A stretch of 64,000 nt of DNA. Source: an uncultured delta proteobacterium (GTDB lineage: Bacteria; Desulfobacterota; Binatia; UBA9968). The DNA lies in NCBI GenBank assembly GCA_963816145.1, contig CAWFJP010000029.1, forward strand, positions 256,001-320,000, written 5' to 3'. A model generated the notes under the pieces. That model was not told where the DNA came from. It ran no database searches and saw only the letters and a program-made list of their open reading frames with translations. A program made the translations under genes and the position numbers. Shown piece by piece: positions 1 through 64,000 of this stretch (its first letter is position 1; every line of letters starts with the position of its first letter).

Positions 1-2
1 AT

Positions 3-185
3 CTGCGCATGGGCGAAGATCTTTATGAGAGTTTCATCCGCTATCAGAAATGGCTGCTGGCCGAGTTCGACAAGATGGTCGAGCCCTATGGCTTCGAAAT
101 TATCGACACCTCGAGCTCGATAGAAGAAGTGTTCACAGATTTGCGCTGGCGGGTGGACAGCGTCGTCGAAAGTAATGGCGGCTAG
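3..185 (+). CDS. 3' end of a thymidylate-kinase-like (P-loop NMP kinase) protein of the kind seen in polyphosphate gene clusters (partial)
   Basis: Frame from nt 3 reads LRMGEDLYESFIRYQKWLLAEFDKMVEPYGFEIIDTSSSIEEVFTDLRWRV...GG then TAG at 183-185. It resembles the C-terminus of Tmk-like proteins found beside CHAD/sixA/ppx. Confidence 0.55.
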   Translation: MRMGEDLYESFIRYQKWLLAEFDKMVEPYGFEIIDTSSSIEEVFTDLRWRVDSVVESNGG

Positions 186-200
186 AGACCTGCCGAAGGT

Positions 201-1103
201 TTATTGCGCCGCCGCGCCGGCGCGCCAAGTTGCCCAGGCTTGCTGCACTTTGCTGCCGTGTTGTAGAGCGGTTGCCACGTCGCTGTCATAGCGCAAGCGT
301 TCCTTTTCCATCTCTGCCAGCAAGATTCGGCCGATGTCGGGATGGTCAGCCAGAAAGCCCGGCCGCCCGATGAACTCGGCGACATGATGGAGCAGCACCG
401 AGCGGTCATGCCAGTCACCAAGGGTGGTCTGAATTTCTCTGAGTGATGTGACCAACGGTTTCACTTTTGATGGGTCAAGCTCGGATAATAGCTCGGCACG
501 GTAACGCAGCTTTTTGCCGGCGATGCGCAGGGCATGCAATCCCGCGGCATCCGGCTGTTCCCGCGTCGCGGCGAACGACTCCTGCCACCGGTTCATGGAC
601 TTTGCCATGGCGCCGATAGCTTCCGCGACAGGATCGAAATCGCGCTCAGCCGTGTCAATCAAACGCTGCACCCTGATTGCGAACTTGAACAGATCTTGAC
701 TCGCGATGTCGCGGCGCACTCGTTCAATCAACGGTTGGCGTTGCGACTCTAATGCGCTTTGCATCGATCCCCAGGCGTTCTCAACGCTGGCGTTGCCGCA
801 ACGCTCGCCCTTGGATTTGACTAGAGCGATGTTGACATCGAGGTCGCGGCAGGGCCCCAAAACTTGTCGCACATAGCGAAGATCGGCAAAGATTTTGTTG
901 ATCTTTTTTGACTGGGTTGGCGACGCGACGACACGTAAAGCCTGCTGTAGTCGCCGGCTCCAGACGCGCAGATCATGGATCGCTTCAGGATCGTCGGTGA
1001 TGAGCATCTTGGGCAGAAGCGTCGAATACTTTTCCAAGCGCCTTCGTGTCAGCTTGAGCAGTTTGGTTTGCGCTGAAGCTGCTTCTGTTGCCGCTGCGCT
1101 CAT
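201..1103 (-). CDS. CHAD domain polyphosphate-binding protein
   Basis: Two CHAD half-motifs: 'IHDLRVWSRRL...LGPCRDLDV' and 'LHALRIAGKKLRY...QTTLGDWHD'. Confidence 0.9.
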   Translation of the reverse strand: MSAAATEAASAQTKLLKLTRRRLEKYSTLLPKMLITDDPEAIHDLRVWSRRLQQALRVVASPTQSKKINKIFADLRYVRQVLGPCRDLDVNIALVKSKGERCGNASVENAWGSMQSALESQRQPLIERVRRDIASQDLFKFAIRVQRLIDTAERDFDPVAEAIGAMAKSMNRWQESFAATREQPDAAGLHALRIAGKKLRYRAELLSELDPSKVKPLVTSLREIQTTLGDWHDRSVLLHHVAEFIGRPGFLADHPDIGRILLAEMEKERLRYDSDVATALQHGSKVQQAWATWRAGAAAQ

Positions 1104-1109
1104 GATCGC

Positions 1110-1634
1110 TCAGTCTTTGTCTGAACGTTGCGCCATCAGCCTTAACTGTTTGGCGGTCAGTAGCCAATGCAGTGCGCCAGACTTTTTCGCCGTCAGAGCG
1201 TCAATTTCGACCCGGCACAGGGACCCTTTGCGAAGGTTGAATTCGCATGTGGCTTCCCGGTTTGCGTCGATTAAGCTCGCTAGCATTTGTCCCAGAAGAG
1301 GTTGGTGACCGACTAGCAGCAGATGTTCGCGGTCCTGGTAACGGGTCAAGCCAAACAACAGGTGCTCGACCGAACTCTCGGGCGCGAGCCCGGAGATTTC
1401 TTCCAGGCGCGACTCCATACCCAATGTCGCGGCGACGATTTCTGCAGTTTGGCGCGCCCGCAGGACCGGACTGGTCAAAATGCCATCGAATTTGATGCCC
1501 AACCGGCGCAATCCGCGCGCGGCGAGCCGCATACGTTTGGCGCCCTTGTTGGTTAACGGCCGTTGGTTATCATGAACGATACTGGGATCGCCGGCGTCGA
1601 CCGCGATGCCATGGCGCATCAGATAGAGATTCAT
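1110..1634 (-). CDS. sixA: Phosphohistidine phosphatase SixA
   Basis: 'LYLMRHGIA', 'RPLT..G', 'TSPVLRARQTA', 'LLVGHQP' motifs. Confidence 0.9.
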   Translation of the reverse strand: MNLYLMRHGIAVDAGDPSIVHDNQRPLTNKGAKRMRLAARGLRRLGIKFDGILTSPVLRARQTAEIVAATLGMESRLEEISGLAPESSVEHLLFGLTRYQDREHLLLVGHQPLLGQMLASLIDANREATCEFNLRKGSLCRVEIDALTAKKSGALHWLLTAKQLRLMAQRSDKD

Positions 1635-1655
1635 CGCTCAGTCGGCGTGGAATGT

Positions 1656-2096
1656 TTAAGCGACGTTACGCCAATAGTCCATGAATAGGGCGAAAACCCG
1701 CTTTTCAATCTTGTCGCGCTCTTGACGCAGAGCGTCCAGGTCTTCACCTTCGGACGGCTTGCTCTTAAATTCGTCAGCAACCGGCCAATTTTCGATCTTG
1801 GCGCGTCCGGGCAAGTTGGCGCATTGTTTGTGGGCATCGCCGAAACTGACGACCAAATCGATTTCGTCGACCGGCACGTCGGCTAGCCCTTTGCTTTTCT
1901 GCTCAGCCATGGCGACGCCGATCTCGTTCATCGCCTTGATGACCGCGGCCGGAATCCGTCCGGGCTTGATGCCGGCGCTAAAAATACGCGTTTTCGGAGG
2001 CGACAAATGCTTGGCTGCAGCCTCCGCCATCTGGCTCAGCTGGGCGTTGTCTTCGCAAAGAAAAAGGATGTTTCTATCATGAATCTCTCGACGCAT
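1656..2096 (-). CDS. LMW-PTP/ArsC-fold protein with a degenerate active site
   Basis: 'ILFLCEDNAQLSQMAEA...IFSAG' is the LMW-PTP fold, but the CX5R arginine is replaced by Leu and the downstream Cys and DP motifs are altered. Confidence 0.75.
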   Translation of the reverse strand: MRREIHDRNILFLCEDNAQLSQMAEAAAKHLSPPKTRIFSAGIKPGRIPAAVIKAMNEIGVAMAEQKSKGLADVPVDEIDLVVSFGDAHKQCANLPGRAKIENWPVADEFKSKPSEGEDLDALRQERDKIEKRVFALFMDYWRNVA

Positions 2097-2117
2097 TCTC
2101 TCCTCCTCAGAATCACG

Positions 2118-3668
2118 CTACCGCGGACGGGTTGGCCTACTCTTTTCAATGATTAGATCGACATTAAAAACCTCTTGAATAAGTTTACCTTTTTGTCCGG
2201 CCCAGCGAATTTCTTGTTTGAGATCGGCGGCTGAAGCTGCCGATAGGGTCAAGGTACGGGCTTTCTTGAACGTGCAGCTTAGGTTGTCTACCTGTTGGGC
2301 ATGCCTAAAGTCAAACGCATCGGCGACCCGCACCAAGGCGCTGAGCTTGCGGACGATTTCCTGATTTGGCGGTGACAGTTGGCTGAACCCGAGATGCTTT
2401 GGACTGGGGTGTGCTTTACGGTGATAGCGCGCGACATTGGCGACCAGATCGAGATCGAGCCGATTGAAAGAGTTCATACCCGAACTTTTGATTAGATAGT
2501 AAGAATGTTTATGGTGCTTCGGACCAGCGAGGAAAAGGCCTATGTCATGTAGCATCGCCGCGGCATGAAGAATGCTCGCGTACTTCTCGGGCAGTTGGTG
2601 CAGCTCATGCAGTTGGTAAAACAGATTGACCGCCAATTGACTGACATGGTGCGCGTGCGCGGCGTCGTAGAGATATTTTTGGCAAACCTGATCGAGGGAT
2701 TCGGTGCGGTCCGCGTCCGGGTGCCATGGGCCGCTTTCCGAGTAGCGCCGTTGCAGGAGATCGACCATCAAGCCGTCGCGCAGACCTCTGCGGGAGACGA
2801 AAATATACTCCAGGCCGATCTCCGACATGATCTCGTAAAGGACGAATCCGCCGGCGATGATGATATCCGCTCGTTTGGGGTCGCCGCTGATCATGGCGGC
2901 GCGCTCGGCGGCGGGCTCGTTCAGCAAAAGTTCCAACAGGGTTTTTAGTCGTTGGCGCCGCAGCACGATCAACGATCCGGCGCGATTCGGATCGCCGGTA
3001 ATACGGGTGTCGGTCTCCGCCAGGGCCGTGATCGTGCCGCCGCTGCCGAAGGCCATGGTGAACTTTTCTTGCTGGATCCGCCGCACCACGCGCTTGAGCT
3101 GCGGCTGAATATAGTCGCGAAGTTCTCTGATCTCTCTGTGACGGGGCGGGTCATGGGCGATGAGCTTTTCGGTCAAACGAACCGCGCCCAAGGGCAGACT
3201 GAACAGGCAATAGGTGTTGGTGGTGTTGGCGACCGCAAGTTCGACGCTGCCGCCGCCGATGTCGAGGAATAGACCGAGCGGGAGATGAAAGCGCAAGCCG
3301 CTCATGATGCCCAGACTGATGAGCCGAGCTTCATGTTCTTCAGATAACACTTCGAGGGGAATACCCAGCTTGGCGGCACGATTGATAAATCCCCGGCTGT
3401 CCGATGCTTCGCGCAGCGCGCTGGTGCCGACGGCGCGAATCGCTTTGACGTGAAATCGGTCGGTGAGTTTTTTGAAATCGCCAAGGACTTTGATCGCCGC
3501 CTCGACCGTCTCCGGGTTTAGCTTGCCGGTCCTGAAGACATCATGTCCCAAGCGCACCGGCTGGCGGTCTTGTTCGATAACCCGATAATGTTTGGGCTTG
3601 TCGACGACCGCCACCTGGCAACGCATGGCGTTGCTGCCGACGTCGACGACCGCGAAATGTTGTGCCAT
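2118..3668 (-). CDS. ppx: Exopolyphosphatase Ppx/GppA with C-terminal HD domain
   Basis: 'DVGSNAMR', 'GTSALREA', 'EHEARL', 'DIGGGSVE', 'GLRDG', 'AAMLHDIG', 'ARYHRK'. Confidence 0.93.
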   Translation of the reverse strand: MAQHFAVVDVGSNAMRCQVAVVDKPKHYRVIEQDRQPVRLGHDVFRTGKLNPETVEAAIKVLGDFKKLTDRFHVKAIRAVGTSALREASDSRGFINRAAKLGIPLEVLSEEHEARLISLGIMSGLRFHLPLGLFLDIGGGSVELAVANTTNTYCLFSLPLGAVRLTEKLIAHDPPRHREIRELRDYIQPQLKRVVRRIQQEKFTMAFGSGGTITALAETDTRITGDPNRAGSLIVLRRQRLKTLLELLLNEPAAERAAMISGDPKRADIIIAGGFVLYEIMSEIGLEYIFVSRRGLRDGLMVDLLQRRYSESGPWHPDADRTESLDQVCQKYLYDAAHAHHVSQLAVNLFYQLHELHQLPEKYASILHAAAMLHDIGLFLAGPKHHKHSYYLIKSSGMNSFNRLDLDLVANVARYHRKAHPSPKHLGFSQLSPPNQEIVRKLSALVRVADAFDFRHAQQVDNLSCTFKKARTLTLSAASAADLKQEIRWAGQKGKLIQEVFNVDLIIEKSRPTRPR

Positions 3669-3712
3669 GGAGTGGCTTCATATCACAAACAACTGCCGGT
3701 CGAAATTGTTCA

Positions 3713-3740
3713 GGTTAAAATTTGGTTAAATCTGAGTTAC
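3713..3740 (-). promoter_or_regulatory. Three 11-bp-periodic direct repeats (Pho-box-like) upstream of the ppx operon
   Basis: On +: GGTTAA at 3713, GGTTAA at 3724, AGTTAC at 3735 (TTAACC/GTAACT on the coding strand). Confidence 0.65.
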
Positions 3741-3771
3741 GCGCGGCTGTGATGGCAGTGCAGCTCCAATT

Positions 3772-4140
3772 CTAAAGTTTGTTATCGCTAACTTTGCGCA
3801 AAAATCGAACGATCTGGCCCTCGGCGGGTCTCGCCCGATGGGCTTTACGATGCGCGAGCTCCTCCTGACTAACCAGGTGATCGGCAAGCTGCTGGACGAG
3901 TAAGGTGGCCTCTTGAATGGAGCGTGCGAACATCTCGGCTTCACGATCCAGTTCACAATCGGAATGCGCACGGAAGCGAGATAGTATTTGAGCGCCGACG
4001 AGGTTGAGCACCGTTAACTGATTGATTAGTTCGTGGGCGAGATGGCTCAGGGGCGGCCGTTGGCACCGCGAAGCTATCTCGGTTTGCATATGCATATTGG
4101 GATGGTGCCGCTTTGGAATCGCCGTGTGTTTGATAATCAT
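3772..4140 (-). CDS. Small stand-alone HisKA/DHp-like helical protein
   Basis: ATG at 4140 is preceded by AAAGGA. 'LSHLAHELINQLTVLNL' resembles a histidine-kinase H-box and is followed by a second amphipathic helix; no ATPase domain. Confidence 0.5.
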   Translation of the reverse strand: MIIKHTAIPKRHHPNMHMQTEIASRCQRPPLSHLAHELINQLTVLNLVGAQILSRFRAHSDCELDREAEMFARSIQEATLLVQQLADHLVSQEELAHRKAHRARPAEGQIVRFLRKVSDNKL

Positions 4141-4156
4141 AATGAGATCCTTTGTT

Positions 4157-4714
4157 TTATTGAATGGGCAGTGCGGCGGTACGATCGGGCAATGCCCCCG
4201 GCTCGCTGTTGGCCGCACGCGGGGTTGAATGGCTCTGTTGCAGCTTCTCGACCAGATTGCGTTCCATCGGTGAGTAGACGATTGCCAGCGTCCGCACGGC
4301 CCCCAGCACCAAAGCCATCAGCGCCAGGGCGGCGAGCTGTGTCGGCGAGCTTTGATGCTGGTACAGGCCGATCATGACCTCGCGCAGGATGAAAACCAAT
4401 GTTGCATCGATGATGAAGGTGAGCTTGAGCCGGTGCTCGCGGAAGTACTCGACAAGGCTTTTGAACAGCTCCAGGATAATGAAAAAGGTAAGCAAGTTGG
4501 TCACAGTGTGACCGAAGGCTTCTTTCAGCTCTTGCCCCGCCATGACCTTCCAAACATCCCAGAACAGTCGCACCAGGCCAATGGTCAATACCAGGACAAC
4601 GAAGAAAATCAGCAGCTTGAAAAAACCGTCGATGACCTGGTTAAAAAATCTCACGGCTTCAAAACGTCGCCAGAACTCCAGTAGTTTTCGTTTCGCCTGG
4701 GAGTACGTGTTCAT
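4157..4714 (-). CDS. psiE: Phosphate-starvation-inducible PsiE family membrane protein
   Basis: Four TM segments with 'LTFFIILELFKSLVEYF...FIIDATLVFILREVMI'. Start placed at MNTYSQ. Confidence 0.8.
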   Translation of the reverse strand: MNTYSQAKRKLLEFWRRFEAVRFFNQVIDGFFKLLIFFVVLVLTIGLVRLFWDVWKVMAGQELKEAFGHTVTNLLTFFIILELFKSLVEYFREHRLKLTFIIDATLVFILREVMIGLYQHQSSPTQLAALALMALVLGAVRTLAIVYSPMERNLVEKLQQSHSTPRAANSEPGALPDRTAALPIQ

Positions 4715-4783
4715 CCCTGATTCAACCTCTGCGGGTCGATTTCTCGCAGCTTGCTGCATCGCACTAATTGGCATTCCCAAGTC

Positions 4784-4926
4784 CGTCATTCCCGCATGTC
4801 TTTGGCGGGAATCCAGACGAGTCCGGAACTGGCCCCCGGATAAAAACATTCAGGGGTGACCAGATTCGGAATCGTTCGCTGGCTGGGCCTTCGATACCCC
4901 GCAGTTTGCTCCGCGGTAGTTCAGTT
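4784..4926. repeat. Palindromic REP/MITE-like intergenic element
   Basis: cgtcattcccgc..gcgggaatccag hairpin, a second arm ending ggggtgac, then cgataccccgcag..gcggtagttcagtt. Confidence 0.7.
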
Positions 4927-4941
4927 TGATTCCTCACAAAG

Positions 4942-5484
4942 TTAAATCTCCACGCTGCGCTGCTTCGGCCAGCCGAAAAACAGCGGCGCCAGCTTGCCGC
5001 GCCAGGGATGCGACGGCAGCGGCTGGGTGATCGACAACACCGGGCAAGGGCTTAACCGGGTGACCCGGTCGGTGATGCCGCCGCCGAACCAATGGCGTAG
5101 GCCACGGCTGCGCCGCGGCGACATTATGATCAAATCGGCTTTTTCCTCGTCAGCCATCGACGTGATACGTTCTGGAACGTTGCCGAGAATAACTCGCTTG
5201 GTTACGCTTGGCAGCTGTTTAAGATTGGCGAGATGAGGCTCCAGGAAGTGGTTCAGGTCGAGCGCCGCCTCGCTGACAATGCGATCGAGCGGCCATACTT
5301 GGCCGTGATTGCCGGTGTAGATCTCAAACTCGGTCGATAATTCCCAGGCGTTGAGTTCGTTGGCGACATGCAGCACGACAAGCGCCGCTTTATCCTCCGC
5401 CGCCAGTCGGCAACCATAGGCGATGGCGCGCCGGGAATGTTCCGACAGGTCGGTGGGCACCAAAATTTTGTTTAAGCTTTTCAT
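4942..5484 (-). CDS. Universal stress protein
   Basis: 'KILVPTDLSEHS', 'LHV', 'ADLIIM', 'GITDRVTRLSPCPVL'. Confidence 0.9.
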   Translation of the reverse strand: MKSLNKILVPTDLSEHSRRAIAYGCRLAAEDKAALVVLHVANELNAWELSTEFEIYTGNHGQVWPLDRIVSEAALDLNHFLEPHLANLKQLPSVTKRVILGNVPERITSMADEEKADLIIMSPRRSRGLRHWFGGGITDRVTRLSPCPVLSITQPLPSHPWRGKLAPLFFGWPKQRSVEI

Positions 5485-5563
5485 AAGTTCTCCTTTTTAA
5501 TTTTGATGGAGATAGCTTAAGGTTCGCGTATTAGCGGGTGATGACAAGGTCAAGAACAAAAGG

Positions 5564-6121
5564 TTAAACCTGGACCGAAGCGCTTGCCCGCTCATGCGAA
5601 AGCGTATTTGCAGCGGGAGTTTCATCGTTGATCGGCAGCAAGAGATCGCATTTCAGTTTGTGGCGCACCCACTCCAGACAGAAAACCATCGTCAGTTTGG
5701 GCGCGTCGATGGTCGCGAAGATTCCCAGCCGGGTCTCCGATCCGTCGACGCCGACCCATTCTTCGACGCGAAAACCGAGTTCGCCGAAGAGGTCGTCGAT
5801 CAATTTTTCTCCGACGCGAATGCCGCGGCCGGCGACGCGGAGTTGAATCCAATAGCTCGGTTTGATGCCGATGAAGGCGTTGAGATCGTTGAGGCAGCTT
5901 CTGCGCCTGAGCGAAACTTCAATCGGCGCATCGGGATCGCTGGTGAGCAGAGTCTCATAGATAAACCGGCGGATGAATCCTTCCGCAGTCTGATTTTTCC
6001 AGGGCACTTGAGTCATGGCGGGAGCGAGGCTTACGAAAACCGGCGGCTTGTCGCCGCTCCGATTTTGGCTAAATCGGGAAATCGCATCCTGAATGACCGT
6101 GCCGATGTCTAATTTCTTCAT
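5564..6121 (-). CDS. Hypothetical protein, possibly a degenerate HATPase_c (GHKL) fold
   Basis: AAGGAG RBS before ATG 6121. The layout 'LDIGTVIQDA..VSLAPAMTQV..FIYETL..IEVSLRR..IQLRVAGRG..IDDLF..DLLLP' parallels histidine-kinase ATPase domains but lacks the N and G boxes. Confidence 0.5.
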   Translation of the reverse strand: MKKLDIGTVIQDAISRFSQNRSGDKPPVFVSLAPAMTQVPWKNQTAEGFIRRFIYETLLTSDPDAPIEVSLRRRSCLNDLNAFIGIKPSYWIQLRVAGRGIRVGEKLIDDLFGELGFRVEEWVGVDGSETRLGIFATIDAPKLTMVFCLEWVRHKLKCDLLLPINDETPAANTLSHERASASVQV

Positions 6122-6165
6122 GGGTTTCTCCTTTGTCATATTTGACGGCGAGCTTGGCGAGCTTG

Positions 6166-6193
6166 GGTTAAGCACCGGTTACGGCCGGATTAA
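6166..6193 (-). promoter_or_regulatory. Three 11-bp-periodic direct repeats (Pho-box-like)
   Basis: On +: GGTTAA 6166, GGTTAC 6177, GATTAA 6188. Confidence 0.65.
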
Positions 6194-6379
6194 GATTCAA
6201 TTCCTTCCGTCGAGCCGGAATTGAGAGAATAGGGTTCACGATTGGTTTCGGGAATCGCGATCGCCATCTACCCGGCGGGCGCGACTCCCTTTGGGCCCGG
6301 CCAGGAATCGCCGAGTTTCATTGGTGCGATTGCGCTGCCGTCGGATTTAGCCTTCCTTGGCACTTGTCGAGAGCCGCGC

Positions 6380-6414
6380 TTGACATGCTAGTTATTTCGA
6401 TGATACTAGAAATA
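6380..6414 (+). promoter_or_regulatory. ars operon sigma70 promoter with overlapping ArsR-type inverted repeat; probably leaderless
   Basis: TTGACA at 6380, GATACT at about 6402, inverted repeat TATTTC-N10-GAAATA (6393-6414) abutting the ATG, no SD sequence. Confidence 0.6.
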
Positions 6415-6800
6415 TGGAAATAAAGACGGCTGTAGCAGCTCTTGGCGCGCTGGCTCAGGAAACGCGCCTCGGCATTTTTCGGTTGTTGGTGGAGACGGGA
6501 CCGGACGGGGTGGCGGCCGGCAGCATCGGCGAGACCCTGAAGGTGCCGGGAGCAACGTTATCGTTCCACTTGAAGGAACTTGCTCGCGCCGGTTTGGTGT
6601 CATCGAGACAGGAGAAACAGTTTATCTATTACGCGGTGGATTTCGATCGCATGGCGGAACTCATGACCTATCTCACGCAGAATTGCTGTCAGGGTATGCC
6701 GAAGGAATGCCTCACGGTCGTCGAAACAGCGTTGGGACGCTGTTGTCCACCGGCTAAATCAAATCCCAGGAAAGACAATCTAAAAAGGAGTCGATCATGA
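6414..6800 (+). CDS. arsR: ArsR/SmtB family As(III)-responsive repressor
   Basis: 'ALAQETRLGIFRLLV', 'ATLSFHLKEL', C-terminal 'NCCQG' metal site. Confidence 0.92.
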   Translation: MEIKTAVAALGALAQETRLGIFRLLVETGPDGVAAGSIGETLKVPGATLSFHLKELARAGLVSSRQEKQFIYYAVDFDRMAELMTYLTQNCCQGMPKECLTVVETALGRCCPPAKSNPRKDNLKRSRS

Positions 6801-7258
6801 AACGATTTCACGTGCACGTCTCGGTGGATGATGTCGATGCCAATGTACGGTTTTACTCGACGGTGTTCGGAGCGTCGCCGACGGTGCTCAAACCGGATTA
6901 CGCGAAATGGATGTTGGATGACCCGCGGGTCAATTTCGCAATTTCACAACGCGGCAGCGCGGCAGGCATCGATCATCTCGGCATCCAGGTGGAGTCAGAC
7001 GAGGAGCTTATTGCGTTGCGAGAGCAAGTGGCGTGCGCGCAAATCGCCGCGCAAGATCAGCTCGATGCCGACTGTTGCTACGCCCGCTCGGATAAATACT
7101 GGACGACCGATCCTCAGGGGGTCGCGTGGGAGACTTTCCACACTCTCGATGCCATTCCATTTTTCGGCGACACGAACCGCAATCAGACACGCGCCTGCTG
7201 CGATACCGCGCCCATCGGCGATACCGCAGCTAGCAAAACCAGCCGGTGCTGCTCGTAA
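6797..7258 (+). CDS. ArsI/CadI family VOC (glyoxalase-fold) metalloenzyme
   Basis: 'MKRFHVHVSV', 'KPDYAKW..DDPRVNFAIS', 'DHLGIQV', 'CCYA.SDKYW..DPQG..WETF'. Confidence 0.88.
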   Translation: MKRFHVHVSVDDVDANVRFYSTVFGASPTVLKPDYAKWMLDDPRVNFAISQRGSAAGIDHLGIQVESDEELIALREQVACAQIAAQDQLDADCCYARSDKYWTTDPQGVAWETFHTLDAIPFFGDTNRNQTRACCDTAPIGDTAASKTSRCCS

Positions 7259-7269
7259 AGGAGATCTCA

Positions 7270-7767
7270 ATGAAACAGGAAATTCTGAACGTTCTGTTTC
7301 TATGCACCGGCAACTCGGCGCGCAGCATCATGGCCGAGTCGATCCTGAATTCGATTGGGAGAAGCAAATTCAAAGCCTTTAGCGCCGGGAGCCGCCCGGC
7401 GGGCTGCGTCAATCCGCTGGCGCTGGAACTGCTGGAGAAGAATCGACTGCCGACCGACGGTCTGCGCAGCAAGGATTGGAACGAATTCTCCCAACCCGGC
7501 GCGCCGTTCATGCATTTTGTCTTCACGGTATGCGATCAGGCGGCTGCCGAAGCCTGCCCGGTCTGGCCGGGTCAACCGATGACCGCCCATTGGGGTGTCT
7601 CGGACCCGGCAGCGGTTCAAGGCAGCGATGAATATAAGCGGAAGGCATTTCTACGAGCTTATACGGAGCTTTACCGGCGCATTTCGTTGTTCATCAGTTT
7701 GCCGTTCGATTCGCTGAGTAATCTCGCTCTCAAAGAAAAAATTGTCGAGATCGGGCGTACGCAATGA
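7270..7767 (+). CDS. arsC: Arsenate reductase, LMW-PTP family
   Basis: '[15 protein letters not shown]', '[16 protein letters not shown]', 'HWG..DP'. Confidence 0.92.
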
Positions 7768-7841
7768 TTGTCTGCTCGGCGGCAACGCGGCCTGGTTATT
7801 GGCAGTTAGTGTCACCGCGCGTATCAACCAACGGAGCTAAC

Positions 7842-8915
7842 ATGACTCTCGCACGGAACTCTTTGGCGATGAGAGACAGCAACATTCAACGACTCTCATG
7901 TATCGACCGTTATCTGACCCTGTGGATTTTCCTGGCGATGGGCCTCGGCGTGGCTATTGGCTTTATGTTCCCCACCGGCGTTCAGGCGGTTAACTCGGCA
8001 GTGTCCGTCGGGACAACCAATGTGCCGATCGCCATTGGCTTGATCCTGATGATGTATCCGCCGCTGGCCAAGGTTCGCTATGAGGAACTCGGCGATGTTT
8101 TCCGCGATTGGCGCGTGCTCGGACTCTCGCTTGCACAGAATTGGCTGATCGGTCCGGTGCTGATGTTTTTCCTGGCGATCTTGTTTCTGGCCGACTATCC
8201 CGAGTACATGACGGGTTTGATTCTCATCGGCTTAGCACGCTGCATTGCTATGGTTATCGTCTGGAATGAACTCGCCAAAGGTGACAACGAGTACGCCGCC
8301 GGGCTAGTGGCGTTCAATAGTATTTTTCAGGTGCTATTTTACAGCGTCTATGCGTGGGTTTTTATCACGGTATTGCCGACCTGGTTTGGTTTGAGCGGGT
8401 CGATCGTGCAAATTACCATCGGTGAAATCGCTCGGAGTGTTTTTTTCTATCTAGGAATTCCATTCATCGCGGGATTTCTGACCCGCGTATTTCTGGTTCG
8501 CGCAAAAGGCAAGGATTGGTACCACTCGTATTTTGTGCCGATAGTCAGCCCGATCACGCTTTTTGCCTTGCTGTTTACGATCGTCGTTATGTTTAGCCTC
8601 AAGGGCGAGCTGATCGTGCAATTGCCTATGGATGTTCTACGAATCGCGATACCTCTCCTGATCTACTTCGTCGTGATGTTTCTACTCTCGTTTTTCATGG
8701 GACGCGGCATCGGCGCGGATTACCCGAAAACCGCCACCCTTGCGTTCACCGCCGCGAGCAACAACTTCGAACTCGCGATCGCCGTGGCCGTGGCGGTATT
8801 TGGCATCAACAGCGGCGCCGCCTTTGCCGCCGTTATCGGACCGCTTATCGAGGTCCCGGTGATGATCGGTTTGGTGCATGTGGCATTTTTCTTCCAGAGG
8901 CGACTTTTCATTTGA
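7842..8915 (+). CDS. acr3: ACR3 family arsenite efflux transporter
   Basis: '[12 protein letters not shown]', 'MMYPPLAKV', 'GLARCIAMV', '[11 protein letters not shown]', 'GPLIEVPV'. Confidence 0.95.
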
Positions 8916-9283
8916 TCGATTCTTGTCGCTTTCGTTCAAAGCGTCCGGCGGCGATATTGATCTTTCCTGAACGCTGCCAGGGTTTCCCGCTTCGTTTTAA
9001 GTCAGTTTATCGATTCGCTGCTCGCTGTGAGTGCGTCTCGCTGATCGCGTCGAGATAGCACCGAGATAAACGCCGAGGGCGCTGGCAGGTCGCTAGTCTC
9101 TGATGAGCGGCCAATTAAGGGAAGGGCCGGAGGGAGGTTGACGATCCCTCCCTCCGGGCGCGGCGCGTTAGGGGGGTTGACGCCGCTGGGTGATTTTACG
9201 ACTTGTGTTTTTGGCCAGTCCGCAGTGTGAAGCGTCGAAATCCGACGCCCCACACTGCGCGTGGCTAGGCTAATCTTTATAAT

Positions 9284-10861
9284 CTAATCGTCGGCTTCGT
9301 CATCCTTGGCACACTCCAGGTCCGTATCGATAAGCATCGCCAAAAGTTGGCCGCCTTCGACCAATTCCGGATCCGTGCTGGCCTTGTGGGCTTGAACGTC
9401 GAGCAAGAACCAGCCCGTGCCGAGAATCTTGCCGGCGTCGATCACGCCTGAAGATTCTTCGTCCTTGGTGATGAACTTGGTCAGGTCGCTATTATTCGGA
9501 TCGAAGAATTTGGGATTGTGGTGCGCCACTTCGATCAAGTTGCCGGACTGGATGCCGTAGACATACAGCCGCGCGACGTAGTCTTGATTGCCGGGATCTT
9601 CCTGGAGGACGATGCGGCCGCAGCCGTCAATCGTCATATTATCGAACATTTTGTGGCCGAGTTCGTCGCCCTTCAACAGAAGCTCGATTTCACCGCCGCG
9701 CTCGGGTCGTTCGATGTCGTCGAAACGCAGGCGCCAGAGCCGGCTGTTGCTGGTAAAACTGGCCGTCGTGACGAAATAAAAATCGTTGCTATGGCTCTTG
9801 CGCGGGTCCCAGGCACCGTCCTCAATGCGCTGCATGCGAAAGACGTTTTCGTCGACGGATTCTTGCTGAAGCTGTAAAGCGGTAAATCCCGAGACATCGC
9901 CACCGGGGCCCATCGCTTGGACTGCGAAGCGACCGGTGCCGATAAACCCGCTGGTGGCATTGCCCAGGGCGAACTGATTGTCCTCGCCGCCGGCCACAGT
10001 GCCGTCGGCAAGCGACACTTTGAGTCCAAACAATTTTCCGTTAGTCAAACCCGCCCGTTCGATGGGATGGCCGTTTGGTTGTTTGCTGCCGACGTACATG
10101 TATAGGTCGCTGGGGAAATTGCTCGCGGTCGGCGCGGTGCTGGCGTTGCCATCGTCGAGGAGCATGACGACGGTCTTTTGCTGCTGATAGGGACTGGCAA
10201 CCACGTTCTCAAAAGCGATCCTGCCCAATCGCGGCAGCTGCCAAATTTCGCCGGCATGGGGGCCGGTGGCGACGTGGGCAAAGGCTCGTCCTTCGTTGGT
10301 CTCCTCACCGTTGAGAAAAATCCGGTCCGGTGTGCCTTTGCCACCGGATTGGAAAGCGCCCTTGGCCGGTAGATCGGCGGAGCAGAAGCGCTGAAACGCC
10401 GCGGTTCCCTGTTTGTATTGCTTGGTTGCCAGGTCCCAGGTGTAGACGTCGTTGGCTGATTGGGTGAGGTCTTCGCCCTTGATCACTTCAAGAGTTGTCG
10501 GATTGATCTTCCATTTGGAGACAAACGCGCCCTTGGAGCCGTGGGCGCGCACCGCCCCGAGCGTCGAGCCGAGCTCGTGGTTCATCAAAAGGGTGAAGCT
10601 CCCATCGTTATTGCCGAAGGCGCCCAAGCCGTCCGGAATGCCCACCATGCGGTAATTGTTTTGTGCCGGCAAATCACCGACGGTGAGAATCGACGCTGTC
10701 GTCACTTTGGGATTGGACGGCAGTAAGTACGGTTCAACCGTCGTACTTGTGCCGATGCGTTGAGCTAGCGCGGCGCTGGCGTTGAGCGACAAAGCCGCCG
10801 CGCCGAGTATCGAGAGCGAGACGCCTCGCCACAACCTCTGGTTAATCTTTTCTATTCTCAT
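9284..10861 (-). CDS. Secreted PhoX-like (DUF839-type beta-propeller) alkaline phosphatase
   Basis: Signal peptide; 'GIPDGLGAF', 'MNHE', 'RFCSA', 'NGEE', 'FENVVA', 'RIEDGAWDP', 'DNMT', 'QED', 'ESSG', 'VQAH'. AGGAGG RBS before ATG 10861. Confidence 0.75.
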   Translation of the reverse strand: MRIEKINQRLWRGVSLSILGAAALSLNASAALAQRIGTSTTVEPYLLPSNPKVTTASILTVGDLPAQNNYRMVGIPDGLGAFGNNDGSFTLLMNHELGSTLGAVRAHGSKGAFVSKWKINPTTLEVIKGEDLTQSANDVYTWDLATKQYKQGTAAFQRFCSADLPAKGAFQSGGKGTPDRIFLNGEETNEGRAFAHVATGPHAGEIWQLPRLGRIAFENVVASPYQQQKTVVMLLDDGNASTAPTASNFPSDLYMYVGSKQPNGHPIERAGLTNGKLFGLKVSLADGTVAGGEDNQFALGNATSGFIGTGRFAVQAMGPGGDVSGFTALQLQQESVDENVFRMQRIEDGAWDPRKSHSNDFYFVTTASFTSNSRLWRLRFDDIERPERGGEIELLLKGDELGHKMFDNMTIDGCGRIVLQEDPGNQDYVARLYVYGIQSGNLIEVAHHNPKFFDPNNSDLTKFITKDEESSGVIDAGKILGTGWFLLDVQAHKASTDPELVEGGQLLAMLIDTDLECAKDDEADD

Positions 10862-10998
10862 GAATTCCTCCTGATGAATTTTTTGTCTTTCGACGCGCAA
10901 TAAGTACCGCTGAAATATGTCGCGCCCATAACGCGAAAGTGAAGAATTGATGAAGGGCGTAGTGGTAAGTTCGCTGGTTTGTCTTTATAAATGAAAAT

Positions 10999-12267
10999 AT
11001 GCCTGCATGGATGTGGAAATGTTTGGGCGTCGGCGAGAGTTCGCCGGCGGCGCGCAAGAAACTCGGTGCCATCGCCTTGCTCTACTTCATTCAAGGCGCG
11101 CCGGCGGCGATCTTATGGGAGGTTTTGCCGGTCTACTTTCGCATCAACGGCGTGTCGCTGCGCGCCATCGGCGGTCTGCGGCTGCTCGAATTACCCTATT
11201 CGTTGAAAGTCTTTTGGTCGCCGCTGGTGCATCGTTTCGGCGAGCGGCGCTTTTGGGTTCTATCCTGCATGCTCGGCATCGCCGCGGTGCTGTTCGCGCT
11301 GCCGTTTGTCAACGTCGCTGGTGTCGGTCTCATCGTACTGTTATTGATTTTTGCTCTGACGACCTTGTCGGCGACGCAGGATGTTGCCATCGATTCCTAC
11401 TCGGTCGGTTTAGTCGAGCGCGACGAAGAGGGCGCGGCCAACGGTGTGCGCGCTTCGGCTTATCGCGTGGCGCTGGTGGCAATCGGCGGCGGCGCGGTTT
11501 TTCTCGCCGGTGTGTTGGCGTGGAATTCTCTCTTCGTTCTGGCGGGGATCGTCTTTGCGGCGCTTGGCTTCGTCGCACTGTCGTTGCCGCGCTTAAGTTT
11601 ACCGGAGGAGGCAAGGGAGCATTGGCTGGCCGGCTTTACCGCTTGGGCTGGTACCTGGAAGGTTATTCCGCTCGTCTTGTTCGTGTTGACCTACAAGCTT
11701 GGCGAGTTCGCCATCGGTCCAATGGTGAAACCGTTCTGGGTCGACTACGGCAAGACCATCTGGCCGGTGCCGGAAGATCTGATGTTTCAGATCGGTCTGT
11801 TTCCGACGACCTTCGGCATCGTGCTCAGCGTCGTCGGCGCGTTGATGGGCGGAGCGTTCGTCTCGCGCTACGGGATTCTCCACGGAGTCTGGTTTCTCGG
11901 TCTCTTGCAGGCGGTGTCGAATCTTGGCTATGCGTTTGTCGAGTGGATGGATCTCGGCCGTTTCGGGCTATACGGCGCATCGATGTTCGAGTCGCTCTCC
12001 GGCGGGCTGGGCACAGCAGCGTTTCTGGCGTTCCTGATGAATGTCTGCCAAAAAGAACATGCCACGGTGCAGTACGCGTTTCTTTCATCGGTGTTTTCGC
12101 TGACCGGCCGATTGATCGGCGGGATCAGCGGTCTCGGCGCCGAGAAGTATGGCTTCGCCAATTATTTCGCGATTACTTTCTTACTGTCGATGCCGGCGTA
12201 TCTGCTTTTGCCATGGGTCAAACAGTGGATACAGGAAGACTCGCGGCCGCAATCCACGCCTCACTAG
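10999..12267 (+). CDS. AmpG-like MFS transporter
   Basis: 'LYFIQG', 'LPYSLK.FWSP', 'SATQDVAID', about 12 TM segments. Confidence 0.85.
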   Translation: MPAWMWKCLGVGESSPAARKKLGAIALLYFIQGAPAAILWEVLPVYFRINGVSLRAIGGLRLLELPYSLKVFWSPLVHRFGERRFWVLSCMLGIAAVLFALPFVNVAGVGLIVLLLIFALTTLSATQDVAIDSYSVGLVERDEEGAANGVRASAYRVALVAIGGGAVFLAGVLAWNSLFVLAGIVFAALGFVALSLPRLSLPEEAREHWLAGFTAWAGTWKVIPLVLFVLTYKLGEFAIGPMVKPFWVDYGKTIWPVPEDLMFQIGLFPTTFGIVLSVVGALMGGAFVSRYGILHGVWFLGLLQAVSNLGYAFVEWMDLGRFGLYGASMFESLSGGLGTAAFLAFLMNVCQKEHATVQYAFLSSVFSLTGRLIGGISGLGAEKYGFANYFAITFLLSMPAYLLLPWVKQWIQEDSRPQSTPH

Positions 12268-12289
12268 GTTTCGGCTGAGCCAGTCGACC

Positions 12290-12327
12290 TGAATGACCCT
12301 CGGCTTAAACCCGAGGGTCATTCAGTT
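12290..12327. repeat. Palindromic repeat (ctgaatgaccctcgg-N-ccgagggtcattcagtt)
   Basis: Perfect inverted repeat; near-identical right arm at 18244-18274. Confidence 0.7.
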
Positions 12328-12637
12328 GCTGGTGAAATTGCGCCGAAGACCGCCGAAGTGCCTGGCATCGACCGCCGTTGGACGCGCGGGGTAAGAAACT
12401 CAAATAGGCTTCGACAAACCGGGTGCACCACAGGGGGGACTTGAAATTCGCCTGTGCCGCTGGCTCGACCAACAACGGTTCGAGTAAAGATTGAAAGGCG
12501 CTTTTAACCAGTTTCCCTCGGGTTCTCGGCAATTTCTTCAATCGAGCCAAGTCCCGCGGGCGTTACAGTTTCTTAACGCTGCGTTCAATAAAATGAAATT
12601 TTAAAAGTGCAAATTATTCTCCAGTTAGGAGGATAAT

Positions 12638-13174
12638 GTGACCCTAGATCAACCCTTAGCGTTGGTCCGCTGGATGGTCGATCGTGAGATGGCCATCTGT
12701 AGCGCATTAAATCGAATTTCCCATCCGCCTAAAGTCAGAAAATTTTTCGTCTTGATTAGCCGGATAGGCGATGGCGCAGCCTGGTACTTGATACTGGTGC
12801 TGTTGCCGTTGGTTTACGGCGAGTCTGGTTTGACGACCAGTGCGAGCATGATCAAAGTTGGCGTGGTGAATTTTGCGCTCTACAAGATCATAAAAAAATG
12901 CAGCGCCCGCCATCGGCCTTGTGCGGTTAGCGCGGAAATTACTCTCGGCACGGCGCCGCTCGACCAATATAGTTTTCCGTCCGGCCACACTATGCACGCA
13001 GTGGCGTTTTCACTGGTCGTGACCGCGCATCATCCTGAGTTGGCGGTCTTACTAATACCGTTCAGCAGCTTGATCGCAGCGTCTCGCGTGATCCTCGGTC
13101 TGCACTTTCCCACCGATGTCATCGCCGGCGGTTTGATCGGCGGCTATGTCGCCTCCACGCTGTTGGCGTCCTAG
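12638..13174 (+). CDS. PAP2 family (lipid) phosphatase
   Basis: 'K....R.RP', 'SFPSGH', 'SRV.LGLHFPTDV' PAP2 triad; AGGAGG RBS. Confidence 0.9.
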   Translation: MTLDQPLALVRWMVDREMAICSALNRISHPPKVRKFFVLISRIGDGAAWYLILVLLPLVYGESGLTTSASMIKVGVVNFALYKIIKKCSARHRPCAVSAEITLGTAPLDQYSFPSGHTMHAVAFSLVVTAHHPELAVLLIPFSSLIAASRVILGLHFPTDVIAGGLIGGYVASTLLAS

Positions 13175-13379
13175 ACCGTCTCTTGAGTGTTCATTCTTGA
13201 ATAGTTCGATTCCAAGGGTGTCGGCCTTATTATTGCCGCTCGCGATCAGGACAAAACCTGTATATTCAATTTACAGCGGGTCAGTAAAACCTTCGGTTGC
13301 TAAAATCGCCTCTGGCTTGAAAAGTTTAGCGATAGATTGGAAAAGGGATGAAGGGTTGGAACCGTTTGCGGGGGTGTAA

Positions 13380-14129
13380 ATGATACTGCGAGTCGCTACG
13401 TTAAACTTGGAACAAAATCACAAACGTTGGGCAGATCGCCGGGAGCTAATAGTAACGCAACTGAGAGAATTAGGCCCCGATATCTTGGCGCTCAATGAGA
13501 TCCACATACCCAGCCAAACCGGCCGTTGGCTGCAACGGGCCGCCGAGAATAAAAACGGCTCGCAATACACGGCGATTCAGCAGTCAAAGGCCGGCGAGGA
13601 GTCGAGCATCCAAGGCGAAGGGCTGCTCACATGGTACCCAATCGTTGAGACAGCGAATCTTGATTACCGCTCGCATGACTGTGTCGCGTTGGTGGCGCGC
13701 TTAAATATCGAAGGCCGTCGCCTCGATGTCTACGTCACGCATCTGATTGCCGCGAAAGTAGACGATTCAGCGCGCCAGTTTCAGGTCAAGCAACTGCTGC
13801 AGTGGATTCATAATCGCGATGACGCTGATTATTCAATCGTGTGCGGCGACTTTAATGCTGCGCCCGACCAACCGTCAATTGAGCTAATGGCTAAGACTTA
13901 CCGCGCGACGCAGAGCGAAGCGACCGCTTTCACTCCACTGCGGGAAGCCGGCGGCGACCCGACCCATCCAGAGTGGCAGCGCTTTGACCGCTGCATCGAT
14001 TACATCTGGGTTTCGGACTCGATAAAAATCATGGCTTCGGGGCTGTGCTTCAACCAACCTTCCGCGGACGATCCCCACCTATGGCCTTCGGACCATATCG
14101 GTGTCTGGGCAGATTTGCAGCTCGGTTGA
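13380..14129 (+). CDS. Endonuclease/exonuclease/phosphatase (EEP) family protein
   Basis: 'RVATLN', 'DILALNE', 'THL', 'GDFNA', 'IDYIW', 'SDH'. Confidence 0.88.
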   Translation: MILRVATLNLEQNHKRWADRRELIVTQLRELGPDILALNEIHIPSQTGRWLQRAAENKNGSQYTAIQQSKAGEESSIQGEGLLTWYPIVETANLDYRSHDCVALVARLNIEGRRLDVYVTHLIAAKVDDSARQFQVKQLLQWIHNRDDADYSIVCGDFNAAPDQPSIELMAKTYRATQSEATAFTPLREAGGDPTHPEWQRFDRCIDYIWVSDSIKIMASGLCFNQPSADDPHLWPSDHIGVWADLQLG

Positions 14130-14139
14130 TCTTGCGCAG

Positions 14140-15813
14140 CTACGCTCGTGATTTTCCCGGCACCAGATGGCGAGCGATGGCGACGGACAACATGGAAATG
14201 ACAATCGCAATGGTCCCCATTGCCATACCGGCGGCGGGACTGCCCTGATCGAATTCACGCAAAATGAAAGTGGCAACCGTCTGCATCCCCGGCGGGCGCA
14301 GGAGCACCGATCCGACCAATTCGCGGAACGAGATCGAGAAAATGAGAATTGCCCCGGCGAGGCAATGGGGCAAAAGCAAGGGCGCGATGATGCGCCTGGT
14401 GGTCATGCCCGCGCCGGCGCCGTGGATGCGCGCGGCCCACTCGTAGGACGGCGGGATCACGGCCAGGCCCGAACGCGCATATTGCACTGCGTAGGGCAGA
14501 TATTGCGTCGTGTAAAAAAGTCCGACGATGAACACGCTGCCGTAGAGCGGCAACCACGCCGTCCAGGGAGCGTTCCAGCCACGGATGAAGCCCACCGCCA
14601 TAGTGATTGCCGGAGTGGCGGCCGGAATTAAAGCCAAGCTCGCTAGGGCGACGCTGCGGCGAGCACAGGCCGCGCCCAAGAGAGTTCCCAGCAGAGCCGC
14701 CATTAGTGCGAGCGCAAAGCTCGCGACCAACGCTTGTCGCAAGCCACTGGATTCGCCGGTCAACCCCTCTAGATAATGCTGCGAAGTCAAATTATCGAGG
14801 GTTGGTCCCACGCTGACGAGTTTCAAAAGTGACGTGAGCAGCATCGAACCGTACGGAATGACAATCGTAAAGAGAAAATAAATCCCGACAAGACTCCACA
14901 GGCTAGCCCTCGCCCAGCGCGGCAGTAGATTCGGCATTGGGTGCGCGCTCGGTTTGGCTGAAGTTTTCGCGCCGCGCTGCAATAAATAGCTCGCGAAATA
15001 GACACCGCCAGCCAAAGCGAACAGCAGCGAAGCCAGGGCGCTGGCAAGGGTCAAGTTGATCGGATAGATGCGGACGATGCGGCCGATCTCAGTGGAGATT
15101 ACCGGAAAGCCGATGCGGTTGCCGATCACCAATGGCGTACCGTATTCCTCAATGGCGCAGGCGAATGCGAGGAAACCGCCGGCGAGCAGCGCGGGAAGGA
15201 CGATTGGCACGAGGATGCGACCAACGATTCGTGCGGGCTTTGCGCCGGCGATCTGCGCGGCCCACAGGAGCGATGTCGGCACCTTTTCGATCTGGGCGCG
15301 GACGGCGAAATAAACAATCGGCGCGTAGTGAACTGCCATCAGCAGGGATAGCCCCCAAAAAGAGAAAACAAATTTTTCCATTTCTCCGCCGAACAGGCCG
15401 AGGCGGCCCAAGTAGCCCCTTGGCCCAACGGCCAGGCTCCAGGCAAGCGACGCGAGAAATGGCGGGGTGAGAAACGGCATGCTCATGATCAGATCGATCC
15501 AGCGGTCTCTTCGGCTCTGCACGGCGAGCAAGGCGAAGGTGGCGCCGGTGATCAAACTGAGAAGACTGACCGTGATGCCCAGACGCAGCGTGTTGAACGC
15601 GGCGGCGAGCAGGCGTTCGCTCAAGAAATCTGCAAGTCGGAGCGGGTCACCTGCGGGAAACACCGGCGCAAACACCGATGAAACGACCATCAGCAGTGGA
15701 TAGACGACGAGCAGGAGAACCGCGGCCCACAGGATGATCGCGCTCGTGTGAGTTCGCCAGCGCGCCAAGGATGGAGTCGCGATTCGCGGGCTATCGAGCA
15801 CTACGACGGCCAT
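14140..15813 (-). CDS. ABC transporter double-domain permease (FbpB/AfuB-like)
   Basis: Two TM modules with EAA-like loops ('LLWAAQIAGA', 'YEWAARIHGA'). Confidence 0.88.
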   Translation of the reverse strand: MAVVVLDSPRIATPSLARWRTHTSAIILWAAVLLLVVYPLLMVVSSVFAPVFPAGDPLRLADFLSERLLAAAFNTLRLGITVSLLSLITGATFALLAVQSRRDRWIDLIMSMPFLTPPFLASLAWSLAVGPRGYLGRLGLFGGEMEKFVFSFWGLSLLMAVHYAPIVYFAVRAQIEKVPTSLLWAAQIAGAKPARIVGRILVPIVLPALLAGGFLAFACAIEEYGTPLVIGNRIGFPVISTEIGRIVRIYPINLTLASALASLLFALAGGVYFASYLLQRGAKTSAKPSAHPMPNLLPRWARASLWSLVGIYFLFTIVIPYGSMLLTSLLKLVSVGPTLDNLTSQHYLEGLTGESSGLRQALVASFALALMAALLGTLLGAACARRSVALASLALIPAATPAITMAVGFIRGWNAPWTAWLPLYGSVFIVGLFYTTQYLPYAVQYARSGLAVIPPSYEWAARIHGAGAGMTTRRIIAPLLLPHCLAGAILIFSISFRELVGSVLLRPPGMQTVATFILREFDQGSPAAGMAMGTIAIVISMLSVAIARHLVPGKSRA

Positions 15814-15818
15814 TGAAC

Positions 15819-16805
15819 TCAGCGCTTCTGGATGATCTGTTCGACGATCTCTTTTCTGAAACGGTTGACCAGTTGAGTCTGGTTCTTCTCGACGAAGTCC
15901 CACTCAGGGGCGAGCATCTTGAATTCGCCCGGCAAGGGCCGCTGGGCGCGGGAGTCGGCGCGCGCCGGAATCAGAAAACTTTTAGCGACGAGACTTTGTC
16001 CCTCTTCGCCAAGTATAAAATCGACGAGTTTGCGGGCGTCATCGCGGTGCGGCGCGTTTTGCTGGACGAAAACCGGCCGCAGCGCAACCACCGTGCCTTC
16101 TTTGGGGTAATGAATGGCCAGTTTCTCACCCTTGGCGATTTGTCCGAAAGTAATGTAATCGACACCCGCGATGGTTCCCTTCTTTGCTCCGGTTAGCACC
16201 GGATTGAGCGCGGCGTTGTTGGGCCCCGGAACGGTCAAGCCATTGCGCGCCAGCTCTGCGAAAAGTTTCCATGCTCGATCGCCATGATGTTGCACGAACA
16301 CCGCGATGAATTCGGCGGCGCTGCCCGAGAGCGTCGGGTCGGGCATGGTGAGGGAATCCTTCCAAAACGGCGTCGTCAAATCGAACCATGATTGCGGTTG
16401 TTGTTCTTTTTTCACTTCATTGCCGTTGAGAATCAGTGCCAGTGCCGCGCCCCCCTGAGCCGCGAGACCGCCGTCGGACCAGCGCGGACGGAGTTTCTTT
16501 GCTTCCACTGAACTGTATGGCTCGACAAATCCGCGCTGGCGCATCGTGAGCCCCTCGCCCCAGGAGGCAAGCACTACGACATCTGCCCTTGGCTTGGCTT
16601 TCTCGGCTTCAAGTCGCGCCAGAACGTCGCCGCTCGTCGCTTGGTACACTTCGACCTTGATGCCGGCTTTATCCGTAAACCCCTTAGCGATATTGTTTGC
16701 GAGCCCTTCGGGTCCCGCGGTGTAGAGGGTGATCGATTGGCCGTCGACTCGACGGGCAGCCACCATGATCGTCGCGATGACAATTAACGAAAAGATCCGT
16801 TTCAT
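15819..16805 (-). CDS. ABC substrate-binding protein (AfuA/FbpA-like)
   Basis: Signal peptide; 'RLEAEK..PRADV', 'PQSWFDL', 'MPDPTLSGSA', 'YPKEGT'. Confidence 0.85.
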   Translation of the reverse strand: MKRIFSLIVIATIMVAARRVDGQSITLYTAGPEGLANNIAKGFTDKAGIKVEVYQATSGDVLARLEAEKAKPRADVVVLASWGEGLTMRQRGFVEPYSSVEAKKLRPRWSDGGLAAQGGAALALILNGNEVKKEQQPQSWFDLTTPFWKDSLTMPDPTLSGSAAEFIAVFVQHHGDRAWKLFAELARNGLTVPGPNNAALNPVLTGAKKGTIAGVDYITFGQIAKGEKLAIHYPKEGTVVALRPVFVQQNAPHRDDARKLVDFILGEEGQSLVAKSFLIPARADSRAQRPLPGEFKMLAPEWDFVEKNQTQLVNRFRKEIVEQIIQKR

Positions 16806-17953
16806 AGGGTTTCCTCTTGAAGCTTGGTCATTTCTAGTTCAACGAGCGGCTCGGCAGCCGATGGCGTTGTCGGCGCGACCGGCGATTCTTGAATGATGTG
16901 GATCGCCTCCGGGGGCAGATATAGGTAGACGGCCTCAGCCGTCGGCGCGTAGTCTGATCGCGCTTCGACGATCTGACCGGTCTGCGGATCACCGAATCTC
17001 ACCTGTAGGCGATACTGACCGCCACGATATTGGCTCCGAAGCAATCGACCCGGCAAAACATTTTTCATCTTGGAACCATCGTCGATGACCCGGACCTGTT
17101 CCGGGACAATGGCAAGATGTATTTCTCCCTGGGCAATCGGGCGAGGAAGTTCTAGTCGCGATTTGCCGCCGTTTTTCAGCTGAACGCTGCCGTCGCCGCA
17201 CACACACGCCGCGAGCAAATTCGCGCCCATGAATCGCGCCACGGTGGGATTCGCCGGGCGTTCGTAGACTTCCTGCGGTGTCGCGTGCTGCTGGATCTCG
17301 CCGTCGACCAGCACGGCGACGCGATCGGCAAGTTCGAATGCCTCCTCGCGGTCATGCGTAACGATAATCGTGGTGAGGCTCAACCGTTGCAAAATATCGG
17401 CGAGCTCGCTGCGAACGCTGGCTCGAGTGGCCGGGTCAAGCGCCGAGAGCGGCTCGTCGAGCAGAAGGAGCTTGGTCTCAGCGACTACCGCGCGAGCGAG
17501 GGCGACTCTTTGCTGCTGGCCGCCGGATAATTCCTGAGGGTGTCGCGTGCCAAATCCCTGAAGGCGGACCCGCGCCAAAGCATTTTCGACTCTAGTGGCA
17601 ATTTCACCAGCTGCTGACTTTCGGGCGCGCAAAGGGAAAGCGACATTCTGAGCCACCGTCATGTGCGGCCAGAGGGCAAAATCTTGAAACACCATGCCGA
17701 GGCCGCGGGCCTCCGGCGGAAGTTCGAGGAGATTACCGCCGGCGAGCCAAATTTTTCCTGCGCTCGGATTGATGATACCGGCGATGGCGGCGAGTAATGT
17801 CGATTTACCGGAACCGCTCGGCCCAAGCAAAGCCAACACCTCGCTTTGATGCGCGCTAAGCGAGAGGTTTTTCAGGGCGGTTTTTTGGCCGTAGTGATGC
17901 AAAAGGCTCTCGATTGCGAAAAAAGGCCGATTGGATGCGGAAATAGCAACCAT
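16802..17953 (-). CDS. ABC ATP-binding protein (FbpC/PotA-like)
   Basis: Walker A GPSGSGKS, LSGGQQQR, LLLDEP, 'VTHD', TOBE-like tail. Confidence 0.92.
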   Translation of the reverse strand: MVAISASNRPFFAIESLLHHYGQKTALKNLSLSAHQSEVLALLGPSGSGKSTLLAAIAGIINPSAGKIWLAGGNLLELPPEARGLGMVFQDFALWPHMTVAQNVAFPLRARKSAAGEIATRVENALARVRLQGFGTRHPQELSGGQQQRVALARAVVAETKLLLLDEPLSALDPATRASVRSELADILQRLSLTTIIVTHDREEAFELADRVAVLVDGEIQQHATPQEVYERPANPTVARFMGANLLAACVCGDGSVQLKNGGKSRLELPRPIAQGEIHLAIVPEQVRVIDDGSKMKNVLPGRLLRSQYRGGQYRLQVRFGDPQTGQIVEARSDYAPTAEAVYLYLPPEAIHIIQESPVAPTTPSAAEPLVELEMTKLQEETL

Positions 17954-17977
17954 TTGCTGCGACTTTGATCAAAGCTT

Positions 17978-18006
17978 TGTTACAGTATGATTACAATCAT
18001 GTTAAC
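17978..18006 (-). promoter_or_regulatory. 11-bp-periodic Pho-box-like repeats upstream of the ABC operon
   Basis: On +: TGTTAC 17978, GATTAC 17989, TGTTAA 18000. Confidence 0.6.
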
Positions 18007-18099
18007 GAATCGACGCGACGACGGTGATATTTGTTTTTTGATTTGATGTCACTATCGGGGATGGTTGAAATCCCTCGCCTTCAGGCGAAGAGAAGGTTG

Positions 18100-18275
18100 G
18101 TCATGCCGGCGTAGGGCGCCATCTATCTTCTCTTGTGCTGCAAGTCCAGAAAACCTGGATTCCGGCCCCGGATCGAGTCCGGGGCAGGCTCTGCGCCGGA
18201 ATGACGAAAGCAAGAGTCGACTTCCAGTCGACGACATCAGAACCCCTCGGCTAAATACCGAGGGTCATTCAGTTG
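18100..18275. repeat. Composite palindromic REP/MITE-like element
   Basis: gtcatgccggcg...ctggattccggccccggatcgagtccggggcaggctctgcgccggaatgacg, followed by the ccctcgg..ccgagggtcattcagtt palindrome. Confidence 0.75.
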
Positions 18276-18299
18276 AGTTTTCGACCGGTTGTCCAGTGT

Positions 18300-19967
18300 C
18301 TACAAAATGCCCATCACACCTGCATGGCTATGATTGACGATAAACGATTTGAGCGTTTGGATCGTCGCCCGGGGCAACAAGACCGTATCGACGGCACGAT
18401 AGTCGCTGCGCCACTGCTCCGGTGTCACCACACAGCGGACGTAGCCGTGCGAAACCCCGTCAAAGAATTTGATGTGGGAGTTCATAGGGTCCTTTAGAGC
18501 TCCGTAGACGATTGGGAGGAATCCACCAGGGAATTCGGAGGTGATCGAAGTGCCGACGAATTCGCAGCCGACGACCGGTGACTGCGGATCTGCGAAGTCC
18601 GACTTGAGATCGGCAACCCAGCTTGAATGAACATCTCCGGAGAGCACCACCAGGTTGTCGAGTCCTTCACTGGCGACGCTGCCGAGCAAACGATTGCGCG
18701 CCGCGACATAGCCGTCCCAAGCATCGACATTGCGAACTTGCAATCCGGCAAGCCGCGGATCGACGAGCGCTACTCCGGGTCCGAAGTCGACCGCTGCCAT
18801 CATGACCTGTTGCGCGATTACGTTCCAACGGGTCTTAGATTGTCGCAATCCATCGAGCAGCCAATCCTCTTGCGCTGCGCCAGTCATCGAGGCGCGCGGA
18901 TCGATCTCTTCGCCGCAGGCGATGACGATGTCGTCACCCGCCGGCGCAAGTAAATCCTTGGCACCAGCGCAGGGCTGGTCGGTGCGAAACTGCCTGGTGT
19001 CAAGCACGTGAAACCGAGCCAGGCGTCCCCAGTCGAAGCGGCGGAATATAGTGGCCTGAGCGCCGTCCGGCTGAAGTTCCGGCGGCAGCGGCATATGCTC
19101 GAAGTAGGCTTGATAGGCGCGCAACTGCCGCTGGCGAAATTCGCTTTGCGGAATGTTGTTGGTTGGATCGTCGTCGCGGTTATTCTTGGAAATTGCGCCG
19201 GCGTAGTTATCTTCGACTTCGTGGTCGTCCCAACTAACGATGAAGGGGAACAACGCATGAGCAGTCTGGAGATGCTCGTCGCTTTTGTACTGGGCATGGC
19301 GGTTGCGGAAATCGTCGAGAGTCGTGATCTCGGATGCCGGCGTATGCTGCCGAACGCTAATCGAATGAGTCTCCTCTTCGTAAATGTAATCGCCAAGGTG
19401 GACGACGAAATCGATATCTTCCTCGGCGAGCCGTTGCCAGGCATTGAAATAGCCGGCTTCAAAATGTTGGCAGGAAACGAATGCGAAACGGAGCAGACGA
19501 GGCTGGCTGCCGGGAGCTGGAAATGTGCGGGTACGGCCAATCGAACTGAAATCTGAACCGCTCTCAAACTGGTACCAGTACCAGCGATCGGGATCGAGCC
19601 CTTTCACTTCGACGTGGACGGAGTGGGCGTCTTGCGGCAGCGCCATGACTGTACCGCGGCGCACGACATGGTGCATGCGCGCATCGGTCGCCAATCGCCA
19701 TTTAACTTCAATGGGCACCGGCGGCATGGCGCCGCCGTTGAGAGGATCGTTGGCTAGCCGCGTCCAGAGCACTACGCTCTGATGGCTCGGATCGCCGGAG
19801 GCGATGCCGAGCGAAAATGGTACGGAGGCTGGCGCCACGCCGGCGGCGCGATTAGGTAAGAGCCCCGCCGCGAGCGCCAGTGTGCCCAGCGCGCCGCCGC
19901 GCAGGAAGGTTCGCCGACTTAATCGCGAAGAATTCTGCAACAGCGAGTTTAATTGGTCTCGATCCAT
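18300..19967 (-). CDS. phoD: Alkaline phosphatase D, Tat-exported
   Basis: Tat motif 'SRRTFL'; 'GIASGDP', 'VSCQ', 'HLGDYIYE', 'WDDHEV', 'LDTRQFR', 'DAWDGY', 'SGDVH'. Confidence 0.95.
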   Translation of the reverse strand: MDRDQLNSLLQNSSRLSRRTFLRGGALGTLALAAGLLPNRAAGVAPASVPFSLGIASGDPSHQSVVLWTRLANDPLNGGAMPPVPIEVKWRLATDARMHHVVRRGTVMALPQDAHSVHVEVKGLDPDRWYWYQFESGSDFSSIGRTRTFPAPGSQPRLLRFAFVSCQHFEAGYFNAWQRLAEEDIDFVVHLGDYIYEEETHSISVRQHTPASEITTLDDFRNRHAQYKSDEHLQTAHALFPFIVSWDDHEVEDNYAGAISKNNRDDDPTNNIPQSEFRQRQLRAYQAYFEHMPLPPELQPDGAQATIFRRFDWGRLARFHVLDTRQFRTDQPCAGAKDLLAPAGDDIVIACGEEIDPRASMTGAAQEDWLLDGLRQSKTRWNVIAQQVMMAAVDFGPGVALVDPRLAGLQVRNVDAWDGYVAARNRLLGSVASEGLDNLVVLSGDVHSSWVADLKSDFADPQSPVVGCEFVGTSITSEFPGGFLPIVYGALKDPMNSHIKFFDGVSHGYVRCVVTPEQWRSDYRAVDTVLLPRATIQTLKSFIVNHSHAGVMGIL

Positions 19968-20440
19968 GAGTACCTCCGCAAATAAGATTGCTCACGCCTT
20001 GAGACTGTGAAGCGATCGTGTTGCGGTTATGTCATGGCGCTGCGAAGATTCGGTAAAACGGTATGCTATTGATAACGTACGAAGTGGGCGCCGGCGAAGT
20101 TACGGGCGGTTTCCAGCATGGGTAGGAGGCGCCAGTCGGTCTGGGAGATCTTGCGATTAAGAAATACTTCAAGATGGAGAACAGGGCGCGGACAGACTGG
20201 GAGGTATTTCAGGGACCGAATGAGATTTCATTCTATTGAAAGACGTCAAGAATAGTTCTCGCCCTAATTTCAGAAAAAATTTTCTGACGAATTTCGGCCG
20301 TGGTTTCAGCGCGAGTTTTTACCCACTTGTAACAATCTCGCAATCTAAGCCGCATACGTATGCTGTGTTGGTACTGACATCTGGGCTCATAATTACGCTG
20401 GACAAGGTCATTGTCGGTAAGGGAAAAGAGGAAAGAGGCT

Positions 20441-22918
20441 GTGAAAACCACCAACCCGGCCCATGCGGATCTCGAGCGGCGGCTCGAACGTTTGGGGCTC
20501 TCCGGTAAGGAAGGCGAATGGGCCGACCGTTACCTGATGTGCGATCATTTGCTGGATCCACTGGTGGCCCGGCCACGCCAGCGTTTTGAAGCAGTAGCGC
20601 GGTTCATTCGTGATTTGCTGTCGCACCGCTGGGTCAAGACGCGGCGCGCGCGTGAAGAGGCCAACCCCAAGCGGATTTACTATCTATCGATGGAGTATCT
20701 CATCGGTCGCACGCTCAACAACAACATCATGAATCTCGGTGCCGATCCGGTGGTCCAGAACGCGATGGAGCGTGAAGGGTGGAACTTGCCCGAGCTTTTG
20801 GACGAGGAGCCGGATGCCGGCCTGGGCAATGGCGGTCTTGGGAGATTGGCCGCTTGCTTCATCGATTCGTTGGCGACGCTGCAGTATTCCGCGATCGGCT
20901 ACGGCTTACGCTATGAGTACGGGATTTTTCGCCAGTTGATTCGCGAAGGGTATCAGGTCGAACAGCCAGACAACTGGCTGAGAAGTCCGGACCCGTGGGA
21001 AGTTGCGCGTCCGGCGATAATCTATCCGGTCCCGCTTCACGGCAGATTCGAGCTTAAGGGTTCAGCTGTAACCATCATTCCCAACCGTCCGTCGACGCTT
21101 TTGGGAATTGCCTACGACCGGCCCGTCGCGGGTTACGGCGCCCATTGCGTCAACACCTTGCGTTTGTGGGCTGCCGCTGCCCCGGAATCTTTTGATTTTG
21201 CCGAGTTCTCCCATGGCGACTTCGTCGGCGCCGTCATACGCAACGTTGCCGCCGAGTCCGTCACCCGCGTGCTCTATCCTGACGACTCCACTGAAGCCGG
21301 CCGGACACTGCGCTTTTTGCAGCAGTATTTTATGGTGAGCTGCTCACTCCAGGATATCGTGCATCGCTTTGCACAAACCAATGGTTCTGACTGGCAGGCT
21401 TTTCCCGATCACGTGGCAATCCAGCTAAACGATACTCACCCAGCAATCGCCGTCGCTGAATTGATGCGCATCCTCTTGGACCGCGCCTGCCTCAGCTGGG
21501 AGCAAGCTTGGGATGTCACTGTCCGCACGCTCGCTTACACCAATCACACCTTACTTCCCGAAGCCTTGGAAACCTGGTCGGTCGAGCTCTTCGAGCGGCT
21601 CGTGCCGCGTCATCTGGAAATTATTTATGAGGTCAACCGGCGCTTCCTCGACGAGGTGCGTCGCGCCCATCCGGAGGACGAGGAGCGAATCCGGCGCATG
21701 AGCATCATCGAGGAAACGCCAGTGCGAAGAGTCCGGATGGCCCACCTTGCGGTGGTCGGTACCCATAGCACAAACGGGGTTGCGGAAATTCATACTAGCC
21801 TGCTGCGCACCCATTTGTTGCGCGAGTTCGCCGAATGGTTTCCGGAGCGCTTCAACAACAAGACTAACGGTGTCACGCCGCGTCGATGGTTGCTGATGGC
21901 GAATCCGGCATTGGCCGAGTTGATCAGCGAATCCATCGGCGATGCCTGGATCGCTGATTTTAGCCATATCGCCGAGCTCAAACCGCTAGCCGGCGATGCG
22001 TCTTTCCGCGAACGTTTTCGCTTGGCCAAGCGCAACACTAAAAGCCGGTTTACGGACTGGCTAAAATCCACGACCGGTCAAGTCGTTGATCCCGACGGCA
22101 TCTTCGACTGTCAGATCAAGCGCATTCACGAATACAAACGCCAGCTGCTCAATGTTTTGCATATCGTGGTGCTGTACAACCGCCTGCGCCGCAATCCTGA
22201 TTCAGAGTTCACGCCGCGCACTTTCTTTTTCGCCGGCAAGGCCGCTGCCGCCTATTATCTGGCCAAGTTGATTATCAAATTGATTAACAGCGTTGCTGAC
22301 ACCGTGAATCGCGAGCCGGCAACTCGAGGGCGACTCCAGGTCGTCTTTCTGCCGGATTACAACGTCACTCTGGCCGAGCGGTTGATTCCGGCGACCGATG
22401 TCTCGGAGCAGATCTCCACTGCCGGGTACGAAGCGAGCGGCACCAGCAACATGAAGTTGATGATGAACGGCGCGCTGACAGTTGGCACGCGCGACGGCGC
22501 CACGATTGAAATGGCCACCGCAGCCGGCGAGGAAAACTTTTTTCTGTTCGGCTTGACGGCCGAGCAGGTCGCCGAAAGCCGCGGCTGGTACGACCCGTAC
22601 TGGCACTACTGGAACGAACCCGAAACGCGCGAAGCCCTCGATCTGATTTTTAATGATCACTTCAGCCGTTTGGAGCCGGGAGTATTCGCGCCGATACGTG
22701 AAACGTTGTTGACCGGCGGCGATTTCTATATGCATCTCGCTGATCTCAATTCCTACCTGACAACTCAAGCGCAAGTATCAGCGCTCTACGGGGACCCGGA
22801 CGCCTGGGCCCACAAGGCGATCATCAACGTCGCGTGCTCAGGGCGCTTCTCAAGCGATCGGACGATTGCGGAGTACGCCGCTGAGATCTGGAAGGCCAAG
22901 CCTTGTCCTGTGCGATGA
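20441..22918 (+). CDS. glgP: Glycogen/maltodextrin phosphorylase
   Basis: 'GLGNGGLGRLAAC', 'QLNDTHP', 'YTNHT', 'KTNGVTPRRW', 'KRIHEYKRQ', 'EASGTSNMK'. Confidence 0.96.
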   Translation: MKTTNPAHADLERRLERLGLSGKEGEWADRYLMCDHLLDPLVARPRQRFEAVARFIRDLLSHRWVKTRRAREEANPKRIYYLSMEYLIGRTLNNNIMNLGADPVVQNAMEREGWNLPELLDEEPDAGLGNGGLGRLAACFIDSLATLQYSAIGYGLRYEYGIFRQLIREGYQVEQPDNWLRSPDPWEVARPAIIYPVPLHGRFELKGSAVTIIPNRPSTLLGIAYDRPVAGYGAHCVNTLRLWAAAAPESFDFAEFSHGDFVGAVIRNVAAESVTRVLYPDDSTEAGRTLRFLQQYFMVSCSLQDIVHRFAQTNGSDWQAFPDHVAIQLNDTHPAIAVAELMRILLDRACLSWEQAWDVTVRTLAYTNHTLLPEALETWSVELFERLVPRHLEIIYEVNRRFLDEVRRAHPEDEERIRRMSIIEETPVRRVRMAHLAVVGTHSTNGVAEIHTSLLRTHLLREFAEWFPERFNNKTNGVTPRRWLLMANPALAELISESIGDAWIADFSHIAELKPLAGDASFRERFRLAKRNTKSRFTDWLKSTTGQVVDPDGIFDCQIKRIHEYKRQLLNVLHIVVLYNRLRRNPDSEFTPRTFFFAGKAAAAYYLAKLIIKLINSVADTVNREPATRGRLQVVFLPDYNVTLAERLIPATDVSEQISTAGYEASGTSNMKLMMNGALTVGTRDGATIEMATAAGEENFFLFGLTAEQVAESRGWYDPYWHYWNEPETREALDLIFNDHFSRLEPGVFAPIRETLLTGGDFYMHLADLNSYLTTQAQVSALYGDPDAWAHKAIINVACSGRFSSDRTIAEYAAEIWKAKPCPVR

Positions 22919-24057
22919 TGGTGATGACGCCCAACACGAAAAGTTTTAACCATGACGAGGCCTCTGCGAGCAATGATTTCTTGGCACCGCATAAACACCC
23001 GGTTGGCGTTGCCGCCGGGGTCGAACTGCAGGACCTCGCGCGCCGGCCCACGCGCAAGGGCTCGGTTGTGGTCAACTGTATCGACTACGACCTGGATAAT
23101 CTTTTGGTTCAAGAGGTCAAGGATTTTCCTGACTTCATCGAACAACACCGGCCCGCGTGGTCCAAGGTGCGCTGGATCAACCTGCGCGGGCTCGGCGACA
23201 TGCATGTCATCCACGCACTAGCGGAGAAATACCAGCTGCATCCACTCGCCATCGAAGACCTTCTGGCGGGGCAGCAGCGCTCCAAAGTCGACGATTACCC
23301 CGGTTCCGGCGAGCACCCCGGTCGGCTTTTCGTGGTCGCCAAAGTGGTTCGGGCCACCCGCCAGCGGGTCGCCGCCCGGCAGGTGAGTTTTTTTCTCGGG
23401 CGCAATACCCTGGTCACCTTCCAAGACTCCGCCCAAGACATTTTCGACTCCGTGCGCCGGCGCATCGAAACGAAGGGATCGCGCCTGCGCAGCAACGACG
23501 TGAGTTTTCTTTTATATGTCCTGCTTGACAGTATCGTCGATGAATTCTATCCGCTTCTGGAAGAGTTTGCCGGACGGATCGAGCGGATCGAGCAAAACGT
23601 CCTAACTGCGCCAAACCGTGACACGCTCGAAAGAATCCATCGTATGAAGCGCGATTTGCTCATGATCCGCCGCATCGCTTGGCCCATGCGGGAGCTCATT
23701 CGCGAGTTGACTCGGGATCATCACGAGTGTCTTTCCACCGAAGCTACAACCTATCTGCGCGACGTTTACGATCACATGCTGGTCATCTTTGAACTGGTGC
23801 AGTCCTATCATGATTTTGTCTCGACTCTGACCGAAACTTACATGTCGACGATTTCCAATCGCATGAATGAAATCATGAAGACCCTGACCATCATCAGCAC
23901 GATCTTTGTGCCGCTGACGTTCCTCGCCGGGGTGTATGGAATGAACATGCCGATCCCCGAAAACCAATTCGCCTGGAGCTATCCTCTGTTCTGGCTCATT
24001 GCTGTGGTCGTCAGTGTCGGGATGATCCGTTGGTTCAAAACCAAAGGGTGGTTTTAA
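22915..24057 (+). CDS. corA: Magnesium/cobalt transporter CorA
   Basis: 'LHPLAIED', 'YLRDVYDH', '[12 protein letters not shown]'; start overlaps the glgP stop. Confidence 0.93.
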
Positions 24058-24115
24058 GGCGACGGCGGGGGGGGGTAACCATAATCGGTCGCCCCCGTCG
24101 GAAAGCGGGCGACTG

Positions 24116-24280
24116 TTTGAATCCCATACAATTGGCGTAGTAAGTGACCGTTACCAGCCAGTCGGAGAAGATGCCGAGAACTCCGACGTCACGGGCGAGC
24201 ACGTCGAGGAGTTCGTAAGTATCCTCGGATTTGTTGATGACCGTGCTGGTCTGGAAGTATTACCCGCCGTCATCGGTCAA
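24116..24280 (-). pseudogene. Remnant of the 3' end of a glycerophosphodiester phosphodiesterase (GDPD/GlpQ-like) gene
   Basis: Minus strand reads [54 protein letters not shown], like the GDPD tail '[25 protein letters not shown]'. In-frame TAA at 24260-24262 and no start codon. Confidence 0.65.
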
Positions 24281-24299
24281 AATTCCGAATGGTTGGAAA

Positions 24300-24836
24300 T
24301 TACCGCTCAAAGTACGCGCCACAGAAGTAGTAGACGGTTTCCAGGACGGGGAGCAGATACCAGTCGTCATGGGGAAATCGCATGAGCAGAAAAAAACCCC
24401 AGATCGAGAGCAGCGCACCAACGTATTGCGGGTGGTCAACTATTGAAAAAGGGAATTTGTGATTCCACGGGACTTGGTAGCCAAAGCGATTACCGTAAAA
24501 CACGCCGATGGTGCCAAGACGATAAAACACGGAGAAATTCAGTCCTTGGCCAATGGCGATCAAAGCGCAACCGACGAAGTTGGCAAAGGCAGTGCCCGCC
24601 ATCGGTGCTAATGTCCCATCGCCAAAGATGTAGCACCAACCTAGGAACACGGCGCCCTGGATCACTTTAAAACCGTAGAAAAGATGGCGTAGGACATGCA
24701 CGGGCGCGCGCAAGTCGTCGAATGCGGATTCGCCGCACCGATTTTGAAACTTCTCAGGTGCGTGCCAAATCCACAAATACGTTATGCGCTCAAGGCTGAG
24801 CAGTGCGGCCGCGCATAGAAATACCCATAGATTCAC
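24300..24836 (-). CDS. PEMT/PEM2-type membrane phospholipid methyltransferase
   Basis: 'GQGLNFSVFYRLG..GVFYG.RFG....W...FPFS...HPQYVG' PEMT motif. Start uncertain (up to 24887). Confidence 0.82.
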   Translation of the reverse strand: MNLWVFLCAAALLSLERITYLWIWHAPEKFQNRCGESAFDDLRAPVHVLRHLFYGFKVIQGAVFLGWCYIFGDGTLAPMAGTAFANFVGCALIAIGQGLNFSVFYRLGTIGVFYGNRFGYQVPWNHKFPFSIVDHPQYVGALLSIWGFFLLMRFPHDDWYLLPVLETVYYFCGAYFER

Positions 24837-24868
24837 AGGAACCCGGTAACTTGTGATGTCTCGCGATG

Positions 24869-27124
24869 CTAAGCGCGCTCCGGCCAACGCGGGAAGTACG
24901 CGACGATGTCGGTCAGCGGATCGGTGATCAGCTTGATAAACCAGATCATCGACGTGCGAAAATCATGCTTGAAAAACAGATAGAGCACGCGGCCGAACAC
25001 CACCGATAAGGTCCAGAAAAACCAGTGCAGCGCGATCGGTGCAATCAGCGCCGTGGTCCAACTGCCGGCCTGGAAGTAGTGGATCACCGGGATCAAAATA
25101 TAGCCAAGCACGATCAGGGTTTTGTTGCGCGTGTTGTAGCCCAGGAGTAATGCTTCTTTGTCGTGACAGGGCGGTTCCAGCACCGCATGGCCGAACTGGC
25201 GCACGACCAACGACGCTAGTCCCAAACACATCGCGGTGGTCAGATCGAAGAACGCCAAGATGTAGCAATAAATAAATACCGACGAGCTCAGCAGGTGGAA
25301 AAACTGGTTGATGCCGTTGCTGTGCGAGGCATGATGGTCATCTTTTTTGCGCTGCATCACTTCGGCATAAAAGGTTTGCAGCGGTTTGGGCGGCTGCACC
25401 AGACTACCGAGCAATTCCCGAATCAATTGTGTTTTCATAGCTTTCTCCCTATTTGGATGTTGTTCGGCCGTTAGCCACCAAGCGTCGTCCTTCATCGAGC
25501 GCGCCGCGGTCACCAGCTTGTGCTGCAATTCTCGATAATCTTCCGCAGTAAAGTCCATGCTGCTCAAACAGCGCCCGGTGCCGACCCAACTTAATGTGAC
25601 CCCCTCGGCGCGCAGATAGTATTGCAAGAGCCAGTTGAAGCGGCTCGGTTCCTTGAACAGCACGGTCCATACCGTGCCGAGGTTCATCACCCGGATCGGT
25701 AGCGAGCCATCGGCGAGCTGCCGATTGGTCGAACGAACCCAGTCGTCGCAGCGCTGGTTCGATTCTTGGTATAAGATCGCCGTGCTCGGCGTTTCGACCC
25801 AGTGGAGAAATTGATTCATCGACCCCATCACGGCAGGGTGGCCGGAGAAGGTGCCGACGACGTAGGCGATGCGCATAGGATGCTGCGGGTCGAAACGACG
25901 CATGAGCTCGGACTTGCCGCAAACCGCGCCGATCGGCAGACCGCCGGCAACGGTTTTGCCGTAAACCACCATGTCTGCTTGAATGCCGTAGAACTCCTGC
26001 GCTCCTCCCGGAGCAAGACGGAAGCCGGTGTAAACTTCATCGAAGATGAGCGGCACGCCGCATTCCCTGCAAACCGCGCGGAGCCGGCGCAGCCAATCGG
26101 CGTAGCGCGCGGTGGTATCCTCGGTCTTACGCACATTGCTGGTGAGCAACACCGCGTCGTTGGGCGGCGGCGAGTTGGGATGAAACGATTGTACCGGATT
26201 GACCAGGACCGCGGCGATCTCCTTGGCTCGGCGGCGAATCACCGCGAGGGATTCCGGCTGCATATCTTTCAAAGTGAGACAATCGTCGAGCGACCGCTCG
26301 CTGCCAAGGCCCGGTTGCACGCCGTCCCACCAGCCATGATAGGCGCCGGAGAAACAGACGATTAAATTTCGCTTGGTATTGAAACGCGCCATGCGCACCG
26401 CCGCCATCACCGCTTCGGTGCCGCTCATGTGAAACGACACTTCGTCCTGGCCCGAGATGCGCTTTAGGACGGCAATGTTGTCGGCGACAATCGGATGGAG
26501 CGGCCCCAAAACCGGCCCGAGATCCTTGACCTGATCCCAGCCGCGTTGGATCCATTCTTTATAGCGGTCGAAGCCGGCGACGTTGACACCATAGGAACCG
26601 CTGACATCGATGGTCCAGTGACCGTCGAGATTTTGCAGCCTTGGGCCGCGCGATGCGGTCACTACTGAGCAGAGATTGAATTTTTCGCGCATCACACGCA
26701 CGAACGGAAACGGCACGCGATTGGCGTCGGTGAAGCGGAGATCGGAAAAACTTTCGCGTATGGAATTCGCCCAAGCGATCGACTGGGCCTGTTGGCTGTT
26801 GAGCAACTGCGACAAGCGTTGCAGCGCCTTTTGGCGGATTTCAGCCCAGGTTTCCGGCGCGCCGTCAGCGCGCAAAAACTGTGCTTCGGTGTAATCGCTG
26901 GATTTTACCCAATTGGACAGCTTTCTCGACAGCGCCGGCATGAGTGCCACGGCGCGTAAGGTCATCACCGTGACTAGAAGTCGACGAGCAGCGTAGATGC
27001 ACAGGAGCAATCCGGCCAAGGCCGCGAGCAACGCGAGTCCGCTGGATGCATCAAACCCGCAGCGCGCCGCACTCGACTGGTTTAAGCAAGCCGTTAGACT
27101 TTGAAAGATGTCTGTAACTTCCAT
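24869..27124 (-). CDS. Membrane-anchored class III PLP aminotransferase (GSA-aminomutase-like) fused to a His-rich Mpo1/DUF962-like membrane domain
   Basis: 'SGTEAV', 'GAYHG', 'LIFDEVYTGFR', 'YGKTVAGG', 'GTFSGHP'; C-terminal 'DDHHASH...NQFFH...RQFGH..LEP' with TM helices; N-terminal TM segment. Confidence 0.8.
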   Translation of the reverse strand: MEVTDIFQSLTACLNQSSAARCGFDASSGLALLAALAGLLLCIYAARRLLVTVMTLRAVALMPALSRKLSNWVKSSDYTEAQFLRADGAPETWAEIRQKALQRLSQLLNSQQAQSIAWANSIRESFSDLRFTDANRVPFPFVRVMREKFNLCSVVTASRGPRLQNLDGHWTIDVSGSYGVNVAGFDRYKEWIQRGWDQVKDLGPVLGPLHPIVADNIAVLKRISGQDEVSFHMSGTEAVMAAVRMARFNTKRNLIVCFSGAYHGWWDGVQPGLGSERSLDDCLTLKDMQPESLAVIRRRAKEIAAVLVNPVQSFHPNSPPPNDAVLLTSNVRKTEDTTARYADWLRRLRAVCRECGVPLIFDEVYTGFRLAPGGAQEFYGIQADMVVYGKTVAGGLPIGAVCGKSELMRRFDPQHPMRIAYVVGTFSGHPAVMGSMNQFLHWVETPSTAILYQESNQRCDDWVRSTNRQLADGSLPIRVMNLGTVWTVLFKEPSRFNWLLQYYLRAEGVTLSWVGTGRCLSSMDFTAEDYRELQHKLVTAARSMKDDAWWLTAEQHPNREKAMKTQLIRELLGSLVQPPKPLQTFYAEVMQRKKDDHHASHSNGINQFFHLLSSSVFIYCYILAFFDLTTAMCLGLASLVVRQFGHAVLEPPCHDKEALLLGYNTRNKTLIVLGYILIPVIHYFQAGSWTTALIAPIALHWFFWTLSVVFGRVLYLFFKHDFRTSMIWFIKLITDPLTDIVAYFPRWPERA

Positions 27125-27177
27125 CTAGAAGTACCTCCCTCCGAAAGATCGTATTTATGGTCAATTCAAGTTCGTCG

Positions 27178-28434
27178 TCACGCGAGTGTCACCTCAATAG
27201 TCGGCGATGAAAGTTCATCGTCGGCCGTCGTCAGTCGAACCTTGTTCTCAAGCAGCGTGCCGAATAGCCGGGCGATGCGCTGCCAATCGAGGGATGCGGC
27301 GTGGGCGCGGGCAGCTCGACGCAGCGCCGGTAAATATTGGGCCGCATCGGCGATCGCTACTGCGGCTTCGATAAAATCATTTCGATTGCCGAAGGGCACT
27401 AATAGACCACTGGAACCATGGCGAATGTGACGATGTGCCGCCGCGTAATCATAAGCGACTACGGCCAATCCGCTCGCCATCGCCTCCAGGGTTACGTTGC
27501 CAAAGGTCTCGGTCTCGCTGGGAAACAAGAAAATATCGGCGGACGCGTAATATCGAGCTAAATCGTCGCCGGTCTGCACACCGACAAACACCAGATCAGG
27601 GTGCTGCGCTTGAAGCGTCGCGCGCTGCGGCCCGTCGCCCACCAACATGAATCGGGCCACCTTGCCGCACTGTTGCATGGCCCGATAAGCGTCGATGGCC
27701 AGGTCTAAGTTCTTCTCTGGCGCCAGCCGGCCGACGTGCAGGACGATGAGTTCATCGTGCGACACGCCCCAGCTCTGGCGCAGCGCCGGGCTGCGGTGTT
27801 CTGGGGAAAAACGCCGGCTGTCGACCCCGCGGCCGAGAATGCTAATATTTTTAACCCCGATGGTTTGTAATTCATTCCTGAGATCGGCGCAGGCAACGAT
27901 CGTTCCCATGGTTTGATTGTGAAACCAGCGCAGGTAGCGCAGGATCGCCGGCTTTAACCAGGCGGCGCGATAATACTGTAAATAACTGTGAAAGTTGGTG
28001 TGAAAACCACTAAACACCGGGATGCCCAAGCCGGTGGCCACGCGCACGGCGGATAAGCCCAAGGGCCCTTCAGTCGCGACGTAGACGACATCGGGTCGCT
28101 GCTCGCACCAGCGCCGGCGCAGCGTGCGCCGCGCCGGCAAGCCAACGCGCAAACCTTTATACCCCGGCAATGGCAGGCTGCGTAGCAGCGTGCCTTTGGA
28201 ATTCACATGACGGCCGGCGTCGTCAAAATATTTTTGCCGCGGCCGCACTAGCGAAACCGCGTAACCTTGGTTACGTAGTCCTTCGCTCAGGTGGGCTAAC
28301 GTGAATGCCACACCATTAACTTCGGGTGGGTAGGTTTCGGTGACGATACAAATATGGCGCGGCTGGGCTTCATTGCTTTGGGACCTGGTGAGCGCTTTCA
28401 TTCGTATCATCGCCCTTTCTTTTACAACCGTCAC
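27178..28434 (-). CDS. GT4 family glycosyltransferase (SqdX/Agt/MgtA-like lipid glycosyltransferase)
   Basis: 'VTETYPPEVNGVA', 'ATEGPLG', 'FHTNF', 'GRLAPEKN', 'FPSETETFGNVTLEAMASG'. Confidence 0.88.
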   Translation of the reverse strand: MTVVKERAMIRMKALTRSQSNEAQPRHICIVTETYPPEVNGVAFTLAHLSEGLRNQGYAVSLVRPRQKYFDDAGRHVNSKGTLLRSLPLPGYKGLRVGLPARRTLRRRWCEQRPDVVYVATEGPLGLSAVRVATGLGIPVFSGFHTNFHSYLQYYRAAWLKPAILRYLRWFHNQTMGTIVACADLRNELQTIGVKNISILGRGVDSRRFSPEHRSPALRQSWGVSHDELIVLHVGRLAPEKNLDLAIDAYRAMQQCGKVARFMLVGDGPQRATLQAQHPDLVFVGVQTGDDLARYYASADIFLFPSETETFGNVTLEAMASGLAVVAYDYAAAHRHIRHGSSGLLVPFGNRNDFIEAAVAIADAAQYLPALRRAARAHAASLDWQRIARLFGTLLENKVRLTTADDELSSPTIEVTLA

Positions 28435-28581
28435 TTCAGCTATCGGCCGCGAACTAGAGTGAGGAAAAGCATTAATTACCGCTCGACCTTAGCCGTGCAT
28501 TATTGCGGGCGTATTAAGGTACGAAAAAAAGCAGATTAACCGGGCGCCGGGGGTCTATTGTCGAGAAAATTTTGCACTGAG

Positions 28582-28598
28582 TTAACCCAGGCTTAACC
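28582..28598 (+). promoter_or_regulatory. Tandem TTAACC repeats 11 bp apart in a divergent promoter region
   Basis: TTAACC at 28582 and 28593. Confidence 0.5.
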
Positions 28599-28684
28599 GA
28601 GCGAGGCGCATAGTGACGCGGTTCGCAGCGCCATGCTGCATTCTGAAGCACACACGAGTTGCCGAGCAAGGAAGGAGATGCGCA

Positions 28685-29059
28685 GTGAATTCAAACCCAG
28701 TCTTGCGAATCAATGAAAGCGGCACAAACAGTGACTTCTGGGAAACCGTGCGGCGCAATGGCCACGGCTACCCAGAGCAGGATCTATTCTTGGCTGTACT
28801 GAAAGACGCCCTGCTAAGTTATCGCAAAAATTTGCGCCGGTCTAATAAAGCCTTCCTGGCCGAACGTGCATGGTTTTTAGATAGCGAGACGGACCGGCTG
28901 TTTTCGTTTGAGTCGGTGTGCGCCGCGCTTGGTTTGAACGCTGCGAGAATTCGTCAGCGAATTGTCGCCTGGGAGAATGAGAGCACGGCTTCAGAGTCAA
29001 AACGATTCCCTGGTCACGAGCGGCGATTGTTGAAGGATATTGAACGGATATTTGAATAA
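28685..29059 (+). CDS. Conserved hypothetical protein
   Basis: AAGGAG RBS and GTG start. 'PEQDLFLAVLKDA...AW...FSFESVC..LGL' matches a recurrent small uncharacterised family. Confidence 0.65.
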   Translation: MNSNPVLRINESGTNSDFWETVRRNGHGYPEQDLFLAVLKDALLSYRKNLRRSNKAFLAERAWFLDSETDRLFSFESVCAALGLNAARIRQRIVAWENESTASESKRFPGHERRLLKDIERIFE

Positions 29060-29397
29060 CTTGGTCGTAACGATGTTAAGTTCGGTTAGGGCTAAGCCGC
29101 AATGCCGCTCGGTGGCTAGACGCGGTCGTGGTGCAGGTGAAAAGAGCTCTGCGCGCCGGTGACCATACTTTTGCCGAACAGCACAATGACGACCGCCCAA
29201 AGCGCTTGGAGTGAGAGCATGACCAAGGCTTGCCACGCGGTGGCGAACCTGAAACCGAGTGCTACGGTGAGACTGCGATAGAAGGACAATAAGTGACTGG
29301 TCTCAACGCAACGAGATTTTCGCCGGCTCAGGAAACCAGCCGGGAAAGTGCCGCTTAACATCCGATGATGTGTTGAATGGCGTAGAGTATTTTGTTG

Positions 29398-30036
29398 CTA
29401 CGGGAGTAGCGTGAAATCATCGAAATCCGCGCTGGCAGTGCTTTTGGTTGAGTCTGAGCTGCTAAGAACCGCAATACCCTGAAACTTACCCGGTTCGCTG
29501 CCGAAGAATGATCGATAGTCGTCGTAAAAATTTATCTCTTCGTTGAACCATTGGTTTTTGTCCGCCGGGCCGCTGCGCAGGATTACAACATGGCCGCGGT
29601 TGTAGAGAGGATGGTTGAAGCGACTTCCCGCCGGCAAAGCCGCGCTCCAGACATATTTGATTACGCGGGGCCAATATTGGTTGTCGAAAATAACGTAGAC
29701 TTGCGCGGCGGCGTCGTGTTTCGCACCTATGCGCTCATCGGCGCCGTTGGGAAACGTGTGCACGCGCCAGCGCCATGCCAACCGGCGCAGATCTTTCGGA
29801 TCGACGATCCGTTCCAACGCAAGCTGAACCCCTTGGTTGTTGCTTTGGGCGTGTAGAAAGCGGTTGCCCCTCTCGCTTTCGATCCGATAGATATTTTGCG
29901 CATCGCTGTTCTTCCCGCGCCATTTGGCTGGGAAAACGCCTTCGCTATACTGTTCGAAGTTATCCAACAGAGTCGTTGCCGCCAGCGGGCTTGGACTCAA
30001 AAACCAGGCAACGATAGCCAAAACGATGATCACCAC
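29398..30036 (-). CDS. DUF3047 domain secreted protein
   Basis: Signal peptide; 'L.WRWRV', 'DAAAQVYV.F', 'IKYVWS', 'W..E..N...DY...FG', 'SDST'. Confidence 0.85.
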   Translation of the reverse strand: MVIIVLAIVAWFLSPSPLAATTLLDNFEQYSEGVFPAKWRGKNSDAQNIYRIESERGNRFLHAQSNNQGVQLALERIVDPKDLRRLAWRWRVHTFPNGADERIGAKHDAAAQVYVIFDNQYWPRVIKYVWSAALPAGSRFNHPLYNRGHVVILRSGPADKNQWFNEEINFYDDYRSFFGSEPGKFQGIAVLSSSDSTKSTASADFDDFTLLP

Positions 30037-30138
30037 CCGATGGACAATAGCTCTCTCTGGTTACAAGCGAGTTTGAACTTGATGAACATTCGATTGCGGA
30101 TTGGCTTGGTTGGAGGGTCATGTTGATGGTTAAGCGAT

Positions 30139-30166
30139 TTAACCTCACCTTAACCAAGCTGTAACA
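30139..30166 (+). promoter_or_regulatory. Three 11-bp-periodic repeats (Pho-box-like) upstream of ppk1
   Basis: TTAACC 30139, TTAACC 30150, GTAACA 30161. Confidence 0.7.
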
Positions 30167-30260
30167 TAGCCTTTGCTTGCCAAATCTGGCCTTAATAGGT
30201 TAATCGTAGCAATCTAGTTTCTTGGTGCCCCTCGCGTATCGGCTTTTAGGGTGAATCAGG

Positions 30261-32351
30261 ATGGATGCGAATACCTATATCAATCGTGAATTGTCGTGGT
30301 TGGAGTTCAACCGGCGGGTGCTCGAAGAAGCCAAGGATGAGAGCGTGCCGCTGTTGGAGCGGGTGAAATTTCTGGCGATTTTCAGTGCCAATCTCGATGA
30401 ATTCTTTATGGTGCGGGTCGCGCGGCTCAAAGCGATGCTGTTCGAGGGGGATAACAGCTGCGACCCCGACGGTCTGACGCCGGCGGAAGCATTGTCGGCG
30501 ATTTCGGCGCGAGTGCACGAATTGGCCGCTGAACAACACTTATGTTTCCTCAACACCATCATGCCTCAACTGAGCGCCGAAGGAATTCATCTGGTTCGTC
30601 CCGAAGAGATGAGCGGCGAGCAAGAGCGGTTTCTCGAAGAATTCTTCCTGCGCACGCTCTATCCGATCGTTACGCCTCTCGCTATCGATCCGGCCCATCC
30701 GTTTCCTTATTTGGCCAATCGCTCGCTCGGTTTGGTGGTAGCCTTGCAGCCGATGCTGGCTTCACGTCTGCCCCACACCGATCTTTCCATCGTGCACATC
30801 CCGACTCAGGTGGCGCCGCGTTTCATTCCTCTGCCGGCGCGCGATGGACAACATGCCTTCATGCTGTTGGAAGATACCTTGCATCATTATCTGCCGCGTC
30901 TTTATCACGGTTTTAAGATTGTCTCGTGCCATGCCATCCGGGTGACCCGGGATGCCGATTTCCTGGTGTCACGGCGGCGCGACGAGGATCTTATGATGAC
31001 CATTGAGAAAGGCATTCGCGAGCGACGCATGGGCGATGCGGTGCGGCTACAATACGATCCCGATCTACCGGTCGAGATCGTCACTCAGTTGGTTGAGCAG
31101 CTGGAGCTCACGCGTGAAGATCTCTACCCGGGCAAAGGTTTCACGGCATTCACCGATTTGTTTCAGTTATACGGCGCCGTGAACCTGCCGCGCCTCAAGG
31201 ATCGGCCTCAGGCGCCGTTGCCGGTGCCGGCCTTCGAGCGCGCGCCCGATATTTGGAGCGCGATTCGCAACGGCGACGTTTTGGCGTTTCATCCTTATCA
31301 GTCATTTGATGCCGTGGTGCGTTTTGTCGAGGAAGCGGCCAAGGATCCTAAAGTATTGGCAATTAAGATGACGTTTTACCGAGTTAGCCCAACCTCACCG
31401 ATTGCCCAAGCGCTCGCACGGGCAGCCGAGGCAGGCAAAGAGGTGTCGGTGCTCGTCGAGTTGCAAGCGCGCTTTGACGAGGAAGCCAACATTAGCTGGG
31501 CGCGCGCGCTGGAGGAGGTCGGCGCCCATGTGGTTTATGGGCTGGTCGGTTATAAGACGCACTGTAAAATCTGTTTGGTGGTGCGTCAGGAAGCCGATGG
31601 CATTCGCCGCTACTGCCACCTGGCGACGGGAAACTACAATGTCAGGACCGCCGGTGTTTATAGCGATCTCGGTTTGTTCACATGCCGCGAGACGTTCGGC
31701 CAAGATTTGACCGAGCTGTTCAATCTGTTGACCGGATACACGCGACCGCAAAAATTCAACCACTTGATCTTGGCGCCGATCGGTCTGCGTGAGTATTTCA
31801 TAAACGCCATTCGCCGCGAGGCCGATCATGCGCGCGCCGGGCAGCCGGCGCGGATCATCGCCAAGATAAACAGTTTGGTCGATCCGTCGGTGATCGAAGA
31901 ACTCTACCTTGCCAGCCAAGCCGGGGTGGAAATCGATCTCATCATCAGGGGCATGTGCAGTTTGCGGCCCGGCTTGCCGGGAATATCCGACCGCATCCGG
32001 GTGCTCTCCATCATCGACCGCTATCTGGAGCATGCGCGCATCTTCTATTTCCACAACCACGGCAAGCCGGAATATATGCTGGCGTCGGCGGACTGGATGC
32101 AGCGCAATTTCGATCGCCGAGTCGAGATTGCCTTCCCGGTGCTGGATGGGCAGCATCAGGCCAAGCTTAAAGAAATTTTGGATACCCAACTAGCCGATAG
32201 TGTGAAAGGCTGGCGCATTCAGTCCGACGGCAGCTCGCTTCGGATGCGCACGGAAGGCGCGGACTCGACGCGCTCGCAAGAACGGCTTTACGAAATCATG
32301 GGCACCGAGCGAAATGGTTCGGCGCCTCGCGCGACGCACGACAGCGATTGA
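30261..32351 (+). CDS. ppk1: Polyphosphate kinase 1
   Basis: 'NRELSWLEFN.RVL', 'NLDEFFMVRVA', 'HPFP', 'HPYQSF', 'ARFDEEANI', 'KTHCK', 'TGNYN', 'YLEH.R', 'SADWM.RN'. Confidence 0.97.
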   Translation: MDANTYINRELSWLEFNRRVLEEAKDESVPLLERVKFLAIFSANLDEFFMVRVARLKAMLFEGDNSCDPDGLTPAEALSAISARVHELAAEQHLCFLNTIMPQLSAEGIHLVRPEEMSGEQERFLEEFFLRTLYPIVTPLAIDPAHPFPYLANRSLGLVVALQPMLASRLPHTDLSIVHIPTQVAPRFIPLPARDGQHAFMLLEDTLHHYLPRLYHGFKIVSCHAIRVTRDADFLVSRRRDEDLMMTIEKGIRERRMGDAVRLQYDPDLPVEIVTQLVEQLELTREDLYPGKGFTAFTDLFQLYGAVNLPRLKDRPQAPLPVPAFERAPDIWSAIRNGDVLAFHPYQSFDAVVRFVEEAAKDPKVLAIKMTFYRVSPTSPIAQALARAAEAGKEVSVLVELQARFDEEANISWARALEEVGAHVVYGLVGYKTHCKICLVVRQEADGIRRYCHLATGNYNVRTAGVYSDLGLFTCRETFGQDLTELFNLLTGYTRPQKFNHLILAPIGLREYFINAIRREADHARAGQPARIIAKINSLVDPSVIEELYLASQAGVEIDLIIRGMCSLRPGLPGISDRIRVLSIIDRYLEHARIFYFHNHGKPEYMLASADWMQRNFDRRVEIAFPVLDGQHQAKLKEILDTQLADSVKGWRIQSDGSSLRMRTEGADSTRSQERLYEIMGTERNGSAPRATHDSD

Positions 32352-32402
32352 TGTCGTGCCGGTCGTCATCGAATTGCTAAGAGGCGATCGAGCGAGTTAG
32401 GG

Positions 32403-34283
32403 TTATTCGTCTATTCGAAAATGTTGGTCTTGGCAAAACCGCTCCGCCAGGTTCAATGGCCTGAGCAACGCGGCCTTTTTTGTCTGATGGTCTTGCATGC
32501 GGCGCAGAACGTTGTCCAACGTCCGAACCGCCTCAACGACATACGGCCCCTTGTTTAGCATTACGCATTCGGCGCGCTCAGCCATCGCAGCGTCGGTGAT
32601 TTCCGCGCGCGACGGGTGGCCTTTCTTTGCTAGAGTCTCCAAGACCTGGGTTGCCCAAATGACCGGGACATGAGCCGCTTCGGCGATCCACATGATCTCT
32701 TCTTGCAACTCACCAGTTCGTTCGTAGCCGCATTCGACGGCCAGGTCGCCGCGGGCGATCATCACGCCGACCCTTGGATGGCGCATCGCCGTCAAAATTA
32801 AGCTCGGCAAACGTTCGAAAGCTTTGCGGGTTTCGATTTTGAGTACGATGCCGAGTTCGTTTCCACGCACCCGATCAAGCTCGGTCAGCAACAACTCGAC
32901 GTCGCGTGTGCTGCGGACAAATGAGTAATCGACCAGGTCGGCGTGGCCTGCGATGAACGGTAAATGGGCGATATCTTCTGCGGTCAAAGCCGGAAGGTTT
33001 AGTTCGCTGTCCGGCAGATTGATGCCCTTGTCGGAGCGGAGATTCTCGCCCTTGGCTCTGGCCTGAACTATTTCCACGCGCATTTGATCCGGCTCGACGG
33101 AGCGTATGACGCCGCCAATCTTGCCGTCATCGAACCAGATGGGTTCTCCCGCGCGCGCATCGGCGAAAATTTGCGGCAGGGTGACGCCGATTCTTGCGGG
33201 CTCAAGAATATCGCCATTGACGTTACGGAGCGCCGCTCGACCGGGTGTATCAGCGTTAGTCAGGATCAAGAGATCGCCAGGCTTAAGGACAATTGCCGGT
33301 TGCACGGGTGGCAGGGCGCCGATCCGGGTTAAATCTCTCAGCCGGACAACACTCAAGGCTGTTTCCGAGGTGAGGTAAGATGTTTGACTGGATTCAGCGA
33401 GATAACCGGCGCCAAACGGCTGGGTTACCTCCATCGAGCGCCAAGCATCCCTAGCGTCGTTAAACGTGATTCTGTCGCCGCTACGGAGCCGGGCGAGCCA
33501 ATTGCCGGGCATCGTCAAGCAAGCGTCGGTGTGCGCGCAGGCCGGTTCGGGATGCTCCAGCGGCGTCAACCAAATTCGCGCTGGGGCGGTTACCTTGCCA
33601 TATCGATCCCGCCGAGGTTTCCATTTTACAACGCCCGGCACGGGTTCGATCGGGCCGGTGCGTAGCTTGGGCCCGGGCAGGTCCATAATAACGCGGCAAG
33701 ACCGGTTGTGCTCCGTCCGCGCTCGGCGCAGATGCTCGACCATCGCCGCCCAAGCGTCTTGATGATCGTGGGCGCAGTTGATGCGCATGCAATCCATGCC
33801 GTTGGCGACAAGGTCACTGACCAGCCGGTAATCGGTTGCGGCTTCGCTCGGCATGGTGACCATGATCCGGACGTCACGGTCGGCTGGTTTCGGCCCGAGC
33901 AAGGCTGCCGAATTTTGTTCGAGATTGGATCTACCTAGGGTGCAATCGACCGGACCTGAATCCGTAGAGTGCCTCCCCATCAGATTGGCGGCGACATTCA
34001 TTACCGCGTCGAGGTTGGCTAAGACTCGTGACTCGCATCTTCCGAGAGATGATAAGCCGAATAAAGCGAGTTTTTCCTGCAATGGCCGGATATCGTGCCG
34101 TCTGAGGGCCAAGTAATGAAGCAAGTTTTTTGCGCCATCGCGATGCGCGTCCGCCAAAGACCCAGTATGCTCGCGAAAGCTATTTTCCATCCGCAGCATT
34201 TCATCGCGGAGAGCCGATATTTCCTGGAACGGCTCATCCAAATGACGCCAGGCACGATTATTTTCATTGGATCGCTCGTCCAT
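32403..34283 (-). CDS. pyk: Pyruvate kinase-like protein (atypical long form)
   Basis: 'RINCAH', 'DLPGPKLRTG', 'KGINLP', 'SFVR', 'KIET', 'MIARGDLAVE', 'ATQVLE', 'PSRAEITDA'. AAGGAAG before ATG 34283. Confidence 0.85.
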   Translation of the reverse strand: MDERSNENNRAWRHLDEPFQEISALRDEMLRMENSFREHTGSLADAHRDGAKNLLHYLALRRHDIRPLQEKLALFGLSSLGRCESRVLANLDAVMNVAANLMGRHSTDSGPVDCTLGRSNLEQNSAALLGPKPADRDVRIMVTMPSEAATDYRLVSDLVANGMDCMRINCAHDHQDAWAAMVEHLRRARTEHNRSCRVIMDLPGPKLRTGPIEPVPGVVKWKPRRDRYGKVTAPARIWLTPLEHPEPACAHTDACLTMPGNWLARLRSGDRITFNDARDAWRSMEVTQPFGAGYLAESSQTSYLTSETALSVVRLRDLTRIGALPPVQPAIVLKPGDLLILTNADTPGRAALRNVNGDILEPARIGVTLPQIFADARAGEPIWFDDGKIGGVIRSVEPDQMRVEIVQARAKGENLRSDKGINLPDSELNLPALTAEDIAHLPFIAGHADLVDYSFVRSTRDVELLLTELDRVRGNELGIVLKIETRKAFERLPSLILTAMRHPRVGVMIARGDLAVECGYERTGELQEEIMWIAEAAHVPVIWATQVLETLAKKGHPSRAEITDAAMAERAECVMLNKGPYVVEAVRTLDNVLRRMQDHQTKKAALLRPLNLAERFCQDQHFRIDE

Positions 34284-34931
34284 AACGGCTTCCTTTCTCT
34301 GGTCATTCGCGAACGCAGATAGTATGCCGTCCGGCCTTCTGTAACCTTGCGTTAAAGAGAATTTCATATTGGCGTATCGTTGCTGCTAGTTTGAGGGTTT
34401 TTCACCGGTTTCAGCCTCGGCGGGTGCAGCGCAGGAGGCGTGCGTTTCCCCGAGGGGGCGTCGGCCATTTAAGGATCTTCCGAGAGATAGGAAATCTGCA
34501 ATCGCTTATTCCCGTCGCTGAGAAAGCTATTCTGTGCGCTGCGGTCAATTGCATTAACGCAACCTCATACCCGTACATTACATTGACATTGGATTTTTAC
34601 CGTCAGTTTGCCAGTACTTCATCCATTCGTAAAACGCTTCGGATAGCTTGGCCGATTTCAAAGAAAAGCATTTTGGCGTTCGAATAATAACAACCGTTCA
34701 AATAGTTCCCTTATTCGGTGCTTTTTACTGGCTTGGTCTGTTTATATCTTGTTCTATGTGGTTCGGATCGTTCGCGTAACGGCGACCGCGAACGATTGCT
34801 GATTTCTGTCTGCGTTCCTTTTTTATTACGTCGATGGTTTTTTTGATTTATCATTGAGCTTTTCCATCAGTTCGTTGTACTCCCTAGAAAATTCAATTTA
34901 TTATGCAATGCGAATGGCTCTTCTACACTAG

Positions 34932-36029
34932 ATGACCGGGGTTGACGTGAGAAATAGGATGAACGTGGGCGGGATAAGATCTCTCTTGATTGTTTTCCTC
35001 TTGGGTTTCGTCATCGCCGGCGCGATGATTGCTCAGGCGGGGCCAGCGCCGGCGATTCGCAGACGATGCGCCTTCGACATTGGTTCCGGGGAGACAAAAC
35101 TCACCGCTGCCGAAGTCATATCCGCCGAGCCACATTACGCGATCACCAAGCTAATAGACAAAAAGGTCCTCCTGCCGTTTGCCAGAAGTCTCAAGGATCA
35201 GGTCATCCCCGATTGGTTAATCGAAGAGGCCATCGCAAAACTTGGTGAGCTCAGAAGCGAATGCGGCGTCCTTGGTGCTCGCGAATATTCCGGTGTCGCC
35301 ACCTCGGGATTCCGAATAGCTCGAAACGCTCACCACGCTTTGGCGAGAATATTTCAAGAAACAAAGATTCCGTTGCGGGTAATCACCGGTGAGCAAGAGG
35401 CAGCCCTCGCGTTTCTGGCAGCCGCGACTGCTCTGCAGTCAAACGGCAAGAACCTGGTGGTCTGGGACATTGGCGGCGGGAGTTTGCAGTTTAGCATGAG
35501 CGCGGATGGTGCTAGCGCGGCTCATCGAGAGTATGTCGTTTCCTCTGGGCATCAAGGGGCCGAATTATTCCGAATGGAGATCGCTAAACGGTTTAACCGT
35601 CGAGCTGCGCAAGCTGTGAACCCTTTGAGCCAGGCGGAAATGATCCAGGCTATAGAATTGGCTAGAGATTGGAGCCGCGCCGTAAATTCCAAAATTATCC
35701 AACAACTTCGCCGCGGCGATATGCGCGTTGTGGGTTTGGGAGGCATTCACACGGAGAGTCTCGTCGCTCAAGCCGGATTGCGGTTCAACGTGCCGTATCG
35801 ACTCTACACTCTTGACGGAGTCCGCGCCGCGGCCCAGCGCGCCGTCAATATGAGCGATCAGGATTTTCGCAAGGCCTATCCCGATAACAATTACCCCGAG
35901 AGTCAGGCCACCAACCTCGCGTTGGTTCTCGGCTACATGGAAGGTCTGCGAATCAAGGAAGTGATTCCCCTGGAAGTCACTCTGGCAGACGGTCTTCTCG
36001 TGGATGAGACTTACTGGCCGCCAAAATAA
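34932..36029 (+). CDS. Ppx/GppA-family (ASKHA fold) protein with an N-terminal signal peptide
   Basis: 'FDIGSG.TK', 'VATSGFR.A.N', 'ITGEQEA', 'WDIGGGSLQ', 'LADG'; hydrophobic leader ending AQA. Confidence 0.75.
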   Translation: MTGVDVRNRMNVGGIRSLLIVFLLGFVIAGAMIAQAGPAPAIRRRCAFDIGSGETKLTAAEVISAEPHYAITKLIDKKVLLPFARSLKDQVIPDWLIEEAIAKLGELRSECGVLGAREYSGVATSGFRIARNAHHALARIFQETKIPLRVITGEQEAALAFLAAATALQSNGKNLVVWDIGGGSLQFSMSADGASAAHREYVVSSGHQGAELFRMEIAKRFNRRAAQAVNPLSQAEMIQAIELARDWSRAVNSKIIQQLRRGDMRVVGLGGIHTESLVAQAGLRFNVPYRLYTLDGVRAAAQRAVNMSDQDFRKAYPDNNYPESQATNLALVLGYMEGLRIKEVIPLEVTLADGLLVDETYWPPK

Positions 36030-36337
36030 TTTCAGTAGTGCGAGATTTGTTCCTCAATTCAACTGCGTCTCTGGTGCTTGAAGCTCCGCACAATCGCCTT
36101 CTCGGAGCTACGAGTAATTGCGTTTGAATGTCGAGAAAGGGGTTTGAGTCTCGCACGACGAGCTGCGCCTCAGCGCTCGTCGCCGACGGGAAAGCCCGCG
36201 TTGCTCGATGCCGGCAATTAATCATCCATTGCGACCTGAAAAAGCAATCTGACGACGGTTTCGTCCAGAGCTATTAGGGCCGAACGCCCATATAGGACAT
36301 CCAGCGATGTGCCTTCTCTCATCGTAAGTCCGTAGCG

Positions 36338-36360
36338 GGGCTGCTCTGCAGCCCTTTTTT
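36338..36360 (+). terminator. Intrinsic terminator-like hairpin
   Basis: gggctgc-tct-gcagccc followed by T6. Confidence 0.55.
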
Positions 36361-36532
36361 CATCTCCGTTAGAGCTGTTTCTCGGCGGGAACGTTTTTGC
36401 GTCTGTTTGGCAAATCCGCGCTCAGATCACGATGCAGGTCGCTGTGAACCGGGTGATTGACCTTGGTTAAGATCTTGTTAAATCTCAATTACTGGTGTAT
36501 TTCGCTGTCTTCGGGACGGAGCTATTTTCTTT

Positions 36533-37387
36533 ATGGAATACTTGAACCACTTGCGCCTGAAAAATCCACAAGACCATGATCGACTCGGCGAACGTGAAGC
36601 GGCGATAGCAATGATTCCAGACCGGCTGACGTTTCGCTGGTGGCAACTAATCTGCGCCGTTTCGGCTGGGAATATCGTGTTGTGGAGTCTCGCTGCTTGG
36701 GGGCTGTTGGGGGAGTCCGACGTATATCGATCCAAACAGCTCGTTCTGTCCGGTCTCTTCGTTGCAGCCTGCGCATTTCGATCGCTTCTTCCGAGAGTAG
36801 ATTTGGAGCGGATGTGCCTTTGGGACGGTCCGCTTTCCTCGGTTATTATCGGTAGAACGGTTGCCACGATTGCCGAGCTGTGTTTCGCATGGCAGTGCGC
36901 GCTCTTGCTGTTTAAGCTATCGGTGCTGACCGGCTCTTCGGCTATTGAAGCGCTCGGACTAGCCGTGCTGCCAATCATCGTCGTGGCGGAACTGGCGTGC
37001 TGGTTCGCCGTTGCCACGCTGAATCACATCTGGCATGCAGTCGAAGAACTGTTGTGGTCGGTAATGGTCGGTCTGGTTGCGGTCGGTTTGGTGCTCTATT
37101 GGCGAGACGCGGGTGGGGCCCTGCCGATGTGGGTCCCAATCGGTTTGATCGCTTGTGCCGGAACAGCTGTCCTAATACTGACGGTGGATGTCCCCCTCTA
37201 CATTGCGCGCTGGCGGATCGGTAAACGCGCCGGCATGCGTTATCTCCGCGTTGTCGAGGGCTTGAAAGACGCAGTCGTGCGCCGTCGGGTCACTCAGACA
37301 CGTGATGACTGGCGCAACGAGGTGCTTTGGATGAGTCTCTATTTCAGTGCCGGTGTTTGGGTGAGCCTTGGCATCATTTTCGTTTAA
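36533..37387 (+). CDS. Conserved hypothetical multi-pass membrane protein
   Basis: About 7 TM segments with conserved-looking polar motifs 'FRS..PR.D..R.C..D', 'GRT.AT.AE', 'NH..HA.EE', 'DVP.Y..RW', 'WM..YFS'. Confidence 0.75.
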   Translation: MEYLNHLRLKNPQDHDRLGEREAAIAMIPDRLTFRWWQLICAVSAGNIVLWSLAAWGLLGESDVYRSKQLVLSGLFVAACAFRSLLPRVDLERMCLWDGPLSSVIIGRTVATIAELCFAWQCALLLFKLSVLTGSSAIEALGLAVLPIIVVAELACWFAVATLNHIWHAVEELLWSVMVGLVAVGLVLYWRDAGGALPMWVPIGLIACAGTAVLILTVDVPLYIARWRIGKRAGMRYLRVVEGLKDAVVRRRVTQTRDDWRNEVLWMSLYFSAGVWVSLGIIFV

Positions 37388-37938
37388 TCGCCGGCGTTGG
37401 CGCATGCCGAGCTGATCCCGCCTCAGATAGGGGACTTTCTGCGATCTGCGCTCGGCAATAAGGATGATCTTTGCAGTGCCGCGCAGGAATCGTGCACACC
37501 CGCAGATCCTAGTTTGAGAAACTCAGAGAGTGACAAGCCGATATTGCACCGGGAGCGCAAACGCACGGTCGAGCCCGCGGCGCTACGCGCCGGTGCGCTC
37601 AACGACCTCTTGAAGACGCGTGGAGTTTTTAGTTTGCCTTCGCAACGTGAACTTTATTTGTTTGTAACGACCTTGTAATCGATATCCGCCATAAATTGGA
37701 CCCATGCCAGTCTGAGTAAACGACTTTCCGAACTCCAAGGATTAAAACGAAGAACCTTTTTATGGGCGGCGTTTGCCTCGCCGGCGCGGTGCCGCGAAAC
37801 GCGAAAGCCTCAAGCGACTGGGGGTCAGACGGTTTGCTCGCAGCGGCATGATAAGGCGCATGTTCTGCGGATGCGGTCACCCAGCTTCGGGGTGAGCGCA
37901 TAAATTAGAGAATGATAAAGAAGGAAGGAACGCACAGT

Positions 37939-38025
37939 ATGACACGTTATGTGGAAATTTTTGGCTGGATGATCGTCTGTCTTATTTTTGCGTATACGAT
38001 ATTCTCGATAGTCGCGCGCTGGTAA
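37939..38025 (+). CDS. Putative 28-aa single-TM small protein
   Basis: AAGGAAGGA SD, then MTRYVEIFGWMIVCLIFAYTIFSIVARW*. Confidence 0.45.
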   Translation: MTRYVEIFGWMIVCLIFAYTIFSIVARW

Positions 38026-38331
38026 ATGAGCCGGTGCAGCGGTTTTCTATGAACCTTTGATGATCGGCAAAAACAGATAAAGCAAATCGCCGAGTAGGGG
38101 GTCTGATCGGCGCATCCATCAGGAGCTGAAGCTAAACCAACGCAACCAAAATATCATCGCAGCGTCACGATGCAGTAATCTCCTCGGTACAGACTACGTT
38201 CAATGATTTGGCGAACGGTGCAAACCTCACCCCCCTCGCCAAGCGGGAAGCCGTCAACCCCCCGGGCGGCTTCCCGCCAACCTCGTTGAGAGTGGGTTTA
38301 GGCGTTGTTACCATAAGACGGAGGATCAGCG

Positions 38332-38496
38332 ATGAGTGCCAATTTCAGACTTGTCGCTTGGTGGCTGGCCTGCTCGGTGACGGCGGTGCTCATCAGTAAC
38401 GGTTTCGCAAGAGTTCGTATGACGTTGAATTGGGATCAACAATCTCAAACCACGACGCCAGTACGTGTTGCTCATGTCCAATCGGAACCGCGTTAG
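38332..38496 (+). CDS. Putative 54-aa small exported or membrane protein
   Basis: GGAGGA SD, then MSANFRLVAWWLACSVTAVLISNGFARVRMTLNWDQQSQTTTPVRVAHVQSEPR*. Confidence 0.45.
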   Translation: MSANFRLVAWWLACSVTAVLISNGFARVRMTLNWDQQSQTTTPVRVAHVQSEPR

Positions 38497-38898
38497 AATT
38501 GCGACTTAAAGGTAAAATCTTCGACATCGTTACGGTTGGCCAGCGTGGTGTTGGCGTATCTAACGTGTCACGTTCTCTGGATAAATTTTGTTAGCCTCGG
38601 CATTCCGCTCCAATATCCCGGAGTTATTGTCGTGCCGACGGCGCAGCCGAACAGCAATGATCCCGGAGCGCCGATGAGCGCGGCCATAAATCGCACTTGG
38701 GTCGCGCCGACTCTGTTGGTGCCTTAAGAAAACCTATGAAACACGACGAAGGTGCGGCTGCGTACCGGCGGCGGTTTTCACACGTCAATACAAGTCTGCC
38801 GCATGACTGCCTTTAGTGAGGAAGTCGCGAATGACGAGCAATCTCACGTTAGCGAGACGTTCACATCAGATCGACCATGAGGACTGAGCTCAACAGGC

Positions 38899-39850
38899 TT
38901 AGACTAGCTCTTGAAATAATTGTTTCCAGGCAGCCAATTCCTCTTTCGGTTTGACTATGTGAGCGAGACTTCGGCACTGGCGTTTTAGCAATCGGTAAAA
39001 TTCTCGATCCGACTCTGCGCGCAAAAGCAGGCGCCGCAGCGTTTTTGTGTCGCCAACGGGAAAGTAACCGGCAAAGCGCTTGCCGAGGGTCCCCATCAAG
39101 CCGGATATTTTTGATGCTATCACGGGCACGCCGGACGCGAGCGCTTCCGACAGGACGTTGGAGCTGCCCTCCATTTTTGAGGTGATGGTGACGAGCTTGC
39201 TTTGGGCGAGCAGGGCGCGGGTCTTGCGGTGGGAAAGTTGACCCAGCCAACGGTAGCGGGGATTGCGTTTCACTTCGGCTTTGACCTCTTTCTCAATCCC
39301 CTTATCAAGGGCCAGCCCGACCTGGGTGACGACGATACGTGATTGCCGCGGCAGATCGCGCACGGCCATCGCCGTACGCAGCGGGTCTTTTTCGTCGCGC
39401 AGATGGCCGATCACGCAAACTTCAAACCGATCTTTATGCCGCTTCGGTATGCCCGGAAGTTGCTCAGCCGACTGATAGATCACCTTAGTTTTGCCGCGAA
39501 AGCGTGTCGGCAGTTCTAATAAAGCGAGTTTTTGTAGGGCGACCAAGCGCGTCGCAAACTCAAGGGATTGTTGAGATTCCTTATTTTGATGGATATCGCG
39601 ATAAACATCGGTGCCGGTGAGCACGACGATCAGCGGTTTGGCCGGATGGGTTTCGTGAAACCGTCTGATTGATTCGGCGCTGCGCAGGGCATGAAGCGCG
39701 ATCAACGACATCGCAAGTTTTGCCGTCATAGATTTGCCGCACGCGCACGCGGTGGCCGAGTTTTTTCAGGATCGCCGCCCAGCGCAGCGCTGTGATCTTG
39801 TTGCCGTTGTTGATCGTCAGCGGCGCGGGAGTGACCAGTTGGATATTCAC
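38899..39850 (-). pseudogene. senB: Selenosugar synthase SenB-like glycosyltransferase interrupted by a +1 frameshift (possibly a sequencing error)
   Basis: N-part 'VTPA...NGNKITALRWA' and C-part 'LIALHA.RS', 'LTGTD.YRDI', 'GHLR.EKDP', 'S.MEG..NV.SEA' join if one base near 39706 is removed (GAT GTC g TTG ATC). Confidence 0.82.
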
Positions 39851-39858
39851 GTGTCACG

Positions 39859-41229
39859 TTACTTGGCGCAGGTGCGAAAGCCGGCCCAGACATCACGCCG
39901 ATCGGGGGTGTAGAAGTTGCGCCAGCTGTTGCGGATCAACAACGACGAGGTCGCCCAGCAGCCGCCGCGCAGGACTTTATGAGTGCCGAACCAGGGCTGC
40001 GAGTATTCCTTGTAAGGATCGGCGCTAAAGCCTGGATAGGGCAGGAAATCATCCGCAGTCCATTCCCAGACGTTGCCGATCATCTGGCGGCAGCCGAAGG
40101 CGCTGTCGCCGGCGTTATAAGCTGCGACTTCGACGACACCGTCGCCGCGCCAGCCGAGATTGGCATGTTGTGGTTCGGGGGATTGATCGCCCCAAGGATA
40201 ATGGCGCCGTCGTTGACTTAGTCCGATTCCTGCCGATGTCGGTTCTCCCGATGCGGCTAATTCCCATTCCGCTTCGGTGGGCAGGCGCCGGCCGGCCCAG
40301 TTACAAAACGCTTCGGCCTCAAACCAGCTGATATGCACCACTGGCAGATCTTCGTTCAACAGGACGTAGCGGTCGTAGACGCGCTGCTGCCAGCGCCCAT
40401 TATCGAGCGGCTGCCAGTAGACCGGATGGTCGAGTTTTTCCTTATACGCGGCAATTTCAACGGGCTCACTGACGTTTTTGTTGAAGAACTTGGCGAAGGA
40501 TTTTTCCAGCTGCGGCGAGCCGCCGGATTCGAGCCATCGCCAGCCCTCGGTGCTCCAATACTTCGGTTCGCGATAGCCACCTTCTTCGACGAATTCCAAA
40601 TAATCGCCGTTGGTCACAGGCGCGCGAGCGATGCTGAACGGTTTGACCTCGACCTCATGGGCCCATTTCTCGTTGTCGAATATAAACGGAACATCCTTGG
40701 TTGCGCCGATAAGAAACTTTCCGCCGGGAATTTCGACATCGCCGGGCCAAGCGCGCGGATCGAGAGTGTCACCCAACGCGGATAGCTGGAGAAACCGCGG
40801 TGGCGGGTAGCCCAGAGTCTGGCGCGTGTAGGCGAGCGCTTCGGAGTGCATCCCTTCGTGAAACGTCGCCAACCAATCAAAATAGAACTCGTCGGGCGAT
40901 AGTTCGGATTTGCCGTCGATGCGGGCGATGCAGCGCTCGAGCACTTCGTTCATGTAGGCCAGGGTGTCGGCTCGGTTCGGCAGCAGCAACTCCCAGCGAG
41001 TGTCGTGGGCGACATCTGTGGAGTTATAAAGCCGGTCGCCAGATTCCAGGATCGGCCGCTCGCCGCGCAAGTGGCGCAGTACCCAAAACTCCTGGAACCA
41101 GGCGACATGGCCGATCTCCCACAGCGGCGGATTGACGATCGCCAAGCGCGGGCCGATCAGCTGGCGATCGTCAAGATCGGCGACCAGGCCAAGCAGGCGG
41201 CCGCGGAACTCACGCATGGCGGCGATCAA
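39859..41229 (-). CDS. senA: Selenoneine synthase SenA (EgtB-like DinB plus FGE domains)
   Basis: 'NPPLWEIGHVAWFQEFW.LR', 'HDTRW.L', 'FHEGMHSEA..YTRQTLGY', 'RLPTEAEWE', 'RNFYTPDRRDVWAGFRTC'; directly upstream of senB. Confidence 0.85.
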   Translation of the reverse strand: MIAAMREFRGRLLGLVADLDDRQLIGPRLAIVNPPLWEIGHVAWFQEFWVLRHLRGERPILESGDRLYNSTDVAHDTRWELLLPNRADTLAYMNEVLERCIARIDGKSELSPDEFYFDWLATFHEGMHSEALAYTRQTLGYPPPRFLQLSALGDTLDPRAWPGDVEIPGGKFLIGATKDVPFIFDNEKWAHEVEVKPFSIARAPVTNGDYLEFVEEGGYREPKYWSTEGWRWLESGGSPQLEKSFAKFFNKNVSEPVEIAAYKEKLDHPVYWQPLDNGRWQQRVYDRYVLLNEDLPVVHISWFEAEAFCNWAGRRLPTEAEWELAASGEPTSAGIGLSQRRRHYPWGDQSPEPQHANLGWRGDGVVEVAAYNAGDSAFGCRQMIGNVWEWTADDFLPYPGFSADPYKEYSQPWFGTHKVLRGGCWATSSLLIRNSWRNFYTPDRRDVWAGFRTCAK

Positions 41230-41392
41230 TTGGCTTCACGCTCATGGTGGCGCGAGGGCCGGCGCTCGGCTGGAGACGACGTTGATGCGAGATTCTCCAT
41301 GCTGATGCTCAATAGCCAGCTGTGATTCGAACGAGTGAGAAATCTTATTCTTCTTGATGTCTAACTGCAATCTCGCTGCGCATCACAAATCT

Positions 41393-42526
41393 TTAAGTCA
41401 ATTTCGCGATGGCTGCGCGCCATGGTGCCAATTCTTTCACCCATCGCCGGCCGCGATTTCGTTCGACGTAGGCGTAGGCCGCTCGCAGTCGGCGCGTCTC
41501 GGCTGGTGTTAGTCGCAGCGGGCGTTTGTCCTTTTTGGTGGCGCTGCTCGCTTCAGCATAACTCCTGAGCGCACGCCAATGCGGCAACGCGTCGGCGCCG
41601 AAGCGCTGGCGGACGATATTCGTCCAGGACGATTCCGCTCGATACTTGGCCGGAGCATGGGCGTAGTCGAAGCAAGTCGCCAACGGGATAAAACTCAACT
41701 CTTCTTGCAGCAACGGATTGTTGAGATAGCCGTAGACAGACTCGGGCAAGCGCGGATCCCGGCCGATGAGGGGGGCGATGTGTAGTTCTTCGCGCATGGA
41801 CAGATCGTTGACCGGATAGTTGTCCCACAGCAATAACGGACGTTGGATCTTCTTGGCAATGCGCCGCACATGGGAAAGGGTGATGGTTTTTGAAACCACC
41901 GATGGCCCGGTCCAGAAGCAGGGGGTGTTTGGCGGCAGATATTGCGCCAAAGTTTCGAGAAAATGCGGTTCGAACTTGCCGAAGACTCGTTCGAGCATGG
42001 CATCCTCGCTGTAATAAGAAGGACAAATCCACCAGGCGACGTCGCTCCAGCTCCCCGGCTGGGCGGCGATGATTTTTGCCAGCCAAGTCCCCTCGGCGCG
42101 CGCCAGGCTATTCCTAAAAGCGCGCCGGTCGCGCGGATCGCTCAAGCGCGAAGGAATATCGTCGAACAAGACGGCGAAGGTGCGCACGCCGGCGTCGTAG
42201 AAGCGCTGCGCTTTGCGCAGGAGAATGCCAACGGCGCGATCGTCGCCGAAGTACAATCCCTCGCCGGGGTGAAAACCATAGACGAAGTCAATTCGATTAC
42301 TTTGCGCAGCTCGAATCAGCAGTAGGAGCTCGCGCCATTTCGTTTTAGGATAGGGCTGTCGCCATAGCTTTCGATGATACGGATCGTCTTTGGGCGCATA
42401 GAGAAAGGTATTCATCCCCCGCGCCGCGCCGAATTCGAACAGCCGCCGTCGGTGCGACATTGACCAAGGTGGACCGAAAAAACCTTCGACAATGCCGCGG
42501 CGCAGAAAAGTTTTAGCGGCGTTCAT
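41393..42526 (-). CDS. GH84 family beta-N-acetylglucosaminidase (O-GlcNAcase-like), no signal peptide
   Basis: 'GIVEGFFG.PWS', 'YAPKDDPYHR..WR..YP', catalytic 'FAVLFDDI', 'CP..Y', 'WTG', 'WDNYPVND'. Confidence 0.88.
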   Translation of the reverse strand: MNAAKTFLRRGIVEGFFGPPWSMSHRRRLFEFGAARGMNTFLYAPKDDPYHRKLWRQPYPKTKWRELLLLIRAAQSNRIDFVYGFHPGEGLYFGDDRAVGILLRKAQRFYDAGVRTFAVLFDDIPSRLSDPRDRRAFRNSLARAEGTWLAKIIAAQPGSWSDVAWWICPSYYSEDAMLERVFGKFEPHFLETLAQYLPPNTPCFWTGPSVVSKTITLSHVRRIAKKIQRPLLLWDNYPVNDLSMREELHIAPLIGRDPRLPESVYGYLNNPLLQEELSFIPLATCFDYAHAPAKYRAESSWTNIVRQRFGADALPHWRALRSYAEASSATKKDKRPLRLTPAETRRLRAAYAYVERNRGRRWVKELAPWRAAIAKLT

Positions 42527-42719
42527 ACGGCGCCAATTTCGCACAGCAACGCTGGTGGAACAAGATTGCGGTGGTTATTCGGCGTGAGGCGCGGAATAAC
42601 TCAGCGATAATGGGACATCGCGATTCAGCGTCGGAATGGTCGGATGGCTAATGGTCGCTTCGGTGAGCTAGCCCGGATTCGAACGACACCAAAAGTAGAC
42701 AAGAACCCCCACCTGCTCG

Positions 42720-43568
42720 TTAGCTCTTCAAAAACGGCACGCCCAGGCGCATTAGGTCGTCGAAGGCATCCCAGTGCACCATGTGCTTGCAGCCGTTGAC
42801 GATGTGAAGGTTGATTTGGGGTTGCTGTTCTTTCAGCAGTTGGGCGCGTTCGCCGGCGTGGGCGCGGTCTTCACGGCCGAAGATCATCAACAGCGGCATC
42901 TTCAGCTCGGCGAGTCTTTCATATAAGGGCTTGCTCGCCGCGCCGCCGCCGGCGGGGGCGTCGTGGCTCTGGCGGTCCTGGTGTGCTTTGAAATTGCCGC
43001 CGATCATGCTGCGGTGGCGCAGGGCGACGTCTTCGTCCGAGATTAACGCATGGTTGAAAGTGTCAGCCTGCAAAAGTTTGCGGGCATCCTCGACTGTCGG
43101 TTCCTTTTGCGCCATCTCTTTGTCGACGCGCGCCTGCACCGCTTCGTACTTCCCGACCTGGGCTTCGGTCTGCAGCGGCAGCAGCGAGCCGGTGCCAAGA
43201 ATGATGACGTGCGAATAGCGGCTCGGCTCTTCCAACGCCAGTTGAATGGCGAATCCGCCCGAGCGTGAATGGGCGATCAGCGCGGTCTTGCCGAGGCCCG
43301 CGGCATCGATGAATTTCGGGATGGAGTTGCGTTGCTGCGCCGTGCTTTGCTTGGCGGGTATGTCGGAGAGGCCAAAACCGGGATAGTCAAAGGCAACGGA
43401 GCGAAATCCGGCCTTGGCAAAAGGGCCGAGATTGCGCAAAAACACATCCGCCGAGCTGCCCAGCGACGCGCCGTGCAGGAACAGCAACGATGGCCCCGAA
43501 CCTTCTTCGATATAGCGAAGTTTCAGTCCATCGACGGTAACGAACTTGTTTTCCGGTTTGGTCGCCAT
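42720..43568 (-). CDS. Alpha/beta fold hydrolase
   Basis: 'LFLHG', 'D.PGFG.S', nucleophile 'AHSRSG', 'G.ED', 'GCKHM'. Confidence 0.85.
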   Translation of the reverse strand: MATKPENKFVTVDGLKLRYIEEGSGPSLLFLHGASLGSSADVFLRNLGPFAKAGFRSVAFDYPGFGLSDIPAKQSTAQQRNSIPKFIDAAGLGKTALIAHSRSGGFAIQLALEEPSRYSHVIILGTGSLLPLQTEAQVGKYEAVQARVDKEMAQKEPTVEDARKLLQADTFNHALISDEDVALRHRSMIGGNFKAHQDRQSHDAPAGGGAASKPLYERLAELKMPLLMIFGREDRAHAGERAQLLKEQQPQINLHIVNGCKHMVHWDAFDDLMRLGVPFLKS

Positions 43569-43841
43569 GACATTGTCTCCTTATGACGCAGAATAAGATT
43601 CTCATCCGCGCGCGTTCTATGTGAGCAGCTGCCGCTTGGCCGCGTCGTGCGAGTTTATGGAAATCTGTACAGGAAACAGTAGCAAGGTGTCAATCACGGT
43701 TTCGCCTTCCCTGGGCACGGATTCCGGTTGAAATATGTTTTCAGAAATCGCCGATCGAATGTGGCAGGTCGTAGAATTCGCGCGAGATTATCTTGCCAAG
43801 ACTATCCTCTTTGCGTAGGATCGAGAGCGGATACTGCACCG

Positions 43842-44651
43842 ATGATACGATTGCCTGTGACGCTGTTCGCCGTTTTATCATTGACGGTCGTGGGATTTGC
43901 CAGCGCCGCTGTGGTTGCGCCGTCGAACGACCTCGGCGAAATGATTCGCATTCCCGCCGGCGTGTTCGTGATGGGTAGTAATGACGGTCCGGCAGACGAA
44001 CGGCCGCAGCATCGCGTCGAAGTTGCCGAGTTCTTCATCGATCGCACCAAGGTGACGAATGCCTCGTTCGCACTGTTCCTGAACGCCATTGGACCGGAAG
44101 GTCCCAAGGGCGAAATATATTTCGATATCGATGACAGCGATGCGCGCGTGCACCGGCGCAACGGTGAGTGGACGGCGGATGCCGGGTTTGAGAATAATCC
44201 GGTCGTCGAAGCTTCCTGGTATGGCGCCGTCGCCTTTTGCCGCTGGGCCGGCAAACGTTTGCCGACGGAAGCGGAGTGGGAAAAGGCGGCGCGCGGCACC
44301 GATGGTCGAAAATATCCCTGGGGTGACGAAGCTCCAGATCGGACGCGAGCGCAATTCGGCGCCGGTTGGAACGAGCTCAAGCCGGTCGGGAGTTTCCCCA
44401 ATGGCGCGAGTCCTTACCGACTGCTCGATGCGGCGGGAAACGGCTGGGAGTGGGTGAGCAGCGCCTATCGCCCCTATCCGTACAATTTGAGAGACGGCCG
44501 GGAGGATCTCAACAAAGATATGGTGCGCACCACTCGCGGCGGCGGGCATGACGCGCGAAGCGAAGAATTGACCGCGACTCATCGCGGCCGGCATGTCTCG
44601 CGCAATCCGCACGGCGGCCATCACAACATCGGCTTTCGCTGTGCGCGCTAG
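43842..44651 (+). CDS. Exported FGE-sulfatase (SUMF1/EgtB/PvdO) domain protein
   Basis: Signal peptide; 'F.MGS', 'E.P.H.V', 'RLPTEAEWEKAARG', 'GN.WEW', 'RGG', 'GFRCA'. Confidence 0.85.
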   Translation: MIRLPVTLFAVLSLTVVGFASAAVVAPSNDLGEMIRIPAGVFVMGSNDGPADERPQHRVEVAEFFIDRTKVTNASFALFLNAIGPEGPKGEIYFDIDDSDARVHRRNGEWTADAGFENNPVVEASWYGAVAFCRWAGKRLPTEAEWEKAARGTDGRKYPWGDEAPDRTRAQFGAGWNELKPVGSFPNGASPYRLLDAAGNGWEWVSSAYRPYPYNLRDGREDLNKDMVRTTRGGGHDARSEELTATHRGRHVSRNPHGGHHNIGFRCAR

Positions 44652-44676
44652 CTGGTTATCGCCGCCAATACATTTC

Positions 44677-45321
44677 ATGCCGCTTTTTTACGTCATCGAA
44701 GGAATGCTCATCGGTCTGGTGGTCGCAGTGCCGGTGGGGCCGTTGGGTTTGTTGTGCATCAATCGGTCGCTCATGTTAGGTACGGTCGCCGGTCTGGCTT
44801 CAGGATTGGGCGTCGCCAGCGCCGATGCACTTGCCGCCGGCATCGCCGCGCTGGGGATTTCCTTGATTTCCGATTTTTTTATCGAATATCAATTTTTGCT
44901 GCGCTTGGTCGGCGGGATCTTTCTTTGTGTGATCGGTTATCGGATTTACCGCACCGAGCCGGCGGCGCAAATCCCGACGATTTCGAATAACGGCTTATTC
45001 GGCGCCTATGCGACGGCTTTTTTTCTGGCCATTTCCAATCCGGCGACGATTCTATCGTTTATCGCGATCTATGCGGGCTGGCATGTGCCGACGCTTCACG
45101 GCCATTATATGGCGGCGCTGTTGTTGATGACGGGAGTTTTCATCGGTTCGGGGTTGTGGTGGGTGGCGCTGTTTGCCGGGTTCACGCTGTTCCGGCTCAA
45201 CATCGGCCACGGATTTTTGGCTTGGGTCCATCGCATTTCCGGAGGGGTGATCGTCGGTTTCGGCATTATAGTGCTTTTGAGCTTGTCGCCCTTGAAACAA
45301 GCTTTGAACATTAATTTCTGA
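44677..45321 (+). CDS. LysE family translocator
   Basis: 'A.PVGP', 'GLGVA.AD', 'AISNP.TI', about 6 TM segments. Confidence 0.85.
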   Translation: MPLFYVIEGMLIGLVVAVPVGPLGLLCINRSLMLGTVAGLASGLGVASADALAAGIAALGISLISDFFIEYQFLLRLVGGIFLCVIGYRIYRTEPAAQIPTISNNGLFGAYATAFFLAISNPATILSFIAIYAGWHVPTLHGHYMAALLLMTGVFIGSGLWWVALFAGFTLFRLNIGHGFLAWVHRISGGVIVGFGIIVLLSLSPLKQALNINF

Positions 45322-45323
45322 CC

Positions 45324-46307
45324 ATGGTTCGGCAGGCAGATGCTATCGTGCAGCGCGGCAGTGGGGTGCCGGAGGCGATCAACGGCGCGCTGGCGGTTTT
45401 TTTCCTCGGTGTCAATCTGATTGAGTATTTCGTCTTGTCGCTGTGGTTGTTGCCGCGGGACTTGCGCTGGGGGTGGTTGCTCCTACCGATCGTCCTGCTG
45501 ACCAATCCTTTCTGGAGTCTGATTCACGAAGCGATTCACGATCTGATTCATTCAAATAAATCGGTCAACATGTTTATTGGCAGGTCGCTGGCGATCCTGT
45601 TCGGTTCGCCGTATCGCATTCTCCGGCTCAGTCATTTGCTGCATCACAAGCTCAATCGCATGCCCGTGGAAGGCACGGAGTTTTACGATCGCGACAAGGG
45701 CAGCAAAACGGCCGCGGCGCCGGGATATTATTTTCAGATCCTGCTCGGTCTTTACCTGGTCGAAGTGATCAGTCCGCTGTATTTTTTCCTGCCGCGGCGC
45801 TGGCTCGAGCGATTTCGCGTCCGCTATCTGCCGGCCCAGGGCGTCAGCGCCATTTTGATGCAAAACTGGCTTGGCGTTGAGTCATTGCGCGAGATTCGTC
45901 GTGACGGGGTGTTGACGATATCTTGTCTGGCCCTGGCCTTTTACTGCTATGGCAGCTATTGGCCGCTTCTGTTGGGCGCGCTGGCGGCGCGCGGCTTGCT
46001 GATTTCGTTTCTCGACAATGTCTACCATTATGAGACGCCGGTGAGCGATGTGTTTTTCGCTAAGAATCTTAGTTTGGCCAAACCGCTGGCGGGCTTATTA
46101 TTAAATTTCAACCTGCACGGCATTCATCACATCAACCCGGCGATTTCGTGGATCGATTTGCCGAAGGCTTTCGACGCTCAGGCCGGCAAGTATCACGGCA
46201 ACTACTTCGCCACGGCGCTGCGCCAGTTGCGCGGCCCCATCGCGCTCCAGGAACTGCCGCATGGTGCTCCGGTGCTGCGGGTGCGCCCGAGTCCATTGAT
46301 TCATTAA
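45324..46307 (+). CDS. Membrane fatty-acid desaturase/hydroxylase family protein
   Basis: Histidine boxes HEAIH, HLLHH, HGIHH. Confidence 0.85.
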   Translation: MVRQADAIVQRGSGVPEAINGALAVFFLGVNLIEYFVLSLWLLPRDLRWGWLLLPIVLLTNPFWSLIHEAIHDLIHSNKSVNMFIGRSLAILFGSPYRILRLSHLLHHKLNRMPVEGTEFYDRDKGSKTAAAPGYYFQILLGLYLVEVISPLYFFLPRRWLERFRVRYLPAQGVSAILMQNWLGVESLREIRRDGVLTISCLALAFYCYGSYWPLLLGALAARGLLISFLDNVYHYETPVSDVFFAKNLSLAKPLAGLLLNFNLHGIHHINPAISWIDLPKAFDAQAGKYHGNYFATALRQLRGPIALQELPHGAPVLRVRPSPLIH

Positions 46308-46326
46308 GCTTACATTTGGGTCATCT

Positions 46327-46435
46327 GTCATTCCGGCGCAGGCCGGAATCTAGGTGGTTGCTGCGGTTGGGTCGCGAGCTCGGATGGATGCCGGCCCCGA
46401 ATCGAGTCCGGGGCAGGCTCTGCGCCGGCATGACG
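46327..46435. repeat. Palindromic REP/MITE-like element between convergent genes
   Basis: gtcattccggcgcaggccggaatc...ggatgccggccccgaatcgagtccggggcaggctctgcgccggcatgacg; near-identical to part of 18100-18206. Confidence 0.8.
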
Positions 46436-46487
46436 AGTCTTAGTCTCGTTGACAGCGAGGACTCACTGGGGGCGACATCGGGAGTAA

Positions 46488-47516
46488 TTAGCCACGCTTG
46501 CGGAGCAGTAGCAGAGAAAACCATTCTTGCGGATCGCTGTAGTGGGCGACCGGCCGCAAGCCGATGAAGCCCAATTGCTCCTGCAATCGGTGCGGTTCGA
46601 ACTTGCGGCTGATTTCGACCAGGATGCGTTCCTGCCGATTCCAGGTGAATGCAGCGTTGGCGCTGGGGAAGCGGATGGTTTGGTCTTCGTTGGCCACGGC
46701 GTACATCTCGATTTGCTGCCACTCAGGATTGAACCAGGAGTGATAGCGCATCTTGTTAAGATCGAAGTTGCTGCCGAGCCGGCGGTTGACACTGCGGAAC
46801 ACATTCAAAATAAATGCTGCGGTGATGCCGCGGCTGTCGTTGTAGGCGGGTTCTAAAATATTCTTATTTTTGACCCGGTCGGCGCCCAGTAGCAGATAAT
46901 CGTTAGGTCCCATGGCGTCCGACAAAGCCCGGAAGAAGCGCGGGAACTCGGTCTGATTGAAGTTGCCGATGGTGCTGCCGAGAAAGATGAATAGTTTCGG
47001 TAGAGCCTTGTCGACGGCGGAAAAGCCCTCCTGGTAGCGCGAATGGATGCCGTGAAAATGGATCTGGGGAAAATCTCTGCTGACCGCGGCTTGAGAAGCG
47101 AGCAGGCCCGCGACGCTGACGTCGATGGGCGCGAAGTGGCAGCGGCCGCGTTGGCGCAACTGTTCGGTGAGTAAGTGCACGGTCTTTTTGCTGTAACCGG
47201 CGCCGAGCTCGACGATGCATTCCACCGGCGCGGCGGCGATGATGGCTTTCGCCTGGGCTTCGAGGATGCTGTTTTCGGTGCGGGTGAGATAGTACTCCGG
47301 CAGTTCGCAGATCTCTTCGAATAGTTCCGAACCTTGATCGTCATAGAGATGATAAGCTTCGAGCCAGCGCGGTTGGTCCCACAGCGTGGTCAAGATCGAC
47401 AGCGTCGGCACCGAGTCGAGATCGGCGCCGCGCCTTGACCAGATGCCGTCAGGCTCCGACGACCAGCGTGACATCTCACTGGCGGCGAAAATGCTTCGTG
47501 ATGTTTCTTGTTTCAT
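46488..47516 (-). CDS. egtD: L-histidine N-alpha-trimethyltransferase (hercynine synthase)
   Basis: 'LYDDQGSELFE.IC.LPEYY.TRTE', 'ELGAG...KT', 'FLGSTIGN', 'AYND..GITA.F..N', 'EISRKF'. Confidence 0.9.
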   Translation of the reverse strand: MKQETSRSIFAASEMSRWSSEPDGIWSRRGADLDSVPTLSILTTLWDQPRWLEAYHLYDDQGSELFEEICELPEYYLTRTENSILEAQAKAIIAAAPVECIVELGAGYSKKTVHLLTEQLRQRGRCHFAPIDVSVAGLLASQAAVSRDFPQIHFHGIHSRYQEGFSAVDKALPKLFIFLGSTIGNFNQTEFPRFFRALSDAMGPNDYLLLGADRVKNKNILEPAYNDSRGITAAFILNVFRSVNRRLGSNFDLNKMRYHSWFNPEWQQIEMYAVANEDQTIRFPSANAAFTWNRQERILVEISRKFEPHRLQEQLGFIGLRPVAHYSDPQEWFSLLLLRKRG

Positions 47517-47613
47517 GGCCGGGGAGACTATAAAAGAAATTAACAGCGGATGCGACATCGAGACCAAGTGTTTTGGCCCTGAAGTGCGCAGCATAAGACT
47601 CCTCTCTTTTGTC

Positions 47614-47682
47614 CGTCATACCGGCGGAAGCCGGTATCCAGGTTTGCGAGTTTGCTGGATTCCGGCGTGCGCCGGAATGACG
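47614..47682. repeat. Paired-hairpin REP-like element
   Basis: cgtcataccggcggaagccggtatccag...ctggattccggcgtgcgccggaatgacg. Confidence 0.8.
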
Positions 47683-47708
47683 AACTGTAAAGTAGATTGG
47701 TCAAGTAT

Positions 47709-48476
47709 ATGAACCGTGATGAGATCGCCATTGAATTTCGCGACGTCAGTTTCACACTGCCGACCGGCAAGACCCTTCTGGCCCACCTGAACCTGCAGGT
47801 TGCCCTCGGCGAGACGCTGGTGCTGCTCGGACGCAGCGGCTCGGGCAAGACCACGACGATGAAATTGATCAACCGCTTGATCGATCCCACCTCGGGCCAG
47901 GTGATCGTCGACGGCAAGCCGACGGTGGATTGGGATCCGATCCGGCTGCGCCGGCGCATCGGTTATGTCATTCAGGAAATCGGCCTGTTCCCGCATCTGA
48001 CCATCGAACAGAACATCGGCGTGGTGCCGCGGCTCGAGGGTTGGGAGCCGGAACGCATTCGCCAGCGGGCGCGCCAGCTTTTGACTCTAGTCGGTCTGGA
48101 CGCCGACCGTTTCGCCGCGCGCTTCCCGCGCGAACTCTCCGGCGGCCAGCGCCAGCGCATCGGTGTCGCCCGAGCCCTGGCGGCAGATCCGCCCGTGATT
48201 CTCCTGGACGAGCCGTTCGGCGCCCTCGATCCGATCACCCGCCGGGATATACAGCAGGAATTTAAAACCTTGCAGCAGGAGCTCGGCAAGACCATGGTGT
48301 TCGTCACCCACGACATCGCCGAAGCCTTCGTGCTCGGCGATCGCATCGGCTTGCTCAAGGACGGCGAAATGGTTTTGCTCGGAGCCCCGGCGGAGCTGCT
48401 CGAATCATCCAATGCCGAGGCGCGCGCTTTTGCCGCCTGCTTTCACGACGGCCAAACGATCGGGAGACCGGCGTGA
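47709..48476 (+). CDS. OpuCA/EgtUA-like ABC ATP-binding protein
   Basis: GRSGSGKT, 'KLINRLI.PTSG', 'LRR.IGYVIQ', LSGGQ, 'DEPFGALDPITR'. Confidence 0.9.
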   Translation: MNRDEIAIEFRDVSFTLPTGKTLLAHLNLQVALGETLVLLGRSGSGKTTTMKLINRLIDPTSGQVIVDGKPTVDWDPIRLRRRIGYVIQEIGLFPHLTIEQNIGVVPRLEGWEPERIRQRARQLLTLVGLDADRFAARFPRELSGGQRQRIGVARALAADPPVILLDEPFGALDPITRRDIQQEFKTLQQELGKTMVFVTHDIAEAFVLGDRIGLLKDGEMVLLGAPAELLESSNAEARAFAACFHDGQTIGRPA

Positions 48477-50031
48477 CGCTGCTGGAATTCTTCGCGAACA
48501 ACCGCAGCGAGTTCGCCGAACTGGTCTTGGAACATTTGTTCCTGGTGATCATGTCCACCGGCATCGCTGTGCTGATCGGCGTGCCTTTGGGTATCCTGCT
48601 GACGCGCCGGCCGGCGCTGAGCAAACCGATTCTCGGTTTTGCCAACATCATGCAGACTGTGCCGAGTTTGGCGCTGTTCGGTTTTCTCATTCCGCTGAAC
48701 ATTTACTTGTTTCAGTTCAAACTCGTCGGCGGTATCGGCGCGCGCACAGCGATCGTCGCCCTGGTGCTTTACTCGCTCTTGCCGATTATCCGCAATACCT
48801 TTACCGGCATCAGCAACGTCGACCCGGCGATCCGCGACGCCGGCCGCGGCATGGGCATGACCGATCGTCAGTTGCTCTTTCAAGTCGAACTGCCGCTCGC
48901 GCTCGGCGTGATTCTCGCCGGCGTGCGTGTGGCCACGGTGATTTGCGTCGGCACGGCAACCATCGCGGCCGCCATCGACGCCGGCGGCCTGGGCCGTTAT
49001 ATCTTTCGCGGCTTGCGCGCCAATGACAACGTGCTCATTCTCGCCGGCGCCGTGCCGGCGGCGCTGATCGCGCTCGGCGCGGATTTGCTCCTGGGCTATT
49101 TCGAGAAGACGATTCAACTCGGCGCTGTGGCGCGTAGCAAGTCAAAAAAACTCCTGTGGGTTACCGCGGTCGTCGTCTTGGCGTTTCTCGGCGGCATGTA
49201 TTTTTTCACCGGCAAAGGAGCTGGGCGCATTGCCGTGGGTTCCAAAGACTTCACCGAACAGGTGATTGTCGGCGAGATCCTCGCCCAAGCGATCGAGGCG
49301 AAAACCGGCATGGAGGTGGTGCGACGTTTCGACCTGGGCGGCAATCTCGCCCATGACGCGCTTGTCGGCGGTGAGATCGATCTTTACGTCGAATACACCG
49401 GCACCGGACTGCTGGCGATCCTGAAAGAAAAGCCACTGGCCGATCCGCAGGAAGTCTACGCCGTGTGAAAGCAGAGTATGCCAAGCGCTTCGACCTGGAA
49501 TGGACCGAGCCGCTCGGCTTCAACAATACCTTCGCCATACTTGTCCGCGGCGAGGATGCCAAGAAGCTCGGTTTGAAATCCGTCAGCGACGCGGCCAAGG
49601 TCTCGTCTCAATGGCGCGCCGGCTTCGGCCAGGACTTCATGTCGCGCGCCGACGGTTATCCGGGATTTTCCAAAGCCTACGGACTGCACTTCGAGGCAAC
49701 GCGCGAAATGGATCTGTCGCTGACCTACCGGGCGCTGGCGGAAAATCAGGTCGATCTCATCGCCGGCAACTCCACCGACGGTTTGATCGCGCGCTACGGT
49801 TTGTTCCAATTGGAGGACGACCGCCACTATTTTCCGCCCTACGACGCCGTCCCCGTGGTGCGGCAGTCGACGTTGCAAAAACATCCGCCGCTGCGCGACG
49901 TGCTGAGGCAGCTCGGCGGTATTCTCACCGTCGAGGAGATGCGCAAGCTCAATTACGCGGTGGACGGCGAGAAACGCCAAGCGAAGGATGTGGCGCGGGA
50001 GTTTTTGCGTGGCAAGGGAATCTTGCCTTAA
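48473..50031 (+). pseudogene. Betaine-type ABC permease fused to its substrate-binding domain (EgtU/OpuBC-like), split by a -1 frameshift (possibly a sequencing error)
   Basis: Permease 'QTVPSLALFG..GGLG..I..G', then SBP 'GSKDFTEQ..YVEYTGT'. It continues in another frame at about 49460 (TAC GC CGT GTG AAA) with 'GFNNTFA', 'STDG', 'FPPYD'. Confidence 0.82.
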
Positions 50032-50163
50032 TGCGTAGCGGCGCCGGCTGACTGATTCGGTATCGCTGGCCACGCCGTCAGTTTATCGCGGCGTTTTTCT
50101 GCCAGGTTGTTGAAACTTGCCGGCTGCGGTTGTTACATGTTTTTTCAAGATTTACGGAGGTGC

Positions 50164-51219
50164 ATGATGGCAAAGGTAACAGGTTTCATCGATGCCGATG
50201 GCCACGTGGTGGAAGCCGACTCCGAGCTGCTCGATTTCCTGCCGGCGCCGTTCAAAGGGCGGGACGATCTGATGGCGTTCCCGTTTTTCCCGACGCTCGA
50301 CGGCTTTCATCGCCAGGCTCGGCGGATACTTGACGGCAAGGGACGTTCCATCGCCAAAGCCAGCCTCAAGGAATGGCAACAGTTTCTCGACGAAGACGAG
50401 ATCGCCTGGTCGGTGCTCTATCCGACCACCGCTTTGACCTTCGGCTTGGTGCGCGACAAGGATTGGGCCTATGCGCTGGCGACCGGCTACAACAATTATC
50501 TCTACGAAGGCTTCACCAAATCGGAAAAACGCTTAAAGGGCATGGCACTGTTGCCCCTGCAGGATATTCCCGCGGCGGTCAAGGAGCTGCGCCGCGCGGT
50601 TAAAGAATTGGGCTTTGTCGGCGGGATCTTGCCAGCGGTGGGGTTACGCCAGCCGTTCGGCGACGAAAGGTATTTCCCGGTTTATGAAGCGGCTCAGGAT
50701 CTCAATGCGCTGCTCGCGGTGCACGCCGCGCCAACCCAGGGTATCGGCGTCGACGGCTTCGACCGGCTCATCGAAGTGCGCACCTTGAGTCATGGCTTCG
50801 GCCAGATGATTCAGATCACCAGCATGATCTACAGCGGCGTGTACGACAGGTTTCCCAAGTTGAAGGTCGCCTATGCCGAAGCCGGCTGCGGCTGGGTGCC
50901 GTATCTGATGGAACGATTGGATTTGGAGTACGAACACCGCCCCAACCAGGCGCCGGATTGCAAGAAGGCACCATCGGAGCATTTGAAGAGCGGCCGGATT
51001 TTCATTCATTGCGAGTTGGAGGATCGGGGCATCCCGCAGGTCGCCCAAGTCTTGCGCGACGATATACTCTTTTGCGCCAGCGACTTTCCCCATGAGCCTC
51101 GCAATGAATTTCGCGACAACATCGAAAAATTCATGACGCGTGAGGATGTCAGCGCGGATATCAAGCGCAAAATTTGTTTCGAGAATCCCAAACGGATGTA
51201 TCCGTTGGCGCTGCAGTAA
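50164..51219 (+). CDS. Amidohydrolase_2 family metalloenzyme
   Basis: 'IDADGHVVE', 'VH', 'AEAGCGW.P', 'ASDFPH'; GGAGG RBS. Confidence 0.87.
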   Translation: MMAKVTGFIDADGHVVEADSELLDFLPAPFKGRDDLMAFPFFPTLDGFHRQARRILDGKGRSIAKASLKEWQQFLDEDEIAWSVLYPTTALTFGLVRDKDWAYALATGYNNYLYEGFTKSEKRLKGMALLPLQDIPAAVKELRRAVKELGFVGGILPAVGLRQPFGDERYFPVYEAAQDLNALLAVHAAPTQGIGVDGFDRLIEVRTLSHGFGQMIQITSMIYSGVYDRFPKLKVAYAEAGCGWVPYLMERLDLEYEHRPNQAPDCKKAPSEHLKSGRIFIHCELEDRGIPQVAQVLRDDILFCASDFPHEPRNEFRDNIEKFMTREDVSADIKRKICFENPKRMYPLALQ

Positions 51220-51314
51220 GCATCTCGATATGTCCACGAAGTGCCTACAATCCGACACTCGTCTTCAGAATAAGAATTTGGCGTGGGTTGCTACAAATGG
51301 TTCTCTACTCGACT

Positions 51315-51392
51315 CGTCATTCCCGCGAACGCGGGAATCCAGGTTTGTTCTTTGCCAAATTTGCCTGGATACCCGCTTGCGCGGGTATGACG
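51315..51392. repeat. Paired-hairpin REP-like element
   Basis: cgtcattcccgcgaacgcgggaatccagg...cctggatacccgcttgcgcgggtatgacg. Confidence 0.8.
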
Positions 51393-51468
51393 GAACCAAG
51401 TGGCCTTCGTTGTGCGGATTGTCCCCGCACAAGTATATTTAAAGGAGAATCTAACGCGAAGGATCCTG

Positions 51469-51496
51469 GTAGGGGCGAGAAATTTTTCGCCCCTAC
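51469..51496. repeat. GTAG-type REP palindrome
   Basis: gtaggggcga-gaaatttt-tcgcccctac. Confidence 0.7.
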
Positions 51497-51508
51497 AGCT
51501 CACCCTTG

Positions 51509-52730
51509 ATGAATGATTCAAAAAGTAACGGCGCCTTTCGCGCTCTTAGCTATCCCGACTATTTTTGGTTCTGGTCGAGCTATTTCGTCTCCAACGTCGG
51601 TTCCTGGATGCAGAGCATCGCCATGGGCTGGCTGCTCTTTGATCTGACGGGGTCGCCGCTCTTATCTCGGGCTCTTCAGCTCGCTGCGCATGGTGATGTT
51701 GCTGAGCTTTTTCATCATCGGCGGGATCATGTCAGACCGCATCGACCGGCGCAAAGTGATGCTGTGGATTCAATTCGTCGCCGCCGGCACATCTCTGATT
51801 TTGGCGCTGTTGGTATCGAGGCACGCGATCCAGGTCTGGCATATCTTCGTGCTCGGCGCGGTTACGTCAACGACCTGGGCGTTCGAGCAACCGGTGCGCC
51901 AGGCGCTGCTGCCGCAACTCATACCGCGTGATGTCCTGGTCAATGCCTTGGCGCTGAATGCGGTGACTTGGAACGGCGCCGGTTTACTGGGGCCTAGCCT
52001 GGTGGGGATCTCGGTCGGAACCATCGGCATCGATGGTTGTTTCTACGCCAACGTCGTCAGTTACCTGGCGGTGGTGGCGGCGCTGGTGCGGCTGCGCGTC
52101 CCGGCCAACGTCCAGGAGCCGGGGCGCGGCACCGTGGTGCAGAGTTTGCTCGGCGGCTTTCGCTACGTTCGCGGCGAGCCGGTTATCTTTACCTATCTGA
52201 CGGTTTCGGCAATTTTCAATATCTTCGGGCGTTCATATGTAACGCTTCTGCCGGTGTTCGCCAAAGAAGTTTTGCGGGTCGGCGCTTCCGGCTTCGGCTT
52301 TCTCGCTGCGGGTCCCGGGCTGGGAACGATCTTTGGCTCGCTTACCCTGGCTAGTTTGGGACGCGTGGAAGCCAAGCGCTGGCTCATGGTTTCCATACTG
52401 GTTGCCTTCGCGGCGCTGCTGGGCGGCTTCGCCTTGAGCCGAAATTTCTCCCTCGCCGTGGCGCTCTTGGTTGTCATCGGTGGCCTGAGCACGGTATTTG
52501 AAACACTGCTCAATACCTCGATACAGCTGCGCGTTGCGGAGGCGTTTCGCGGCCGGGTCTCGGGCTTCTACGGTTTAACCGGCGGCGGTTTGCGCGAGTT
52601 CGGCGGCATGCAAGCCGGTTTCGTTGCTGAGTGGACCAGCGCGCCGGTGGCGATCGTCGCGGGTGCGGTGGTATTGGCGGTGGTCGGATACAGGTTTCTC
52701 GGCGCGCGGCTCAAGCGTATGGCGTCATAG
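51509..52730 (+). pseudogene. MFS transporter (DHA3/MFS_3-like) with a +1 frameshift
   Basis: 'SNVGSWMQ..A.GW...LTGSP' joins 'YLG...GG..SDR.DRRK' if one base near 51662 is removed (CCG CTC t TAT CTC). Confidence 0.78.
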
Positions 52731-52754
52731 CAATATTGTTTTTTGAGGTGAACT

Positions 52755-53756
52755 ATGTGGACTTGGAATTATTCGATCATCTTCTTGGCAATGCTGATCG
52801 GCGCCATTCCGGCGCCGCTGCCGGCGCAAAAGCTCGATCGCGCGGTGCTTGCCTTCGGCTCCACCGGTCCAAACTTGACGACCTTCTGGCTGGCCCGTGA
52901 AGCCGGCCTGTATAAGCAGCATGGCCTCGATGTCGATGTGGTATTTTTTCGCGGCAGCACTATCGCGATCAACGCGCTTGCCACCAAGGATGCTCACTTC
53001 GGCGCATTTGGTGCGAGCTCGGCGGTGCTTGCCCGAATGGGCGGCTTGGACACGGTGTTGGTCGCCACCGCGGCGCCGGGCTTGTTGTTTTATCTGGTGA
53101 CGAAGAAGGAGATCAAATCGGCGGCGGATTTGAAGGGCAAGCGGATCGGCGCAAGCCGGCCCGGCACGGACTCCGATCTCGCCGCTCGCGTTGCCGCGCA
53201 GCAATTAGGGCTCGGCGAAAAAGATATTCAGGTCATTGCGATGGGCACGGACAACGAGCGATTAGCGGCGATGAGCCAAGGGGTCGTTGACGCGACTGTG
53301 GTCACGGTCGGCGGCTACGTGGCGGCGCAAAAGCTCGGCTTTCACTCGATCCTGGATCTCTCGCAAGCGAACATTCCCTACGAAGCGGCCTCAATGATCA
53401 CCACGCGTTCGCTGATCAAGGAAAATCCCGAGATGGTTCGGCGATTCATCAGAGGATTCGTCGCGGCGATTCAATACGCGCAGACCCATCGAGAGGCGAC
53501 ATTGAAGGTTTTGAGCAAGTACATGCGCACCACGGACGCCGATATCCTGAACGCCAGTTACGATCAGTACGTCGGGCGGGTGATTCCGCGGGTGCCGTAC
53601 GTGAGCGAAAAAGGCTTGCAGGCGGTGATCGATTTCATCCGGCAGCGCAATCCCCAAGCCGCCAATGTCAAACCGCAGGATGTCATGGACAATCGCTTTA
53701 TCAAGGAGTTGGACGACAGCGGTTTTATCAAAGCTCTGTATAGCGCCAAAAATTGA
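52755..53756 (+). CDS. NMT1/SsuA-like ABC substrate-binding protein
   Basis: Signal peptide; 'E.G.YK..GLDV', 'DLKGK.IG.S.PG', 'D.RFI.ELD.SGFI'. Confidence 0.82.
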   Translation: MWTWNYSIIFLAMLIGAIPAPLPAQKLDRAVLAFGSTGPNLTTFWLAREAGLYKQHGLDVDVVFFRGSTIAINALATKDAHFGAFGASSAVLARMGGLDTVLVATAAPGLLFYLVTKKEIKSAADLKGKRIGASRPGTDSDLAARVAAQQLGLGEKDIQVIAMGTDNERLAAMSQGVVDATVVTVGGYVAAQKLGFHSILDLSQANIPYEAASMITTRSLIKENPEMVRRFIRGFVAAIQYAQTHREATLKVLSKYMRTTDADILNASYDQYVGRVIPRVPYVSEKGLQAVIDFIRQRNPQAANVKPQDVMDNRFIKELDDSGFIKALYSAKN

Positions 53757-53764
53757 GGTGAATA

Positions 53765-54268
53765 ATGAAACCTGTTGGGCCGCTGCTCGGTTTGGCTCTG
53801 TCGGCTTTACCCGCGCTCGCTGTCGCGGCGGATAACGTCGATTGCCGGGTGACTTCGCGGTTTTCCAGTCAAGGAAGTGTCGGCAAATTCGTAATTGACG
53901 CGCTGCGCAGCGCGACAGAGCGGCTGACCATCGCGCTTTATGGCTTTGACAACATGGAGCTCGGCGACGAATTGATCCAACTGGCAAAAAAGGGCGTGGT
54001 CGTGAAACTTAAAGTCGATACAGCGCGCAGCAAGAACAAGAAAATCGTCGCGCTGATCGATCGGCTCAAAGCCGGCGGCGTTGAAGTTCAGACCGTGGCA
54101 CCCAACGGCCGCAACCACAACAAGTTTGCCGTTATCGACGGCAAACGGGTGCTCACTGGCTCGTACAATTGGACTCTGAAGGCGGAAGGAAACTGGGAGA
54201 ATTTGCTCATGCTGGATTGTCCCGAGCTCGCCAAAGCTTATGAGAGCGAGTGGGAGCGTATTCACTGA
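53765..54268 (+). CDS. Secreted single-domain phospholipase D/Nuc-like protein
   Basis: Signal peptide; HKD motif 'HNKFAVID....TGSYNW......N.EN'. Confidence 0.88.
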   Translation: MKPVGPLLGLALSALPALAVAADNVDCRVTSRFSSQGSVGKFVIDALRSATERLTIALYGFDNMELGDELIQLAKKGVVVKLKVDTARSKNKKIVALIDRLKAGGVEVQTVAPNGRNHNKFAVIDGKRVLTGSYNWTLKAEGNWENLLMLDCPELAKAYESEWERIH

Positions 54269-54285
54269 CGCCTTTTTCGTGTGCA

Positions 54286-55749
54286 TCAAGGGTCGCTATT
54301 TCGAATCAGCTGCGCGTAGAATCGAATGCAGCGCAGGTAGTCCGCAAATGAAATGCGCTCGTCAACGCCATGAATCCGCTTGGTATCCTCTGGGCGAAAA
54401 ACGATGGGCACGAACCGGTAAATATTTTTCGTAAGGTTGGCATAGTGGCGGGTGTCCGTTGCCGCGATCGTCAAAAAGGGCGCGACAATGGTTTCCGGCG
54501 CAACCTCGCTGATCGTTCGGCTCACGAGTTTGAAGCCTGCGACATCGATGGATGATATGGGCGATGGATCGATTGGAAACGGCAGCGGGGTTATTTTCAC
54601 CCGGGTATCGTCGATCGCCCGGCGAACGCGGACGATCACCGCATCGACTGTGTCGCCGCTAATCAAGCGAAAGTTCATTGTCGCTTGGGCCCGGGCGGGT
54701 AAAACGTTTTCCTTATCGCCGGCGTGAAATATCGTTGTCGCCTTGGTTGTGCGAATCATCGAGTCGGTCAGTGGCGACTTGGCCAATTCGCGCTCAAGCC
54801 AGGGCTCGGTCAGCCACAGATTGGCGAGCAGGAGTCTCTTATCCCATGACAATTCGGGACCGACGAAATTGAAGAACTCCTTAACCGCGTTGTTGACGCG
54901 ACTCGGGAAGGGCGTCCTTTCAACCTTGTCGATGGCCCGGCTGAGAATGCCGATGGCGCTTTCTTTGGGGGGTAAGGACGAGTGGCCGCCGGGACTCGTG
55001 ACCGTCAACTCCAGGGTTAGATAACCTTTTTCGCCGAGCCCAATCATCGCAACCGGAGCGGCCACGTTAGGAATAATGCCGTTAATGATCCCGCTGCCCT
55101 CGTCGAGTACGGACTCGATCTGCACGCCGCGGCCGCCGAGCAGCGCGGCGATTTTTGCAGCGCCCTGTTGGCCGCCGGTTTCTTCATCATGGCCGAATGC
55201 CAGATAGACGGTGCGTTGCGGTTGAAAGCCGTCAGCGAGAAGTCTTTCGACGGCTTCGAGCATGCCGAGAAGACTCGCCTTGTCGTCTATGGCGCCGCGA
55301 CCCCAGACGTAACCGTCGGCGACCTGTCCGGAAAATGGCCCATGGGTCCACGAGCTTTCCGTGTCTGGATCGATCGGCACGACATCCAAGTGGGCCATAA
55401 GCAGGATCGGTTTCAGCCGGTCGTCTTTGCCTTTCCAGGTGTAGAGCAGACTGTAGTCGTTGACGACCTCTGTCGTAAGCTGCGTATGAATTCGCGGGAA
55501 AGATTTTACCAAGAACGCGTGGAAATTGCGGAATGGATCAGTGTTTGATTGCTTCTTCACTAATTCGATGGAGATTGTTTTGAACTGAATGGCCTCCGAC
55601 AATCGTGTCATGACGGCATTTTGATCGAGTGGAAGCTGCGGTGCAGGCGGTGGATGGAGTTGGCGGGATCTGAAGGTCATCGTGCGGATGACCAGCAACG
55701 CCAAGACAACGCCAAACAGGACGCTGAGCGATAGTGCGAGGCGTTTCAT
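54286..55749 (-). CDS. M20 family peptidase/amidohydrolase (PM20D1/carboxypeptidase S-like)
   Basis: 'AHLDVVP', 'GRGAIDDK', 'GHDEE', 'DEG', 'GGHSS', 'HG.DER'. Confidence 0.9.
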   Translation of the reverse strand: MKRLALSLSVLFGVVLALLVIRTMTFRSRQLHPPPAPQLPLDQNAVMTRLSEAIQFKTISIELVKKQSNTDPFRNFHAFLVKSFPRIHTQLTTEVVNDYSLLYTWKGKDDRLKPILLMAHLDVVPIDPDTESSWTHGPFSGQVADGYVWGRGAIDDKASLLGMLEAVERLLADGFQPQRTVYLAFGHDEETGGQQGAAKIAALLGGRGVQIESVLDEGSGIINGIIPNVAAPVAMIGLGEKGYLTLELTVTSPGGHSSLPPKESAIGILSRAIDKVERTPFPSRVNNAVKEFFNFVGPELSWDKRLLLANLWLTEPWLERELAKSPLTDSMIRTTKATTIFHAGDKENVLPARAQATMNFRLISGDTVDAVIVRVRRAIDDTRVKITPLPFPIDPSPISSIDVAGFKLVSRTISEVAPETIVAPFLTIAATDTRHYANLTKNIYRFVPIVFRPEDTKRIHGVDERISFADYLRCIRFYAQLIRNSDP

Positions 55750-55896
55750 GAGGATTGGCGACTATAAAAGAGACTGGTAGCAAGTTCGCCGGAGGACTGC
55801 AAATCGAAAGGGTGCCGTGGCTCTTCGGATTGACAACTCCCACTGGGTCCGATAATTTTTCCGGATAAACAAACAAGAAAAATTTGGAGGAATTAG

Positions 55897-56832
55897 ATGA
55901 GCGATTTTTATACGGATTGGCTGGAACAGTCCAAAGCCAATGAAAAAGCGGTCGCCGAGTCGCCACGATTCACGCGTTCGAAAGATCTCAAGTGGGTGCG
56001 CACACCGCAGGATTTCAAAGCGGCCTTGATGATCGCGCCGGAGTTGGGTTTCACCACCGGCGGCAGTTGCATGATGCGCGCGGAGATCCCGGTGGGCTGG
56101 CATTCCGGCAAACATCTGCACGGCGAAGAGGCGATCTATGTCGAGAGCGGCGAAGGTTTCATGGTGCTCGACGACAAACGCTACGATTTCGGCCCAGGCA
56201 CGATCATTCATGTGCCCTATCGGTCGACCCATCAGATCTTCAACACCGGCAAGCTGCCGGTGGGCTACATTTCCGGCCTGGCGTGGCACCTCGAAGCTGC
56301 GGTCTACATGGGCAAAATGGAACAGTTGGAAGTGTGCGGCGAGAACGATCCGAAAGTGCTCGCGGCATACCCGAAGGAAGAATCCCAGTACTGGCCTGAA
56401 GACGGCCGGCGCATCTCGATGCATCAGGCCCAGCATGTCAAGTCGGACGAGTCGAAGCACGGCGCGACCTATTTCTTGATGGGCCGCAGCGGCAAGGACA
56501 ACGGCTTCAAGGCCACCGGCGTAGCGATCAGCTCTATCTTCGTCGATCTGCCCCATACCAAAAGCCATAGCCATGCCCATCCCGAAGCTTATCTTTATGC
56601 CCTCGAAGGCGACGGCTATTCCGAGATCGGCGGCAAACGCTACGACTGGAATCAAGGCGACGCTATTCACGTGCCGCCGGGCATGCTGCACCACCAGCAT
56701 TTCAATCCATTCGATCGCGACATGAAGGAGCTGCGCTTCGAATTCGGCGTGCGCTATTGGTTCGTCGATCAGTGGAAAGGCTATGTCACCATCGATAAAC
56801 ACTTGAAGGCGACCACGCATATGATCGACTAG
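55897..56832 (+). CDS. Bicupin protein (dioxygenase-like)
   Basis: Two cupin motifs: 'H.HGEE..Y...G.G...HQ.FN' and 'HAHPEA.LY...G.G...HQHFN'. Confidence 0.82.
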   Translation: MSDFYTDWLEQSKANEKAVAESPRFTRSKDLKWVRTPQDFKAALMIAPELGFTTGGSCMMRAEIPVGWHSGKHLHGEEAIYVESGEGFMVLDDKRYDFGPGTIIHVPYRSTHQIFNTGKLPVGYISGLAWHLEAAVYMGKMEQLEVCGENDPKVLAAYPKEESQYWPEDGRRISMHQAQHVKSDESKHGATYFLMGRSGKDNGFKATGVAISSIFVDLPHTKSHSHAHPEAYLYALEGDGYSEIGGKRYDWNQGDAIHVPPGMLHHQHFNPFDRDMKELRFEFGVRYWFVDQWKGYVTIDKHLKATTHMID

Positions 56833-56852
56833 TACTGTTTTGGTTTAGTCTC

Positions 56853-56891
56853 AAGGGCGAGCTGGCCATGGAGTCAGCTCGCCCTTTTTTT
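56853..56891 (+). terminator. Intrinsic terminator between convergent genes
   Basis: aagggcgagctggc-catgga-gtcagctcgccctt followed by a T tract. Confidence 0.85.
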
Positions 56892-56900
56892 AACAACAGG

Positions 56901-57449
56901 TCAGATTGGAAAATCTTTGGGATTGGGCGACGAGGAAAGCTCGAAGGCATTGAGCGTGCACGAGATCATGGAATAATAGCCGATGGTTGCCGTGAGTTCG
57001 ACCAAACCGGCGACGCCTAAGCGGGTCAGCATCGATTGGAAAGCCTTCTCGATCACCCGATGGCTTTGCAGCACTGCGCGAACGTAGTCGACGATTTCCC
57101 CTTCGTCGGGCGGGAGTCCCGCGGTGGATTGGCGCTGGTGCACCGCACGCACTGTCTCCTGGTTAATGCCGTTCTTCTCGGCGTTTCGCACACCGGCGGC
57201 CCACTCATGGATGCAGTCCAATTCTCGCGATGTGGTCAGCGCGGCCAGCGCGCGTACCTTCGGTTCGAGTTTGCCGTCGAAGCGAAGATAGCCGCCTAGG
57301 CTGGCGGTGTGGTCGGCAATGGTCGGCACATGCAACAATGCCGGAAAGCAGCCGCGCACCTCGCCGCGGCTTTTGACGATGGCGTCGTAAACTGCTCGGT
57401 GTTGCGGCGCTAGACTCTGCTTGTTTTCAATCAGCGGTATTCTTGCCAT
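56901..57449 (-). CDS. Carboxymuconolactone decarboxylase/AhpD-like protein
   Basis: 'LLH.P', 'LG.YLRF', 'RE..C..EW', 'G..GLVEL...IGYY'. Confidence 0.8.
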   Translation of the reverse strand: MARIPLIENKQSLAPQHRAVYDAIVKSRGEVRGCFPALLHVPTIADHTASLGGYLRFDGKLEPKVRALAALTTSRELDCIHEWAAGVRNAEKNGINQETVRAVHQRQSTAGLPPDEGEIVDYVRAVLQSHRVIEKAFQSMLTRLGVAGLVELTATIGYYSMISCTLNAFELSSSPNPKDFPI

Positions 57450-57620
57450 GATCCCTCCTTAGCTTTCCTCTTTATTCCATGTTCAGGCGGCGACTCAACC
57501 GCGCGGTAGCGTTATCGATGTGCGCTTCGCTGGACAATGGCGCAGCGCGGCGGTTTGGAGTTGAATTTTTCTCTGACAATTTCTTGCAACGTGAAGAAAC
57601 TTTTTCTATAGGTTTGCTTG

Positions 57621-57890
57621 ATGCCCGGATTTTTTCGAAACAAAAGCGACGACTCGAAGATGATGCTCGGTTTCATCGTGCGCCGTTGTGCGGCGGATAT
57701 CGGCCACCCGCCGTCGCCCGACGAGTTTGCCAAGTGGGCCAACGGCGATAACTTGAAGGGAAGCCGGTTTTGTTTGTTCGGCCAAGAGATCTCGCCGACC
57801 GCGGCGAAAGTGATGTTCAGCCAGCCCGGCAGACTGGTCACAGTGAGCCCGGAAGGCTTGGCGCGATTATCGAAAAGCACCAGCCGCTAG
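57621..57890 (+). CDS. Small hypothetical protein
   Basis: ORF 'MLGFIVRRC...GHPPSPDEFA.WAN...LFG..IS...A' fits a divergent gap. Confidence 0.55.
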   Translation: MPGFFRNKSDDSKMMLGFIVRRCAADIGHPPSPDEFAKWANGDNLKGSRFCLFGQEISPTAAKVMFSQPGRLVTVSPEGLARLSKSTSR

Positions 57891-58001
57891 CGCTTCCCTC
57901 CCATCTCCACGTTAATTTGCCGTTCGGCACTGGGCATTTCGTTCTAGACTTCACCTTTTGACGGCAGTATAGCTGGGCCATTACTACCGAAGAGGAGTTT
58001 T

Positions 58002-58202
58002 ATGGAAGAGCAAATACGCCGCTTGAGCGCGCATTTCGGCTGGAATCTGAGCGATGAAGAGGTTCGCCGCATTGCCGCGGAGGCGTTGGTGCAGGAGCAG
58101 GTGCTCGAACGTCTCAAACAGGTTAATTTAGCGCAGACTCGGCCGATCATGGGTGTTTTCAAATCCCGGCGGTCCACGACGAAGACCCGGAGGCGAAAAT
58201 GA
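58002..58202 (+). CDS. Small GatC-like partner of the amidase
   Basis: GAGGAG RBS; 'IRRLSA..G.NLSDEEV' resembles the GatC N-terminus; overlaps the amidase start. Confidence 0.55.
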   Translation: MEEQIRRLSAHFGWNLSDEEVRRIAAEALVQEQVLERLKQVNLAQTRPIMGVFKSRRSTTKTRRRK

Positions 58203-59641
58203 GCGGGCTCGAACTCGACCGCGCGACGATTGCCGAACTTGCGCCGGTCATCAAGGCGAAAAAGCTTTCCGTCGTCGCCTTGACCCAGGAGTTTCTCGAC
58301 CGGATCGGACGTCACAATCCGGCGCTCAATGCCTTTCAGACGGTCACAGCTGCGGACGCACTGAAGCAGGCGCGCACACTTGATCGTGAACTGCGCGCGG
58401 GCAAGTGGCGCGGGCCGCTCCACGGCATTCCATTTTCGATCAAAGACAACTTGGCAACCCAAGGCGTCAAAACCACTGCCGGGTCGAAGCAACTCGCTGA
58501 CTGGATTCCCGATTATGATGCAAGCGTTGTCGCTAAGTTGAAATTTGCCGGCGCGGTCCTACTCGGCAAAACTAATATGCATGAGTGGGCATCCGGCAGC
58601 ACGACGATCAATCCGTACTACGGCACGACGGCCAATCCTTGGGACCGTAATCGCATTTCCGGTGGGTCGAGCGGCGGGTCGGCGGCATCGGTCGCCGCAA
58701 GTCTGTGCTTGGGCTCCATCGGTACCGATAACGCCGGCTCGGTGCGCCACCCGGCTTCGCTCTGCGGCGTGGTCGGATTGAAACCAACCTTTGGCCGGGT
58801 CAGCCGATATGGCGGTGTCCTGGGCACGGGCGGATTCTCGACCGATCACTTCGGTCCGTTTGCCAAGACCGTCAAAGATTGCGCACTGATGCTCAAGGCG
58901 ATCGCCGGGCATGACCCTAAAGATCCTCTCAGTGCGCGAGAGCCAGTGGCGAACTATACCAGCGCCATCGGCAAGCCGGTCAAAGGACTGCGTGTGGGAC
59001 TGATCGAAGGTTACTTTGATGAGTTCATGAGCGCGGAGGTGCGGCTTTTTTTCGAAACCGCAGTGAGCCAATTGAAAGCCCTTGGCATGAAGGTCGTCAA
59101 GCTCAATATTGCTTACACCGATTTGATTGCCGCGGTGCAGTTGGCGACCAGTCGGGTCGAAAATGTTGCAACGGCGCACGAATATTTGCGCAACGCGCCG
59201 CGCGATTACAGTCCGTCGCTTTTTCACCGTCATATCAAATCATTGCTGATTCCGGCCGATGTCTATGTGACGGCACAACGGGTGCGGCGGTTGATCTGCG
59301 AGGCCTTCGAAGCGGCGTTCGACAAAGTAGATGTCCTGGTGGCGCCGACGGTGGGGTCGCCGGCGCAAACCATCGAGGAATGCCGCCAAGGTTTCGCCAT
59401 CGTCGACGGCCGGCGCGTTGAGCTGCAGGAAGAACGCGGCACGACCGGCACCTTGTGTACGATTCCCTTCAACGTTACCGGGTTGCCGGCGATGAGTTTA
59501 TGCTGCGGTTTTTCTTCCCAAGGATTGCCGATCGGAATGCAGGTCGTCGGCGCGCCCTTCGATGAGGCGCGGCTGTTTCAAGTGGGCCATGCCTATGAAC
59601 AGGCAGCAGGGTGGTATAGACAGCATCCGAAGTTCGATTGA
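58199..59641 (+). CDS. Amidase signature family enzyme
   Basis: 'GPLHGIP.SIKD', 'GKTN..E', 'GGSSGGS', 'GTD..GSVR.PA', 'GLKPT.GRV'. Confidence 0.92.
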   Translation: MSGLELDRATIAELAPVIKAKKLSVVALTQEFLDRIGRHNPALNAFQTVTAADALKQARTLDRELRAGKWRGPLHGIPFSIKDNLATQGVKTTAGSKQLADWIPDYDASVVAKLKFAGAVLLGKTNMHEWASGSTTINPYYGTTANPWDRNRISGGSSGGSAASVAASLCLGSIGTDNAGSVRHPASLCGVVGLKPTFGRVSRYGGVLGTGGFSTDHFGPFAKTVKDCALMLKAIAGHDPKDPLSAREPVANYTSAIGKPVKGLRVGLIEGYFDEFMSAEVRLFFETAVSQLKALGMKVVKLNIAYTDLIAAVQLATSRVENVATAHEYLRNAPRDYSPSLFHRHIKSLLIPADVYVTAQRVRRLICEAFEAAFDKVDVLVAPTVGSPAQTIEECRQGFAIVDGRRVELQEERGTTGTLCTIPFNVTGLPAMSLCCGFSSQGLPIGMQVVGAPFDEARLFQVGHAYEQAAGWYRQHPKFD

Positions 59642-59659
59642 TGGAACCGGCGAGGCTTA

Positions 59660-60058
59660 TCAAAACGCGTCGATGTAACCCGTCACCCACACACCGATTA
59701 TCACCGCGCCAATCGTCCAAAGGAGGACAATCACGATGGCTGCGGCGCGGCTATGGGCCAAACTGCCATCGGCCTGTTGAGCGGCTTGCCGTGCGTCCGC
59801 GAGGACCGTGGCGGGGATCAGCTTGAGCGCCAGGAAGATTCCCAGCGGTAACAGCACGAGATCGTCGAGATATCCCACTACCGGGATAAAGTCCGGAATC
59901 AGATCGATGGGACTCAAAGCGTAGGCAACCACGATCGTAACGACCAGCTTCGCAGCCCATGCCGTGCGCGGATCGCGGGCGGCGAGATAGAGGGCGACGG
60001 TCTCGCGTTTGAGCGCCCGTGCCTTTGTCCTAAGGTTTTCGATCAATCTTTTGCTCAT
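59660..60058 (-). CDS. DUF1232 (YkvA) family membrane protein
   Basis: '[22 protein letters not shown]'. Confidence 0.92.
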
Positions 60059-60169
60059 CTGGTGACCGTGTACTCAGATGGTGATTGCCCCTAACCAACC
60101 GTCTTGTTATGCTTTTGAACACTATCATGATTTAGCTTTTTGGCAGAGTATTGCGGAGGATAGGACTCG

Positions 60170-61171
60170 ATGCTTGCTCCTGGTTTGTTAGCTTTCTTAG
60201 CATGCGTTCTGACTGCCAGTGCAGCGGTGGAGGTGTCGGCGCAAGTTAAGCCGGAGAAATTGCGTATCGGCTATGCCGCGCGCGCCGTGGCGCACTCGGT
60301 GCCGTTCGTCGCCAAGGAGGCGGGCTTTTTTGCCGAGGAAGGGATTAACGCCGAGATTATCCATACGGCGGGATCGATAGCACCGATGGCTTTGGCGGCT
60401 AATGAAGTCGATATGACGATCATGTCGGCCTATCTGATGATTCCGGTCTCCGTGCAGAATCGCGATGTCGTCATGCTCGGCGGATTTTCCCGTTACGCTT
60501 CGATGGTGTTCGTGGCGCGCCCGGATATCAAGAAGCCGCAGGATTTGAAGGGTAAGATAGTCGGCATTCAGCGTCCCGGCGACGCTTACGAGAAAAGCGC
60601 CCGTTTCGCCTTGAAACATATCGGCCTGGATGCCGACAAAGACGTCACGCTGCTGGCCCTCGGCAGCAATGACGTGATGTGGGGCGCGCTCAATACCAAT
60701 CGGGTGGCGGCCACCGTGCTGTCGCCGCCGGGCACGCTGTTCGCGCGCAAAGCCGGCATGAATTTCATGGTCGATTTGACCGACTTGAAGTTGGAATATC
60801 AGGGCTCGACGATCACCACGCGCCGTTCTCTCGTTCAGAAAAATCCCCAGCTCGCGACCCGGGCGATGCGCGCGATCGTCCGCGGCGTGCATCTGTTCAA
60901 GACGCGGAAAGAAGAGACCACGAGAATCTTGAGCAAGTTTCTCGGCACCAAAGATCCTGACGGATTGACCGAGTCTTGGGAGTACGCGGCGAAAATGCCG
61001 GCCAAGCCCTACGCTTTTGAGAGCGCCGTGCAAGCGGTGTTGGATCATTTGGCCGAAGGCCAGCCCAAGTACGCGCAGTACAAGCCCGGCGAATTCATCG
61101 ACGCGCGCACCCTCGTGGAAATCGACAAGAGCGGCTATATCGACAAGCTTTACGGCGGGCAGGCGAGATAG
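60170..61171 (+). CDS. NMT1/SsuA-like ABC substrate-binding protein
   Basis: Signal peptide; 'EAGFF.EEG', 'DLKGK.VG', '[11 protein letters not shown]'. Confidence 0.82.
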
Positions 61172-61182
61172 TTCGGGGCGCC

Positions 61183-63225
61183 ATGTTACGCGATCAAGAC
61201 AGCGGCCAGTTCCGGCTGGTTTCCGAGTTCAAACCTCAAGGCGATCAGCCCCAGGCGATCGATAAGCTGGTTAAAGGGCTAGCGGCCAAGCGGCGCCACC
61301 AGGTGCTGTTGGGTGTGACAGGGTCAGGCAAGACCTTCACGATGGCCAATGTCGTCGCCCGGGTAAACCGGCCGACCCTTGTCATCGCCCCGAACAAGAC
61401 GCTCGCCGCGCAACTCTATGAAGAGTTTCGCCTGCTGTTCCCGGAAAACGCGGTGCGCTACTTCGTTAGCTATTACGATTACTACCAACCGGAAGCGTAC
61501 CTGCCGTCCACCGACACCTACATCGAAAAAGATTCGTCGATCAACGACGAGATCGATAAACTGCGCCACTCGGCGACCAAGGCGCTGCTCGAACGGCGCG
61601 ATACTTTGATCGTCGCCAGCGTCTCGTGCATCTACGGCTTGGGCTCGCCGGAAGCATACTTCGATCTGATGGTCTACGTCGAAGAAGGCGCGACGGTCAA
61701 TCGCGATCAGATGCTGCGCAAGCTGGTGGATATCCAGTATCAACGCAGTGACTACGATTTCCACCGGGGCACGTTTCGCGTGCGCGGCGATATCGTCGAA
61801 GTCTTTCCCGCATATGAAGACCGTTCGGCCCTGCGCATCGAATTTTTCGACGAGACCATCGAGTCGATTCACGAAGTCGATCCGATCCGCGGCAAGATTT
61901 TGCGGCGCGTCGACAAGGCGACCATCTATCCGGCAAGCCATTATGTCACCGGGCAAGACCGGCGAAAGCAGGCCGTGCTGGGGATCCGTTTGGAGCTGAA
62001 AGAGCGGCTGAAGGAGCTCCAAGACCAGCGTAAATTATTGGAGGCGCAACGTCTGCAACAGCGCACGCTCTACGACCTCGAATTGTTGGAAGAGATGGGC
62101 TTCTGCCCGGGGATCGAAAACTACTCGCGCCACTTGACCGGCCGCCAGCCGGGCGAGCCGCCACCGACTTTGCTAAGTTACTTTCCCAATGATTTTCTCC
62201 TGGTGATCGACGAGAGCCATGTCACCGTGCCGCAAATCGGCGGCATGTATCGCGGCGACCGCTCGCGCAAAGAGACCTTGGTCGAGTACGGCTTTCGCTT
62301 GCCGTCGGCCCTCGACAACCGGCCGCTCAATTTCGACGAGTTCGCGTCGATGATCAACCAAACCATTTACGTTTCGGCGACGCCGGCGCCCTTCGAGCTA
62401 CGCGAAAGCAACGGCGCGGTAATCGAGCAAGTGATCCGCCCCACCGGTTTGATGGACCCGGCGATCATGGTGCGTCCGGCGCGCACTCAAGTGGACGATC
62501 TGCTGGAGGAGATCCGCACACGAGTCGAGCGCAAAGAGCGTGTGTTGGTGACTACATTGACCAAGCGCATGGCCGAGGACCTGACGGAATATTATCAAGA
62601 TCTCAACGTCAAAGTCCGCTACTTGCACTCGGACATCGAGACTCTGGAACGGGTCGAGATCATCCGCCAACTGCGCAGCGGCCAGTTCGATGTGCTGGTC
62701 GGCATCAACCTTCTGCGCGAAGGGTTGGATTTGCCGGAAGTGTCTTTGGTGGCGATTCTCGATGCCGACAAAGAAGGCTTTCTGCGCTCCGACCGATCGC
62801 TGATCCAGACCATCGGCCGTGCCGCGCGTAACGTGAATGGCACGGTGATCCTCTACGCCGACGGCGTCACCGATTCAATGAAGCGCGCCATGGATGAAAC
62901 CGAGCGGCGGCGCCGCTTGCAGGCGGCGTTCAACAAAAAGCATGGGATCACGCCGCAAACGATTATCAAGGCGCTGGGCTCACCGCTGGTGAAGATCTAC
63001 GACGCGGATTATGTCGACATTCCGATGGCGGCGGAAGGCGCCGCACAATATCGCCCAGGCGAGTTGAACCGGAAATTGCGCAAGCTGCAAAAGGAAATGA
63101 AAGAAGCGGCGCAAAAGTTGGAGTTCGAGCGCGCCGCGGAGTTGCGCGATCAGATCCGCCAACTGCAAAGCCAGGAGTTGGCGCTGCGGGATTCGCCGCT
63201 CGACTCCAGCATAGACGGCGATTGA
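61183..63225 (+). CDS. uvrB: Excinuclease ABC subunit B
   Basis: 'PQGDQPQAI', 'LGVTGSGKT', '[10 protein letters not shown]', 'DESH', '[13 protein letters not shown]', 'GRAARN', UVR tail. Confidence 0.98.
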
Positions 63226-63237
63226 ACCAGCTCAGAT

Positions 63238-63630
63238 TCAGCGGGTTTCGTTTTCCGACTCTTGAGTGATGTTGACCGCTAGGTCCACCGGGTCGCGGCT
63301 GTCGCTGTCCGGTTGGCGGTAACGGACAAAGCGCACGGCGGTCTTGGGCTGTGGGTCGTTGAAGATGGTCGCGACGAAGAACACTGCGATGGCCAGGCCA
63401 CTGAGTGAGTAGAGGACAAAGGGTTGCATGGAACCGGTGGAAGAAAGATATTCGCCCCATTGAACCATGAAGCCGAGGTAGAAGGTAAATAGATAGGTTA
63501 TCAGAAGACAAATCTTGACCCGATCCATGAGCAGGAATGGCAGTAGTCCAGCAATGAAGAAAAACACTTGCCAGATCGGGATGAGCTGGTTGAATACTCC
63601 CAAGTGCATTAGATTGTCGATATCGAACAT
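63238..63630 (-). CDS. Hypothetical membrane protein
   Basis: AGGAG RBS; three hydrophobic segments. Confidence 0.65.
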   Translation of the reverse strand: MFDIDNLMHLGVFNQLIPIWQVFFFIAGLLPFLLMDRVKICLLITYLFTFYLGFMVQWGEYLSSTGSMQPFVLYSLSGLAIAVFFVATIFNDPQPKTAVRFVRYRQPDSDSRDPVDLAVNITQESENETR

Positions 63631-63882
63631 GGTGGCTCCTGGTTCCGTGGTCTGTCGCGAAATCTACTCGATTACCTGGGTCTTGACTCAAAAGTTATGC
63701 CAACGATGCCTTGTCGTGCCCGCGGTAACGCCAGGTAGCGATTTGTCAGGGTCGGTGATTTTGCTCCCTGCACACGTCTTGTCCTATCGTGCGCAGGTGT
63801 CGTTCTTCCTGACTCTCTTGTTCCTTTCGAAGCGGTGGCTGTACGGAAACTTCCTATACAAACCGCGGATCATGCCGTGAAC

Positions 63883-64000
63883 ATGCTGACCGAAAAACTC
63901 GCCGGCTTGCCGTCCAGACCGGGCGTTTATCTGATGCGCGAAACTAGCGGCAAGGTCATCTACGTTGGCAAGGCCAAGGATCTGCGGATGCGGGTACGGG
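63883..64000 (+). CDS. uvrC: Excinuclease ABC subunit C, 5' end (partial)
   Basis: [39 protein letters not shown] matches the GIY-YIG N-terminus. Confidence 0.88.

Follow-up and report, generated by a model that had tools for sequence, protein, structure and literature searches.

The window analysed here, a stretch of 64 kb of DNA, comes from a member of the Binatia, an uncultured soil lineage. It carries three co-oriented genes on the minus strand which encode a GH84 beta-N-acetylglucosaminidase (42526-41393), the selenoneine synthase-type non-heme iron selenoxide synthase SenA (41229-39859) and the selenosugar synthase SenB (38899-39850). This arrangement and its coordinates agree with a first-pass annotation of the sequence. 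Between positions 38500 and 44000, promoter-like and terminator-like signals occurred about as often as expected by chance (2 versus 2.0 and 7 versus 7.2, respectively), and on the minus strand none of them was located in the gap between GH84 and senA or in the gap between senA and senB. The tRNA and Rfam scans of the whole window gave no matches. A tblastn search of a plasmid collection returned 92 records, none of them relevant; identities stayed below 60% throughout and did not exceed 33% among the matches listed.

The longest open reading frame of the GH84 gene extends from a GTG start codon at 42544 to 41393 and encodes 383 aa. An ATG codon at 42526 is favoured as start by the alignment of homologues, in which the protein of locus L001 aligns from this position. 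The protein matched the Pfam family NAGidase (PF07555) with an E-value of 8.8e-79 and 265.3 bits (cut-off 25) over residues 16-317, corresponding to profile positions 1-284 of 295. The closest solved structure was 5diy (E-value 1.9e-68, residues 13-346). The catalytic pair D128/D129 is located in the sequence VLFDDIP, and the motif FDDIPS aligned with WDDI of NagJ and with FDNV of 5diy, which is a mutant sequence. In the alignment of 7 GH84 orthologues the motifs APKDD, FDDIPS, CPSYY, WDNYPVND and NNP were invariant, including residues K52, Y177, W240, N242, D247 and N276. We take the Lys of APKDD, the Tyr of CPxxY, WDN...ND and NNP to be the GlcNAc-pocket motifs of GH84 enzymes. The catalytic domain begins approximately 13 residues from the N-terminus and thus leaves no space for a signal peptide. 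Hence, the intact catalytic pair and the missing signal peptide, both proposed in the first-pass annotation, were confirmed.

The NCBIfam equivalog NF041654, which describes GlcNAcases of the BT_4395/NagJ multi-domain type, gave 195 bits (cut-off 1000), and the match covered only profile positions 145-427 of 732. Judged by its sequence, the enzyme is a short, cytoplasmic, single-domain form of GH84 and not a member of this equivalog. No fusion of GH84 with SenA or SenB domains was present among the best 120 of 321 GH84-related proteins of 672-2000 aa, a negative result of little weight. The relatives listed in this size range reached at most 40% identity and combined GH84 with carbohydrate-binding or GH20-like modules.

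SenA (456 aa) consists of the Pfam domains DinB_2 and FGE-sulfatase. It scored 489.7 bits against NCBIfam NF041186 (cut-off 420) and 313 bits against the EgtB model TIGR03440, which is below the cut-off of 360 for that family. In a search of the PDB, OvsA (362 bits) ranked above SenA from Variovorax paradoxus (240 bits). In an alignment to 8ux5, the structure of OvsA-YNF, the three substituted residues of this variant face Y, N and F in SenA. According to the part of PMC11030361 that describes these variants, the exchange of Met, Gln and Ala for Y, N and F enables OvsA to accept hercynine. The adjacent senB gene is consistent with a selenosugar as the predicted selenium donor of SenA.

The senB gene is interrupted by a 1-nt insertion. 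Residues 1-47 are read in one frame from a GTG codon at 39850 to approximately 39707, and the C-terminal part (39705-38899) lies in a different frame. Compared with the genes of L001, L003, L005 and L006 in an alignment, the extra base is located at GATGTCGTTGAT, near 39704-39707. The C-terminal part (276 aa) scored 339.3 bits against TIGR04348 (cut-off 300) but covered only profile positions 45-309; the orthologue of L001 reached 402.7 bits. An intact SenB, P0121 (316 aa, 96% identity), spans both frames. Thus, the first-pass annotation correctly identified senB but overlooked the split reading frame. The frameshift may be genuine or may stem from the assembly. Unless it is an assembly error, the selenoneine pathway is probably inactive in this sequence.

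Further genes, not mentioned in the first-pass annotation, belong to the surroundings. Approximately 5 kb away, egtD (46488-47594, minus strand) encodes a histidine N-alpha-trimethyltransferase which supplies hercynine, the substrate of SenA (TIGR03438, 304 bits with a cut-off of 290.9; Pfam Methyltransf_33, 6.8e-94). Divergent from egtD, the ATPase and permease of a betaine/choline-type ABC transporter are encoded on the plus strand (47697-49468; TIGR01186 proV-type, 1.4e-85; choline/ProW-type permease). Table 1 of PMC13674229 contains ABC transporter ATPase and permease families among the frequent NHISS neighbours, and this transporter is therefore a neighbour type known beside ergothioneine-family genes. 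Directly upstream of GH84, an alpha/beta-fold hydrolase is encoded on the minus strand (42720-43568; Pfam Abhydrolase_1, 2.2e-18). Its counterparts in L001 and L036 (87-90% identical) are placed likewise, and in L005 the hydrolase gene immediately precedes senA. On account of this position, the hydrolase may form a fourth gene of the operon in the closest relatives.

GH84 beside senA in related genomes

The first-pass annotation had proposed a survey of senA and senB neighbourhoods for GH84. The loci of the best 80 of 578 SenA relatives from species-representative genomes were inspected. In 7 of them (L001, L003, L006, L010, L023, L036 and L038), a GH84 gene immediately preceded senA on the same strand; all 7 are Binatia-type metagenome-assembled genomes. 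Ten loci were Binatia-type in total; one has no GH84 gene beside senA (L005) and two begin within senA (L008 and L044). Of the 8 Binatia-type loci that could be assessed, 7 therefore keep GH84 beside senAB, as the annotation would predict. L005, which branches within the clade, retains senA and senB. Consequently, GH84 is either dispensable in L005 or encoded elsewhere.

The spacing, measured from the stop codon of GH84 to the start of the longest senA reading frame, was -20 nt in L038, 17 nt in L010, 62 nt in L001, 86 nt in L036, 163 nt in the window and 277 nt in L006. The overlap in L038 and the short gap in L010 indicate probable co-translation of GH84 with senA. Upstream of GH84 the gene content varies. 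The alpha/beta hydrolase was found in the window, L001 and L036, a pilin-like reading frame followed by an FGE-domain gene in L006, an FGE-domain gene detected by tblastn only in L003, a pseudouridine synthase in L010 and an amidohydrolase in L038. On the other side, an AmpG-family muropeptide-type MFS transporter gene lies convergent just past senB in L001, L003, L006, L010 and L044, more distant in L005 and L008 and 27 kb away in the window; the loci L023 and L038 lack it. The latter two share with the 64 kb of the window just the GH84-senA-senB triad and one weak amidohydrolase paralogue elsewhere. These comparisons show that the triad is conserved across divergent Binatia although the flanking genes change.

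The identities of GH84 and SenA to their counterparts go together across loci (83/84, 64/67, 58/57, 57/55 and 58/54%). The SenA data are compatible with one clade comprising all 11 Binatia-type sequences (p-AU 0.647). A quick tree had suggested that GH84 became linked to senA twice independently, but the constrained tree had the higher likelihood. The association of GH84 with senAB is thus confined to one class and fits a single evolutionary origin and no repeated recruitment. At least 10 matches to GH84 and to SenB, the latter among the best 120 of 4615, agree in the length of the longest contig, and they hint at more pairs of GH84 and SenB on shared contigs.

The other 73 of the 80 loci have no GH84 gene, and the pathway clearly runs there without a GH84-like enzyme. 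Within 700 nt of senA or senB, the 80 loci contained 145 neighbouring reading frames, 28 of which belonged to annotated clusters (EgtD, SelD fusion, GH84, AmpG, ABC ATPase and hydrolase). The remainder formed 106 cluster representatives. Of these, 14 were dropped as scanned before or as GH84/AmpG fragments or antisense reading frames, and 92 were scanned. None of the 92 belonged to a glycoside hydrolase family, in a set chosen greedily by length in which genes under spurious reading frames can be missed. The AmpG gene of the window is a case of a gene hidden under a longer spurious reading frame. One neighbouring reading frame, in L014, gave a weak BNR_2 match. Among the NHISS neighbours that exceed about 1% in Table 1 of PMC13674229, glycosidases are likewise absent. 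The first-pass annotation knew of no description of this gene combination, and we also found none of GH84 with selenoneine genes in the literature, where the supplementary cluster figures of preprints may hold one. Literature searches for Binatia with selenophosphate and for selenoneine with glucosaminidase gave nothing relevant.

As the first-pass annotation had stated, the window encodes no selenophosphate synthetase: NCBIfam and Pfam scans of its reading frames and tblastn with two forms of SelD detected no SelD/AIRS-type protein in the 64 kb. Such a gene was also not found in the fetched flanks of the 7 GH84-bearing loci. SelD was nearby in 19 of the 80 loci; the fetched neighbourhoods of the other 61, among them 54 of the 73 loci without GH84, did not contain it. 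A correlation of GH84 with the absence of SelD was considered and is not significant (0 of 7 versus 19 of 73, Fisher p = 0.19). Both SelD and GH84 were missing from 16 of 35 well-flanked senAB loci. The survey part of 10.1101/2022.04.13.486033 counts 827 three-gene clusters among 2,353 TIGR04348 genes, and PMC11030361 mentions genomes in which sen-type genes are chromosomally separated. The sen cluster is defined in 10.1101/2022.04.13.486033 by an egtB-type gene, a TIGR04348 gene and selD within approximately 5 kb; the window falls outside this definition with respect to selD. The first-pass annotation took the missing senC as a pointer to a sulfur-based route. Since senAB without a nearby senC is ordinary, the idea of a thio-sugar route to ergothioneine is not strengthened by it.

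Possible function of the GH84 enzyme

In the published pathway, SenB forms SeGlcNAc and SenA yields a selenoxide, as described in the biochemical part of 10.1101/2022.04.13.486033. There, the following elimination is spontaneous, so the published mechanism does not need a hydrolase; in the presence of DTT, the reduced hercynyl-SeGlcNAc selenoether accumulates. We tentatively regard the locus, with somewhat less than even confidence, as a selenoneine-type cluster (egtD nearby, senA and senB) which was extended in the Binatia by a probably co-transcribed, catalytically intact cytoplasmic GH84 acting as an accessory hydrolase on Se-GlcNAc species of the pathway. SenB would form 1-seleno-beta-GlcNAc with selenophosphate supplied by a SelD whose gene would lie elsewhere in the genome, and SenA would join it to hercynine as the selenoxide. 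GH84 would then hydrolyse the beta-GlcNAc-Se linkage of pathway species by substrate-assisted catalysis. Its most likely substrate would be the hercynyl-SeGlcNAc selenoether formed by reduction of the selenoxide by thiols, and the selenoxide itself could also serve. In this non-essential rescue or salvage step, selenoneine would be set free together with GlcNAc, which could be recycled. The conservation of GH84 beside senAB, the tight or overlapping spacing and the invariant catalytic motifs make a functional tie to GlcNAc-based sen chemistry plausible, and removal of GlcNAc from the hercynyl-Se-GlcNAc adduct is a reasonable proposal on these sequence data. That the Binatia enzyme is a dedicated seleno-glycosidase and a fourth sen gene, which completes or rescues selenoneine synthesis by hydrolysing hercynyl-Se-GlcNAc, appears doubtful.

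A housekeeping role is also rather unlikely. GH84 would then be a cytoplasmic GlcNAcase for GlcNAc or muropeptide recycling or for the removal of O-GlcNAc from proteins, with its position beside senAB being inherited synteny. The single origin that was not rejected agrees with this, as do L005 with its retained senA and senB and the name O-GlcNAcase of the solved relatives; AmpG near senB in several loci could mark an old GlcNAc-recycling neighbourhood. However, the junction of GH84 and senA outlives all other adjacencies at -20 to 277 nt while the upstream genes vary four ways, and AmpG did not stay with the triad in the window or in L023 and L038. The probable co-translation in L038 and L010 also argues against a housekeeping role, and no OGT-like gene was found among the scanned reading frames of the 64-kb window.

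Action on free sugars is less probable still. GH84 would hydrolyse surplus SeGlcNAc in selenium/GlcNAc homeostasis or hydrate 2-acetamidoglucal to GlcNAc. The operon evidence supports this as well as it supports action on the hercynyl adduct. Moreover, PMC11030361 reports 2-acetamidoglucal as the elimination product and the accumulation of SeGlcNAc in a mutant lacking the selenoxide synthase. On the other hand, hydrolysis of SeGlcNAc beside its own synthase would be a futile cycle. N-acetyl glycals have been reported to bind hexosaminidases tightly as inhibitors and not to be good substrates. Very improbable, finally, is a sulfur route in which SenB forms thio-GlcNAc, SenA the hercynyl-S-GlcNAc sulfoxide and GH84 releases ergothioneine. 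It would explain the missing senC, and SelD was nearby in none of the GH84 loci; egtD is present, and EgtB, EgtC and EgtE were not seen in the scans of the window reading frames. In 10.1101/2022.04.13.486033, a thiosugar and SenA gave a stable sulfoxide without elimination, so this route would need a cleaving enzyme. However, the absence of SelD is not specific to GH84 loci, SenA scores above the NF041186 equivalog cut-off, and a sulfur donor for SenB was not found in the available parts of the sen-pathway literature. The sulfur version is much less likely than the selenium version.

If GH84 does act on hercynyl-Se-GlcNAc, an orphan bacterial cytoplasmic "O-GlcNAcase" homologue would thereby gain its first physiological substrate, and the enzyme would be the first one known to cut a C1-Se glycosidic bond that occurs naturally. 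Current accounts of selenoneine biosynthesis comprise three enzymes and a spontaneous elimination. The conserved GH84 beside senAB suggests enzymatic handling of the sugar carrier in some bacteria. A thiol-rich cytoplasm may reduce the selenoxide ahead of elimination, and a hydrolase would then set the yield. A role in the selenoneine route would give the bacterial cytoplasmic GH84 enzymes a concrete, testable substrate.

Comparison with known systems

With the V. paradoxus-type senABC cluster (Kayrouz et al., 10.1101/2022.04.13.486033), the window shares adjacent co-oriented senA and senB genes and the hercynine-binding residues of SenA; it also has egtD close by, which is true of some sen clusters. 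In contrast to this type, senC is not found within 64 kb, senB is frameshifted, GH84 lies directly upstream of senA and the alpha/beta hydrolase precedes GH84. The ovoselenol cluster ovsA-ovsM-senB-senC (PMC11030361, cluster description) has the logic of the SeGlcNAc donor in common with the window, and the solved structure closest to the window SenA is that of OvsA. The window differs by the hercynine motif Y/N/F instead of M/Q/A in OvsA, by egtD and by the lack of an OvsM-type methyltransferase among the scanned reading frames. The "O-GlcNAcase" homologues 5diy (474 aa) and 2xsa (447 aa) resemble the window GH84 in their lone catalytic domain with the catalytic DD pair, and all three have neither signal peptide nor carbohydrate-binding modules. 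The window enzyme (377-383 aa) is shorter, with a reduced C-terminal helical part. Its genomic partner is senAB and not a gene linked to protein O-GlcNAc.

Gene order and encoded proteins

Four co-oriented genes were found on the minus strand of the window within 43568-38899. An alpha/beta-fold hydrolase gene (43568-42720) is followed by the gene for a GH84 beta-N-acetylglucosaminidase (ORF 42544-41393; homologues align from the ATG at 42526), by senA (41229-39859) and by senB (39850-38899), which is split between two frames. The co-oriented GH84, senA and senB genes listed by the first-pass annotation are thus present. An egtD gene (47594-46488, minus strand) and a betaine-type ABC transporter (47697-49468, plus strand) lie 5 kb from the cluster. 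The hydrolase is distantly HsaD/BphD-like and 87-90% conserved upstream of the cluster; at L005, a related SenA locus, its gene (2-847) abuts senA directly (37-110 nt upstream). It may belong to the GH84-senA-senB operon.

The GH84 protein matched Pfam PF07555 with 8.8e-79, and its best solved relative was 5diy (1.9e-68 across residues 13-346). D128 and D129 in the motif FDDIPS align to the catalytic aspartates of NagJ, which confirms the catalytic pair noted earlier as intact. The catalytic domain begins approximately 13 residues from the N-terminus. Consequently, the enzyme is predicted to be cytoplasmic, in agreement with the signal peptide having been called absent. On the equivalog model of multi-domain GlcNAcases it scored 195 bits, far under the cut-off of 1000 bits, and is thus a short single-domain form. 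The closest named proteins are mostly labelled 'Candidatus Binatia bacterium'.

With 489.7 bits, SenA exceeded the cut-off of the SenA equivalog (420), whereas its EgtB score remained under the cut-off of that family. The three positions at which mutation switches OvsA to hercynine use (PMC11030361) are occupied by Tyr, Asn and Phe in the window protein, as seen in an alignment to the OvsA-YNF structure (8ux5). Thus, judged by these residues, the SenA of the window is hercynine-type.

The senB gene is present but not intact as an ORF. The TIGR04348 match of the 276-aa senB ORF begins only at profile position 45, and the missing N-terminus is encoded from a GTG at 39850 in a different frame. 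In comparison with four relatives, a single base is inserted in the gene within 'GATGTCGTTGAT', near 39704-39707. An intact SenB relative of 316 aa (P0121; 96% identity) covers both pieces. Since the remainder of the gene is well conserved, the lesion is either a recent mutation or an assembly error. Among approximately 15 window genes with orthologues in L001, L005 or L036, a two-frame alignment was obtained for senB only. Interrupted genes were also observed in related MAGs: GH84 lies in two frames in L003 (8595-9717), and senA contains a stop in L036 (10402-11007) and two stops in L027 (10001-11254). L003 and L036 are long-read MAGs. Long-read assembly errors may account for these interruptions, a point relevant to the reading of the senB frameshift in the window.

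Conservation of GH84 beside senAB and the absence of a nearby senC

When species-representative genomes were searched with the window SenA, 578 relatives were obtained, and the best 80 loci were retained. Using tblastn with the window proteins, GH84 was detected in seven of these (L001, L003, L006, L010, L023, L036 and L038) and not found in the other 73. In all seven, the GH84 gene immediately precedes senA in the same orientation, so that the link to senAB extends to relatives. Submitters named these genomes Binatia, 'delta proteobacterium' and once Syntrophobacterales. The Binatia-type loci number ten: seven with GH84, L005 without it, and L008 and L044, which start inside senA and are not assessable. 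The distance from the GH84 stop to the start of the longest senA ORF was -20 (L038), 17 (L010), 62 (L001), 86 (L036), 163 (window) and 277 nt (L006). Only a few bases separate senA and senB in the window, L006, L010 and L001; the two overlap in L023 and are approximately 100 nt apart in L038.

Upstream of GH84 the gene content varies. The hydrolase occupies this place in the window and in L001 and L036; L006 has a pilin-like ORF and then an FGE-domain gene, L003 an FGE-domain gene (by tblastn only), L010 a pseudouridine synthase and L038 an amidohydrolase. L023 and L038 share with the 64 kb of the window the three genes alone, plus one weak amidohydrolase paralogue elsewhere. Identities of GH84 to the window protein parallel those of SenA (83/84, 64/67, 58/57, 57/55 and 58/54%), and the motifs APKDD, FDDIPS, CPSYY, WDNYPVND and NNP are invariant among the GH84 orthologues. 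These observations indicate that GH84 is kept functional and attached to senA across deep divergence.

A quick SenA tree placed L023 and L038 apart from the remaining GH84-linked rows. Two independent origins of the link are nevertheless not supported, since a tree holding the 11 Binatia-type SenA rows together had the higher likelihood and was not rejected by the AU test (p 0.647). The simplest history is one acquisition of GH84 followed by one loss (L005), and thus no repeated, independent recruitment. No glycoside hydrolase occurred among 92 representative ORFs within 700 nt of senA or senB at the other loci; these ORFs were chosen greedily, and in high-GC loci genes may stay hidden. Among the matches listed, GH84 was never fused to SenA or SenB domains. 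No glycosidase is listed in PMC13674229 among the gene families tabulated as neighbours of such synthases (above about 1%).

Family scans and tblastn with two SelD forms detected no SelD-like protein in the 64 kb, as the first-pass annotation had stated for selenophosphate synthetase (SenC). SelD was found in the fetched flanks of 19 of the 80 SenA loci. In 13 loci it lies beside senAB as a fusion of approximately 750 aa combining a pyridine nucleotide-disulfide oxidoreductase with AIRS/AIRS_C selenophosphate synthetase domains (L004, 3115-5454; L024, 5112-7379; and 11 more loci). None of the seven GH84 loci had SelD nearby, compared with 19 of the 73 without GH84, a difference that is not significant (Fisher p = 0.19). 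When the count was restricted to the 35 loci that carry SenB and have flanks of 5 kb or more on both sides, SelD occurred in 14, GH84 in five and neither in 16. The senABC preprint counts 827 three-gene clusters among 2,353 TIGR04348 genes (10.1101/2022.04.13.486033), and sen-type genes are sometimes chromosomally separated (PMC11030361). Thus a nearby senC is often absent, and its absence, taken earlier as a sign of a sulfur route, shows nothing specific. SenA-like genes with 54-55% identity to the window were observed in four Methylomirabilis-/Poribacteria-type MAGs (L017, L019, L020 and L028) where they are accompanied by egtD and by a betaine-type ABC transporter; neither senB nor selD was found in their fetched flanks.

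Genes surrounding the cluster

At 43728-44651 (plus strand) the window encodes an FGE-sulfatase-domain protein without a DinB domain, with approximately 31% identity to the C-terminal half of SenA and a signal-peptide-like stretch past an internal Met ('MIRLPVTLFAVLSLTVVGFASAA'). This gene is kept beside the cluster in L001, L003, L006 and L036; it is followed by genes for a LysE-type exporter and for a fatty-acid desaturase. Directly downstream of senB, approximately 1.5 kb (37400-38898) contain no ORF above 93 aa and no Rfam match, and here the synteny between the window and L001 breaks.

In L001 (12330-13590), L003, L006 and L010 a convergent AmpG-family MFS gene directly follows senB. The window orthologue (89% identity) lies at 10999-12246; the longest ORF there (11007-12278, plus strand), in another frame, has no family match and was discarded as spurious. 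The approximately 26.6 kb between this gene and senB (12247-38898) are rich in phosphate-related genes, namely an aminoethylphosphonate-type ABC transporter (14140-17953), PhoD (18300-19967), PPK1 (30261-32351) and a PPX-like gene (34932-36029), and also contain glycogen phosphorylase and pyruvate kinase. In several Binatia loci, synteny with the sen/AmpG neighbourhood extends to arsenic-type genes, namely those for an ArsR-family regulator, a low-molecular-weight phosphatase-type ArsC, a permease of the ACR3 or SBF type and a MIP channel (window, 6414-8915; L001, 13749-14935; L005, 3480-4738; L006, 8449-10299).

Possible role of GH84

Removal of beta-GlcNAc by GH84 enzymes proceeds through substrate-assisted catalysis, and these enzymes reportedly also cleave thioglycosides. 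In the selenoneine pathway SenB forms 1-seleno-beta-GlcNAc, which SenA converts to the hercynyl-SeGlcNAc selenoxide (10.1101/2022.04.13.486033). Spontaneous elimination then yields selenoneine and 2-acetamidoglucal (10.1101/2022.04.13.486033; PMC11030361). The reduced selenoether appears in the presence of DTT, and with thioglucose a stable sulfoxide accumulates (10.1101/2022.04.13.486033). SeGlcNAc builds up in a mutant without the synthase (PMC11030361).

The best reading is that the Binatia GH84 would act on a pathway species by hydrolyzing its beta-GlcNAc-Se bond. The likeliest substrate would be the thiol-reduced selenoether, or the selenoxide, and cleavage would give selenoneine and reusable GlcNAc. 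In variants of this reading, free SeGlcNAc or 2-acetamidoglucal would be the substrate. The main competing explanation is that GH84 is a housekeeping GlcNAcase retained beside senAB by inherited synteny. This agrees with the single origin of the GH84-senA link, the loss in L005 and the presence, at several loci, of an AmpG-type transporter gene downstream of senB; however, AmpG lies 27 kb away in the window and is missing from L023 and L038. The first-pass annotation had proposed, among other roles, a variant thio-sugar route to ergothioneine, which is possible but much less likely and is without support of its own.

In the searchable literature, the supplementary cluster figures of preprints excepted, no description of this gene combination was found, and it appears undescribed to date. 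The function predicted for GH84 is directly testable. The GH84-senA-senB operon is a conserved variant of the sen cluster in Binatia.
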